A stretch of DNA of 64,000 nt from Amphiscolops sp. MND2022 (GCA_964187785.1 OZ076409.1:77874001-77938000); one strand, 5' to 3'; positions 1-64,000 are shown, numbered from the stretch's first letter. The notes: a model not told the origin generated them from the letters alone. Made by a program: numbers and translations.

Positions 1-1299
1 ATTTGAAATGAATTCACAATGAAAGGGATGATATCAAAAACGTTGTTCGAGTCTGCATTAATTGATCAATTTGTGCTGATAAATCTACACCACATTTTCA
101 AAACACCATACATTGGGTTTCCAAGAACTATTGGACTTACTTGGTAGCATCAGTTAAAGAGAGATAACCATAACAACTAGCGATTAAAATAGTCTCAGAA
201 TATCAATTTTCATCTACTAGGCTTTGTTGTCTTCAAGTTCTCACTCAATGGATTTCGCTCTGGACCAATTCTAAGATATCACAGCTCGTAGATTTTGTTT
301 GCAAGTGATGTTCTAAACATGACTATTCACCTAACTATTATTAGGCATTGTTGGTGCCAGTCAACTACATGACGAGGTAATCAAACCCGAGCAAGCTGGA
401 TGAAAATTTTAACTCGAAACTTTTCGAAACTCTTGATGAAGTTTCAACGAAAATCACAGGAGACCAAATTGGAAACCCCCAAACATGTTTTGTCGAAGAT
501 TGTTAATCATGAAGACCCACACATGCAAGTACCCAACACTAACATTCCTGCCAATCTTTAAGGTCATCATCACCTTTTAACCCCCTTTGCCCTTCACACG
601 TGTGGTATTCAAGGTCATTGAACCAATGTAAAATAATGGTGATTCGCCCATATGACCTCAAAGAGAATGTAACTCTATCAAAACAGGTTACATTTACGTG
701 TGTATAGATACCATCAGACCATTTAACCAACATGCAAGACCCATTTCATAGTTTTAATACCAGCCAATAACTTTCATAAAATATTTGAATGTAATACATT
801 TATTTTATATTTTGACTTATACTTATCGAATAAGTATAAACGAAATGTATACCATAACTAGTTAGACACAAGACGATTGGAACGTTGTATTCAAGTTTTG
901 TCTTAGGGTCACCATAGTTCTCACTTAACTTCTTCGGCTCTTTTCGACTTTTCGTCGGGACTTGGAGCAATTAAGTTAGTTACTCTCAACTCGTGGAGAG
1001 TTGGAAGTTTCAAGAAACAAGGAAGAAGCAATTCCGGATGATTAGATCCTACTAAGCCACGATACAGTCCTTTTATTCTCACAAGCAAGTACTGTTCAGA
1101 AGCGGTCTGCATTACTGGGCACTGTATTCAGGGCAGAGTGACGTTTGGTCAGGTGAGGGAATCAAAGAGCCGTTACAAGATTTTCCAATTTTTTGTTCAT
1201 TTGTTCATCTTCTTGGCCAACTAATTTTCTGTTGTCTAAGAAGCAAGAGAAGAACGTGGGTTCGACTCTCGCACTAAACCACAATTTTTCTATGCTCCT

Positions 1300-1520
1300 A
1301 AAAATATAGTGGAAACCAAAGGGTCACCCCCTTGCGGTTTTTTTCGGCACTATGCGACATTTTCCCGAAGTTTTGAATTCTTTAAAAGGGTACCCCCTTG
1401 AATTTTTTGGAGTCTTCGGTTTGTAAAAAAGAATTAATGAGCCTAAAGGGTCTCTTTTTGGGTTTTTCGGCAATATGCGACTTTTTTAACAAATACTTTT
1501 TTTGAAAAAAAATTCCAAAT
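1300..1520 (+). mobile_element. Internal fragment of the HINE-like repeat family
   Basis: Shares the aaaggg(t)...cccc and tttttcggcactatgcgac subrepeats with the copy at 21635-22381. No termini seen; bounds approximate. Confidence 0.55.
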
Positions 1521-2560
1521 GTTTCCAATTGCCAATAATAATTGAAAATAACTTGATTAACTGATGGGTTTGTCAAAATAAACTTTACGACTCAAAAGTT
1601 TTAGAAATGATTCCACTTTAGGAAAATAATACAGAAAATGCGACATGGGGAATCCAAAACTCAATTTATATTAACTAATCGGTTTTCCATTCTAAATGCA
1701 ACTTCTCTCAACCGATTAGAGAATCAAGGATTGAAATGAAACAATTTTTAAAAGTTGGCAACAAATCCGACTGCTGAAAAAATTTACAAGACACTTGGAA
1801 TCAAAAACGAAACAATACCCAGCTCCTAAATTGAATCTATAACTGGATAAAAAACAATTTTAAGTGATTTACGAAAAAACAAGCCAAAATTGCTCTATTG
1901 ACCTTCCACAAAACTTCGACAATCATGATCATAAGTGTTAGAACTTGCGTTTATAGTTGTGTTGAGTGCTTCGCTACAACTTGTCAAATTGTCAGTCAAA
2001 CCTCCAGTAGGTTCTATTCTAGAAGAACAACCTTGTTCTGAGGGAGCGCTAGACCGGTTATCTACCTTGGACAAAAAAGTTTCGAATATTCTCAAAAAGT
2101 CACTTTGACTGTTCATTGTCGCGGAGGCGTTTCGATGTTCTGTTCTCAATTGTTCGAGACATCTCTACAAAATCCTGTTCTGACAAATATCGATTTTCGT
2201 CTGTAGCTGAACAAGTAACATCAACATCTTTGTGACACTCCAAAAGATATTTCTCAAGTTTCATTTCCTGGGTTTTTTTGGCTTTTTAAACTCGGTAATA
2301 AAAATGGCAGTGAAACAATTTAATTGGGTAATCAAGACCTTTTATCGAAGTGGCGATGATCCAGTTTATGCTGGCAAAGTCCGTTTTTAAACAAAAACAA
2401 TTAAATCAGCAATAATTAGCCGGAACAGGAGTATCAAATACAGACAAAATGGAAAATGAGGATAAAACAAGTGTTATACATGATCACAAATAAAATTGAA
2501 ATTATCAAACGAAATCAAGTACTGCTCTCAATACCTCGAGCATTTTTCTGTTTTTTTCCT

Positions 2561-2848
2561 AATCCCGCATCAGTGTAGTTATAATTTGCGCTAGACACCC
2601 GGGATAAACCCCGCGCGTGAACTTCACACTTTGCTCAACTCGGCGTCCTTCCGAGGTAAGGAAATCCAAATAATGTAAGCTTCCTCGGGATTCGGCTCTC
2701 GGTATCGACCCACTTTGAGAAAGTGGGAATCAACTTTCTGCCGAAGTCTCAATTCTGCGGCCCACGCCTTCTCCTTTCCCCGCTAATTCAATACGCCGAA
2801 TCAAAGTTAGCACTGAAATTCATGAACTTAGCTACAAATGCGGGAATC
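2561..2848. other. GC-rich segment with nested inverted repeats (candidate structured RNA or retroelement leader)
   Basis: Complementary pairs: tcccgcat/atgcggga, tgtagtt/agctaca, tcggcgt/acgccga, ccgagg..aag/cttcctcgg, ttcggc/gccgaa, cccacttt/aaagtggg. Confidence 0.4.
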
Positions 2849-2870
2849 GTAAACAATTTCAGTACTGCAC

Positions 2871-3577
2871 TGTCGTAATAAAATTGGATGAGCAAGTCAA
2901 TTAAATGAAATAAATAACTCAAGAGATTTTTTCACTGAAAGAACAGGGAAACTAGGTCTAAATTCCAAAGTCTCGACTTAAATAATTTTGGACAGTTGGT
3001 CCCAAGCGTTCACTTGGATTTATTTTCTGAGAATATTGCCTGGGCTGTTGACTCAACTAATTAAACTGTCACGCACGTCTTAGAAATACACAAATATCAT
3101 TACGCTCATAATCATGATTCGAATAGTTCTTTCATGCTCCTTCGTTTTCCATCGTTTCCTGGTGGCTGTATCTTTCTTCTGTGACTTTCTTTCTTTAGTT
3201 ATTCATAGCGGTGGTTGAATCTATTTAGTCGGACGGTTGACTGAGCTGCTATTTCAGCTCAATTCCGATTGGCGGACAGCATGGCTGATTTGTTAATTTC
3301 TGAGGCAGCGTCCAAGCAATCATTTTCGGATCAGCGTACCAGGCGTGCTACTCGCTTCTCGAAAGTGTACGCTGTTCATTCTGTTTTCTGTTTTCATTTC
3401 GGGTGCGTTGATGTTTTCTGCTATATTAAGTATTTTATATTATAAGTACGTAAAAATAGTTTCAATTTAAGGTTGAATGTATGTAATAATTCTTACTGGC
3501 TTCCGCTATTCCTTCTTTCCAGCGCTTCCAATAGGCTTCTTCCTTTAGAACGCTGAGGGGGTTGTGACAATACGACA
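2871..3577. repeat. Possible single LTR (tgtcgta...tacgaca)
   Basis: 7-bp terminal inverted repeat with TG...CA ends. No TSD and no second copy in the window. Confidence 0.3.
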
Positions 3578-4606
3578 TCGTTATCTGAAAATGAAAACAC
3601 GTTCTGTGAAAAAACGAAACGAATTTTGCTATTCGAAGTAAAAGATCTTGTGAAATTGCCTTGAAGAATTTTGACAGATAGAGAAAACAAGCTGTGTTTT
3701 TTTCAGAAAAACAAAACGTTTCTATAGATGTAACTCAAGGTTTTACCCGATGTCTTTTTCTCCTCATGTTAAACATCGCGGATCTGCAACATTCCAATAA
3801 GGATTATAAAATAGTCAAGTGTGCTGACGACGGAACATTTTTAAAACGTCGGTAAGTAAACTAATCGCCTTGTGACTAAAGAAATACAAATGTTCACAGC
3901 ATGGCTAGCATTGCTCGTATTGACTAATCTAACCGGTAACGTGGCGAAACGTTGGTCTACTTTTTCCGAGAATGACAAGCCTAAAACACTAACTTGAGAC
4001 GAGATTACAATTGGACAGTTGTCTCAGTTTTAGCGAACCAATAGAGAACATTACAAAAACACTCAATAAATTTGGTGTCTTACTTACCCAGATTCAAACA
4101 ATTATCCGCGAAAAGGACATTCAGTAATTGATATTTCGTTTGTGAAATCAATTGTTCACTAGGTGACAGCAGCTGAAAATTGAAACAACAAACAAAAACG
4201 AAAAAAGACGGCCACGGAAAGCAAATTTTGAACTAAAATTCCACTCACTGCTGACGTTAGTGAGCCGCCGCCATTCTTGCTATTCTCGGTAGCTCTTGGA
4301 CGTCACAAAGTCTGGCAATTGAGGAAGTTTGGTTACTGGAAACTAGGTTGTATTTTTAAATTTCGTGTTTTTTCTCGCAAAAGTGACGCTTTTGAGCTTT
4401 TAGTTATACCTTAATTTTTAACTTTTTCAATTTCTACTCCTTTTTAAAAAAAAATCTAGCGGTAGCTCCACTTTAAAACAGTATATTGTGGACAGCTTTT
4501 TGTTTCAGAAAAATGTCAAGAAAAATCTCCAGGCGTCTGAGTCCACACATTTCAAATCTGGTCATCGGATTATCTTGAACAATATATACAAAAACCTGTG
4601 AAGTAT

Positions 4607-5000
4607 TGTTATGCGTTGCATTACTCATTGATGAATTTTGACTCATGAATGACTTTGACTTTGTTTTGAATGAATCATACTTGTATTGAGTCAGCCAGTT
4701 TATGAAATTGAAGTAATGTCCCGCTCATGGATCTTCAAAAGAATGAGTTACGCTCAGAAAAGACATTCAAGGTTATGTTTTCCCAGTCCTTCTCTTTATC
4801 GCCATTTGTGAAACATTTTAACTCTTAAATAAGCCTGTAGTAAATGAAGCATTTCCTAGCCCTTTTCCAAACCCTAAAATTTACTATTATGAAGTCTTTC
4901 ACTAATTTTACGCTATTTTATTTCCGGTATTTGGAGACTGCCGTCTTACAGGTATCAAGTAGTCTTTGTTTTATTCTTTCTTCAGTATTTATAATTAATA
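4607..5000 (+). repeat. BEL/Pao 5' LTR
   Basis: Direct repeat of 10680-11073; begins TGTT, ends AATA. Confidence 0.97.
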
Positions 5001-5004
5001 TTTC

Positions 5005-5015
5005 TGGCGCCCCAG
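5005..5015 (+). promoter_or_regulatory. Primer binding site (TGGCGCCCCAG); cognate tRNA not established
   Basis: TGG-initiated motif 4 nt downstream of the 5' LTR. Confidence 0.75.
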
Positions 5016-5101
5016 TGGTCACGTTTACCCTTATTTTCCTTTTCTCGAGTTGTTACATTTACGAATAGTGTTAAATCACTTTCATTGAAAGAGTGTAAAA
5101 G

Positions 5102-7153
5102 ATGGTCAAAAAAAGAAATAAAGGCCAAAATGAGGCAACTGTGGCTGATGATGATGATGTAGAAAATGGCACTGAAGCCAATGAATTGCATGCGGCTAAT
5201 GGGCAATCCTCCAGTGATTCGTTTTCTCATTCGCAACTTGACCAAACTGATGATGAATTACAGCAACTTTTGTCGTTGCAGCAACTTGGTCTTGATGAAA
5301 TTCAATGCTCCCTTCAGTTTGCCAACAATTGTATTGAAACAGGGGAAGCAGTAGAGTTGTGTCAAGAGTTTTTCGAGGAAGCCCAACAAAAAATTGTTGA
5401 TTTTGAGTCTCTGACAAAGCAAATAATTCTACATTCAAAATCTCACCTCAACCGCCAATCAACACAGCTCTCAGGAGTTAAGAATGCTCTACGAAGCCTT
5501 CGTTTGAAGATCATGAAAAAGCGCGCTTCTGATCAGTTGTCGCATCCTTCTGAAGTGTACCCAGTAACGAGAACTAATCCTCAACAAGTGTTTGGCAACC
5601 TACCATCTGATGAACTCCAAGGAACTTCTAACAACCCATTGCCTGCTTTCACAATACCTGACTCTTCTCTGCAATCAACAGCTCCCGCCGTCACATCAAA
5701 TTTCCCTGGAATCAATGACACGTCATCACAACTCGAAACCGCAGCAAATCCGTTGCATGTCGCACCAAGGATACATACTGAAGCACCAGTTCCAAATAAC
5801 AACGTTCTTCAGGGAGTTGGAGCTTCACAAAGAATGTCGATTCCGAAAGTCAAGCCCACAACTTTTAATGGAGACCCACTTTTATGGTTAGATTGGATTG
5901 GCCTCTTCAACGCGACAATTCATTCATCAGACATGACAACAGCTGAGAAAATGACCCATTTACAAACTCTAGTAAAGGATCAAGCAAAATCAGTCATTCG
6001 CGGATATGGATACAATGGAGATATGTACTTCACAGCACTCAAACGACTCCAAGACAGTTTTGGAAATCCAACCAAAATTGTCACCTCTTTTCTACAACGC
6101 CTTAATTGCCATCCGATACCAACTCTTGAACAACCTGATTCTTTCACAGTGTACTCCAACTTTTTAACTACCTTGGTTGACACTTTCGAGCAACTTAATT
6201 TTCAACACGACATTCGTTCAACAACTAACGTTCAACAAGCCTTGAGAAAGTTACCGACCGAAACTAGACTAGCCTGGAATCGACATGCCGTCTCTTCAGG
6301 ACTCAAACAGCCAACTCTAAATGATGTAACTCTTTGGTTACGGGAATTCGCTCTCGCCTGCAGTGAAATGCCTGTACCACAGCAGACCACATCAATTAAA
6401 AACGGACAGCCTCAATTCTCTCATGATTCACATTCATCATCAGGAACTGCCAATCACCACAAATCTTCTACCGCTACGCCAAGATCAGGACCAACAACGG
6501 ACGCTCTCAAAAAAGATTTCTGCCCTGAATCCAAAGGATGCCCTCTGCTTCGACAATGCCCGCACTTCAAATCTCTTGATCTTCAGAGCAGATACGATCA
6601 CGTCAAAAAGTTGAAACTTTGTTTCAATTGCCTCGGACCACACGCCTTCAAAGATTGTAAATCTGAAACAACCTGCCGCACCGACGGTTGTCAACGACGA
6701 CACCACACGTTGTTACACCGTGATCAGCACCCAGCAGTTTCTTCAGCCGTCAACACCCGACGTCACTTGCCAGGAATTGTACCTATTCTTCCAGTAACAC
6801 TCTCTTACGGGAACAACCAGATTTCCACATACGCCCTTCTGGACTCTGGGAGTTCCGTAACACTACTCGCTGAATCAGCCGCCAAGCTGCTTCAACCCGA
6901 CCTCGAAAGGAACCAACAACTCAGTGTAACAGGAATCAACACTGTCGCCGAAGTTGATGTCGCAACGATACAATGTTTCATTGGACCGTACAACTCCCCA
7001 GTTCAGCCTCACAGACTCGATAAAGTTTTTTCAGTGCCAACACTGAACGTTCAAACAGCACAACCTGCATTTCTCAACTCAGTTTGTCAGCAGCACCTCA
7101 TCTTAATCACGTCAAATTTCCTCAGTTATCATCCAATTCCGTTTCGCTTCTGA
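5102..7153 (+). CDS. gag: BEL/Pao Gag plus aspartic protease (5' part of the polyprotein)
   Basis: DUF1759-like gag region (FNGDPLLW...F...IH), Cys/His knuckles (CFNCLGPHAFKDC, CRTDGCQRRHHTLLH) and protease motif ALLDSGS. Frameshifted relative to the next ORF near 7098. Confidence 0.92.
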   Translation: MVKKRNKGQNEATVADDDDVENGTEANELHAANGQSSSDSFSHSQLDQTDDELQQLLSLQQLGLDEIQCSLQFANNCIETGEAVELCQEFFEEAQQKIVDFESLTKQIILHSKSHLNRQSTQLSGVKNALRSLRLKIMKKRASDQLSHPSEVYPVTRTNPQQVFGNLPSDELQGTSNNPLPAFTIPDSSLQSTAPAVTSNFPGINDTSSQLETAANPLHVAPRIHTEAPVPNNNVLQGVGASQRMSIPKVKPTTFNGDPLLWLDWIGLFNATIHSSDMTTAEKMTHLQTLVKDQAKSVIRGYGYNGDMYFTALKRLQDSFGNPTKIVTSFLQRLNCHPIPTLEQPDSFTVYSNFLTTLVDTFEQLNFQHDIRSTTNVQQALRKLPTETRLAWNRHAVSSGLKQPTLNDVTLWLREFALACSEMPVPQQTTSIKNGQPQFSHDSHSSSGTANHHKSSTATPRSGPTTDALKKDFCPESKGCPLLRQCPHFKSLDLQSRYDHVKKLKLCFNCLGPHAFKDCKSETTCRTDGCQRRHHTLLHRDQHPAVSSAVNTRRHLPGIVPILPVTLSYGNNQISTYALLDSGSSVTLLAESAAKLLQPDLERNQQLSVTGINTVAEVDVATIQCFIGPYNSPVQPHRLDKVFSVPTLNVQTAQPAFLNSVCQQHLILITSNFLSYHPIPFRF

Positions 7154-10100
7154 TTGGTGTAGACTCATACGATGTGATCTGCAGCCGAGGAGTCATTCAC
7201 GGACCACCTAATACACCAAAAGCATTGCACACACTTCTTGGATGGACAATAGTCGGAAATAGCAGCCATCAACTACCGACAACAGCACAGACACTCCTTG
7301 TCAGGACACCAACAATGGACGACGAACTTTTTCAGCAAGTCCACCGTTGGATGCGTCAAGACATTGAAGGAGTCTCATCAGCCAAGAAAGCTTTTTCATC
7401 CAACGATCGCCGCGCCGAGAAAATTCTCCAATCTACAACAACGAAAGTTGAAGGTCGCTACCAAATTGGTCTTCTCTGGAAAGAAAACGTCGACCTGCCA
7501 AATAATCGGTGGGTTGCCGAACGTCAACTTTCCGGCCTTGAACAACGTTTGGAAAAAGATTCTAATTTGAAACAACTATACCAGAAAACAATCGATGACG
7601 ACCTTGCCAAAGGTTACATCGTTCGAGTGCCGCCAAACGACACAACCGTCAAAAAATGGTATCTTCCACACCATCCAGTTACCAACATCCACAAACCTGG
7701 AAAGGTTCGCCGAGTGACAAACGCCAGCAGTGTCTTCAAAGGAAAGTCACTCAATAGCAGTCTACTGACTGGACCAGACTTTCTTTGCAACCTCACAGGA
7801 TTAATATTGCGCTTCCGACTACACAGAGTCGCGATATCTGCGGATATCGAGGCTATGTTCATGCAAGTTCTCGTGGACCCCAAAGATCGACCGTTTCTAC
7901 GCTTCTTGTGGCGGAACAACAAAACAATGTTCGACTACGAATACACTAGACACATATTTGCCGCAACCGATTCACCATGTGTCGCCTGTTACGCCGTGCA
8001 ATGTTGTGCCAACGACAATGCAGACGATCATCCGGACATTCCAGCAATCGTTCAGAGGAACATTTGTATGGACGATCTTTATCTCTCTCTACCTACAGAT
8101 GAAGAAGCCACAGATACAGCACAGATCCTACGCACGGTCTTGTCAACGGGAGGATTCAATTTGACCAAGTGGAGTTCGAACTGCCGTAACTTTTTGAAAG
8201 GGTTGAACTCGGAACTGCGAGCTGCAGGAGCCGACCCCGACAATTCATTGACGCCACAACGCGTCCTTGGAATGCCATGGGACCCGGAAAAAGATGTCTA
8301 CTTTATACCACCGGACAGCTACCAAAATGTCAAGGACATACAAACACCCACTCAACGCAGTTTACTGAAGTTTACTTCATCGATATTCGATCCGTTGGGA
8401 CTCACAGCACCACTGACGATTCGCTTGCGAATTTGCATGCAACTTGCCTGGACCACTGGACAACACTGGGATAAGCCCATTCCAGAGGAACACTTAGCTG
8501 ACTTCCATCAATGGACCAGTGAAATTGACCACTTCCACAAGATTGAACTACACCGCCAGCTTCACAACTACAAGAGCCAGCCAAAACGTCATGAACTTCA
8601 GGTGTTCTCGGATGCTTCGGAGAAAGCAGTTTCTGCAGTATCCTATTTACGAACAATCCAAGACGACAACCACATCAGCATTGATTTCCTAATTGGTAAA
8701 GCCAGAGTTGCACCCATAAAACGACTCACGATTCCAAATTTGGAACTTCAAGCAGCAACTATTGGAAGCCGCCTTGCAGTGTACATCAAAGAAGAACTTG
8801 ACATACGCATAGCTAAAACCTTCATGTGGACCGACAGTACAACCGTTTTGCACTGGATTAACAATACTCATCAAAGACACAAAATCTTCGTTGCCAATCG
8901 ACTTAACATTATTCTCGACTCAACAGACGCGTCCGATTGGAGATACGTTCCAACTTCAGACAACCCCGCAGATGATGGAACAAGAGGATATACTGCCAGT
9001 CAAATGAATGTCAACTCGCGATGGATTCAAGGACCACCGTTTCTCTCGCACAATGAACACTTTTGGCCTGCCCAGCCTACTTCGTCTCAACAAGTTGCTG
9101 TGTCTCTTACCCACCAGCCCACCGACCAACACGAAAAACCACTCTTTGAAATTACGCGCTTCAGTAATTGGAACCGCCTAATTAGGACTATTGCCTTCTG
9201 TTTCCTCGTTGCCGACAAAGCCAGAAATCGCCAAGCCACTCTAACTTTGGAGCATATTACCAAAGCTTTCAAATTTCTCATCAAGTTTTCTCAGCAACAT
9301 TCTTTCCTCGCAGAAATGAAAGAGCTATCTAAGAAGAATTGCCTGCCCGCCAACTCTAGAATTTCACAACTCAGCCCCTTCATCGACGAGCATGGAATCT
9401 TGCGATCGCGTGGCCGACTTGCCAAGGCCACTGTTATTTTGTGTAGCAGATTTCCTGTCATCTTGGATGCCGCATGCCCTTCAATCGAACTCTTCTTACA
9501 ACACATTCACAGCACCAATGGACACTGTGGACTCGAATTCAGCCGTGCCTTAGTTCAACAACAGTTTTGGATACTCAAAGCCCGCAAGGTGTTACGACAA
9601 CTCATTCGACGTTGCATCACTTGCCGCAGACAACAGCAGGATGTCATCCAGCCCATCATGGCTGACTTGCCGAAAGAACGACTCCCTTCCTCGATCAATT
9701 TTCCATTCCGTACAACTGGAGTTGATTACCTAGGACCATTTTTCATCAAAGCCCCGCGTGCCGAAAAACGATATATACTTCTCTTCACTTGCCTCGTCAC
9801 CAGAGCTATCCATATTGAAATTACAGAGAAACTGAACACCGACGAATCAATTTTAGCTATTCGAAGATTTATTTGCCGAAGAGGGCAGCCTCACTCCATC
9901 AGATCAGACAACGCAACTACCTTTATCTCTGCCAATAAAGACCTCAAAGCCGAACTAAAGAAACTTGAGAAAGCCTCATCTGATATATCTGCCCGCCTTG
10001 GTGTGCAGCATATCGCCTGGTATTTCAACCCACCAGCAGCCCCTCATTTCGGGGGTGCATGGGAGCGGTTAATCCGCTCTTTCAAAGATACCTTCTACAA

Positions 10101-10602
10101 AATTGTTGGATCGAGAACCTTGCGCGATTCTACGCTTTACACTTTTGCCTGTGAAGTAGAGGCAATAATGAACAATCGGCCTCTCTTGCATGTTTCTTCG
10201 GACATCACCGACATGGAGCCTCTCACACCGAATCATCTACTACTCGGAAGACCTCAAGCAATCGTACCGACAGGTATCTTCGACAATCACACGGAGCCCT
10301 ACAGCTGGAAGAAAGCTCAAGCTTTAGCAGACAGTTTTTGGTCAAGGTTCAGCAAAGAATACATGCCATCTCTGCAAACAAGATCAAAGTGGACGAAACA
10401 TTCCGATGAACTGAAACCTGGAGATTTAGTTTGGATCTTGGAAGATTACACAGCCCGTGGAATATGGCCGGTCGGAAAAGTCAAGTCAGTCACCAAAGGC
10501 ACAGACAACGTGGCCCGCTCGTGTGACCTCATCACTTCTTTTGGAACGATTAAAAGACCTGTCATAAAACCTTCAAAACTCTTCGTCGATAATTACGACT
10601 AG
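7084..10602 (+). CDS. pol: BEL/Pao Pol: RT, RNase H, integrase (RT active site reads CMDD)
   Basis: WYLPHHPV, ADIEAMFMQV, CMDD (8065-8076), VFSDAS, TIPNLELQAA, WTDSTTVL, H-H-C-C zinc finger, GVDYLGP, SDNAT, FGGAWERLI. Confidence 0.95.
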   Translation: MSAAPHLNHVKFPQLSSNSVSLLIGVDSYDVICSRGVIHGPPNTPKALHTLLGWTIVGNSSHQLPTTAQTLLVRTPTMDDELFQQVHRWMRQDIEGVSSAKKAFSSNDRRAEKILQSTTTKVEGRYQIGLLWKENVDLPNNRWVAERQLSGLEQRLEKDSNLKQLYQKTIDDDLAKGYIVRVPPNDTTVKKWYLPHHPVTNIHKPGKVRRVTNASSVFKGKSLNSSLLTGPDFLCNLTGLILRFRLHRVAISADIEAMFMQVLVDPKDRPFLRFLWRNNKTMFDYEYTRHIFAATDSPCVACYAVQCCANDNADDHPDIPAIVQRNICMDDLYLSLPTDEEATDTAQILRTVLSTGGFNLTKWSSNCRNFLKGLNSELRAAGADPDNSLTPQRVLGMPWDPEKDVYFIPPDSYQNVKDIQTPTQRSLLKFTSSIFDPLGLTAPLTIRLRICMQLAWTTGQHWDKPIPEEHLADFHQWTSEIDHFHKIELHRQLHNYKSQPKRHELQVFSDASEKAVSAVSYLRTIQDDNHISIDFLIGKARVAPIKRLTIPNLELQAATIGSRLAVYIKEELDIRIAKTFMWTDSTTVLHWINNTHQRHKIFVANRLNIILDSTDASDWRYVPTSDNPADDGTRGYTASQMNVNSRWIQGPPFLSHNEHFWPAQPTSSQQVAVSLTHQPTDQHEKPLFEITRFSNWNRLIRTIAFCFLVADKARNRQATLTLEHITKAFKFLIKFSQQHSFLAEMKELSKKNCLPANSRISQLSPFIDEHGILRSRGRLAKATVILCSRFPVILDAACPSIELFLQHIHSTNGHCGLEFSRALVQQQFWILKARKVLRQLIRRCITCRRQQQDVIQPIMADLPKERLPSSINFPFRTTGVDYLGPFFIKAPRAEKRYILLFTCLVTRAIHIEITEKLNTDESILAIRRFICRRGQPHSIRSDNATTFISANKDLKAELKKLEKASSDISARLGVQHIAWYFNPPAAPHFGGAWERLIRSFKDTFYKIVGSRTLRDSTLYTFACEVEAIMNNRPLLHVSSDITDMEPLTPNHLLLGRPQAIVPTGIFDNHTEPYSWKKAQALADSFWSRFSKEYMPSLQTRSKWTKHSDELKPGDLVWILEDYTARGIWPVGKVKSVTKGTDNVARSCDLITSFGTIKRPVIKPSKLFVDNYD

Positions 10603-10679
10603 ACTTTCTCAGCACTGACGTTGACTCTCAAACTTTCCTCACCAAACTCTTATTTGCCTCCTGCAAATGGGGCCGGCCA

Positions 10680-11073
10680 TGTTATGCGTTGCATTACTCA
10701 TTGATGAATTTTGACTCATGAATGACTTTGACTTTGTTTTGAATGAATCATACTTGTATTGAGTCAGCCAGTTTATGAAATTGAAGTAATGTCCCGCTCA
10801 TGGATCTTCAAAAGAATGAGTTACGCTCAGAAAAGACATTCAAGGTTATGTTTTCCCAGTCCTTCTCTTTATCGCCATTTGTGAAACATTTTAACTCTTA
10901 AATAAGCCTATAGTAAATGAAGCATTTCCTAGCCCTTTTCCAAACCCTAAAATTTACTATTATGAAGTCTTTCACTAATTTTACGCTATTTTATTTCCGG
11001 TATTTGGAGACTGCCGTCTTACAGGTATCAAGTAGTCTTTGTTTTATTCTTTCTTCAGTATTTATAATTAATA
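10680..11073 (+). repeat. BEL/Pao 3' LTR
   Basis: Direct repeat of 4607-5000, followed by TSD AGTAT. Confidence 0.97.
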
Positions 11074-11864
11074 AGTATGTACTGCAACCCATTCTTACCG
11101 AGGACAACTAAATCCGAGCAGAGCCCACTAGTTGAACGCTATTTCTCAAAGTCTGAATCTATTTGTGTTAATCACAAGGCTCAATCATCATCGTGGAATG
11201 GTGTTTCATTTTGTTGAAAATTGGAAGTTTTCCTGCTCAATTGGAAATTTCTCCCGCAACAACTCGCAACAACTCAAAATAACTGCTCGTTTTCAATAGT
11301 TTTAAAGCATTGAAAAGGGGAATACTGTGATTTGCATCAACTTTTCATGGTTTTGGCAAAAAAAGTGCCTTTGTGTCATGCTTTGATGGTTCTCGCGTAA
11401 GACCTATTCGGTTATTTGGTTCAATTCTCCCCGAACTTCAGGCAGTTACATAGCTTCAGGGCCAAACCAACGTGTTCCAATAATTTGTAGCTGTTGCCTC
11501 CGATCCTGATATTACATGTTTTTGAATTCGAAGAAAACTGCGGGAATTTTTCGCAAGGTTGTTTTGTTTGTTCTCCTTCATGTTGTGGAATGTTTTGAGG
11601 TGCGCCCCTGCGCAAGAATGAATGAAATTGGTTAGTTGATTTTTCAACCACTTATGGTTGTATCTTCATTATTGACTGAGAAGATCTTCAAATAATTCAA
11701 ATTTAACGTCAAAATTGGTGGTACTATCAATGTTTTTGCTAATGGTCGAGTTTTCATACTTACTAGTACCTCAGCTAGACGATTAACGAATTTAACGCGA
11801 AAATTAAATTAATCTTTGATACAGTGAAATTTCATAAACTAAGACGTCAAGAGCAGAATCCTAG

Positions 11865-13370
11865 TGTCGCAGGCGGCCGCCTGTGACGGAATATTGTACC
11901 GAATGGGACCCGAAGACGACAATACTAACCCCGGACCGGGCATTTTACCTATTTTAGAGGGAACACCGCAGTACTCTTATTATTTAGTAAACAATAATCT
12001 CATACAGTTTAGTTCATATGTTCACCAGTAATAATCTTTACATGTAAACCAGAAGTGTTACTAATGTGACTCAAGGTCATTTTGACGGCATGACTAATTA
12101 TATTTTGCTACCATTTTATGTAAATTAGTTGATGCATTACATTAATAATAACAGTGTGAACTAGTACCAAAAGGTGCGGAAATGCAGTGCTATTTAGTAA
12201 TGTGATTGACGTTGATAATAGTAGTAAAAAGCAAGATAACTATGCAAGTGAAAGGAAAAGCGTTCAACTGGTTCGCTGCTGCCGTCTAGTTGACGCGTAG
12301 TCACTTCACTTTTAACCAATCACGGCGCTACACTTAGTTATATTTCAATGCCGTCATGTGGACGTTAGGTCCAATTTGTTAAACGCATGTAGCAATAAAT
12401 CTGTAGTTGCATGAAAGTTACCACTAATATCTGCCAATTAATAACTCACATGTTGTTCCCATTTATAGAACTAATGACGTGTGGTTACATGTAATCTCAG
12501 TTGCTATATTTAGAATTGTGATGTAATAGTTATTTTTAATAATGATGTCATTACTATTCTTACCCAATGACACACTAAATATTGAGTGTCATGCGGGTAG
12601 GAGTATATATATACGGAAGCTTAGTTCCAATTCATTCCTTTTGGATACCACAATCTCAATACAAACAATTCTGTTACAATCTTTCAATTTGACAATCTAA
12701 TATTGAACGAAATCTCCTTTTGATATGCCTTCAACTAGAAAGCAGAAAGCGAAAGAGAAACGGTCAAGACATTCTGACGTAATGTCAGATATTGAAAACT
12801 TAGACGTAATATTGGGAAATTACACCAATAGTGAAATTAGAGGTCAAGAAGCCGTTGATCAGATAGAAATTGACACTGAGTCAAGAAGACGGCAACAGGA
12901 TTTAGACCAGAATGAGCCACGTTACAGATCACTCCTAAACACTGATTTGAGTGAAAACAGTGAATTCGCTGTAGAAACTAGTAGAATGATAAACTCAGAA
13001 ATTTCATCGCAACTGTCAAGGAAAATAGAGGAAATGAAATCAGACTTAAATTCTCATATTTTGGAGGTTATTAACTCAGCAATCGAGGAAAGGACATTGC
13101 CAAGCATTGAAAATGTGATTACAAACAATAGGGAAGCAAAAAATACAAAATGGGACCTTCAGTCAGATAGACGGCATAAAGATAGAAACATCCAAATGAC
13201 TCAAAATTCGGACCTTGAGTCACATGGACGGCATAAAAGTAAATTTTGCCAACAGGTCCAGGACTCAGGGGAGAACTTTCCTAAATTAATCTCAACTTCC
13301 AGTAACCAGAATAATCACCGTAGGGAGAATCTAGTAGATTTCGAACAAAGTGATGATGATGGTTACGACA
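11865..13370 (+). mobile_element. Solo LTR (1506 bp) of a Gypsy family whose gag starts inside the LTR
   Basis: tgtcg...cgaca termini, perfect 5-bp TSD CCTAG (11860-11864, 13371-13375), TATA-like gtatatatata near 12603, and an ORF running off the right end. Confidence 0.9.
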
Positions 13371-13375
13371 CCTAG
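12725..13375 (+). pseudogene. N-terminal Gag fragment (216 aa) carried by the solo LTR; the stop codon is supplied by the TSD
   Basis: MPSTRKQKAK start resembles MSTTRSQKRR of the gag at 32178; predicted helical middle region; truncated exactly at the LTR end. Confidence 0.75.
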
Positions 13376-14374
13376 CGAAGCGCTTTTTTTATTACAAGTG
13401 GCTCGTATGGTCAAGGACTTAAGAATTATATTAGGTGTAATTTTGTTAAAATCACTATGTCGAGTACACATCTGAAATGTTGAGTAAGACTGGGGTTCCT
13501 TGAAACAGTGTACAATCTATAATGTGCAGCCGTGGATTTATAAACCCCACTTACATTTAGAGTGTCCCTGAGACTAGTTTGCCGCTGCTGATCTTTTCAT
13601 GACTTGCTGAACTGGTAGCCTTCTGTTTCTTAAAATTCATAACGCTTCTCAGTGAATCTTAAAATTCTTGAAATTTAAATTAAATCTCATTGGGCCTCCG
13701 GCTAATTTGGTGGCTGTTTTCAAGTAAGCCTGTCAGGGTTTTCATGTTCTGTATTATTCTCTCACTACTTTCCTTACTATGTGTTTTGCAAAGCTCTCGA
13801 TTCTACTCACTGTTCATATCTTTCCTTCACTGAGTAAAATGGACGTTATTAGTTCATCATTCATATCATGAAAAGTCCTTCTCTCGTGACTTGTCCCAGA
13901 TACAACTTGTATCTATATTTTTCAAGTCTGAGATGATGTCAGACTTACAAGACCTTCTTTTCTTGACTTTCTGTCTCCTTGCTGAGGCATTGGGATAGAG
14001 GTTTGATTAAATTCAAGAGAAAAACAGTTCTTTGTATGAGAGGAAAAAAAGAATAAGTTGGTGGTAGAAATATAAATGAAAAAGTCAGAGTAATCAGAAG
14101 ATCGTTGGAGAATTGTTGGATTTACCCGGCATTTTCTTGAGAAAGACAAGACATTCATTTTTAATCTAGTCATTTTGTCAACATTCGAATCAGTTTACTT
14201 GATATCGGACATTGTCAGTATGACCCTATACTGAAAATCAGAGGAGCCGCGTGCCTGATGCCATGCACATCAAGGTTTGTATCTTTGAGAATAGACCCAA
14301 TTCACATTTTCTATCATATCTATGAATCTAATTTTGTCGTGTGCGACATATGGCAAAAGAAATAAACGGAAATT

Positions 14375-14550
14375 AACTCAGAACTTGTGATGTTTAATTC
14401 TATCTTTCGAAACTTGTGTAACTTTATCTTTATCACTTCCCCGTCCAACTCCGAATCACATAAACTCAGAATTTGTGATGTTTAATTTTATCTTTCGCAA
14501 CTTGTGTAGTTTTATCTCTATTATTTCCCCCTTTCAACTCTGAATTGTGA
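14375..14550. repeat. 88-bp tandem duplication
   Basis: aactcagaa(c/t)ttgtgatgtttaatt at 14375 and 14463. Confidence 0.85.
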
Positions 14551-15097
14551 ACACGTCCGGATATGTTCACTCGCTCTGTTGAAGCGACACTACACATTCC
14601 TTATATGGTCAAACCACATGACGTCAAATGACATCATTTTGTCGTAGACGCTACGCCTGCGAATAACACATACAAAACGCTCTCGTTTGTATGGTCATAT
14701 GACATGACGACATATGACGACATACTCGTCAGCCAATCACAACTGTGATTGAATTTTATTGGTTGACGAAGCGAGCGAATTTAGTATAAATACGGGCCAA
14801 AATTTCACCTCTCAGAGCTCTTCTTTTGCAATTTCACTAAATCGATAAACCTCACTCTTCTTCTTAACTTCTTCTTCTTGGGTTCAATCCCCACCATCAG
14901 TGCGGCGCAGTATTTGTTAGTTAAAACCTTTTCAACTTTCTTTTGGAGCTTTCACTTTCATTTTTCTAAGATCTTTTCTTAACTTTAACTTTAACTTAAT
15001 TTAACTTAGCGTTTTTGCTTAAACCTAAATTTTGTCTCAGTCCTTTTCTTAACTTAAACTCAAATCAGTAACCTTTAAATTTTTACAAGTCTTGGCT

Positions 15098-15395
15098 CAA
15101 TTTTGTCTTAGACGATTTTCAACCCTGCTTTCAAGCTAAACCAATTCTATCTTAGACTTTTGTCAAGCCTGCTTTCTAGTTAAAGCAATTTTGACTTAGA
15201 CGATTTTCAACCCTGCCTTCAAGTTAAAGCAATTCTATTTTAAACTTTTGTCAACCCTGCTTTCTCGTTAAAGCAATTTTGTCTTAGACGATTTCGAGCC
15301 CTGCTTCCAGGTTGAAGCAATTTTATCTTAGATTATTTTCAATCACTATTCTCGAGCCAAAAGAATTTCAAGTTGTGCTCTCAAGTTAGAGCAAT
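15098..15395. repeat. 44-bp minisatellite, ~6 copies, alternating subtypes
   Basis: caatt anchor at 15098, 15142, 15186, 15230, 15274 and 15318. Confidence 0.9.
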
Positions 15396-16449
15396 CATTC
15401 TCTTATGTTGGAGTTTCAGTTGACTTTTGACTTCATACAGAAGCTATTATACCGTCTTTGTTCAACAAAGATTGGATAGTCCATGCTTTACAGTGGACTC
15501 TAAACCAAAGTCTGGTGGTACTCACTGACTCTAAACTAAGCACCACAGCCTCAGCTGGGTCATAAGAGACTTAAATAACTTAGCTTTTGTTTGACTCTTC
15601 AAGTCGAACAGTTCTCAAATTGAGACAAAGAGTAGCCGTATAGCACTCTATAAAATCAGTATAACAATCTGTTGTCCTTTAATCAAAGAATAGCAATCCG
15701 CTATCTTTCCCAGTCCGTGACAATCGGTGGACTATAAGCACTGTGCTAGCTATTTGCTGCACTTTAGAAAAGAGGCTTAACCTCTGACTTGGAAAAAACC
15801 TAAAAATAACTTATTAAACTTAATAATTCCTTCTCTCAGTAACTTAACCATTATCTTTTAACGATTGATATTAAACCAGATTTAGTTACATTCTTTTCAT
15901 TTAGTTTGATTTGTGCACTCTGTTTTTGTATAAGTGACATTTGTAACAATTTTAATATAAATAAAGAAAGCTTCAATTTACATATTCTTGGACCAAATCA
16001 TTCTTTTCTCCCGGTTCGTAGAAATAAAGTCCTTCCTTTCGAACTCACGCTTGAGACGACCTTTGTTGAAGTGTAGGAAGGCACAGTCGCGAAAATTTTA
16101 AGTACTAGACTACTTTGAGATTTAAAACGAGAAAGAACTCGTAACATAGACCAAAATTGAGACTTATGAGACTTATAATTTTTCTTATCAAACAATCAAC
16201 CTACACGCACTTCACAATTTTAAAAACTTTAATTATGTTTCAAACGAGAATGGTCTCAATGTCTCATTAGCAAGGAGAGTTAAAATAGTTTTTCAACTAT
16301 ATTCAACTATATTCAACTATTTATTAAAGTCTCATTGTTCTGACAGAACACCGGCTGATCGCCCTAGCTTACGTGAAAATAGCGAGCTGACTCAACTTTT
16401 GAAAACTGTAGATCTATTTGATACTGTGCGAGCTGCGAAATTGGCGTAT

Positions 16450-17262
16450 CTCATGATCAAAAATCGGATGTTACCCAGCGTTTGAATACAAATTTTCACC
16501 AACGCAACAAAACTCTTCAACGCACGGAAAAGCAAAGATTTTCACAAGTCAAACTCAACACACGTTTAGAAAAGTGGGCTAATGCATTGGCGAGAGCAAA
16601 TATACCATTCAAGCTTGCCGACACACTGGGGAGTCAGCTGGGTTACCTAGTTGTAAGTTCGTCTGCCAAACAATACCAATTATCAATGAAGGTTATCAAT
16701 AGTGTTCAGGGGCCTCTCTTTTGCAGTATCCTACGGAAACTCTTTACACAGTGTTGAAAGTCGAAAAATCGAAGCATATCAGTTTCGACTCTTGGTTACG
16801 CACCGGCAGCATATCTAAATCTATTGCACGTAACCAGTGTATTTCACGCAACACATCTGACCTATTTCTAATCAGGTTAACTCCTTGGACCAGGCCGGAT
16901 TGATTGTCGAAGAAGTGAAACGTCCTTTCAATTATTCAGCATCCCAGCAGGAATTAAGTTCTTTTATTTCTTTGAAACGAGCAGTTGAGGTCGAGAAAGA
17001 AATGCAGTCAATCGCAAAGAATTTACAACAACACTTCAATTTACTGCACACTTTTAGGAGGCAATTTATGGTACTGAAGCAGAAGAAAAATTCAGAACAG
17101 TTCTGTAGAAAAATTCAGACTTGGACAAATTGCGTGAAAATATGGCTGTTTTCACACATTTGCAATATCATTCATGCGATATGGATCGATTTTTCAGTCT
17201 TATGTAAGCAAGAGAACCTAATTCTGTTAACAGAATCACTGAAAACGTGCAAAAGTTCTTAA
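16450..17262 (+). pseudogene. Decayed hAT-like transposase fragment
   Basis: WANALARANIPFKLAD and HISFDSW resemble the conserved hAT 'aniPf' and first catalytic 'sxDxW' segments. Several frameshifts; no termini found. Confidence 0.45.
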
Positions 17263-18231
17263 TTGTACGATTGATTTAATTCAATTATTTCAATCACTTA
17301 ATTTACGTTTTTTTGCAACTATTTAGGTAATTTTCTGCAAATATTTTAACTCTCCCTGCTCATTAGTAAGTTTTAGGAAGTTGAATGTATGCTCTAAATA
17401 CATCAATGCTGTAAACAGATAGGAAAAGCATCGTGATAAGCGTCCATAGGTAATGTCCAGAGTCATATTCACAGTGATTTGGAATTGCCCAGTTACCGTA
17501 GCCTGGGGACAACCCAGCAACTGGGTCTACGCTTTGTGTCAGTATTGTGTCAGCAACGTACTAACTAACTAAATGACATCGCAAATTGTCTCGTCGTTGA
17601 ATTATGTGCTTCTTTTAATCACAAAATCATTCGAAATTTGAACCAAACTTGGATAGAACTGTAGACAAAAGGAAAAAATCACCTTCAAGAAATCTTTGGG
17701 ATTTTTCCATTTCCTCAATTGACAATGTTTACTCAGTAGCTATTTATCACTTTGCTGCGCTCTGTCGATCAAAACTCAAAAAAATTGTGACAGATATGCA
17801 AAAAATAGTTGAAAGTCGAAGACAATTCCGTCTTCAGGAAATTTCAGATCTTAAATTCGAGCACAATTTCATTGTTTTCCTATAAAAGACCTGTGGGTGA
17901 TGTGTGTTTTATCGCTCAACTTGTGGATATTTATGAACCACTACAACAATGAAAAACGTTCAAAAACAGTCAAAATAAAAAACTGACTTGTTTGTTTCCT
18001 TTTAGTCATTTCAGTCACTTTTCAATGCAAAAAGCTGTTGAAAATGAAATTTTCTTTGGAAAACGAAAAAAAAATCATTAGAAGTAGTACTCTAATAAAA
18101 ACACTTACCCTGATAAAAAAACTTGGCACTGAAAGAAATATTTTCTCGTAATTTGTGTGACTAGTAAATATGAAGAATACTTGGAATTTACCGTTGGGCA
18201 AAATTTTTCAAAATATTAGTTTTGACATTAA

Positions 18232-18774
18232 CCCTAGATGGACGACGGTACGATTTCGTACCAGTTACTTTTTGTAAAATTCTGAAGGCACTTAGCCGTA
18301 TGGTAATGAAAACTCGTGAATAAAATTTTCAGACGTTTTTACATAGCATTGTTGGCTTTTTCACCGAATAGAGACTTGATGTCTCCGAAATTGAGAAAAC
18401 GGGACCAACAAATAAAAACATTGACCGCAGATTTTCAGTTTTTCAAGATTTCGTTTGTGGCCACTTTGTTCGACTGGTATCAAGACTGGTTCAAAGTGGC
18501 CCTAGCATGTTTGCAAACACGCTGGAATGAAGTAAAAGGCACGAGGCGTGCAAAGTTTGGCGCAAAGTCCGGAGCCAGTGCTCGCAAAGAAAACTTTGCG
18601 AGCAAGGGGCCACCCAGCCCAGCAGTTCAAAAATCTTTTTGAAAGCCCTGATTGTCTTCTTTCGAACGGGCTATAAATCGCTTGTCGGACTTACTTAGTT
18701 AGGGAGATATTGCGGTTTAAAGTTGAAGCATCCGATTTTTGGATGATTCTGGAAACTGCCTCGTCCATTTAGGG
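18232..18774. mobile_element. piggyBac-type MITE (543 bp)
   Basis: TTAA on both sides (18228-18231, 18775-18778). TIR ccctagatggacga / tcgtccatttaggg (13 of 14 match). No coding capacity. Confidence 0.9.
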
Positions 18775-19649
18775 TTAAAATAGTGAAAAAGACATGAAAC
18801 AGTTTCTGTTAAAGAAAAGAATAATCTGCTAGATTTATCTAACTAACTTCTGCTTGTTTCAGGAACAAAGAGAAAGCGAGACAAGAATCTATTGCTTATG
18901 CGACCATATGGTGAAACAGAATTGTCCATCAACAAGATGGTTTACAGTGTTGCTAGTACCAATTTACAACTGTTTCATCAACAACAATAAACATGAAAAA
19001 AAAATGGCATCTAATGGTCAATGTAGATTAATTATATTAATTTCAGTTCTTTTTAATTAATTGTTTTGAGTTTCTTTTCTAGTTTTCTAGCCGAGGTGTT
19101 TGAAACCTCGTTACATTCTCCTTGATTCTTGACGAGCTTTATCAAGGGTTATTTTTATCAAGGGTTATTTAAAGAAATCTTTAGGCAGTTGGGTTAGTTT
19201 TGTTTTGTTTTGCTGTGTTTTCATCTTTACTTCTGGGCTGGTTAATTTTCGTCACTTGAGATTGTAAATATCTCCCATTCATCTGATCTGGTGGTGTTGT
19301 CCACTCCGCATATCATTATCGGATTCCCATAATTTTCCAGTGCAATACGGTTTCATTTTGGGCGTTCTTCGCTGGCGGTGCTGGTTCGTTCTGTTTCACT
19401 TTCTGGCTTTTCTTTTTCTACTTTCGGTTTTTCCCAATTGACGGTGGCTTGTATTGGCTGGTTCAATTGTTAGCACTGGTTCATTTGTTTTCTTTCTATT
19501 TGGCATTTGGCCAATTCTTCTTCTTCATCTGATTCTAACATTTCCCGCCAATTTTTAGAAGTATGAATTCAGCCGGTATCCTCTTCGACTTCCTCTTCTT
19601 TGATTTTTTTTGTTCGTCATGTTTCTTTTGTTGGGCCTCTTTGTTCGTT

Positions 19650-20870
19650 TGGCTTTCGTTTCGCGTTTTCTGATTGGCTACTTTGTTGGACCAATTGCTA
19701 TCGTGGTTTCGCTATTTCTCTCTTGCTGAATGTTTTCTGTTGTGCTGTGTTGCCAGCTCCCTTCATGGTTATCGTGTGTGGCGTTTCACTGATTATTCTG
19801 CCTTTGTAAGTGTCTTCTAATTTTGAGCCCCGTGCTCGTTCTCGCACCATTATCTCCGAGTCTTGCTCCCAGGGAAAGTCGCTCATTTCCAGTTCGAAGT
19901 TGCTGTCGTTATCTGAAACAGCCTAGTGATTTGTAGTTGGTTTTGTAGTTTTTTATAACTTTAATTGTAGTCAGTTTTTTCCTAGTTGGAGTTCCGCCGG
20001 TGACTGTTTATAACCTTTTCGTGCGTTCCGTAGAGCATATAGTATTTCGGATAATCCCGTGTTCATTTTTTTTATTTCTACCTTTTTGTTTGCTCTCAAT
20101 CTCTCGTTTACCGTTCGTATTAGTCTATACACCTTTCCATTACCACGATGTCATGTTTCCGTCGGTTAAAGTCCACATAGTTTTAGTTAGTTGGTAGCTC
20201 TCGGATGAATAGTGTTTTCCGTTTCATTAGCTTTTTGAGTTCGTCTATTTCAATATTGTTACTGTCGACCCTGAGTCCACGATTGTCTTGAATTCATTCC
20301 CGTTGATTTTTCCTTTCATCGTAAAGTGCCCGTTCTCGTCTCTTTCGATAGTTAATACTACTTTTTCTTCATCTACTAGTGATCCTTCTTCATTTTCGCT
20401 TTCGCTCCTTTCATCAATTCGTTGAATCTTTTGTGGCGGTTTTGCAACTTTTCTGCTTTTTGCAAAAACTCCAGCTTCTCTTGTTTGGCAGCACTTTGCA
20501 AAGTGGCCCCTTTTTCCACATTTCATGCATGTTAATCCCATCGCCTTGCATTCTTCCAGATGCTGAAAGGTGAAATTTCCTTCACAACGAAAACATTTCT
20601 TTGTGGGTCCACATCTTTTTGTGTTTTCGTTTATGTTGTTTATTTCTGTGGGTTCGATTTTTATTATTGGCTCACCTGTTTTGACGAATGATCGTTGTCT
20701 GATAGTTCCCTCTTAGTAGGCTATCGCAAATTGGATATTTTCATTCACAGTTGTTTCAGGTTCGGTACACCGCTTCTGCTGCACCTCTTTGTTGATCAAA
20801 TTCACGATGAATACGTCTTTCACTAAGCTGTCTGTTATAGCGCCGAAGTTGCATTTGGCAGTTAGGATTG
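19650..20870 (-). pseudogene. Internally deleted, decayed Ty3/Gypsy relic (gag knuckles, protease, integrase C-terminus)
   Basis: CMKCGKRGHFAKCC knuckle and IVDSGS protease motif, followed directly by an integrase C-terminal-like segment (RARGSKLEDTYKG). RT/RH not seen; bounds approximate. Confidence 0.8.
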
Positions 20871-21634
20871 ATATTGACAGGTTTAAACTAGCGTGCAGCG
20901 CTTTCCCTTTAGGTTGCTGTTCATTTACATCAGTTTGTAATAATCAAGTCATAAAACCACTTGCGTAAGTAAATTTTCATATAATTGCAACACATGCTAC
21001 ACGTTTACGGAGTAAATTATTGCGTTTTTGTGCCAAGGATTAATAGACAATCATTTGTAGATGTTTTTGCCTGAAACGAAGAGCCCAAAATATTTGACTA
21101 AAAAGCAAGTTCATTTTAATTCTCAAATCTAGTCGAGAATTCTAGAACACAATTAATTTTCAACATGCAAACGAAAGTAGTCGTCATTACCAAAAGAAAA
21201 TCGGAGAGTACATTATGCAAAATGATGTTGCTCATTCCATTTCAGTTGATGATTGGATACTATAGATTCAAATTGGTATAGTGTGGAGAGTTCTATAATT
21301 TACTCAAGGGGCCAACTCAGCTATATTTCGAAGTATCTTAGAGTTGGGTTAGAGTAGTTCGTGGCGGTTGAAGTTTGATATGTAGCTAGGTAGTCAACGA
21401 GCGACGAATTTCAACAGCTTACCTCATTATAAAAGTTATTCGACTCCTGAGAAAATAGATGTTCATTTCTCTTTGGATTTCTATTTTCCCGTGTTTGTTA
21501 CGTCATCAGTTTCAATCCACACTGCCGAGTTCTGAATATGCACAGGTGCTGTTTTCAAAAAGTTCAGAACATCTCACTGACGAAACAATCCATATGGGAT
21601 AACCTTTTGGACACGAAGGCCTTTTCAATTACCG

Positions 21635-22381
21635 TTTTTAGTGGGCGCTTCATGAAGTGAAATGCGACTATACTAGTGACTCTTTTTTTCAATCCACACA
21701 AACTGACAAAAAACATGTACAATGTTCTACAAAATTTTAAGGTGTCAAAATGGACCATTTGGCCCAGGAAACTGAATTGTAAAGGTTGATCCTTTTTTCA
21801 GCGTAACATACAATACCAGACAAGTCTAAAGGGTCCCCCTCTCAGTTTTTTTTCGGCATTGAGAGACTTTTTCGGGAAAATTTCCAAGGGGAGATCCAAT
21901 ATATTCAAAATACACCCATCAATTTTCTTTGAATTTTGCATTAATGGATGTTAAAAATTCCAAAGAGTCCCCCCTTTCACATTTTGAGCACTATGAGACT
22001 TCAAAATTCTCATTTTTCGCTCTTTTTCGAAAATTTAAGAAATTTTGAATGTCTCCAAAGGTTCCCCCTTCATTTTTTTTGTTATTTGCCAGTTCGGTCC
22101 TTTTTTTGGTTTTCCGGGTACTGTAGAAGAGAATACTTGACACTTTGTGAAGCCGAATGACAATATTTTACGGATTTTTTCCGAAATCAGAATTCCTACG
22201 AAATATCAGAGAGCTGAACTATAAAAGTAGTTCTTTTTCTTCAGCGTACCCTTTTAGCGCGCCAGTTCGGTCCAACTTTGGGGTTTTTCGGGTACTGTAG
22301 AAGAAAATACTTGACACTTTGAAGTCCTTGTGCTATTTTTTAGCCTTGATAGGGCGCCAACTTATGCCGTTCATGGCTTAT
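21635..22381 (+). mobile_element. Helentron-type non-autonomous element (HINE/DINE-1-like), copy B
   Basis: 5' ttttagtgggcgc subTIR with nearby IR (cgacta); 3' subTIR ggcgccaact, short stem-loop and ttatt end. Its 3' end is hit by the LTR element at 22382. Confidence 0.75.
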
Positions 22382-23106
22382 TGTAACGTCAACCACCTAG
22401 CAGAGTACATCATAGAAGTGGGACAATGCCTAGATTGCTTGAACAGGAGACCAGTGTCTTACTACAACCTAGACATTAGTTTTTAATCCCAAAATGGTCT
22501 CCTAAAAGGGACTTTTCCAATACGTCTAAGGAGTCTCCTCAGTTAGAGCTCCGAGGCGACGTGCCGGCTCTCTCAAAGTCCGGACACGTCCCACAAGCCT
22601 GTAAAAACAATTCTTAATGTTCCTGCGTGTTTCTACGTACCTCCGAGGTCCAAAAACAGGGGTTTAGCCAAAGTACATTCAACTAGTGAATAACGTCTAA
22701 ACTGGGTGAAATAAGGGGTAAAACATCACCAAACACCTACAAAAACCGCAAATACGGTACAATAGATTCAGAAAACATCAGGCGTCAGTGTCAACGAGCC
22801 TTGGTCTTGGACCCACTAGGTGGCACATGCAAAATATGCAAACTTCTGAGTTTCTTCATCTCTTGGGCCATTCTTCGGGTTCTGCTGGCAGCTGGGACGT
22901 CTTCCGAGGGAGATGGCACAACACGGCGATTTCGGGGATACTTCTGTGACGGTGTGTTCTCTCTCGGGTAGGGTGGGGGGTGTTTTGCACTATTTTCCAT
23001 CATCTTTTTCGATTTCCAGTACCTGTCAGGTCGGCCATCTTGATTTAGAAATTTTGCTATCGCACATTTCATCGAATTTTTGTGACGTCTTTTGCTGGAC
23101 GTTACA
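22382..23106 (-). repeat. 3' LTR of the non-autonomous element
   Basis: Direct repeat of 27411-28127; differs by a 9-bp indel, a 1-bp indel and a few substitutions. Confidence 0.95.
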
Positions 23107-24224
23107 TCCTCCCCGGGCCGTAGTTTGTCGTCCTCGACAAACGAGAGGGGACGTTCACATCTTGGTTGCTACCATCCAGTGATCCAGTGATACTGTTGCA
23201 ACATGGTACTACAGGAATCTAAATGGAAGTCGTTGCCCAAAAACACGTTATTGCTCAAAAACATGAGTTTTTGCCAGCCTAGCAGGCTTCCTTCAATTCC
23301 ACACCAACAACGGGTTCTTGCACTGGAAAAATATTAGCAACTTTAGATACTTAGCCTTATATTCAAAACAATTTCAAACTTTTAATTTCGCACCAAAATT
23401 TCAAAATTCTTAGCACCTTATTGCATCTGCATAAAAAGCACTCATCACAACAGGTTTGGCACTGGCCAGGGGCCCACCTGATAGGTTAGGTTTTACAAAA
23501 TGCACGATAGCACTTGAAAAGCGAAAAATGAAAGTAACAGCTATGGTCTTGCAAAAGCGTCGTAGTTCATGGCCAACAGAAACTGCACAATAAAAAGCAC
23601 AAATAGAAATAGATCCCAAAAATTCAAAAATATCACCAAAAGCGAGGACCCATTCAATCTATTGAGTTAGCAGTGTACGCTCAGATAAAGGTGTTGTGTA
23701 GGTAATATAGGCACAAGTGTATATGTAAAAGATGGAAATAAACTGCTTTTCAAGAGGATGATTATGTCGATAGCGATAATAGACTATGACCAAGGCAAGT
23801 TAAAAAATCAGGTATAGTGGATCATTAAAACAATGAAAACAGTCTTTGTCATTAAAAACAAGTTTCAAAGCAATCATTCGAGTTCTAAAAGCACGGCCGC
23901 AGGCCAAGCAGTTCTCAGAGCTTCGAAGCTCCAGGTGTTTTATCATGCTTGGTGTTGATTCCTTTCGGCAGAGTACAGGTGCTCCCCGGGCCAATTTCTT
24001 GTCCGGTGTTTTCACATCGATATGGTTCACGCAACTGTGGTACCGAGTACCGAGGTTCACCTTAGGCATGAATCGAGCAACGAACATTGATTTTTTGAGT
24101 TTTTGAGAAGCCTGCTTGGCTACAGACGTTAGATTGTCTGAAAAGTCGTTTCGTCACTCATGCTGCCGTGTTTCTGGAGAGCACAAGTAAAAACAAAAAT
24201 GTTATTAGGGACTAGGGGTAGACC

Positions 24225-25559
24225 TTGGGGGTGAGTAGGACAATGGACACTGAGTTTGAAGTGCTTTCTTGCCTTACGATCGTAGCACGATCAATGGAAA
24301 CACAGTTCTTTACAATTTCAAATGCTACTATACTCAATTTTCTGTCTCGAGACGCACCGCGTCCACTATCCACGTCTCCTAGAGAACTCCTAATTGCGTT
24401 CTAGCTCTCTCGCGTCACTTCTCAGTCGAGGCGAACGTGAATGCACCTATCAGTTCGCACTTGAGTGACCCTGGTGGCCGTTGGGAGAGAAAATACAATT
24501 TTTGTGTTTTTCACTCCTATGTCTCGTAGACAGCTTTTTGACAAACCCAAGATTTTAGGGTTGAGCTAGCTCCAGTCTGATTACTTCAATGGGACGTGCT
24601 ATGGATGCCTGCTGTAGAACTAGGGTCGTTTAAACCTTCACTCGCAACTACACCTACGAAAAGTGTATAATTTTTCGCAAAATTTCTCAAAATCGGCAAT
24701 TCTTTCGCCAAGGTGCACGCCTGGGGAAGGTGAAAATCACTTCTAGAGCTACTAGCGACCTGAAAAGATAACACGGTATACTACTGTGACCAAATCGTGG
24801 GAAATTCACCGCCGATTGCGCCACAATTGATTATACGTGACTTGGGGTTGCTTCAGAATGTTGTTTGAAGAATCGACTATGTTGTGAAAGACATTGGGGG
24901 TGAGTAGGACGAGGGACACTGAGTTTGAAGTGCTTTCTTGCCTTACAATCGTAGCAAAATCAGAAAAAGCGTTCTTTTTCAACTATGGTAGTTACTATAG
25001 CCTTTGTTGTTTTGTTTTGAGACGCACTGCGTACAAAGTCTAAACATCTAAAAGTGCCTATAAACGCGCTCCAGCACCCGTAGGGCCCGTAGGGCACTGA
25101 GTGTGCCTAATCTCAATGAATAGATTGCACTCAAGTGATTTTGATAGCTGTTGAGGGAAGAAACAAGGTTTTTGTGATTTTCGCTACTACGTCTCGTAGA
25201 CAGTTTTTCGACGAACCCAAGATCTTAGGGTTGGCCTGGCTCTATTCAAAGTGCTTCAACAGGGCGTGCTATGGGTGCCTGGTGTAGGAATAGGGTTGTG
25301 GGAGTCCTCACTTACGACTTCATTTACGAAAAGTATGTTACTTTTCGCAAAAGTTCCCAAAATCAGCAACTTTGTTGCCCAATTGCACGTCTGGGAAAGG
25401 TGAAAATCACTTCTAGAGCTGGTAGCGACCTGAAAGTTTAACACGGTATACTACTGAGGCCAAATCGTGGAAAACCCACTGCCGATTGCGCTAAAATTGA
25501 TTACACGTGACTTGGGGCCGCTTAAAAATGTTGTTACGAAAATCGACTATGTTGTGAAA
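24225..25559. repeat. Diverged ~670-bp tandem duplication inside the LTR element
   Basis: ttgggggtgagtaggac...gactatgttgtgaaa occurs at ~24225-24889 and ~24894-25559. Confidence 0.9.
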
Positions 25560-27410
25560 TTTACACAAGTCTGTCAAACTCGCCTTCTAGGCTTCCTAGC
25601 TACCTGAAATTTTGTATGCGAGCGTCAATTATGCCCACGTAATAGAAAAACAAAATAGCGGGGTGCCCAGGTCAATATTCCGCAATCCGAGTTGACAAAA
25701 CTATGATGTACCCTATTAGTCACTTCCTGGGGCCAAAATTCACAAAAATGTCAATTTCTCCAAATTGGACAGTAGCAAGCTGCTCAAAATGCACAAATCG
25801 TCGGGATCTAGTGCTGTGTGTACAAAAATGCAAAAATTTTAATGCTGGGATACTCCGAAGGTATTGCACTATGCTCAACTAAAATTAGATTTTTTTGACA
25901 GTTTCGTACAATTTTTGAGCAAAACTGCGGCTAAGATTTCTCGATCACTAGTAATGGTAGCGCTACGAAAATTACACCACTAACGTAACTTTTCGCGGTC
26001 TAGACGATGGTGCAATTCGTTTTGGGCTACTCCTGCTAGGAGAGATTTCGACCTGTCTCAGGAACACTACTTCAGTGTACCGATATTATCACTGAAATAA
26101 CACGTTTTTGGCTATTTCTCGGCAACCACTGGTTGGAATCACTCGCGGTTTTCTGCGTTTGCAACGTTATATACTCTATACTAACAGAAAATAAGCAAGC
26201 GAAACCTGGCAGGTTCCAAATAAGGTATCTCAAAATAAAGTTCATGTTACACCTTTTACACTCTGGGAACAATGTGAAAAATACGTATTTTCCCTAGGAA
26301 CTTTTTATTTCTCGGTTCCCATATGTTCGGGATGGTTCTAACAGTACAGTAGGAAGGTGTGACAACTTTCTTTAGGGGAGTGGGGTTATTTCAATTATTA
26401 CGTTTGATGTTATTACTCTCAGGTCTATGGGGTCCTCTACTCAGGTCTATGTATATCAAAGAAAATCAGAAGTTAAAGTGTCAATTTATGTTGGGGGGTG
26501 CTAAAAGTCGTCTTGGTAGTAGTGTTTCGTACTACCAAGCTCGGGAACAACGTTTTTGGGCTGATCTTAAAGCTTGGGAACAAGTGCTCAAGGCTTCGCC
26601 CTCACCAATTTTGGTCTTCTAGGCCAAAATTGATGTTTTCTCTATAAAAATCGCTAATTTTCTCAATGTTTCAACAATTTAGCCCAGCAAATTTTTCTGT
26701 TCCTGACCTAGCAGGTCTGATGGAACGTTGTTTTCGTATTCCCACTGGCCGTATCCTTTTCCACTAGATTTCAACTTTCAACACCTCAAAAATCGGTATT
26801 TGAGCTATATATGGTGTTGTTTTCAAGGTTTTCGCGCTCAAATTTTTGATTAACTGGTCCAAACACCCACAGGGTATTTTCCCCAGTTAATTTTAGTGGG
26901 AACAGGCCTGGGAATATGCTTTTTGGGCCGATTATTAGCAAGAATTAGCAATATAACCCGATTGACGTGGGTATACGGCAACTACAAGGGTACTGGAGGT
27001 GTGATGTCGGAGGTGCTCACACACTGTCGTCAGCTAATTGGGGTCTTCAGCACTCGTCCTCCCGGTCCCCATACATTGCTAGTTTACTGAAACGGAGCTA
27101 CAAAACCCTTTAAAACCAGTTCCGGATAGGCCGGATTAACATTTTCAACAGGTGTTATCAAAATACAAGGGATACACTGTCTGAAATCGTCGATTTTCGG
27201 TTTCAGACCTCGGAAATACGCAGGAAACGCAGGAATTCAGCTAGTAGAAAGCCTACCAGGCTTGACTAAGGCAATAAAAATAATCTAGGACTCTCTCCAA
27301 CAAATTTTCCTAGATCCAGACCTAGCAGGGCCGGAAAGCAGGAGAAACTCCAATTATGGCGAAAAGATGGAAAAATGTCCCTTGTGGGGCGCCATAAAAA
27401 CTATTCTAGA

Positions 27411-28127
27411 TGTAACGTCAACCACCTAGCAGAGTACATCATAGAAGCGGCACAATGCCTAGATTGCTTGAACAGGAGACCAGTGTCTTACTACAACCTA
27501 GACATTAGTTTTTAATCCCAAAATGGTCTCCTAAAAGGGACTTTTCCAATACGTCTAAGGAGTCTCCTCAGTTAGAGCTCCGAGGCGACGTTCTCAAAGT
27601 CCGGACACGTCCCACAAGCCTGTAAAAACAATTCTTAATGTTCCTGCGTGTTTCTACGTACCTCCGAGGTCCAAAAACAGGGGTTTAGCCAAAGTACATT
27701 CAATTAGTGAATAACGTCTAAACTGGGTGAAATAAGGGGTAAAACATCACCAAACACCTACAAAAACCGCAAATACGGTACAATAGATTCAGAAAACATC
27801 AGGCGTCAGTGTCAGCGAGCCTTGGTCTTGGACCTACTAGGTGGCACATGCAAAATATGCAAACTTCTGAGTTTCTTCATCTCTTGGGCCATTCTTCGGG
27901 TTCTGCTGGCAGCTGGGACGTCTTCCGAGGGAGATAGCACAACACGGCGATTTCGGGGATACTTCTGTGACGGTGTGTTCTCTCTTGGGTAGGGTGGGGG
28001 GTGTTTTGCACTATTTTATATCATCTTTTTCGATTTCCAGTACCTGTCAGGTCGGCCATCTTGATTTAGAAATTTTGCTATCGCACATTTCATCGAATTT
28101 TTGTGACGTCTTTTGCTGGACGTTACA
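27411..28127 (-). repeat. 5' LTR of the non-autonomous element
   Basis: Direct repeat of 22382-23106; PBS lies 16 nt downstream on the minus strand. Confidence 0.95.
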
Positions 28128-28349
28128 TCTTATTGTGTATCAAATGAGTCAGAAAAAGTGGCTAGAGTTGCAGAAAAAGTTAGTTGCTAAAGTTGATTGG
28201 TGCGAATTTCTTTGCCTGGTCAAAAACTAACGCATGCTTCAATTATTATTCTTTCAAATATTTTATTCAAATATCATTTTAAAGACGCATGTAGCTTTGA
28301 CATATCGCTCTGGTGATAAAGTCTAAAATTGATTTCTCTAACAATGGTC

Positions 28350-28863
28350 AATAAGCCGAGAACGGCCAAAGTCGACGCCATATCTAAGGCTCAAAATTGA
28401 AAAGGGGGACCCTTCGGGCTTTGTGAAACTCCAGCTGGTTGCAAAAAATGAAAGAAAAAATGAAGGGGGGACCCTTTGGGGACATGAAAAAATTTCCAAA
28501 AAAATTTTTAATGAGATTTTCGAACAGTGTCACTTTGCCGAAAAATGTAAAAGGGGGACCGTTTGGAATTTTTTGACATCCATTGTGTTGCAAAATATCG
28601 AAACAAATGAAGGGGACCCTTTGGTGCAATCCAAAAAAGTGGGGCTTTGGGGGATCCTTAGTGTGTTTTCGAGCTTCTGGACGTCTGTTTTGTTTTTTCT
28701 TTTCGTTTTGGACGCGCTTCTGAGGTTGGAGTTGTTGAGGTTTGAAGTTCTTGAGGTTTGACGTTGTTGAACAAATGAACAAAAAAGTGGACCTTTCGTG
28801 TCTAAAAAAACTACCCACTGTAAGAGTCGGGCACATTTTCTACTAAAATACGCCGACTAAAAA
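28350..28863 (-). mobile_element. HINE-like element, copy A
   Basis: aataagccgagaacggc...agtcgacgcc at one end and agtcgg...ccgactaaaaa at the other. An empty paralogous site at ~29810-29830 shows insertion into an A/T run with no TSD. Confidence 0.8.
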
Positions 28864-29584
28864 TAGACGCAAAAAACGGTTTTCAATGAAACTAAAAGTA
28901 TATATTATGACGAAATGGTTAAATGAAGAGTGAACTAAAATGTTGCTGAGTGTTTCACTGCGATAGACTGCAGAAAACAATCGTGCGCAGCTCGTTAAAT
29001 TTTCAAGACAACTTTTCGAAGATTGCAACACCAGACCAGTCTTGATATATCTCTAAACGTGGTTACATTTGTTTTGCATACTTGGTAAAAATTAATTTTG
29101 ATCTGATCTGTCCGGTCGATTTCATTCAGAAGTATTGTTAGCTGTATATATTAGTTTTGCAAAAATATCCTGCTCGCTTTATAGAAACATTCTGATATTT
29201 CATACCTTTGAAAACTGCTTTTTTGAAAGTACCACTCCCATGGTTGACTCGTCAAGTTACGGCACGCCATTTTTTGTTTTGCTCTCCGTATCAAATTTCA
29301 GTAGCGTACAATTGTCTCAACTATGGTAGAATTCGGGAGAAAAGGATCACGTCCGAAAATTCTGAAACTCATTGTAACTTGAAAAATATATATCAGCACT
29401 GTCATAGAAAAACTAACGGCGTAAACCATCTTGAATCTAAAAGTAAAATTGATTATGAAACTCCATTTTCAGTATATTTATTTGAAATAATGAAGCAATC
29501 GTCCACGTCAAAAAAAATCGAATTAGAATTTTTCATCGAGTCATTTCAATAGCAACATCACTGCATTTGGGTATTGAAGGGGAT

Positions 29585-30055
29585 CGTTACATTTTGGACA
29601 CGAAGGTTTTTTCATATTCCCTTTTTAAAAACCTATCAAATGACACAGAAAAAGTGGCTAGAGTTGCTACAGTTAGTTGCTAAACTTCTGTGCCTCAAAT
29701 AAAAACTAACACATGCCTAATCAGATGTTTTATTCAACTAAAATTTTTAAGAGCATGTAGTTTTGACATATAGCTCTGCTGAAAACGTGTAAAATTGATC
29801 GTCTGTGACTATGTTCCAAAAATAGACGCAAAAAACGGTATTCAATAAAAGTCTTAGTATATATTATGACAACGTGGTTAAATGAAGAGTGAACAAAAGA
29901 GTTGCTGAGTGTTTCACTGCGATAGACTGCAGAAATATTGAAAACACAATCATGTGCAGCTCGTAATATTTTCAAGACAACTCTTCGAAGATTGCAACGC
30001 CAGACCAGTCTTGATACAACTCCAAAACATGATTAAATTTGTTAAGCATACTTAG
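29585..30055. repeat. Second copy of a ~0.55-kb host repeat (continues at 46553-46620)
   Basis: Collinear similarity to 21598-21639 + 28134-28349 + 28860-29155. Confidence 0.8.
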
Positions 30056-32574
30056 TGTCACAGCCCGCTCCCGGTCTGGCTTGTGGTTGCAGACGACTGA
30101 AGATCGAGAGAGGTCACGGAGGCAATCTGAGATTCCCCAAATCTTATTTTAACTGGTAACTTTAAAACCTTATCTTTGGAATAAACTGTGACTAAGAATA
30201 CGAAAACGAACGCCCAACTTACGAAAAGTTTAAACAAAAATGAGAACTGAAACTAAATTGAAATAAGATGATTTCACGCACATCCGGTAGGACGTCCTTA
30301 GTGCGCCAAAATAGAAACATTCGCCACCTGAAAATTAAATTAAAACACGCAGTGAAATAAAGACCATAGACCGATCTAAATGAAAATATACCCAAAATCA
30401 CCATTGGAAAAAGGAAATTATCTGAATCTAAAATAGAAACTACATTGAGATGACACACTGAGATATTCACTCCTTTTCTTTCTAAGAAAGGCAGCTTAAT
30501 TGCACTTTGAACAGCAATTAGTGCGGATTAGGACGTCGGCACTGCGCTAAGTAAACAAAATAAAGAATACATGTATATTAGATGTCGGTAAGAAGCAGAC
30601 TTGAAAGTATATAGTGTGACGTCACCGTTCCGTCCGCGCTCACTAGAGAACCATTCCAATTTACCGCCTATATTAGTGACACTACTTAAAATCATTCCAA
30701 TTTTCCGCCATAGTGACGTCACGGTGTTGTCTTCTAGGCGCGGACTAATTCTTACTTCAAATTTGCGTCCACGTTACGTCCACTATTCTGGACCAGGCCT
30801 AATACTAATACGTACGTCCACGGTACGTCCAAATTCCATCAAAACAAGCTGTTTTAATCCATCCAAAAGTTATGATGAATATCAATCAAACTAATTAGTG
30901 CTAGGAATACGTTTAAAGTGTTTGGTGATTTAACAAGACAATTAGTGGGGAATTTGAAGACCTACGCCACGTTTCCGTCAAACATTTCCTTTGCCGGGTT
31001 AATTCTGCTCTAAAACTTAAGTTGAAATGGAAATCCCCGTATAATGTAGGTGAAAGTCACAGTTTACGGGCATGACGAAAGTAAATCGATAGTATTTTCG
31101 TATTGGAAATGTATTTTCATATGTTTGTATTTTGTACTACATAAAGCGTGTGCTATTACCTTGTTGTGTTTAATTGGACGCCGGTACGTCGTCGTCCCCT
31201 AATCAGGATGGTCATTGCTTTAACCCCAATGTGCATAAATTCAGAATAAATGTTTGCGTTGCTATTGTACATTTTTGTAATGATTAAGATCTGATGATAA
31301 ACGGTTTTGAACTCTTACTTGTTCAGAAAATCCACAAAGTGCCGTTCTCACGTCGTCAAACTTTTTGTTCGAAATATTATTTTACGTGCAAGTTAAAATC
31401 TGTTGACAGAGTGTTATGTATATTCATCGGATGAATGCTAAAATAATATTAGTCAGCATTTGTGATTGAAATATTATTAAATTGGGGCAGAAGTCTGAAT
31501 TAGACAATTTAGTCTATCAAGCCATCAAGCGTCAATGTGTCGTTGTTTTATTTTGTTAACCATTAATTATTTAATTTGAAACTAATTTGAGGTTGTTGCT
31601 AATTCTTTAATCTTGATCTCATTCCTTCTTAGCATCATTGGAAATTACAGAGCTGAAAACATTAGTCATAGCATTTTTCTCGAGCGAAATATCAAAATTC
31701 AGGCATTAGTTGTTCATGCCGGCGTCACCTCAGCGTCAGTTTCTTACGAACCAAAGCAGCAAAACAGGGAAATATTTCCGGTTTGACAGACTGAAGTAAT
31801 ATCTACTTCCTGCTTGGGAGGAAACAAAAGGACGCCGAGCTGAAATGATATGATTACGGTTGATGACTAATGCTAGATTAGATTTGCCGTGTCTTAAAAT
31901 TTGACGGAATGTCGACGCAAAATTGGGAACAAAATGATTTTTGCACCAAAAATACAGGAAATGACTAATTATTCGAAGGAAATTAGGACTTAACTCGTGA
32001 TCAAATGATGCTAGGAGGGTATATATACGATGATTTTAGCTAACTAAGGGACTCAGTCTTTCGCAATTGTACAATTCAGTTGAATTTTCAATTTCACCAA
32101 AACCTTGCCTTGTTCTACTTTGTCAGAAAATATCTTTGAAAGAAATTCAATTCTTCAAGATCAAACTTTTCTACAAAATGTCAACAACAAGAAGCCAGAA
32201 AAGAAGGAACGATCAGCAAAGCACCAGTGAGAACGTAAGTGAAGGCTTGATTTCACCCATAGTAGTAGGAAATCCTTGTTCTTTAAACCAGGACGATGAG
32301 GTAGCGGGGCCTTCTAACCCAAAATCCCCCCGGATTGAAAACAGCCTCTTAGAAAGTTTAAGGGCTTCCTTGAAAGAGGAAATAACATCAGAGATTAAGA
32401 ATCTTCTTGTCGAATCTCAGAAGGAGATGTTGAAGCTCTTGAAACCTGAAACAAGGGGAAGTATTAGGGAGAATACTGAGGAAGAAGTAGAAGAGGAAAC
32501 TAGAAACTTTTATACTCCTACAAAATCAGTGAGAATAAGTTCAACTCAAAACGACCCGATAACATGTCGTAACA
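30056..32574 (+). repeat. Gypsy 5' LTR (2519 bp)
   Basis: Direct repeat of 44033-46547. Confidence 0.98.
32020..32057 (+). promoter_or_regulatory. Putative LTR core promoter (TATA plus Inr-like TCAGT)
   Basis: tatatata at 32020 (tataaata in the 3' LTR) and tcagt at 32053-32057, ~33 nt apart and ~120 nt upstream of the gag ATG. Confidence 0.65.
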
Positions 32575-33619
32575 TGGTGACAGGAGTCCTAACCGATTCC
32601 ACCAACCAGCCAAAAAGAACAAAAGCCAGATCTCAGAGCCAACCGCCGTCAAAAGAACGTCCAGTAGTGGCAAGGACTCTATTTGCAACAGATAAAAATG
32701 ATGGCACTACTCTGCCCATGCCAAAAGCACTCACGGCATCACTCCCGACCTTCGACGGGAAATCGGAAAAATTCGAGCTTTTCGAAGACCTTTTTCGCAA
32801 TAATATCAAAATGTACCCACACCTTACGGAAATCCAAAAAAAATAAACTATTTCCACTCCCTCCTCAGAGGAGATGCTTTACAAGCATTTTGTAATATCG
32901 AAGATACGAAAAAGGATTCCCTTGATGAAATCATGACGATTTTCAAACGACGTTTCGGAGATTATTTGTCCATGGCCAAGGCAAGATGGGAATGGGATGC
33001 GCTCAAATTCGATCCCTCGAACCAGAAACTCCACGAATTTCTGGATGTACTTCAAAAAACCGCCAAAGAAGCCTTCGGCTCTGAAGCCCAACAATTTATT
33101 GATAAGGCGATCTATGCAAAAATGCCAGACCACGTAAAGAAAATATTAAATAGGGCGTATCTTGAAGATAAACCCTACAACGACATCGTACTGCATCTAG
33201 AAAGGGAAATGAGACTTAACGGCCTCGGGGCGCCAGATGAAGTAAACCTGGTACCACTAAACAAAGTAGAACCAGCCCCACCAAACACTGAGCCCAAACT
33301 GGCCGACAACACGACGCAAAACACCAAGAAAGGGTATTGCTTCTACTGCAACAAATTCGGACACTACAAAGCGGAGTGTAGGAAAATGAAAAGAGATGAA
33401 TGGATGCAAACCAAGAGAAACAATGGCCAAGCCAGCAGCACTTCAGGCAAACCACTTAAATGTGACACGTGCGGCAAGCCCCACAAAACAGAAAATTGTT
33501 GGAATGGAGCCAATGCTGCCAACGATCCGCGTCCCAAGCGCCAAACTACACAGGAACAAAAAAGGGACACCCCAGACCAGTTGACAACAACCGACTTTGC
33601 TACCGAACCAAAAAACTAA
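32178..33619 (+). pseudogene. gag: Gypsy gag, starting inside the 5' LTR; frameshift in the A8 run at 32836-32843
   Basis: LPTFDGKSEKFELFE capsid-like start, continuing in another frame as INYFHSLLRGDALQ. Knuckles CFYCNKFGHYKAEC and CDTCGKPHKTENC. Confidence 0.92.
32575..32587 (+). promoter_or_regulatory. Primer binding site TGGTGACAGGAGT (tRNA-Leu-like), embedded in gag coding sequence
   Basis: Immediately follows the LTR-terminal CA; resembles the complement of tRNA-Leu 3' ends (TGGTGTCAGGAGT). Confidence 0.8.
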
Positions 33620-33685
33620 TTACGCCGCGCCTGCGTTTTGGGGAAAAAGTAGACGCGAGGGCGTATTCAACCGAAGATCCCCCCA
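33610..33685 (+). promoter_or_regulatory. -1 ribosomal frameshift signal (A AAA AAC plus downstream stem or pseudoknot)
   Basis: Heptamer at 33610-33616 directly before the gag TAA; pol is open in the -1 frame. Stem gcgttt/agacgc; loop gggga can pair with tcccc at ~33678. Confidence 0.8.
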
Positions 33686-36600
33686 CCACATATGTCAACA
33701 ACACAACGATTGAATGCAACGGCACACCGACAGAAGACTGGCTAAGACGACAAGCACTCGCTTCTATAAAAAGGCCATATCCACAAACTGAACAAGCAGA
33801 AACCTACACTCACGATAAAGATTACAGAGACAATCCTAAACAGCATGCAGATCTTCCCACCAAGCCACCCCTAATCAACAGAGAACTCTCCGTTACAAAC
33901 CAGTTCGAACAAAATGAAAACGCCCCCGACGACCATCTATCGTCACAACAGATTGAAGGAGATAACCACAACTCCTCCACAGCATTTCTGTCCACAGACG
34001 ATTTTCCCACATCACTCAACTCAATCAAGGAGTACGCAGCCGAAAAAGATGGGGAAACATACATACCCCTCCACTCCACCATAGTCCTCAAGAATAGAAG
34101 GAGACTGCTGTATTTGCCACTCGAATTCGGCGAGATAACAATGGATGGACTCGTCGACTCAGGCGCGTTCATCAACGCCATGTCCTGGTCAGACTACAAC
34201 GCGATCAAAATGAACAGCGATAGTTGCGTCATAAAAGAATATCCTCAACCACCCTTGAAGATTGAATGCGCAAACGCACAACTAGAGCAACCAATAGCCA
34301 CAGCGGACATTCAGTTCAACATCGGAACATACACTTTCACAGATACCTTCGTCATCTTATCGAAAACGTCATTTCCTATCATAGGAGTGAACTTCATGAG
34401 AAACCATCAAGCAGTGATTGACACTGCCAACGGAACCATCAATTTCCCGCACGTCGAAATGACGCTAGCCATGACAGACGAAATGAAAAAATGCAATCCG
34501 AAACCGCTCCAAATAATGGCAGAAGGAAACCAAACACTACCGCCACAACAAACAACAACAGTGAACGCAATAGTAATAACCACAAACATGAATGACGTCA
34601 CCGGCGCGGTACAACCACTACCACAATTTGATGAAACAACAACAATCATCGTCGCACCAGCACTAGCGACAGCCCACAACAAAAGGCTCAACATCCGAAT
34701 CGCCAACTTAACGGACTTCCCTCATACCATAAAGAATCACACAAAACTGGCAGAACTACAAATCCTCAAACCAGAGGACACGAAACAAATACGACCAATA
34801 GATGCCGCCGCACTCAAACTGCTAGAAGATCCTGACGACACCCACATGTACGTCAATGAACTCATGAAAGCCAACGAAACTGAACAGAATGACGAAAATT
34901 TCTGGTTTCCCACACCTGAGAATCCAGGAAACGAGGACGAGCATACGCCAATCCAGCGGCGAATATTGAAAGAAATCCGCGAACTCATCAAGAAAGAAGA
35001 ACTAGACCCAACAAAAGACAAAGAATCAAGAAAGAAATTCCTTGACATGTTCCAGTGGGAAGGCTCCCAAATCGAAGGAAATGACAGGAAACAACTTGAA
35101 CAAACAATAATCGAATACAATGACATCTTTGCGCGTCATCGACTTGACATTGGTATCAACAACAACTTCAAGGTTAAGCTAACCCCGAAGGATGAACGCC
35201 CAATCTACACACAAAGCCTACCAGTACCAATAAACTTGAAAGAAGACCTGACAGTTGAATTAGCACTAATGCACAGATACGGCATCATAACGACCCTGCC
35301 GTTTTCAAAATACGCGAGCCCAATTTTCGCCCAACGCAAACCAAACGGTAAATTGCGTCTACTTGTCGACCTGCGAAAAATAAACGCACCGATCTCAGAT
35401 GACTATATCAACAATAACCATCCAGTACCTTGTCAGACGCAGCTCAACACCTAGCTGGTAAAAAGCTGTTTTGCAAATTAGACTGCTCACAAGCATACCA
35501 CTGCTTACAAATGGCTGATCAAAGATCCATAGAAATGCTAGCATTCAACTTCGCAAGCAGGACGTTCGCCTACAAACGCCTAGCACAGGGACTGAGCAGA
35601 GCCTTATCAGCATTCTCAAGTTTCATGAGAGAATACCTAGACAAAGTGATCAAAGCAGACCAGTGCGCACAATACGTGGATGACATCGGGATTGCAGCCA
35701 ATTCAGTGACGCAGCTAATACGTAACATCCGAGCCGTTTTCGAGTGCATCAGACAAGCAGGACTTAAACTATCCATTGACAAATGCCATTTTGGAGTAAC
35801 TGAAGTCGAATTCCTTGGAAGAACGATCACTCCGCAAGGAATCGCCCCCCAAGATCATAAAATACAAAAATTCTTGGCAAATGTACGATTTCCGAAATCA
35901 AAAAAACAAGTACAAAGATACATCGGCTTTGTCAATTATTATCGCAACTACATCCCGCGACTATCTGAAAAATTACTCGGATTCTATGAGCTGCTGAAAG
36001 CAGATAAACAAATCAAAATCACTGAAGAGCTACTAGACCATTACAAGGCGATCAACGCAGCACTGTCGCAAGCCTGCGGATTGGCTCTCAAGCAACCAAT
36101 CACAGGACGACAATACGTCCTAATGACGGATGCCAGCTTTCGAGCCTCCGGCTATGCATTAATGATTGAAGAAGACAATGACAAAAAAATCAATTCCAAA
36201 AAGAAAACGTTCGCCCCAGTCGCATTCGGATCGAAAGTATTTTCCCCAGCTCAACTAAAAATGTCTATATATTGCAAAGAATTCTTGGCAATTTACCATG
36301 CATTTCTAGAATACAGCCACATACTGTGGGAAACGACGCTACCGACACTCGTAATGACCGATAATAGGTCAGTCACGCGTTTCTTCCAAACAAAAGCCAT
36401 ACCGCCTACGCTGTGGAACGCGTGTGACTAAGTGCTACAATTCAACTTTCACATAATGCACGTCGCTGGTACGCAAAACACTGCAGCCGATTTTCTATCA
36501 CGCATTGAACTTACCCCCAAAGAACGAGTTGAATTGAAAATAAGAGAGGACATTACAATCCGACCAATACAAGTCAACCTACAATCTACTGACGTCGCAG

Positions 36601-38549
36601 ATGAAGAACAAATTTTCTTCCTTCCAGATGAAACAATTGAAACCGAAGAAGAAATCTTCCTACAAAAAGAACAAGCAAGACAAAATGCGCGCGATGAAGA
36701 GACGACAAAAATAAAACTAGCCATAAAAGAAACAACACCAATCCCGATAAATAAAGCCTCCTACACCTTTGGGGCAATAAAAGAAGACGCACGCATCAGA
36801 GTAGAGCAAGACTCAAACCAAGTTTTCAAAGCAATCAAAAAGAATTTGATATGCGAAGAATATGACAAACACCTTTTACAAACTGACCCGACAGCAAAAC
36901 GTCTCCTAGTCCATGAAAACAGACTCATAGTCAAAGATGGAATACTCATGCGCAAATACTACGGAGAGTGCGGTCAGGTTACTCATCACCAAATACTAAT
37001 CCCTGAGCATTTGATTACTGAACTTCTGAAAGCACTCCATGGACAAATGGGAAAACACCCAGGGATCACAAAAATGATCCTAGAATGCAGATAAAAATAC
37101 TATTATCCCGGACTAGCAAAACGGATCAGACAATGGGTGATGCGATGCGAAGACTGCATCAAATACAAACGAATCAACAACAGTCAAATCAGACCGAAGA
37201 TGATCACCAATACAGAACACGTCCTAGGTCCGGAGGACATTCTCGAAATCGATATATTGCCGAACCTACCCAATTCTGCAGGATACCAAAACATTGTTAC
37301 GATGATTGACGTATTTTCACGCTACCTATTCGCATACCCAACACAGAATGTCACAGCGAAAACAATCGGACGCTGCATTGTCGACGTCATGACAAGACAC
37401 GCATACTTGCCAACACTGATATTATCGGATAAGGGATCTCAATTCCGATCAGAAGTCGTTGCAGAAATAACTCAGATACTCGAAATCCAGATTAGCCACG
37501 CGTCTACAAAACATGCACAAACAATCGGAATTTTGGAGAGAACTCATGCTTCAATCAAAACTGCCCTAAAAATATCGACGGGTGAAAGACGTTCAATGTG
37601 GCACAAATATGTCCAAATTGCAGTCATGAATTACAATACAACGTATCATGAAACACTAGGTTGTGAACCATCCACAGTATTCCGTGGACGTATACCCTAC
37701 AACGTTCTTGATTTAAAACTGGGCATCAAGCCAAAGTGGAAAACCACCCCTAACTCGGACATAGCAGAACAACTACAAAAACAAATCAACGAAGTGAGGG
37801 CGACAGCGAAGGACAACATCATGCTGTCTTATCTCAAATACAAAAAATATTACGACCGCAATGCGTCGGCAGCCCCGCTCAAAGTAAATGACTATTGCTA
37901 CATTCTGAACCCGAAAGCCGACAATCAGTCGACAAAGTTCGCGTTCCAAGATTGCATTTGGACAGGACCGTATATTGTGATAAAAGCACTATCAAATAAC
38001 AACTACACAATACGAAAACTTGGAACGAGATACACACAAACGCTACATAGAGTCCGAATACGACCTTACGTACCTGAACAACGCTTGCCTGACGTCACAG
38101 TACGAACCAACGACTACCTTCCTGATCCAGACGTTAAAATCTCACACAATGAATGGTATGCAGTATCATGGGAAATGGATTTTGGTAAACAGATTGATGA
38201 ACACGAAACATCAGAAAACACAAGAAACAACCATCACGCAGAAACACAAGAAGCGACAAATACAAATGACGAAGACGCAACGTCGCAAACGCCAAAAAAT
38301 TACATCGAAGATACAAATGACACAGCGCCGTTGTCTCCGGATTTTTCAAATCTTACAACAGACGTGGGGGATAACCCATACATACGACGCCCCCCACCCA
38401 TTGAAAGTCCACCTATTCCCCCAAGATCACCGCCTACAGCTGTCGAATACAACCCAAGAAAAATAGCAAAATACAATTTACGACCTAATCCTAAACCTAA
38501 CGCTAATCCTGACTTCAGACGACTTGACGCTATCACTACGACTCACTAA
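33616..38549 (+). pseudogene. pol: Gypsy pol (PR, RT, RNase H, IN) with one frameshift (~35428) and two nonsense codons (36429-36431, 37092-37094)
   Basis: LVDSGA, ASPIFAQRK...LRLLVDLRKIN, QYVDDI, MTDAS, H-H-C-C, EIDIL, SDKGSQF, GILERTH, WTGPY. Confidence 0.96.
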
Positions 38550-38854
38550 AAAGAAAACAGTATCACTAAGTGTCCAGACCGAACCGACCTGACAACTTTA
38601 ATTATTGGCATACTACGGCCTTTTTTTCTTCCCTTTTTCTGGATTTTTCTTTTTCTTTTTGACTCCAAATACTTCTATACTATTTTTTTTCTGCTGAGGA
38701 GCCATCTATCATCAACTAATTTCAATGCCAGCAAAATAAAATCATCAAACATACAGCAAATACAACCCGCTACATCAGGATGAACTATGGAACTACAAAG
38801 ACTACCACTAGAGTTTTCAAAATAACAGCAATATCAAAGTCTCAGTTAAAAGTT

Positions 38855-41800
38855 TCAATCGAGCTCTGACTTGGAACCCGGCCGTTTTCTAGACGGCTTT
38901 GAACTCTTCGTGGCATCCCTTTTCTGACTCTTCGCCGAATCCTTGACGACAAGCTTAGGGGAGGCCTCTTTCCGCACAGCTGACTCTTTACTAGTGGGTT
39001 TCGCCTCCTTCTTCTGTCCCAAAATAGCAGCTAATGCAGACTCAGCAGTATATGAGCGTTGTTTTGACGTCCCAACTTCAGAACCTGACTCTGAAGAAGC
39101 AACAGCAAATGAGGAACTCGGCAACACAGCACGAGGAGAATTACAGGCACTTGACTTGCCCGAACCACCTGAATCAGAGAACTGAACATGACGCGGCTGC
39201 CGATTCGCACTATGAAGCTGCTTAGTAGCCTCGCTCTTCTTGCAACTCAGATAAGCATCAAAAGCTGACGAATACTTCTGGACGAAAGATGAACGTTCGC
39301 CAATCGCCAAGCCCTCCCACGGATCAAAACCAGCACACGACATGAAATTGCGACTGCTAGCGATCGCATCACGAACACACTCCATCGTGCCTTGAGTGAA
39401 GAAAGCACCCTGTTTGTAATCAGGAGAGGACACATGACTCTGGACGCCCCTCAAACACGACATCACGACAGCAGCAGGAACAGCACAATCTTTCAAGTCA
39501 ATCTCAATATCAGGCATCTTCCTCTGAGGGCGATCTATCACCAAGCAGCATACTTTCAAGACTCGCACCAGACTCCTTCGCGACATAAAACTGTAATCAG
39601 AGAGCAAATAAACAGTAACATCTTTATTCTGTTCTGCGCTTCTCTCTGAGTCACGATGTCGCGTCCTAGCACTGACGACAAACGTAGCAAATTCCTCACG
39701 ACTAGTCAGGGCATCACTACTGGAAAGACAGCCACAACGGTCAAGCACACGAACCAGCCGAGAGAACAGCTGGAAGATATGGCGATCGTCCCCCTCTAGC
39801 AGCAACTCAGGACAGAAGCAATACAGACCCTGAAGGAAATCGGAGGACACGACCTGCTGACTCAAGATCACGTCAACCAAACGATCGACGAATTCCCGAC
39901 AGCGATTACGAAATTCGCACACCTCGCTGGTACTTGATCGATGCAACTCAGCTCCGAACTCATGATTGGTCAAGAAGTCGTCACTGCTAATCTTTTCAAA
40001 CGACTCCAATTTTGAAGAATCCATGTAAGATTCCCAATCGTCGAGAGGTGGCAGACTAGACAACTTGCGGCTACGGGTCAGCAAACAGTACACAAACTGG
40101 CATACTTCATTATACGCATGGAACGCGTAGTCAGCACGTCCAGACTTCTGCTTCTTGAAAGTGCAATGATCTAAACACAAGAGAAAACTAAGAACAAACT
40201 ATCGAAGACTACGTCACCTAGACGAAAACACGACAAAGTGACCACCATACTACACAACCTATCAAAGACTGGCCATACTAACGACGAAAGGGAAAAACCA
40301 AAAACAACTTACACAGATCAAGTACATGAAGCAACATCCCCAGTCGCAATTTGTTCGTCGTCTCGGAATAGACGAGCGTGTCAGTGCCCCGCATCTAAAT
40401 AACAACAGCAGAATGAATACCTAGCTCAACCGACCCAGTGACAATACTCTACCACAAGACTACAACTACCCCCGCGAAACAAAACATACCCACCTTATCG
40501 GACTCGCTCTTGATGTGTCGGGGACCCGTGTATCGGACGTACTCTCTGACAGTCTCCCAGATTGACATCAGCTCTGCCACGACCCCACGAAGCTCATCGA
40601 AGGCCACTTTTCCGGCAACTACACAGCGACGAAGTTCCGGCAAGTCTTCCATCCAGGGCTCCTGCAATGCACCGCGCAGACGCAGCATCAGGAAATCAAC
40701 CATGGTAGTGACTTCCAAAAGCCCAAAAATCTCCTGATGAGCCCAACGATAGCAATGGAGGAACACTTCTGGGGAGAACTCTCGGGCATACACAAAGCGA
40801 TGACCGTCGCTACGCTCGTCACTAAGCACCCGCAGAACTGAAGGACCAGTACCACGGACACTGATGGGGAAAGGAGATGAGGGCAGACTTGTGACAATAC
40901 GTGACAACGACGACAACTCTGATCGAGGCACTCGCTGACCCAAAGGCTCCACGTTGATGCAAATGTCCAGGAAAGTCTCCTCATCCCAAGTTTGCACGAA
41001 ACAATACTGGCCATCTGAACGCTCCTCAAATCGCACACTGTAGCAGTTGAAAGCTGTCACCCGGGAAGTGATGAAGCGCAACACCCGAGGAAACAAGGCA
41101 CGACAAATCAACGACTGAAACACAAATCCCTCAATCCACTTTACCAACCAACTATCTAAATACGACGACTACGTTACGTATACTACAGACTAATACTATA
41201 AAAACCTACTGACCAGTGTCTCAGGGCGATTCCAATGAAGACTATATAGAGGATTGTCAGGTCCCAGAGTAGCGCGAAAGTTGCCCCACAGTTTACGAAG
41301 CAAGACGTAGCTGCCGCCCCACCTACACAATTCAGCGACACAATTCACCATGGTGAGAAGAGGAATCGTCGAATCGACCCGAGTGCAAGCAGGCAACAAA
41401 TCTTCGGGGAAACTGAAACCCTCGTCTTTCTCGACTACGTCCTGACTGAGATACTCAGCCCGCTGCTCAGACGTCAACTCGAGAGGTTTCATCAGTTGAT
41501 CAAAGACTGGCATACCATGCTGCACTCGATATGCCACATCTCGTGTCCAATGGCGATCTCCGGAGAAATGACGAACGAACTCTCGTGCTCCACGAGACTG
41601 CATCGAAACATCGCGCTTACAGATCATACAGTGGAAACGCGATGCAGACCCGTTGCTGGCCCCACTGACGAACAAACTGAAGACTGGATGACTGCCCACC
41701 ATGTCCTTCCGCAAGTGATGACGACTGCTATATTTCCTGACAGGACTCTCACGCAGGGCGACAGCCTCCAGGCTACTCTCCATTCGGGACATGAGATCTT

Positions 41801-42994
41801 GCATCCCTATGTAACGACACAACTACGAACTAATACCACCCAAAACATGACTATAGCAACCGCACGACAACAGAAAATGCCCAAATGACGATTACGAAAC
41901 GTACCAATGAGAAAAGAAAGGAAAAGAGAAAACAATGAACACAATCATAATACAAATACTCACTCGCCAGAACAGGTCCAACTGCAGCACGTTCAACCTC
42001 CGGAATATCGCTAACTCCAGAGACGTCCTGAGCAGTACAATCACCAGAATCTACAAACAAAATCGATCCATACTCAAACTGTCATCACGACTCTCTAAGT
42101 TATGGTTACAAGAAAAGAAATCTTTATTACCGCTCACAGTCAGCTGAGCAAGCTGCAAGTTAGCCGTCTGGACGCGCACTTGTCGTTTTTTCTTGCCAGA
42201 AGACCCTGTCCCAGTTCTTTCAGCAGCAGTAGACGCGACTATAACATCAATATATTATACCAACGAAGATACAATCGTTAGAAGAAGAGAGGAAAGAGAA
42301 AGAAAAATGAAACACCAAAACTATCACACAATATAGACACCAAGATGATACTTCAAGCTTACCTCTCTTCCGCGATTCTGATTGCGCTAGGGCAGCACAA
42401 GTTTTTCCAAAACCCGGCAAGAAAGATGACAACCGAGGAGATCTGGAGGTCTGACTAAGGATCCCAGCTCTTGGAGTTGTCGCCCCGAAAACGTCATCAC
42501 CGCCCGCGGGGGGGATGTCATCTCGCCTCCGCAAGAAGAACCAACAGGTGGCTCAGGAAGAGTAATGCCAGGTTTTGACCTTGACACTTCAGGAGTCTCA
42601 GCACCACCAGAGACGGGAACAGAGGAAACACAAGGAGTACAAGCTGGACCCACTGAAGGGACCACACTAGAACTGACCGCAGGAGTGTCGTCCAAACCTA
42701 CGTCAGGAGGAGGAGGAGGTACCACCTTGGGCTCTGAAAGAAAAGTACAATCCCAACATCGACGCGTCAAGAAAAACTAAGCTGTGAAGATATGAAACAG
42801 AAAAGGCCTATCTGGAAGTAATATCATTCACTAAAGCTTAATGGATCAGGGAATAAAAAGTACTTACCAATTGCCCGCGAACGAACGTTGTCCGCGTCAC
42901 TATGACGCATTTCTCCCTCCGAAAACACGTACTGTGCCTCATGACCACTCTGGGCCCCAGGATCAGCAACAGAAGCAATTGGACGGGAGTCCAT
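38855..42994 (-). CDS. Spliced antisense accessory gene, 8 coding exons, ~1101 aa; C2H2 zinc finger plus hAT-transposase-like region; one 1-nt lesion at the G7 run 42508-42514
   Basis: Exons: 42994-42868, 42733-42363, 42238-42131, 42050-41964, 41806-41214, 41114-40494, 40394-40313, 40170-38855. Seven GT-AG introns (134, 124, 80, 157, 99, 99, 142 nt) with compatible phases (1,1,1,1,0,0,1) and T-rich acceptors. No internal stops. Confidence 0.82.
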
Positions 42995-43031
42995 CAAGAA
43001 ACAGCTGAGAATCTGAAAACAAACCCAAAAA

Positions 43032-43285
43032 TGACGTCATCATAACGGTGACAAAACTAAAGTTGGATGAGAACCAACGAAATTGACGTCGGCATAACGT
43101 CGGCAAAAGGTCATTAAGGTTAGAAAACTAATCATATGACCTACAATGACGTCATCATAACGGTGACAAAACAAAAGTTAGCTAAGCTAGCGAAAATGAC
43201 GTCAGCATAACGTTGACAAACTTGGCTGAACGGATTAATTCAATTTGCAGCCAATAAAAAACGACGTTGGCACAGCGTCAACACC
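43032..43285. promoter_or_regulatory. Array of five TGACGTCA-type ~24-bp repeats between divergent ORFs (putative bidirectional internal promoter)
   Basis: tgacgtc(a/g)(t/g)cataacg..(g/a)caaa at 43032, 43084, 43147, 43197, with a degenerate copy at 43262. CCAAT boxes at ~43251 and ~43319. Confidence 0.65.
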
Positions 43286-43437
43286 TGAAGATTAAAAAGG
43301 ATTAAAATGATTGTTTAACCAATCAGAATGGAGGGATTTATCCCAATATTCTCCTTAATCCTAATTAATCCCAAATTCATTGTGGAACAATTAAATACGA
43401 ACGACAGTTGCAAAAGGAAAGAAACCTCACAAAGAAG

Positions 43438-44130
43438 ATGAATAATCTACTAGATATATACGAATTGATCGACATCTCGTCGTCAAGCGAAGAGGAAGGT
43501 GAGATCACGAGGGCTTCTACCCCGCTACCTAGGGCCAACAAAGAATATCCCAGAATAATTGTCGAAATACTGAACTCATCTGCGGAAGCTACTGCAGATG
43601 AGGAAGAATTTCTCGACCTCTCTCTAGACTCCCTGGAAGCTGAATGCAAAAGAATGAAACTCAGCACGAGTTTCGAAACTGTGGAATCGGGTCAATACCC
43701 ACAGTCGGAAAGCCCCGAAGAAGAAGTAATGGCCGACTCTCCACAGAGCCCTGATGAGAGCTTGTCATCTGACATATTTGTTGTTGAACCCTCGGCAGAC
43801 GATAAAGAATCGACAACGAGCAGTAAAGTAGCAGAATATCTCGAACAAGTGCACCAGGAAGACGCCTCTTCTTACTTCAACACCCCGCCGGGAACGCCAA
43901 GGATGATAAATTTCTTGCAGGCAAGTCTTTTGAACGATTTGGAGAGGAGAGTACAGCCAGTCGCCACTACTCCGACAATTGCTTCACAGCTCAGAGCCCC
44001 GGGCAGAGTCAATCTTCCTACAAGAGCGGCCCTGTCACAGCCCGCTCCCGGTCTGGCTTGTGGTTGCAGACGACTGAAGATCGGGAGAGGTCACGGAGGC
44101 AATCTGAGATTCCCCAAATCTTTATTTTAA
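43438..44130 (+). CDS. Acidic, Ser/Glu-rich accessory ORF (230 aa) reading across the PPT into the 3' LTR
   Basis: Open from the ATG at 43438; low-complexity, probably disordered; no signal peptide or TM segment, so not env-like. Confidence 0.6.
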   Translation: MNNLLDIYELIDISSSSEEEGEITRASTPLPRANKEYPRIIVEILNSSAEATADEEEFLDLSLDSLEAECKRMKLSTSFETVESGQYPQSESPEEEVMADSPQSPDESLSSDIFVVEPSADDKESTTSSKVAEYLEQVHQEDASSYFNTPPGTPRMINFLQASLLNDLERRVQPVATTPTIASQLRAPGRVNLPTRAALSQPAPGLACGCRRLKIGRGHGGNLRFPKSLF

Positions 44131-46547
44131 CTGGTAACTTTAAAACCTTATCTTTGGAATAAACTGTGACTAAGAATACGAAAACGAACGCCCAACTTAC
44201 GAAAAGTTTAAACAAAAATGAGAACTTAAACTAAATTGAAATATATGATTTCACGCACATCCGGTAGGACGTCCTTAGTGCGACAAAATAGAAACATTCG
44301 CCACCTGAAAATTAAATTAAAACACGCAGTGAAATAAAGACCATAGACCGATCTAAATGAAAATATACCCAAAATCACCATTGGAAAAAGGACATTATCT
44401 GAATCTAAAATAGAAACTACATTGAGATGACACACTGAGATATTCACTCCTTTTCTAAGAAAGGCAGCTTAATTGCACTTTGAACAGCAATTAGTGCGGT
44501 TTAGGACGTCGGCACTGCGCTAAGTAAACAAAATAAAGAATACATGTATATTAGATGTCGGTAAGAAGCAGACTTGAAAGTATATAGTGTGACGTCACCG
44601 TTCCGTCCGCGCTCACTAGAGAACCATTCCAATTTACCGCCTATATTAGTGACACTACTTAAAATCATTCCAATTTTCCGCCATAGTGACGTCACGGTGT
44701 TGTCTTCTAGGCGCGGACTAATTCTTACTTCAAATTTGCGTCCACGTTACGTCCACTATTCTGGACCAGGCCTAATACTAATACGTACGTCCACGGTACG
44801 TCCAAATTCCATCAAAACAAGCTGTTTTAATCCATTCAAAAGTTATGATGAATATCAATCAAACTAATTAGTGCTAGGAATACGTTTAAAGTGTTTGGTG
44901 ATTTAACAAGACAATTAGTGGGGAATTTGAAGACCTACGCCACGTTTCCGTCAAACATTTCCTTTGCCGGGTTAATTCTGCTCTAAAACTTAAGTTGAAA
45001 TGGAAATCCCCGTATAATGTAGGTGAAAGTCACAGTTTACGGGCATGACGAAAGTAAATCGATAGTATTTTCGTTTTGGAAATGTATTTTCATATGTTTG
45101 TATTTTGTACTACATAAAGCGTGTGCTATTACCTTGTTGTGTTTAATTGGACGCCGGTACGTCGTCGTCCCCTAATCAGGATGGTCATTGCTTTAACCCC
45201 AATGTGCATAAATTCAGAATAAATGTTTGTGTTGCTATTGTACATTTTTGTAATGATTAAGATCTGATGATAAAAGGTTTTGAACTCTTACTTGTTCAGA
45301 AAATCCACAAAGTGCCGTTCTCACGTCGTCAAACTTTTTGTTCGAAATATTATTTTACGTGCAAGTTAAAATCTGTTGACAGAGTGTTATGTATATTCAT
45401 CGGATGAATGCTAAAAAAATATTAGTCAGCATTTGTGATTGAAATATTATTAAATTGGGGCAGAAGTCTGAATTAGACAATTTAGTCTATCAAGCCATCA
45501 AGCGTCAATGTGTCGTTGTTTTATTTTGTTAACCATTAATTATTTAATTTGAAACTAATTTGAGGTTGTTGCTAATTCTTTAATCTTGATCTCATTCCTT
45601 CTTAGCATCATTGGAAATTACAGAGCTGAAAACATTAGTCATAGCATTTTTCTCGAGCGAAATATCAAAATTCAGGCATTAGTTGTTCATGCCGGCGTCA
45701 CCTCAGCGTCAGTTTCTTACGAACCAAAGCAGCAAAACAGGGAAATATTTCCGGTTTGACAGACTGAAGTAATATCTACTTCCTGCTTGGGAGGAAACAA
45801 AAGGACGCCGAGCTGAAATAATATGATTACGGTTGATGACTAATGCTAGATTAGATTTGCCGTGTCTTAAAATTTGACGGAATGTCGACGCAAAATTGGG
45901 AACAAAATGATTTTTGCACCGAAAATACAGGAAATGACTAATTATTCGAAGGAAATTAGGACTTAACTCGTGATCAAATGATGCTAGGAGGGTATAAATA
46001 CGATGATTTTAGCTAACTAAGGGACTCAGTCTTTCGCAATTGTACAATTCAGTTGAATTTTCAATTTCACCAAAACCTTGCCTTGTTCTACTTTGTCAGA
46101 AAATATCTTTGAAAGAAATTCAATTCTTCAAGATCAAACTTTTCTACAAAATGTCAACAACAAGAAGCCAGAAAAGAAGGAACGATCAGCAAAGCACCAG
46201 TGAGAACGTAAGTGAAGGCTTGATTTCACCCATAGTAGTAGGAAATCCTTGTTCTTTAAACCAGGACGATGAGGTAGCGGGGCCTTCTAACCCAAAATCC
46301 CCCCGGATTGAAAACAGCCTCTTAGAAAGTTTAAGGGCTTCCTTGAAAGAGGAAATAACATCAGAGATTAAGAATCTTCTTGTCGAATCTCAGAAGGAGA
46401 TGTTGAAGCTCTTGAAACCTGAAACAAGGGGAAGTATTAGGGAGAATACTGAGGAAGAAGTAGAAGAGGAAACTAGAAACTTTTATACTCCTACAAAATC
46501 AGTGAGAATAAGTTCAACTCAAAACGACCCGATAACATGTCGTAACA
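44033..46547 (+). repeat. Gypsy 3' LTR (2515 bp), containing a duplicate of the first 132 gag codons (46151-46547)
   Basis: Direct repeat of 30056-32574, followed by TSD CTTAG. Confidence 0.98.
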
Positions 46548-47699
46548 CTTAGTAAAAAAATAAATTTGATCAGTGTGGTAGATTTCATTCAGAAGTATGG
46601 TTAACTGTATATGTTAACCATAGACGATTACTCAAAAGAAGCAGAAATCATTTGCAGAAATTGACAATTTCACCTATTTTCCTTATTCTTTCGGTATTTT
46701 GCTCATTAGCATTATATTTTCTCCAATTTATTCAGCAACCGTCAACCCTTCTTTGAGTGAGGGGCGATCCTTGTCAGAGTCGAAAGTTATGCAGATAGGA
46801 AGTGACAAGTTCGTACCCAACACTCTGGTTTTAACAATCAGCCATGTCTGGAATGCTGCCGAAATGGGAGACGCACAACCCTATGGAAAGATCTCTTGCT
46901 GCCCCCGCTTGGTTAAGAGTATACAACAAAACAATTTCACAGCCTAACTTTTTTTGGGAGGGGCGTCACTTTGGGAGGTTTGATTTTGCGGACATCACTT
47001 TTTATGATTAAAATCAAAGTTGAACGTATTGCAAAAATGATATCTTTATATATTGCACATTCTATCAAAAGCGGTTCAATCGGGATACTTCACCCGATCT
47101 TATATCGAAAAATGATACGAAAAACCTTCATGAGTGGAAAACTTTGAGTGATAAAATCTTAGAGAAAGGCCGTCTGAATGGAAGAAAAAACTACTAGAAA
47201 AGTCGAAAACTCAACATAGAATTGTTCATCGCGTATGTATATGAAGGAGTTGTCTGTCTCGGATGATGATGAAGTGACACTCGGATGTCTGTCTAGTTGG
47301 CGTAAAACAACTAGGTAATAAAAATGACAGTCCATGTGTGCCCGTGTCGACCCTCCATGGATATTTTAGTAAGACCTTGCCACGACCTGTTTAAGAGTCA
47401 AGTTACGTTTTATGCAGTTCGGTTCAATATTTGTCACCACGTTAAGTTAACAGTAGGAAAGTTTGAAACTGGAAATGTGTTAAGTGTGAGAGTTGTTATT
47501 TTCCGTCCATATTTCATATGGAAAAGGAAAATATTTAAATCAAACGGGTTTTTTCTACAAAATTTGCCAAGAATCCAATTTATATCCTAGCTAAAATGTT
47601 TCACCCAAAAAATTCAACTAATGTTAAGTTAGTATCATGCGGTATGCATTTGTCGAGAATTTTGGACTTTTTTTATCCCCAAAGACCCCAGAATGATCC

Positions 47700-49300
47700 C
47701 GAAACGACCCCTAAAATAGTAAAAAATGCAAAATTTTCCAATTTTTTGCAATTTTTGTCAAATTTTCGATAGATTTCGTGGCTTTGAATGTTGAAAACAA
47801 TCCAAAGAGAAGAAATTCATTATCCAAGAGGCTTTTTCAAAGAAACAAATGCACATTTTTATTGAAAATATGCCTTAAATTCAGACCAAAATTGACAAAA
47901 ATACTCGAAAATTCGAAAATTTTGAAAATTTTATGCAATTTTCGTCTATTTTTGCGAAAGACTTGGTGGCTTCCATTGTCAAAGAAGTTAAAAAAGATTT
48001 ATTGTCCGGCGGCTTCCTTGAAGAGATAAAAGCAATTGGTGTTGAAAAAATGCATCAAATTCGGACCGAAATTGACAAAAATACAAAAAATATCAAATTT
48101 TGGAAACTTTTATGCAGTTTTTGAAAGCCTTGGTGGCTTAAAATGTCTAGGACGTTCAAAAAGGAACACATTCGTTGTCGTGGAGGCTTCTTCGAAAAGA
48201 TATCAGCAATTGGTGTTGAAAAATGCATTAAATTCGGACCCAAATTGACAAAAATACAGTAAAATTCAAACTTTTCAAAATTTTATGCAGTTTTTGTGTA
48301 CTTTTCGAAAAACTTGGTGGCTTAGAATGTTTAAGACGTTCCAAAAGGAACAAATTTGTTGTCGTGGAGGCTTCTTTGAGAAGATAAAAGCAATTGGTTT
48401 TGAAAAAATGTATCAAGTTCAGACCGAAATTGACGAAAATACAAAAAAAATGATATTTTGAAAATTTTTTGCAGTTTTTGTGTACTTTTCGAAAACCTTG
48501 GTGGCTTAGAATGTTTAAGACGTTTCAAAAGGAACAAATTTGTTGTCGTGGAGTCTTCTTTGAGAAGATAAAAGCAATTGGTTTTGAAAAAATGTAAGAA
48601 GTTCAGACCGAAATTGACAAAAATACAAAAAAAATCAAAATTTTCGAAAATTTTATGCAATTTTTGTGTACTTTTTGAAAGACTTGGTAGCTTAGAAATT
48701 CAAAGACGTTCCACAAGGAACCAATTCTTTGTCAGAAAGGCTTTTGTTAAGAAATAAACAAAGTTTTCTAATGAAAAAACGCCCAATTTGTGACCAAAAA
48801 TGACACTTATTTGAAAATGTACCGATTCTTCACGTTTTCATGCAACTTTTTTCAGTTTCTAGTGATTTCAATGATCAAAACGTTAAAGGCGTTCAACCAC
48901 GAATGATTTCGTTGTCCAATAGGGTTGTTTGCGGAGATAAATGCAGTTTTGTAAAAAAAATTGCCACAAGGACCCTAAAATAGTCAAAATATCTTACTTT
49001 TTTTACAATTTTGTATTTTATAATGCAAAGTTTGTAAACGTTTCAACCTTTTCATGGATGCGAACTCTGAAACGATTCAACAAAAACTGAAGGCGTTTTG
49101 ATAGGTAGGCTTTTTGATAGGATAAGTGCCAGTTTCTTATAACAAACGTGCTTAAATTTGACTCAAAAATTGTCGAAAAGTCCAAAAATTTCAAATTAAT
49201 GTAGGTTCTTCTGTTATTTGAGTACAGTTTTTGAGAATTTGTTGGGTTAGATGGTTCAAAACAATCAAATCAGGTATGTAGTTTCCCTTCTTGATGAAAA
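47700..49300. repeat. ~184-bp tandem repeat array, degenerating toward both edges
   Basis: attgac anchor at 47891, 48071, 48244, 48429 and 48613 (spacing 173-185). More diverged units on either side; outer bounds approximate. Confidence 0.85.
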
Positions 49301-51204
49301 AACTACAGTGCTTTACAACAGAAACACTTCAAATTTGTAGTTTTTCCTGCAGTTTGTGTTCAAATTTTGAACGTTTTCGTGACTAGGTAAAACCAAAACA
49401 CTCGAAAACGAAAAAGCTAGCTATGCAGTATGCTATTTCGAAGAGAGTAACAGGATTTTGCTTCAAAAGTACTTCGAAAGTGACCGTGATGAGTCGGAAA
49501 TTTAAAGTCTAAATTCAACGTTTCTTATTCAAAGTTCTGAATTTTTTGAGAAGTTTCCACAGTTGGAAGAAGGAAAACCCTCAACAGCGAACAAATTCAG
49601 TAGGTTTTTTAAAGGTGAATTGCAGTTTCACGCTAGAAAAGAGCCTCAAAATGACCCCAAAAAAGTTGAAAAAAAATACAAGTTTTGGCAGTTGTTAGAC
49701 AAATTAGTGAATTTCTATTGAAAGTTAACAACATTCCTAATAGTCCAGACGTCCAACTTTTTGAAGTAGGCATGAACAGTTTTTAACAAAGAAATCTACA
49801 ATTGTGTATGCAAGAAATTCGTCAGAACGACTTGAAATTTAGTGAAAATCGATTTTTTCTGTTTTTGAAATGTTGATATACTTTTTTGTAAACGTTTTGA
49901 GCAATTTTGTAATTCAAGAACGACTGGACCCGTTATCCAACAAGAGTTTTAAAAAAGACATCTAGTTTCTTATAAAAGTTCCTCAAATGACCGCAAAGTT
50001 GTCGAAAAAGCAAAATTGCACAAATTTTGAAGTTTTTGGCGACTTCGCGCAAATTTTAAAAAAAAATTGATTGGTTAGGTTTTGGAATATAAACAATCTT
50101 ACGAAAAATCAATTAGGTGCTTGGTGTCTCCTTGAAGTGTTCCCTTCTGAATAGGCATGACACCATTCGAAAAGTGATAAACCTTTTTTCATCAAACCTC
50201 TATGCGTTTTTATAGTGCAATGGCTATTCTTGAGCCTCAAAAATATGTCATTGCTAGGACAGTTGGGACCGAAAATGTTAATTGTAACGTTTCATTTTTA
50301 GCAATTTTTTGTACGATCTTGGGGTTTTTGATTGACAAATGTAGAGGTTCTCGTTTGAAGCGCTGTTGAAAACAACAGAGCGTTTCTTAGCTTTCATTCC
50401 AACTAAGCGGTGCTCCGTTTAAAAAAAATGATAGCTTTGGCAAAGTTGGCAACGTGATAAAGTTTTGTTTATAAATGAGTTTTTTTGTTCATTGGTTCAC
50501 ACTTGGCGGGAATTTGTTTCAATCAAAGGTGTCGTTTTTTAATCAAATATTTGAGTGATATTCACTGCTTGAGGCGAGTTAGCTTCCAAAGAAACAGAAG
50601 ATTTGCTATTTTGATGGACTGTATGCTTAGATTAAATCTTATTGAGGAGTTTGCACTGCGATCTGAGGAATATTATTAGGAAGTGTTCAATATTTGTCTA
50701 ATATGTTTAAAATAAGATAATACTTTCTTACACTCATACAAATAATACAAGTTCTGAAGAAATGACGTAAAACTTTCATTCTACGTCTTCTGAGGACAAA
50801 GAAAGAAGTGTGTTCAATGACAAAAAAGAGCCAAGAACTTTGTGGGTTTGAAAACTAGTTTGAATAGGCGTGGGAGACGGGGATTGTGGAATTGTGGAGG
50901 TGGAGGCAAAAGTATATTGGGTAATTATAATTATTGATATACATTTGCAGCATTCTGGAACCTAATATTTTCAAGATCGTTTCTCATGTACATGATTAAT
51001 TTTTTTTACTTCGATAGCACAGAGAGAGGAGGTGAAATAATTTGATTGAAAGACTAGTTGCAATTTTAATTGTATCATTCAGATGGGTAGTTTTGAACAG
51101 TCAGAATAGCGTTCATAGTTTCTCAAAGCTTCATTTCAAGTTGCCAAATTCTGCTTATATACCATCGTTTGAACAATTCATTTTGTCACAGAGCCGACTT
51201 CACA

Positions 51205-53009
51205 CCCAGGTTAACCATCATGGCTAATTCATGGATAATCATCCATGGTTCATCCATAATTCATGGATCGCAATGTCATGAATCATTCCATGATCTTGGA
51301 AAGAAATCCATGATTCATGGATGATTCATGGATGGAAACCCATGAATCATGGATGAAAATCCATGATGCCGAGGATGATCATCGATGCAAATTATTGAGA
51401 AGGTGCAGTTTTTGAACTGCCCGTTAAACTGAATACACTAGATTCGATGAATTATGAAAAGAATAATAAAATAAAATCTAGTTTTTGGATTGGTAAATTA
51501 CGAAATACCCTCAAAAATGAGAAGAGCACAAAGTAAGCGGATATCATATGATTGGACGTCTCTTCAAAGGAATAACTCCCATAACAAGATTACCTGAAAT
51601 AGAGAAATTATATTGAAAGATGTCGGACTTCATAGGTTCTCCGCAACCAGAGCTTGCCCAATTGTACCCAAGTCCTTATACTGTGTTTGTGAAGAGGCTC
51701 TCAGCTAGTGTGGTATTTCAACCACACATGACAGCACCCACGACGGGAACGTGGCCTCTATCGGGTCCCGAAAACTTTTACAAAATTAAAATACATCATC
51801 TGCAATTTTGAGATCTGAATAAGGCAAACAAAGTTTCCTAAAACAATGCCAATGAGATCTACATGATCTAGGATGAGATTTAAAAACCAACGCTGTTTGG
51901 ACAGAGCAGAAATAACGAATAGATCTGGAATGTATGAAGGATTCACATCTATTGATGAAAACAGTTTCCCGACTATTGGTCATCCCCGAAACACAATTAC
52001 CTAGAGAGATCATTTTGAAAGATGTCGGACTTTAAAGGTTCTCCGCAAGCAGAGCTTGTCGAATTGTACCTAAGTCCTTATACTGTGTTTGTGAAGAGAG
52101 GCTCTCAGCTAGTGTGGTATTTCAACCACACAAGACAGGACCCACGACGGAATTCAGAATTCAGTTCTAAATCGGACGATGCATTGATCTAGATACAAAC
52201 AAGAATAATTCTACTTTTTCTCTAAAATTGATCTGAAAAAAGACGTTTTGTAACAAGATTTCGCGAACAAAAAGACATGAAATCAACAAAACTACAGTAC
52301 AATGCATAAGTATTAGACCATATAATTGCAGAATTCAGTTCGAAATCGGACGCTGCATTGATCTAGATACAAACTAGAATAATTCTACATTTTCTCTAAA
52401 ATTTATCTGAAAAGAGACGTTTTGTAACAAGATTTCTCGAACAAAAAGACATGAAATCAACAAAACTACAGTACAATTCATAAGTATTAGACCATATAAT
52501 TGCAGACTTCGATCGAAATTGGACGATGCATTGATCTAGATACAACCTAGAATAAATCTACATTTTCTCTAAAACTGATCTGAAAAGAGGCGTTTTCCTG
52601 CAATTCCGTCAAAAACCATCCCCAAAACCATTGAAAACCCACCTAATGCTAACGAAAATCTTACCTATCTTGCGGCTTCAGTATGCGCGGTGCCGAAAAG
52701 CGCCCTTAATGGTACCCGGGTCATTAAGGTAACCCTGAAATTCCATTAATAGCGATAAACGACAATAAACAACAAATAAAGCTCCATTTCATGAGAACCG
52801 ACACACACAGAAAGTTTTGCCTACTTTGAACGAATTTTTCAACATGGCAAATCATGGATGAATCATGAATGACAATCATGGATGAAAATCCACGAAGCGT
52901 CACTCTGCCATGAATCATCGATGTTTTTCCATGAATAAGTATGTAATGTGTTTAAAAATCCATGATCATGGATGAATATCCATGAATTAGCCATGATGGT
53001 TAACCTGGG
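51205..53009. mobile_element. Non-autonomous TIR element with CCCAG...CTGGG ends (CACTA/CMC-like by terminal structure)
   Basis: Perfect 33-bp TIR cccaggttaaccatcatggctaattcatggata; many subterminal catgga/tccatg repeats; internal ~135-bp duplication (51613, 52015) and 174-bp tandem (52155, 52329, 52503). No clear TSD. Confidence 0.8.
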
Positions 53010-55999
53010 AGGGTGGAGACTGGCATCGACGAGGATGACGGGGCGTCTGTTGTTGGAGGTGACGGATCAGGCGGAGAACAGCGACACGCTTTTGAAGTTC
53101 AGCGGTGACAGAAACTGAGCCTTGCGACGAGGAAATAATGATTGGCTTAGAATGGTTGTTGAGGCTGTACTAGTAAAGGAATTGGTTATTGGCAGCAGTC
53201 GAAGTTGTAGGTTGAAGATAAGAGACTAGCTTTTATTTCGTCAAGAAAGAACCGGCAGTTGTGGGTGCCATTGCGGATTTATTCACCAGTTGTGTCAGCA
53301 TTGGATAAACTCTGGCACAGTCCGCGTACTCTCAAGAAAAAACAAGATGGTTCAGATCAGGAGAGAGAAGAATGATAGACTCTCAGGTGATGGAGAGTTT
53401 TCAAGAAAAAGTAACATGTTCTGAGGTTGTAGTTGTATTCAGAAACTGGAAGGGGAAAACTTCAGAGGCACGATATATTTTTAGGAACCTGAAGAGAGCT
53501 GAGTTTAAATGAAGTGAAACAAAAGGACCGCAATAAATCATTGTTTAGAGCAATAAATTTTTGTTCAGAGAGATGGTGTTAATTACTTCTGAGAGAGTTC
53601 TTTCGAGTGAATAGTGCTAGATGATTTGAATTATTGAGTTTTTGAGTTCTTTTTGATAAAAAGAGAGCTTTTCATTTGAGTTCATGTTATTATATATGGT
53701 GATAAAGAGGAGTTGTTAAAAGTAGAAGACTTCGAAAGAAGTCCTGTCAAAAGTGATAGAAGTACACTCCAGTCAAGAGTAAAAATGAAGAGTTTTGAAT
53801 TGAATGGATCGTTTTGTGACAATTGCAAGTTAAAAAAACAGGTTGTTTTACCATCTTCAAATGTGTCAGCATCCTGTTTTTGGATTAATTCTCTTGAAAC
53901 TAACAAAGAAGATGAAACGAAAGAATTTTTCGGGTTTAGGAGGAATGATTTGACTAACCAGTTTGTTAAGGACGAGGACTTTGAGAAAAATTGTTTTCTT
54001 TTCGACGCATATGCTATTCGAATGCAATTGAACTTTAACAAAGTAAATCATAGAAGTTGAATGTAATGGAGAAGTGAGATTGTTTGAGAAGATAGTAGAA
54101 AAATATAGTAGAAAATAGAAAAAACGTTTATTGCGCACGAAGTGCTAAAAGAGAACTTTCAGAAGTTGTGGATTGTCCTGTAGTAGCTGTAGTAGATTGA
54201 TTCAGAGTATGGTTAATAGTAGAGTGAATAAACTTATTACATTGGGAGCGGTTGTTCAAAGAAAAAGTCGGAGAAAACGAAACAATGCTTGGACGACGTT
54301 CGTCTCAAAAAATTGGAGAATTCCAACTTAAACCACTGCAGTTGATCTTTATGAAAATGATTCTTATTATAAGTGAAGAAAGAGACTTGAAAGGGATTAC
54401 TTTGAGCGCGAAGGATGTGAGATTGATCAATGTAGCAACAAAAGATAGAGTGGTCAGAAATTTTCAGAAGGAAATCGACATGAAAAAATTTGGGAGGGCA
54501 GTCGGGATATTGGTTGAGCATAGCTTTGACTCTAGTCAATGGAATACCATTGAGATTGATTGGTAATGGTGTAGAAGAATTTATTTCACATGATTTGTCA
54601 GAAAGAGTATCGCTATTAGAATTTGAAATATAGAGAGGTTTAGGGGAATATATTGGAGGTAATTGCTAACTTTTATTTGGGGGAAGATAGCTAAGATATG
54701 TATTGTTTGACGAAGAAGGGTGCGAAATGTTTCATGATTCGATAATGTAGGGGAGTAAGGAACTAACGATGAATATGATGAAGAAATGTTGATATTAGGA
54801 GATGATGTTGAATGTAAAGAACATCGAAGATCGTTATATTGGAGTTTTATTTTTGAACTGTGAAAATATCAATGTGATTGTGGTTGAAGGTTCATTTTGT
54901 TTTGAGTTTGGAGTATCAGGAGGTTTTCAATCATTATCAGAATCAGATTTAAGTGTGTTAATCATTGCCTGAGGAAATTTTCCAAAAAAATCTGAATCCA
55001 AAAGCGGAAAGAATAAGATTTTTGTTTTCTGAGAATGCGTGTGGCATGGAAGGAATTGTTAATGTTGAGAAGAGAGTGTGAAAAGAGGTAATTTTAATGT
55101 TGAATTGAGGTAATATGTAACATGGGTAACCGAAAAGTTCAATGAAAGCACTGAGAAATCATTCAGATGTAAAAACTGACAATCAAAACTGTCCGGTATG
55201 AAAATGAGGAACCAAAACGATCAATGGAGAAAGTAATAAAAGTGAATAAAAGTGACTAAAAGTTTTGATGGAGAGTTAGTTGTTCACCAGAATGACCATG
55301 TTGGAATGAGTTATTGAAAAAGGAGCATAAAATAGTTTGAAAGGTGAGCGATACGAGTTTATTTTATAAATGGAAGAAAAATTGAGGATATTTCTTCAAA
55401 TATAAGGGCGATCTGCGTGTAATATTGTAGAGTGGAGTGTTATTATCTATATAGAGGTTTTGAAATTGTTCTTAACAAGTTTATAATAAAGAGTTTCCTT
55501 CAGTAATTGGGATGAAATTTATTGATTTTGTTTCTCACTGAGCCACTGATATAATGTGCAATGGGAAGAATCTTTTTGAGCTTGTGAAGTTGTGGGTGAA
55601 GTTGGCAGTATATGAGAAAGTAGGAAAATGTTTGCAAAAGCATTGCAATGTGCGAAGAAGGACGGGTCAATAATGGTAGTTATGGTGTAGAGGTTGGTTT
55701 AATGTGAATTTGACAAATTGAATTTTTTCCTGGTTTGAGAGCGATTGGTTGTAAAGATTGAGAATCATTAGGTTTAGAGTTGAAGATACCGATAAGTAGT
55801 TATTTTGAAAGTTGAGGATCATAGTAATTTCTTAAAAGATTTTCGTTGGACGTAGAATTTTTACCTGTGGAGTCAGAGTTAATTAGAGTTAAATAGATGA
55901 CTATTGAATATTTGAGAAAGAGGGACATCAGTCTCATGAAGATCTGTTGCATTCAAGATGTTTTTGTAAAAAAAATCTAGATATAGCGAAAATTAAAGA

Positions 56000-58440
56000 C
56001 GGAAAAATTTAAACTCACATCAGACAAAGATGAATCGTTAGGAGTCAAATTAACAGGAACAGGAGAGTTTCTTCAATGAATGAGAAGGTGCTAAGAATAT
56101 CGGATAGATTGGGACCTGAAAGACCAACGACCTATCTAAGGAGCGGTAAAGCAGCTAAATAAACTTTTCCTTTATTTATCAAACACTTGGACTGCTTTTC
56201 GCTCAAAATTGAAATAGGACGTTGAATGTGAGATGATAGAGGACCTTGGGAAACCTTTCAAACAAGTAAATGAAGAATTAAGGGAAGTGGCCCGATTACC
56301 GCACTTCGAAAGTAATGTACCAAATTATTTATGACGCAAACAAAGCTGGACTTGGAGCAGTCCTTCAACTGTGAAAACAATACATGGAAGCCAAACTTCT
56401 GCGCATCGAGATTTTCAACAGAATTAGATATGAGATATCCCATTAAGAAGTTGGATTTTTAGCAGTAGTGTGGTCCGCCGAACATTTAAAAAAAGGCGTT
56501 GAAGATTTTGGAGTTGTTTCCAATCACAAGGCATTACAAAGTCTTTTGAGCGCTAATAAAAAAATTAGATGTTTTCAAAGCGATTGACGCGATGGATAGA
56601 TGGCCTATCACCCTATAATCAAGTTCGACCATAACGGAAAGGACGATGACAATGGTGGACTTCTGTCAACACATCCGTTTCACTGTAACGGGTCAACAAT
56701 AAATACAAACAAGCCGGGACCGGCCCAAGTCGGCGCCATATTCAGGGCTCAAAAATAGCAAGAAGACTTCCAAGTGTCAAGTATTCTCTTTTACAGTACT
56801 CGAAAATCGAAAATTTTGCGAAAACAAATTTTTCGAAAAAAAATTACATACTCAAAAAATGGACCGAGTGGCGCGCCGGGGCCCGTTAGCGCGGGCCCCT
56901 GGCGCGCTGAAAGGGGGACACTTCCGAAATTTTACACATTTTTGTCGCAGTTGAAGGGGTTTTGTCGCAAAACATCAGAACATTGAAGGGGGAAAATTTT
57001 ATTTTCGGAAAAAAATCTCACAGTGCCGAAAAAAACTGAAAGGGGGGACACTTTGGGATTTTCCAACATCCGTTATGTCGCAAAACAGCAAAAAAATTGA
57101 AGGGGGGACCCTTTGGGGAAAAAATTTTCCGGAAAAAAGTCTCGCAGTGCCGAAAAAAATTAGAAGGGGGACCCTTTGGTCTCCCCGGGTATGGTATGGT
57201 ACGCGGGAAAACAGGAAAAACCTTTTTGGTTCAGTTCGCTAGACCAAATAGTGCAATTTGGTGCAATAATATTTTGTAGAACTTTTAGGAACTATTTTGG
57301 TCAGTTCGTGTGGATTGATAAAACAAAAAGAAAAACCACTATAATAGTCGGGTTTCACTTCATGAAGCGCTGACTAAAAAGTTTAATTATTTGTTCACCA
57401 TGAATATTGTAGAAGAAGTTACCAACGGACAAGAACAAGCGGTATTCGCGAAAGGAAACCAACCAATTGTCAAATCAAGCGAAAATTACAGCAGAAAGCA
57501 AAATGCATGTAAACGCGTCAGACAATGGGAAGCGATAGAGAGATAGATTTCCGAGTCGTGACAAAGTTACGCATTGTGCTAATTCACGTCGAAAAGCCAA
57601 TTTTATGAGAATGGACAGTCAGTTCGAAAATGCGAAAAATTTGAATACTTCTAGATTTATTCAAGTCTATGTCAAAGCGAAATAGGAAAAAGACCGTAAC
57701 TTGCAGAAGATTCTTAGTTTGGTGAAAGAACGAAATTCAGGACAAATATCAAGAATTCCCACATTGGAAAGAAAATTAATTCATTCATCCTCGACAGCAA
57801 CAGCAGACTTTCAAATAAACAAAGATTGGTTATCCCAAGAGATATGATGGACAACATGCTTAGCACCAAACATTTTGGACACACGGGTAAAAATGCGATG
57901 CTTCGTGAAGCAATTGACGTATGGTGGTCCCGTATCCACCAGGCTATACTTTAGTAAGCGAAATGGTGTCCGCAATGTAGCCAATCAGGCAATATTTAGA
58001 ATGCTTACAACCACAAAATGAGTGGGGAAACTGCCAAAACCTGAAAACACTTACGAAAAAAAGTCCACTGGACTTCGCTGGTCCAATAAAAAGCGCAGAA
58101 CACACAAAAAATAAGTTTGTTATTGACAGTCGACAAGATTTCTGGTCGGCCGCATACGATGTTTCTACCGGAACCCACATCGGATAGGGTTATTGAATTT
58201 GTGAGAGAGTATATTTCAAGAAATTGAATTCCTAAGAGGTTTAGAACAGAAACGGAAACGGTGTTTAAAAGCCATCAATTTCATAAAGAGTGTTGTATTG
58301 ACCGAAGTGATTGTCCGGTACGAGATCACAGAGGTAATGGAACAGTAGACAGAATGATTAGAATCATCAACGAGTGTTTAAAATAAGAGAAGGACGTAGT
58401 GTTAACTAGGGTTTGGTCAGACGCAGTCAGATGGGAATGT
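56000..58440 (+). pseudogene. Heavily decayed Ty3/Gypsy pol (RNase H, integrase), interrupted by HINE copy C
   Basis: Fragments translate as KAGLGAVLQ, WKP..ASRF, LAVVWSAEH, HFGHTG..AML, LDFAGP, RGNGTVDRMIR. Confidence 0.8.
56708..57380 (-). mobile_element. HINE-like element, copy C
   Basis: aacaagccgggaccggcccaagtcggcgcc (stem-loop plus subTIR) at the left end; tagtcgg...gcgctgactaaaaa at the right end. Confidence 0.82.
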
Positions 58441-59566
58441 CCGGAAGCAGCTTGTGGCACGATGAAAATGAAAATGAAATTGAAAAATCCCCACAGCCAC
58501 AAAGCGTCGCGTCGGAGATAAAACCGGAGGAAAAGAGATCGGAGGAGAAGGAAAAGATTGCCGCTGAAGAAAAACAGTCACGAGGAAGATCAAGAAAGCA
58601 AAGATGAAAGTGAAAAGAAATGTTTGTCTGAAGAAGTTGTTGTGGAAGACGAGCATTAGCCTCAATAAAGGCAAATGTAGAATGGAAAATGAGTTGCGGT
58701 ACAAGATCGGGCGAAGAAACCTGACTAGTTGGGTCACAGCATAATGATCACAAAATTGGAGAGAACTGAGAAAAAGCGCCAAAAATGAGAAAAAGCGCCA
58801 TGAAGCCAAGACCTGATAGAAAAAAAACACCACGAAATGAAGCAGCACCAAATAATAAACCACAAAACTGGTTTTCGCATCCAATTTTTGAACTTGTTTT
58901 CGAAACATAGTAAAAATAATACTGATCGAAGTCATTTTAATCAAATTGAATTAATTAAAATGTTTAATTCTGTCCAGAAGCTAAACAATGTTTTTATTCT
59001 GAAGGCTCGTAATTTTATCCATGCAAGATTTCGGAAAAATTTCCAAAAAAAATTCTAAATTGCATCAGACATTTCCCATTAATTTTTACTTTAATCCTAG
59101 AAAATTTCCAAATTTGTTGTCAAGTTAACAAAATGAAGTTTTCTGGAGATGCTGTCTGTCGCTCGCCACCATACCATGAAAACGACTATCGTTGGTGCGA
59201 TATCTTGTTGTTGCGTTCAAGTTTTCTTTCTTGCTGAAAAATTGATCTGTTCCCCAAACCCATGCCCTCTCCAAGAGTTTGACCTCTCCAATTTTTGGAT
59301 GAAAGAATTCGCCTGGTTTAGATACGGCTTCCATATAATTCCCATTTTGATAGAACGACAATGGTTCAGTTACCTTAAGTGGAGGATTCCTTTTTTGATT
59401 TCCCAAATTTCATTCAAGTAACCTTGTTGGTTACTTGACTACTTTAGATTACTCGCAATTTGAATCTTTTTATAGAAAAATTTAAATACAATTGTGGGCT
59501 CATTTCCTCACTATATTGAAATCCTGATCACAGTCGTTGCTTGTGAATCGCATTCATTCAAATTTT

Positions 59567-59929
59567 ATGTATCACTTTCGGGGTAAGCAAGAAAACGTCA
59601 CAGAACATTGGCGTGATCTTCGTTACTACAGAATTAAGACACCGCTGAGAGAAGGGTGTAGAGTTATGTACCGCTACACGATGTTCGGGTACGCTTATGA
59701 AATAAAATCCCCGCTGGATGCTTTGTGACTTGGCTATTTGTATCATGATCCACCAGGGCCGCCAGTTCACACATTCAATGAAGTCAAATACATAGATGGG
59801 GTCACCGCAACAACGTATATGCAAGACGGTTATCTGTACCTGAAGGTTGGCCAAAAGCTAATAAAATCACGAGCGTACAAAGTCAGTAATTGTGGAGTCA
59901 TGGTTTTACGGGGAAAAGATTCTAGATAG
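59567..59929 (+). pseudogene. ~120-codon unidentified ORF with one in-frame stop (59726-59728)
   Basis: The two listed ORFs 59537-59728 and 59738-59929 are in the same frame, separated by a single TGA; Tyr/Gly-rich globular-looking composition. Confidence 0.4.
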
Positions 59930-60399
59930 GACAAAAGTAAACTACGTAAAGTAGGACATAAGTAAAACCACAAACTAATGGTCTGCTTACAGATTCAATT
60001 TTCCATTCTTCTGGGGAAAACTATTTCCCATGTGAATTCACACATGGCAAACCCATAGAGATGTTAACCATCGAAGCTACTCTAGGAACGTTCTTAATTG
60101 GAGATTCATCTTTTCATAGGTTAACCTTCGAGAACGTTAGGAAAAGTTGACAAAATCGTCTTTTAAATCCTCATAAACCGCTGTTATCAACCAAATAGTT
60201 GTCAACAGTTATTTTTGAGGCTTTGAAAAACCTGAATTTGTCAACTTTTCACCAATTTTTCCGAACGGTTACCGGATTCAAATCACAATTGCACGTCGGA
60301 ATATCAAATGAAAAAGACGCGCAATGACACTATCAAATGAAAAAGACGCGCAATGACACCGCAAAGTCTGTGAGGAAAACTTACGAAGGAATCGAAAGA

Positions 60400-63300
60400 A
60401 AAAGTTGGCATTTTCGTCTTTTTGGAAACGAAGATACAAAAGTAAACAAAAATGCCAGGACAAAAGAATATGTCTTCTGTTTTCTTTAAAGCCAGAAGAA
60501 GAAATTTTTATATTCAGATGCGATGCAAATATCAAAAGTATATAGAAGCATAGGAGTAATAAACAAGACAGAAACGTCTAGAGTCGACGCTATATCCAAG
60601 GCTCAAAAAGCGCAAAATTTTTAAAATTGTAAAAGGGGGACTCTTTGGGCTTTTTGAAAATCCAGTTTGTTGCAAAATATCAGAAAAATTGAAGAAGCGA
60701 CCCTTCGGAGACACTAAAAAATTTACAAAAAATTGAAAAATTTCGAAAAAAAACGTAAAATGAGAATTTTGAACAGTCTCAAAGTACTGAAAAATGTAAA
60801 AAGGGGCCCTTTAGGCTTTTTCAACATCCAGCTGCAGAATACCAAAAAAAGAAGAGGGACCGGACCCTTTGAAGACATGAAAAAATTTCGAATATAGAGT
60901 CTCACACAGCCGGAAAAGGGGCAGTGAAAGTATCACAGCGCCCAAAAACTGGAACGGAGGATCCTTCTGGGTTTTGTATTTCAAGTTAGAGGCCTTTGGA
61001 TGCGTTCAAAATCAAGTACTGGGTATTTTCGGGGAAATTGAGTAATTCACAAAAAGTGGTACATACACGATGACCTCTTTGGTCTGACGAAAGAAAAAAA
61101 GAAAGAAAACTAGCCACCCTAATAGTCGGGCACTTTTTACTAGAAAAGCGCCGACTAAAAAGAACAGTTAAAAGACTTTTATTTGAGTTCATGTACCTAA
61201 CTCTGTAGATAAGTCCGCAAAAGTTCTGTTTTTTGTTACCTAGCTGATATATTCGCGGATTGTGATCCGAATGTTTAAATTAACACCTAAGTATTTGCAA
61301 TGAGGTTTATCAGTGATGTTGACGTTATCAATTTTCAAACCCTGGAGGTTTGCCTCTAACAAACGAAAGTTTCACATCTTGAAGAATTGTTTGACAGTTT
61401 GTGGTGAGTAAACCATTTTTTCGTTTCATTCATATCATTTTGGACCGTTATTAATTTTTTTGGAAACAGAAGTATCATCTGCGAATATTGTGATTTTACC
61501 TTTCGTTGAACAAACAGCAGGCAGGTTATTGATTTTAAAAAAAAAACAGAAAAACCAAAGGCCCTATGATGGAATCTTGAGGTACACCAGTGACAACAGA
61601 AAGTTTTTCGGAAAATCTTTCAATATCAAAGCTATATTGCCATCTATTTGTTAAGCAGTCACTCATGATATGAATTATAGGTCCTCTGAGTCCTGTGAAG
61701 TTGTATTTGTGGATTGTATTAACCATTTGAGAATGATCTAAGGAATCAAAAGTTTTCCTGATATCAACAAATCAGGTTTGACGGGAAATTTTTTGACGAT
61801 TGCATCTCAATAGTTATTTCATTTATTGCATGGATACACGAATGGTTTGGACCAAAAACCAAATTGTACACGGGTAAAAAAAACCAATCTTGAAAAAATA
61901 TTAAATCATCCGGTTGTACAACAGTTTTTCGAAGACCTTACTCAGTGAACATAGTAGACGAAACGGAGGGTAGTTTTTGAGATCACTGTAATCACCTTTT
62001 TCGAGCAGCTCGAAAACCTTTGCAATTTTTGGGCATTCTGGAAAATTTCCATTCCTCAAGCATTCATTGAAAGGTTTAGAGTGATGCTCTTCTACCACTG
62101 GTGAGAAACATTTGAGTATTTCAATGCTAAAACCATCAGATCCAGAACTTTTTTCATTTTTGATTATCTTTTTAATTTATGCTATTCCTTCAGGACTAGT
62201 ATCATTCAAAGCCATTGTCTTGTCAAAACATGATAGATCAATGGTATGATTTGGTTTTGGTACTTGCCGGTAGAGTTTAGAAGCTATAGAAGTGAAAAAT
62301 TTGTTCAACTCATCAACATCTGTTTTCAAATTTCGTGATCCATTGCTGCACGTTTGGCATTTCAATGTTTCATACATTGTTCTAATAGGTGGACATAATC
62401 CATGTTTTTTGAAAGTAGATTTTAGCTTCTTTTTTGCATTCCGTAATACTGAAGTGCTGAAGTGACTATACTGCGTAGTTTTTTATATGTGTTCCTACCA
62501 TAGTCACTGGGATGCGACACCCAGTTTTACGAACGCTCATCGCGTTTCGTCCCGGCATTTTTAACTTTGTTTGTGACCCATTCACGTCCATTGTTTTGTG
62601 AGTTAGTAATTTTTTCTGGTGGGAAGCGATCAACACATTCAATTATCGATCGTCCGATTTTCTCCGTTTGGATTATCTCTGAAGTGTATCTGTTTAATTG
62701 TTTGATGTAACAAATCTAACTAAATGCATTTTTTCCTTTTATTCCAAGGAAGTCCGTTTTCGAAGTGAGGGTTTGTTATTCCATCTGTTGATAGAGATAT
62801 CTCAAAAAAACACTAACATGATCATTAATTGTTGTGGGAATTGTCTGAGTTGGCGTTTGGAAGCTTGTGATGAAATTATCCAAATAAGTGGTTCAAGATA
62901 TTAGAGTCACCAAAGAGAACAGTATCATGTTTTAGGCTTCTCAAAAAATGATGATATTTCTCCAAACTGCGGCAAAAAGTATTTTAGCTTCTGACTCAGA
63001 AACCTTTAAACATTACAAAGTACAATAATTGGTTGATGCCGACATCCGTCTCCGTTACAAGACATTAGATTTTTATTTCAAAGGAATGGTTTCAAACCGA
63101 TTTTTGAACAAAAGAGGACACACCGCTTTGCTCTTGGACTGAGGTGCGGGGTTCCGACTAAAAACGATGATATCCTGGGAGAGTTATTTAGTAAAGGGAT
63201 TCATTTTGGGTGAGCCATGTTTCAGTCAAAACTATGACTCTTGACTTCGTTGACAAGTTTTCTATCTCAATGATCAAAACATCATGATAAAATGGCAATG

Positions 63301-64000
63301 ATTGAAACGGAAGGCATAGTGAACAAATGTTAGGTTCGTTAATGAACGCTGCACTTGATTGATTAATGATAGAAACATAAAGATCCCACAAGAAAACTGA
63401 GAGATTGCGTTTGTTTGATAGAAACGCGATAGCTGATACCAACAACTTAATTACTAGCTCTCAGCTTCCATTGAAAAAGTTTTGTTATTTACCGAAAACA
63501 AATTATCGCTTTTTAAGCTATCGCTTTACTATATATATCTCGGGTATTTTGGTCTTTTGATTTTTCGTTATTGGTGACTACATCTGATCCATGGCTAAAA
63601 GTTCGTTTTGTTTTATTGGAATGTTCCTTCTGCCGTTGAACCGCTCGTGGAGATAAGTTTTTTACCATTTGCGAATTGTTGATTCCAATAGACTGTACTT
63701 GGTTGTTTTTCTTCTTCACAAACACACCTTCACAAACGACGAACTTCAGAATTACGAGTTGCAGTATGCCACTTAAGCTCTGAAACTTCTATCTGGATGT
63801 CTTTTTCAAATTTTGGCGAACGCTCTTCAATGAATATGGGCCTTCTGTTAAGAAAGTTTGTTGAGCCACCCAGCAAAGTTCGTCGAAAAAACGCCTCATT
63901 TGTCACTTTGAAGTAGACAAGTTTGATTATGATACGCGCTAAATGAATACCTTTTTGTTTCCCCAAGGGATGACAAGCATTGAAAAAACGCCTCATTTGT
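60400..64000 (-). mobile_element. Decayed CR1/L2-group non-LTR retrotransposon (ORF1 C-terminus, APE endonuclease, RT), split by HINE copy D; runs off the window
   Basis: ACHPLG..IIIKLVYF..IFIEER (ORF1), VIVLTETWL (APE), KIAKV..KGD..NY...LL.SLSKVFEKL, GVPQDSIIGP, FADDT, CKYLGV. Confidence 0.88.
60562..61161 (-). mobile_element. HINE-like element, copy D
   Basis: aacaagac...agtcgacgctatatccaaggctca at the left end and tagtcgg...gcgccgactaaaaa at the right end; inserted in a T-run of the LINE RT tail. Confidence 0.8.

Follow-up and report, generated by a model that had tools for sequence, protein, structure and literature searches.

In Amphiscolops sp., a Ty3/Gypsy lineage has as a fixed component an antisense gene predicted to encode a hAT-fold protein that lacks a complete catalytic triad

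LTR retrotransposons contain conserved antisense open reading frames that have long been puzzling: both the origin and the function of these frames are stated to be unknown (PMC11963269). The stretch of DNA analysed here (the window, 64,000 nucleotides from Amphiscolops sp. MND2022, GCA_964187785.1 OZ076409.1:77874001-77938000) raises the same question: which protein is encoded antisense to the Gypsy element in this window, where does it come from, and what does it do? An earlier note, made from the sequence, had proposed that a retroelement captured a catalytically dead derivative of a hAT transposase as a DNA-binding accessory factor, and had placed it at 39500..41630. All the motifs listed there are found on the minus strand: a zinc finger, YSVRFEERSD, PISVRGTGPSVL, SLVRVLKVCCLVIDRP and LDLYHCTFKKQ, the latter read solely across the predicted exon 7/8 junction, 40313|40170. 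They do lie in this span; the gene itself is larger (42994-38855, eight predicted exons).

The host element, 16.5 kb long (30056-46547), houses the antisense gene between pol and the 3' LTR and has the features of Ty3/Gypsy elements: LTRs bounded by TG...CA, a target duplication, gag, and pol in the order PR-RT-RH-IN. The 5' LTR (30056..32574, plus strand, 2,519 bp) is directly preceded, and the 3' LTR (44033..46547, plus strand, 2,515 bp) directly followed, by the 5-bp target-site duplication CTTAG. As the LTRs are nearly identical (2,500 matches and 14 mismatches over 2,514 aligned sites) and CTTAG is present on both outer sides, the insertion is young. In the window copy, gag (32178..33619, plus strand) is spread over two frames, with Retrotrans_gag at E 0.002 and zf-CCHC at E 0.015, both under the Pfam cut-off. 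Pol (protease, RT, RNase H, integrase; 33466..38549, plus strand) is split into four open stretches, with RVT_1 at E 1.5e-20, RT_RNaseH at 1.2e-13 and rve at 2.6e-11; no chromodomain was detected by Pfam in the integrase stretch. The gag frame opens about 130 codons inside the 2.5-kb LTR (32178-32574) and continues beyond the end of the LTR and across the primer-binding site, TGGTGACAGGAG; every 3' LTR thus bears a truncated gag start. Immediately upstream of the antisense start, three repeats of about 47 nt with TGACGTCA (43025..43204), matched in 20/20 clade-A copies, are candidate promoter or binding sites.

Other repeats are visible around this element. A Bel/Pao element (4607-10979) has direct repeats at both ends and two long open frames at 5099-7153 and 7024-10602; Bel/Pao elements and spliceosomal introns are indicative of an animal. 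Two long direct repeats lie about 5 kb from each other (22382-27880); 97-99% identical and with no open frame above 155 codons in between, they are possibly a non-autonomous LTR element. Tandem arrays occur at 47733-48825, 52155-52596 and 15098-15386, with units of about 184, 174 and 44 nt, respectively. Elsewhere in the genome (G000:C3:9846522-9874435), three LTR ends at a spacing of 13,883 bases represent two tandem elements with a common LTR, and in one of 16 host flanks (L166), the sequence past the LTR end opens with a tRNA-like stretch containing GGTTCGAATC.

The antisense gene (38855..42994, minus strand) comprises about 1,100 codons in its eight predicted exons: 42994-42868, 42733-42363, 42238-42131, 42050-41964, 41806-41214, 41114-40494, 40394-40313 and 40170-38855. 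Exons 5-8 (about 870 codons) form the putatively hAT-derived body. Among 20 copies, donors 5, 6 and 7 are GT in 14/14, 19/19 and 19/19 of those with an anchorable site, and acceptors 6, 7 and 8 are AG in 17/18, 18/18 and 19/20; the count omits acceptors 3 and 5, which were set 1-2 nt off in it. Against L073 or L070, introns 5-7 of the window show an identity of just 47-71%, yet the splice sites are kept. In intronless relatives, the equivalents of exons 5 and 6 are joined exactly at the predicted junction. With these conserved splice sites, this junction and the dN/dS values given below, the antisense gene is more than a chance reading frame. The predicted exons 1-4 (41964..42994, minus strand), called from splice signals and partial conservation, are less certain than exons 5-8: they would encode a low-complexity N-terminal arm, which diverges fast, donor 1 is GT in 12/16 anchored copies, and exon 2 is out of frame in the window copy.

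Introns can survive retrotransposition here because the gene is antisense: the genomic RNA is the other strand. A sister Gypsy clade (L131-L142, P0051, P0152-P0185) carries the equivalent of exons 5-8 as a single open frame of 870-910 codons, without introns. In 10 of 15 database fragments, the match ends at the position of intron 5 and is followed by intron-like text, while 5/15 are without the motif. Three of those ten are distant lineages on the intronless clade's side of a tree that is midpoint-rooted, has no outgroup and carries a long-branch warning. This suggests, as a lead, that the intronless clade lost introns 5-7; a possible route is the copying of spliced mRNA into cDNA, which would explain the loss of three neighbouring introns.

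Within this Gypsy lineage, the gene is a fixed component that evolves under purifying selection. Between subfamilies, dN/dS is 0.03-0.27 (exons 5, 6 and 8; dS >1), compared with 0.010-0.023 for RT, in pairwise counts where dS is near saturation and several pairs are saturated. In a 99%-identical copy, the ratio is 0.67-0.91, in line with post-insertion decay. A search of the 1.07-Gb genome with exon 6 returned 6,572 first-look candidates, and all 150 that were scored are at least 56% identical. Gypsy pol lies downstream on the opposite strand in 44/44 loci (20/20, 12/12 and 12/12 by sampling round); as these were picked by the antisense gene, the count bears on its absence outside Gypsy and not on its presence in every element. 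Three clades are distinguished by how closely their RT matches that of the window: at about 94-98% identity (less in decayed copies), at 83-86%, with the same intron positions, and at 70-73%, with an intronless core. The RT tree and the antisense-protein tree show the same split of the first and third groups, with support of 100/100; the dividing branch measures 0.33 changes per site for RT vs. 2.0 for the antisense protein, which is about six times faster.

Among 1.84 billion representatives, 568 matched in a profile search at E<=0.001, and no named relative is present among those looked up (sets of 35, 79 and 10), all unnamed ENA proteins. P0136 and P0134 find best matches of just 35-40% identity in the window's genome; without a close match there, they indicate that further lineages exist, probably in other species. 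Rows with internal stops (exon 5 of L063, L068 and L079; exon 8 of L065 and L080; exon 6 of L072 and the corresponding part of L140) were excluded, as were alignments A2 and A5, in which mixed fragments are misaligned. Alignment A9, which was used for folding, has placement errors in all three of its rows for exon 7 and in a few leading residues of those for exons 6 and 8.

At the sequence level, no trace of a hAT origin is left. Pfam detected no PF05699, PF14291 or PF02892 in the window exons, eight homologs and the 35 members of alignment A8, so the profile checks suggested in the earlier note came out negative; PF14291 had no match anywhere in the genome search either. A DDE_Tnp_4 match in 1/35 A8 members, at E 0.15, was treated as noise. 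Sequence searches of the PDB gave no hAT match, hhalign against six hATs of the same genome a probability of 0.1-0.3%, and exon profiles against 50 hAT loci of this genome, mostly Ac-type, a best E of 0.33. In the ESM Atlas, exon 6 was without a usable match and exon 8 scored at most 0.78, and a word search for longer proteins containing exon 8 gave no hAT link. As a control, an ordinary hAT of the same genome was searched in this way and matched Hermes at E 1e-26. The genome's hAT transposons (L111-L116, L118) include copies with open frames of 496-697 codons and DDE-type motifs recognized by eye, and at least one Tip-like copy, L118, spread over two frames; Tip is one of the described hAT groups along with Ac and Buster (PMC3942097). 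By eye, FEERSD of the antisense protein resembles ADETSD of L118, the single copy compared; membership of the ZNF862-like or Tip group (DUF4371, 'DExxD') is tentative.

The hAT origin is supported, instead, by the predicted fold. The full-length model is that of P0051, an intronless homolog of 890 aa, and not of the window protein; it matches the window gene at E 1.4e-41 and is 28-37% identical to the window exons, of which exons 5, 6 and 8 have their matches in the intronless clade in the same order. In its AlphaFold2 model (pLDDT 83.5, pTM 0.71, no templates, 101-row alignment), a finger and a helical region are followed by a three-stranded meander with helix, strand and helix, then by some 300 helical residues and a C-terminal block. 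Among 350,542 PDB chains, Foldseek found 11 at E<=0.001; all of the ten top matches listed are Hermes (best E 2.1e-5, 559-636 columns, 11-13% identity), and the next listed fold has an E of 0.061. VIA, run on Foldseek's own candidates and thus a second look rather than an independent search, aligned residues 234-729 of the model to 133-609 of Hermes (Z 12.7-13.6, 386-402 residues, rmsd 5.1-5.5 Å), with the ISCth4 transposase as the runner-up (Z 7.0). A Z of 13 is near the chance level for helical proteins, although Hermes leads the runner-up by 6 Z. For exon 6 of the window itself, the model (pLDDT 86) likewise has Hermes as its first match in Foldseek, at E 0.017 and a probability of 0.97, short of the usual threshold. 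From these models, the hAT architecture, i.e., a finger, a dimerisation-like region, an RNase H core, a helical insertion and a C-terminal block, is predicted with high confidence, and the proposed derivation is supported by a structural comparison with Hermes of the kind that the earlier note had called for.

The zinc finger, C-x2-C-x16-H-x5-H (exon 5; 41550..41630, minus strand; C 41630, C 41621, H 41570, H 41552-41550), has all four CCHH ligands intact in 42/46 covering rows. It has no zf-BED match, just SF3a60_Prp9_C at E 0.039, pairs weakly in hhalign with the fingers of the genome's hATs and falls outside the VIA-aligned range. A helical region with conserved Arg/Lys, spanning intron 5, follows at the position of the hAT dimerisation domain (41049..41366, minus strand); VIA aligns its last part alone, from model residue 234, equivalent to Hermes 133. 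In the exon 6 model, the RNase H-like core (40815..41042, minus strand) is built of a three-stranded meander, a helix, strand 4 and a helix; YSVRFEERSD (41042-41013) and PISVRGTGPSVL (from 40868) are both read here on the minus strand. According to the P0051 model and VIA, an all-helical insertion domain extends over the end of exon 6, exon 7 and the first half of exon 8 (39575..40772, minus strand). An invariant Trp (40653..40655, minus strand), present in 35/35 rows of alignment A8 and 66/68 of A9, is, judging by its spacing, likely the counterpart of the Trp of the hAT 'TRW'. The C-terminal block (39431..39574, minus strand; SLVRVLKVCCLVIDRP at 39574-39527) matches the hAT C-terminal region, model residue 729 being aligned to Hermes 609. 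The Ser/Lys/Arg-rich disordered tail (38858..39178, minus strand), with 21 K+R and 26 S in 107 residues and a pLDDT <50 in the homolog, likely contains nuclear-localisation signals. Mean column conservation is 0.67 in the dimerisation-like region, 0.60 in the finger, 0.56 in the insertion domain and 0.48 in the RNase H core. With the finger and the dimerisation-like region best conserved, both carrying conserved Arg/Lys, and the core least, this profile suggests a transposase retained to bind DNA rather than to cut it.

The replacement of the catalytic D, D and E, read by eye in the earlier note, is also seen in the alignments. The Hermes positions are D180, D248 and E572, with W319 as the Trp; the corresponding registers were set by eye, without coordinates, from the predicted strands, the VIA end points, a printed Hermes alignment and the L118 motif. 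Site 1 (41025..41027, minus strand) is Glu in the window; Asp is found in 0/56 and 0/54 rows of two counts and Glu in 17/56 and 26/54, and the intronless clade has Gln, Arg, His, Lys, Leu or Gly in 33/33 covering rows. At site 2 (40848..40853, minus strand, two possible registers), the window reads Gly-Thr; Asp occupies 5/66 or 0/69 rows, depending on the register (2/70 and 0/70 in the second count), and Gly is present in 62/70. The four full-length rows with Asp at site 2 have Gln or Leu at site 1, and no full-length row has Asp at both. At site 3, Glu occurs in 3/37 rows; the region (P0051 model 687-707, pLDDT 91-95) is predicted as a loop or bridge, about seven residues shorter, where Hermes has its Glu helix. 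Two positions past site 3, an acidic residue (column 698) is conserved in 34/38 rows. With registers set by eye, the absence of a complete DDE triad in all clades sampled is supported, and cleavage activity is likely absent.

The marks of a hAT transposon, TIRs and an 8-bp duplication, are not found in the window, where the element has LTRs and a 5-bp duplication; the best inverted match flanking the gene is 13 nt, a length reached by 36.5% of shuffles. With 0/44 loci standing apart from Gypsy pol, this supports the proposal of a retroelement that retained a DNA-transposon protein. The antisense protein is built like a hAT transposase and is not a member of the working hAT transposases. It is highly probable that the three statements hold jointly: a fixed gene under selection, a hAT architecture and a likely loss of cleavage activity.

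The explanation preferred here, to which a probability of about 0.55 is given as a whole, is that a hAT-fold protein without a complete triad, likely nuclear and DNA-binding, keeps the element's own copies transcribed. Its gene would stem from a hAT element that landed between pol and the 3' LTR and was retained there while its termini and active site were lost. The protein would be translated from a spliced antisense mRNA, dimerise and bind the element DNA via the finger and the dimerisation region; once bound, it may open chromatin or recruit transcription factors in trans. The more specific proposal, a trans-acting activator that regulates the transcription of the element's own copies by binding DNA, is tentative, its chances being a little under even. 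It is the best guess over a cofactor of integration and over a repressor or decoy, because the finger and dimerisation-like region are best conserved, the tail is basic and there is a precedent for transposases activating cognate copies: they can be sequence-specific activators of such copies, and TnpA is derived from a transposase (10.64898/2026.08.24.746577). Against a purely regulatory role speaks the conservation of the whole insertion domain, beyond the need of DNA binding alone.

The mode of action would probably differ from that of VANC. CpG o/e is 0.87-1.08 in host and element DNA of the window, without depletion, and CpG transitions are just 1.3-fold higher (11 non-independent pairs); a demethylation mechanism is therefore unlikely, and the strict VANC analogy drawn earlier is weakened. 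Copies with a 56-60% identical protein share the window's upstream/U3 DNA at 80-92%, and those with a 75-84% identical protein align to it in parts alone. Protein and upstream/U3 DNA thus appear to diverge separately, which is not the tight protein-target co-evolution of VANC-like systems. Compared with window 42700-45300, L061-L080, L145 and L153 are mosaic elements, which suggests module exchange by recombination. The antisense-gene family has at least hundreds of copies in the genome. That a retrotransposon lineage domesticated a whole transposase as a spliced antisense transcription or anti-silencing factor, and that this module, swapped between backbones, underlies the expansion, is a possibility somewhat short of an even chance.

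Other roles can be weighed on the same observations. The dead-transposase scaffold may act at integration, where it would bind cDNA/LTR ends or chromatin and tether or import the integrase complex, replacing a chromodomain. The retention of the whole scaffold and of the invariant Trp and the integrase stretch devoid of a chromodomain by Pfam are consistent with this, and transposases bind element ends and target DNA. However, the 16 host flanks among 30 LTR ends have no common junction sequence, with short blastn matches at scattered distances, the copies are spread over contigs C1-C13, and a separate antisense transcript would uncouple the synthesis of the protein from that of Gag-Pol, so this role is unlikely. 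Slightly less likely is a negative or protective regulator, either controlling the element's own copy number like retroviral antisense proteins, or acting as a dominant-negative or decoy against host silencing factors or resident hAT transposases. Convergent antisense transcription and the hATs with long open frames resident in the genome point in this direction, and both the sixfold faster divergence of the protein between clades (2.0 vs. 0.33 for RT) and the apparent swapping of antisense modules between backbones are arms-race-like. The low dN/dS, on the contrary, gives no sign of positive selection (in pairwise counts, dS near saturation), and the protein has no sequence likeness to the sampled resident hATs.

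It is very improbable that the protein is still an enzyme, whether a transposase whose active site is non-canonical or a nuclease or recombinase that has been remodelled. The Glu in 26/54 rows at site 1 and the acidic column 698 make a remodelled metal site possible, and the invariant Trp fits as well; against this, site 1 is non-acidic throughout the intronless clade (33/33), site 2 is Gly in 62/70 rows, no Glu helix appears in the model, and no TIR rises above chance. As for a passive nested hAT insertion, carried without function, the window copy is indeed broken in exon 2, and nested insertions are described as common (PMC11963269). This reading is already largely refuted by dN/dS values of 0.03-0.27 at dS >1 and is extremely improbable: the splice sites are kept in introns 47-71% identical, and the gene is found across clades whose RTs differ by 30%.

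The regulator of the element's own transcription remains the preferred reading. If it is true, one class of mobile elements was domesticated by another, and the route from transposase to regulator through loss of catalysis would extend from hosts and DNA transposons to a retroelement owner (10.64898/2026.08.24.746577). It makes the testable prediction that the protein binds element DNA. For orphan ORFs of retrotransposons elsewhere, structure-based screening is suggested.

Among known proteins, Hermes and other hAT transposases (PDB 2BW3, 4D1Q, 8EDG) share with the antisense protein the predicted fold and the order of domains, over some 390-400 residues, an RNase H core into which a large helical domain is inserted and, putatively, the N-terminal C2H2 finger. 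The antisense protein differs by its incomplete DDE triad, the lack (by eye) of CxxH, the H-x5-H of its finger, an identity of 10-13%, and extra C-terminal helices and a basic tail. Its gene has no TIRs or 8-bp duplication and travels as retrotransposon cargo. The hAT scaffold has been reused for DNA binding in host-domesticated proteins, such as DAYSLEEPER/SLEEPER, ZBED and ZNF862. These are single-copy host genes, whereas the antisense gene is multicopy and owned by a mobile element.

Accessory genes common to unrelated types of transposable elements are exemplified by the plant mobile domain. Similarly, the ORF3s of bdelloid LTR retrotransposons encode GDSL esterases or DEDDy exonucleases whose catalytic residues are intact; such accessory genes are likewise common to unrelated element types, and none is described there as a DDE transposase (PMC5408684). 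Accessory proteins co-opted from host genes have been catalogued (PMC13547354). In full-text searches of the openly accessible literature, no LTR retrotransposon with a hAT-derived accessory gene was found among the entries listed.

The closest arrangement described is that of the plant Gypsy elements Retand, Grande and RIRE2, in which nearly all family members carry a conserved antisense ORF, TRP28, in the same pol-3' LTR interval (PMC11963269). TRP28 was proposed to be a DNA-binding regulator; according to that source, it has no similarity to other transposable elements and its origin is unknown, whereas here a hAT origin is traceable and the gene has introns. The TRP28 domain itself had no Pfam match in the window exons, 8 homologs and 35 A8 members. 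Spm TnpA and VANDAL VANC are transposon-encoded, like the antisense protein, and non-catalytic, as the latter likely is, and the sequence-specific regulation that they exert is what is proposed here; they differ in serving the DNA transposon of their origin and in acting on DNA methylation in plants (10.64898/2026.08.24.746577). TnpA keeps the DNA-binding domain alone, whereas here, in a genome without CpG depletion, the whole transposase body is kept by an element of another class.
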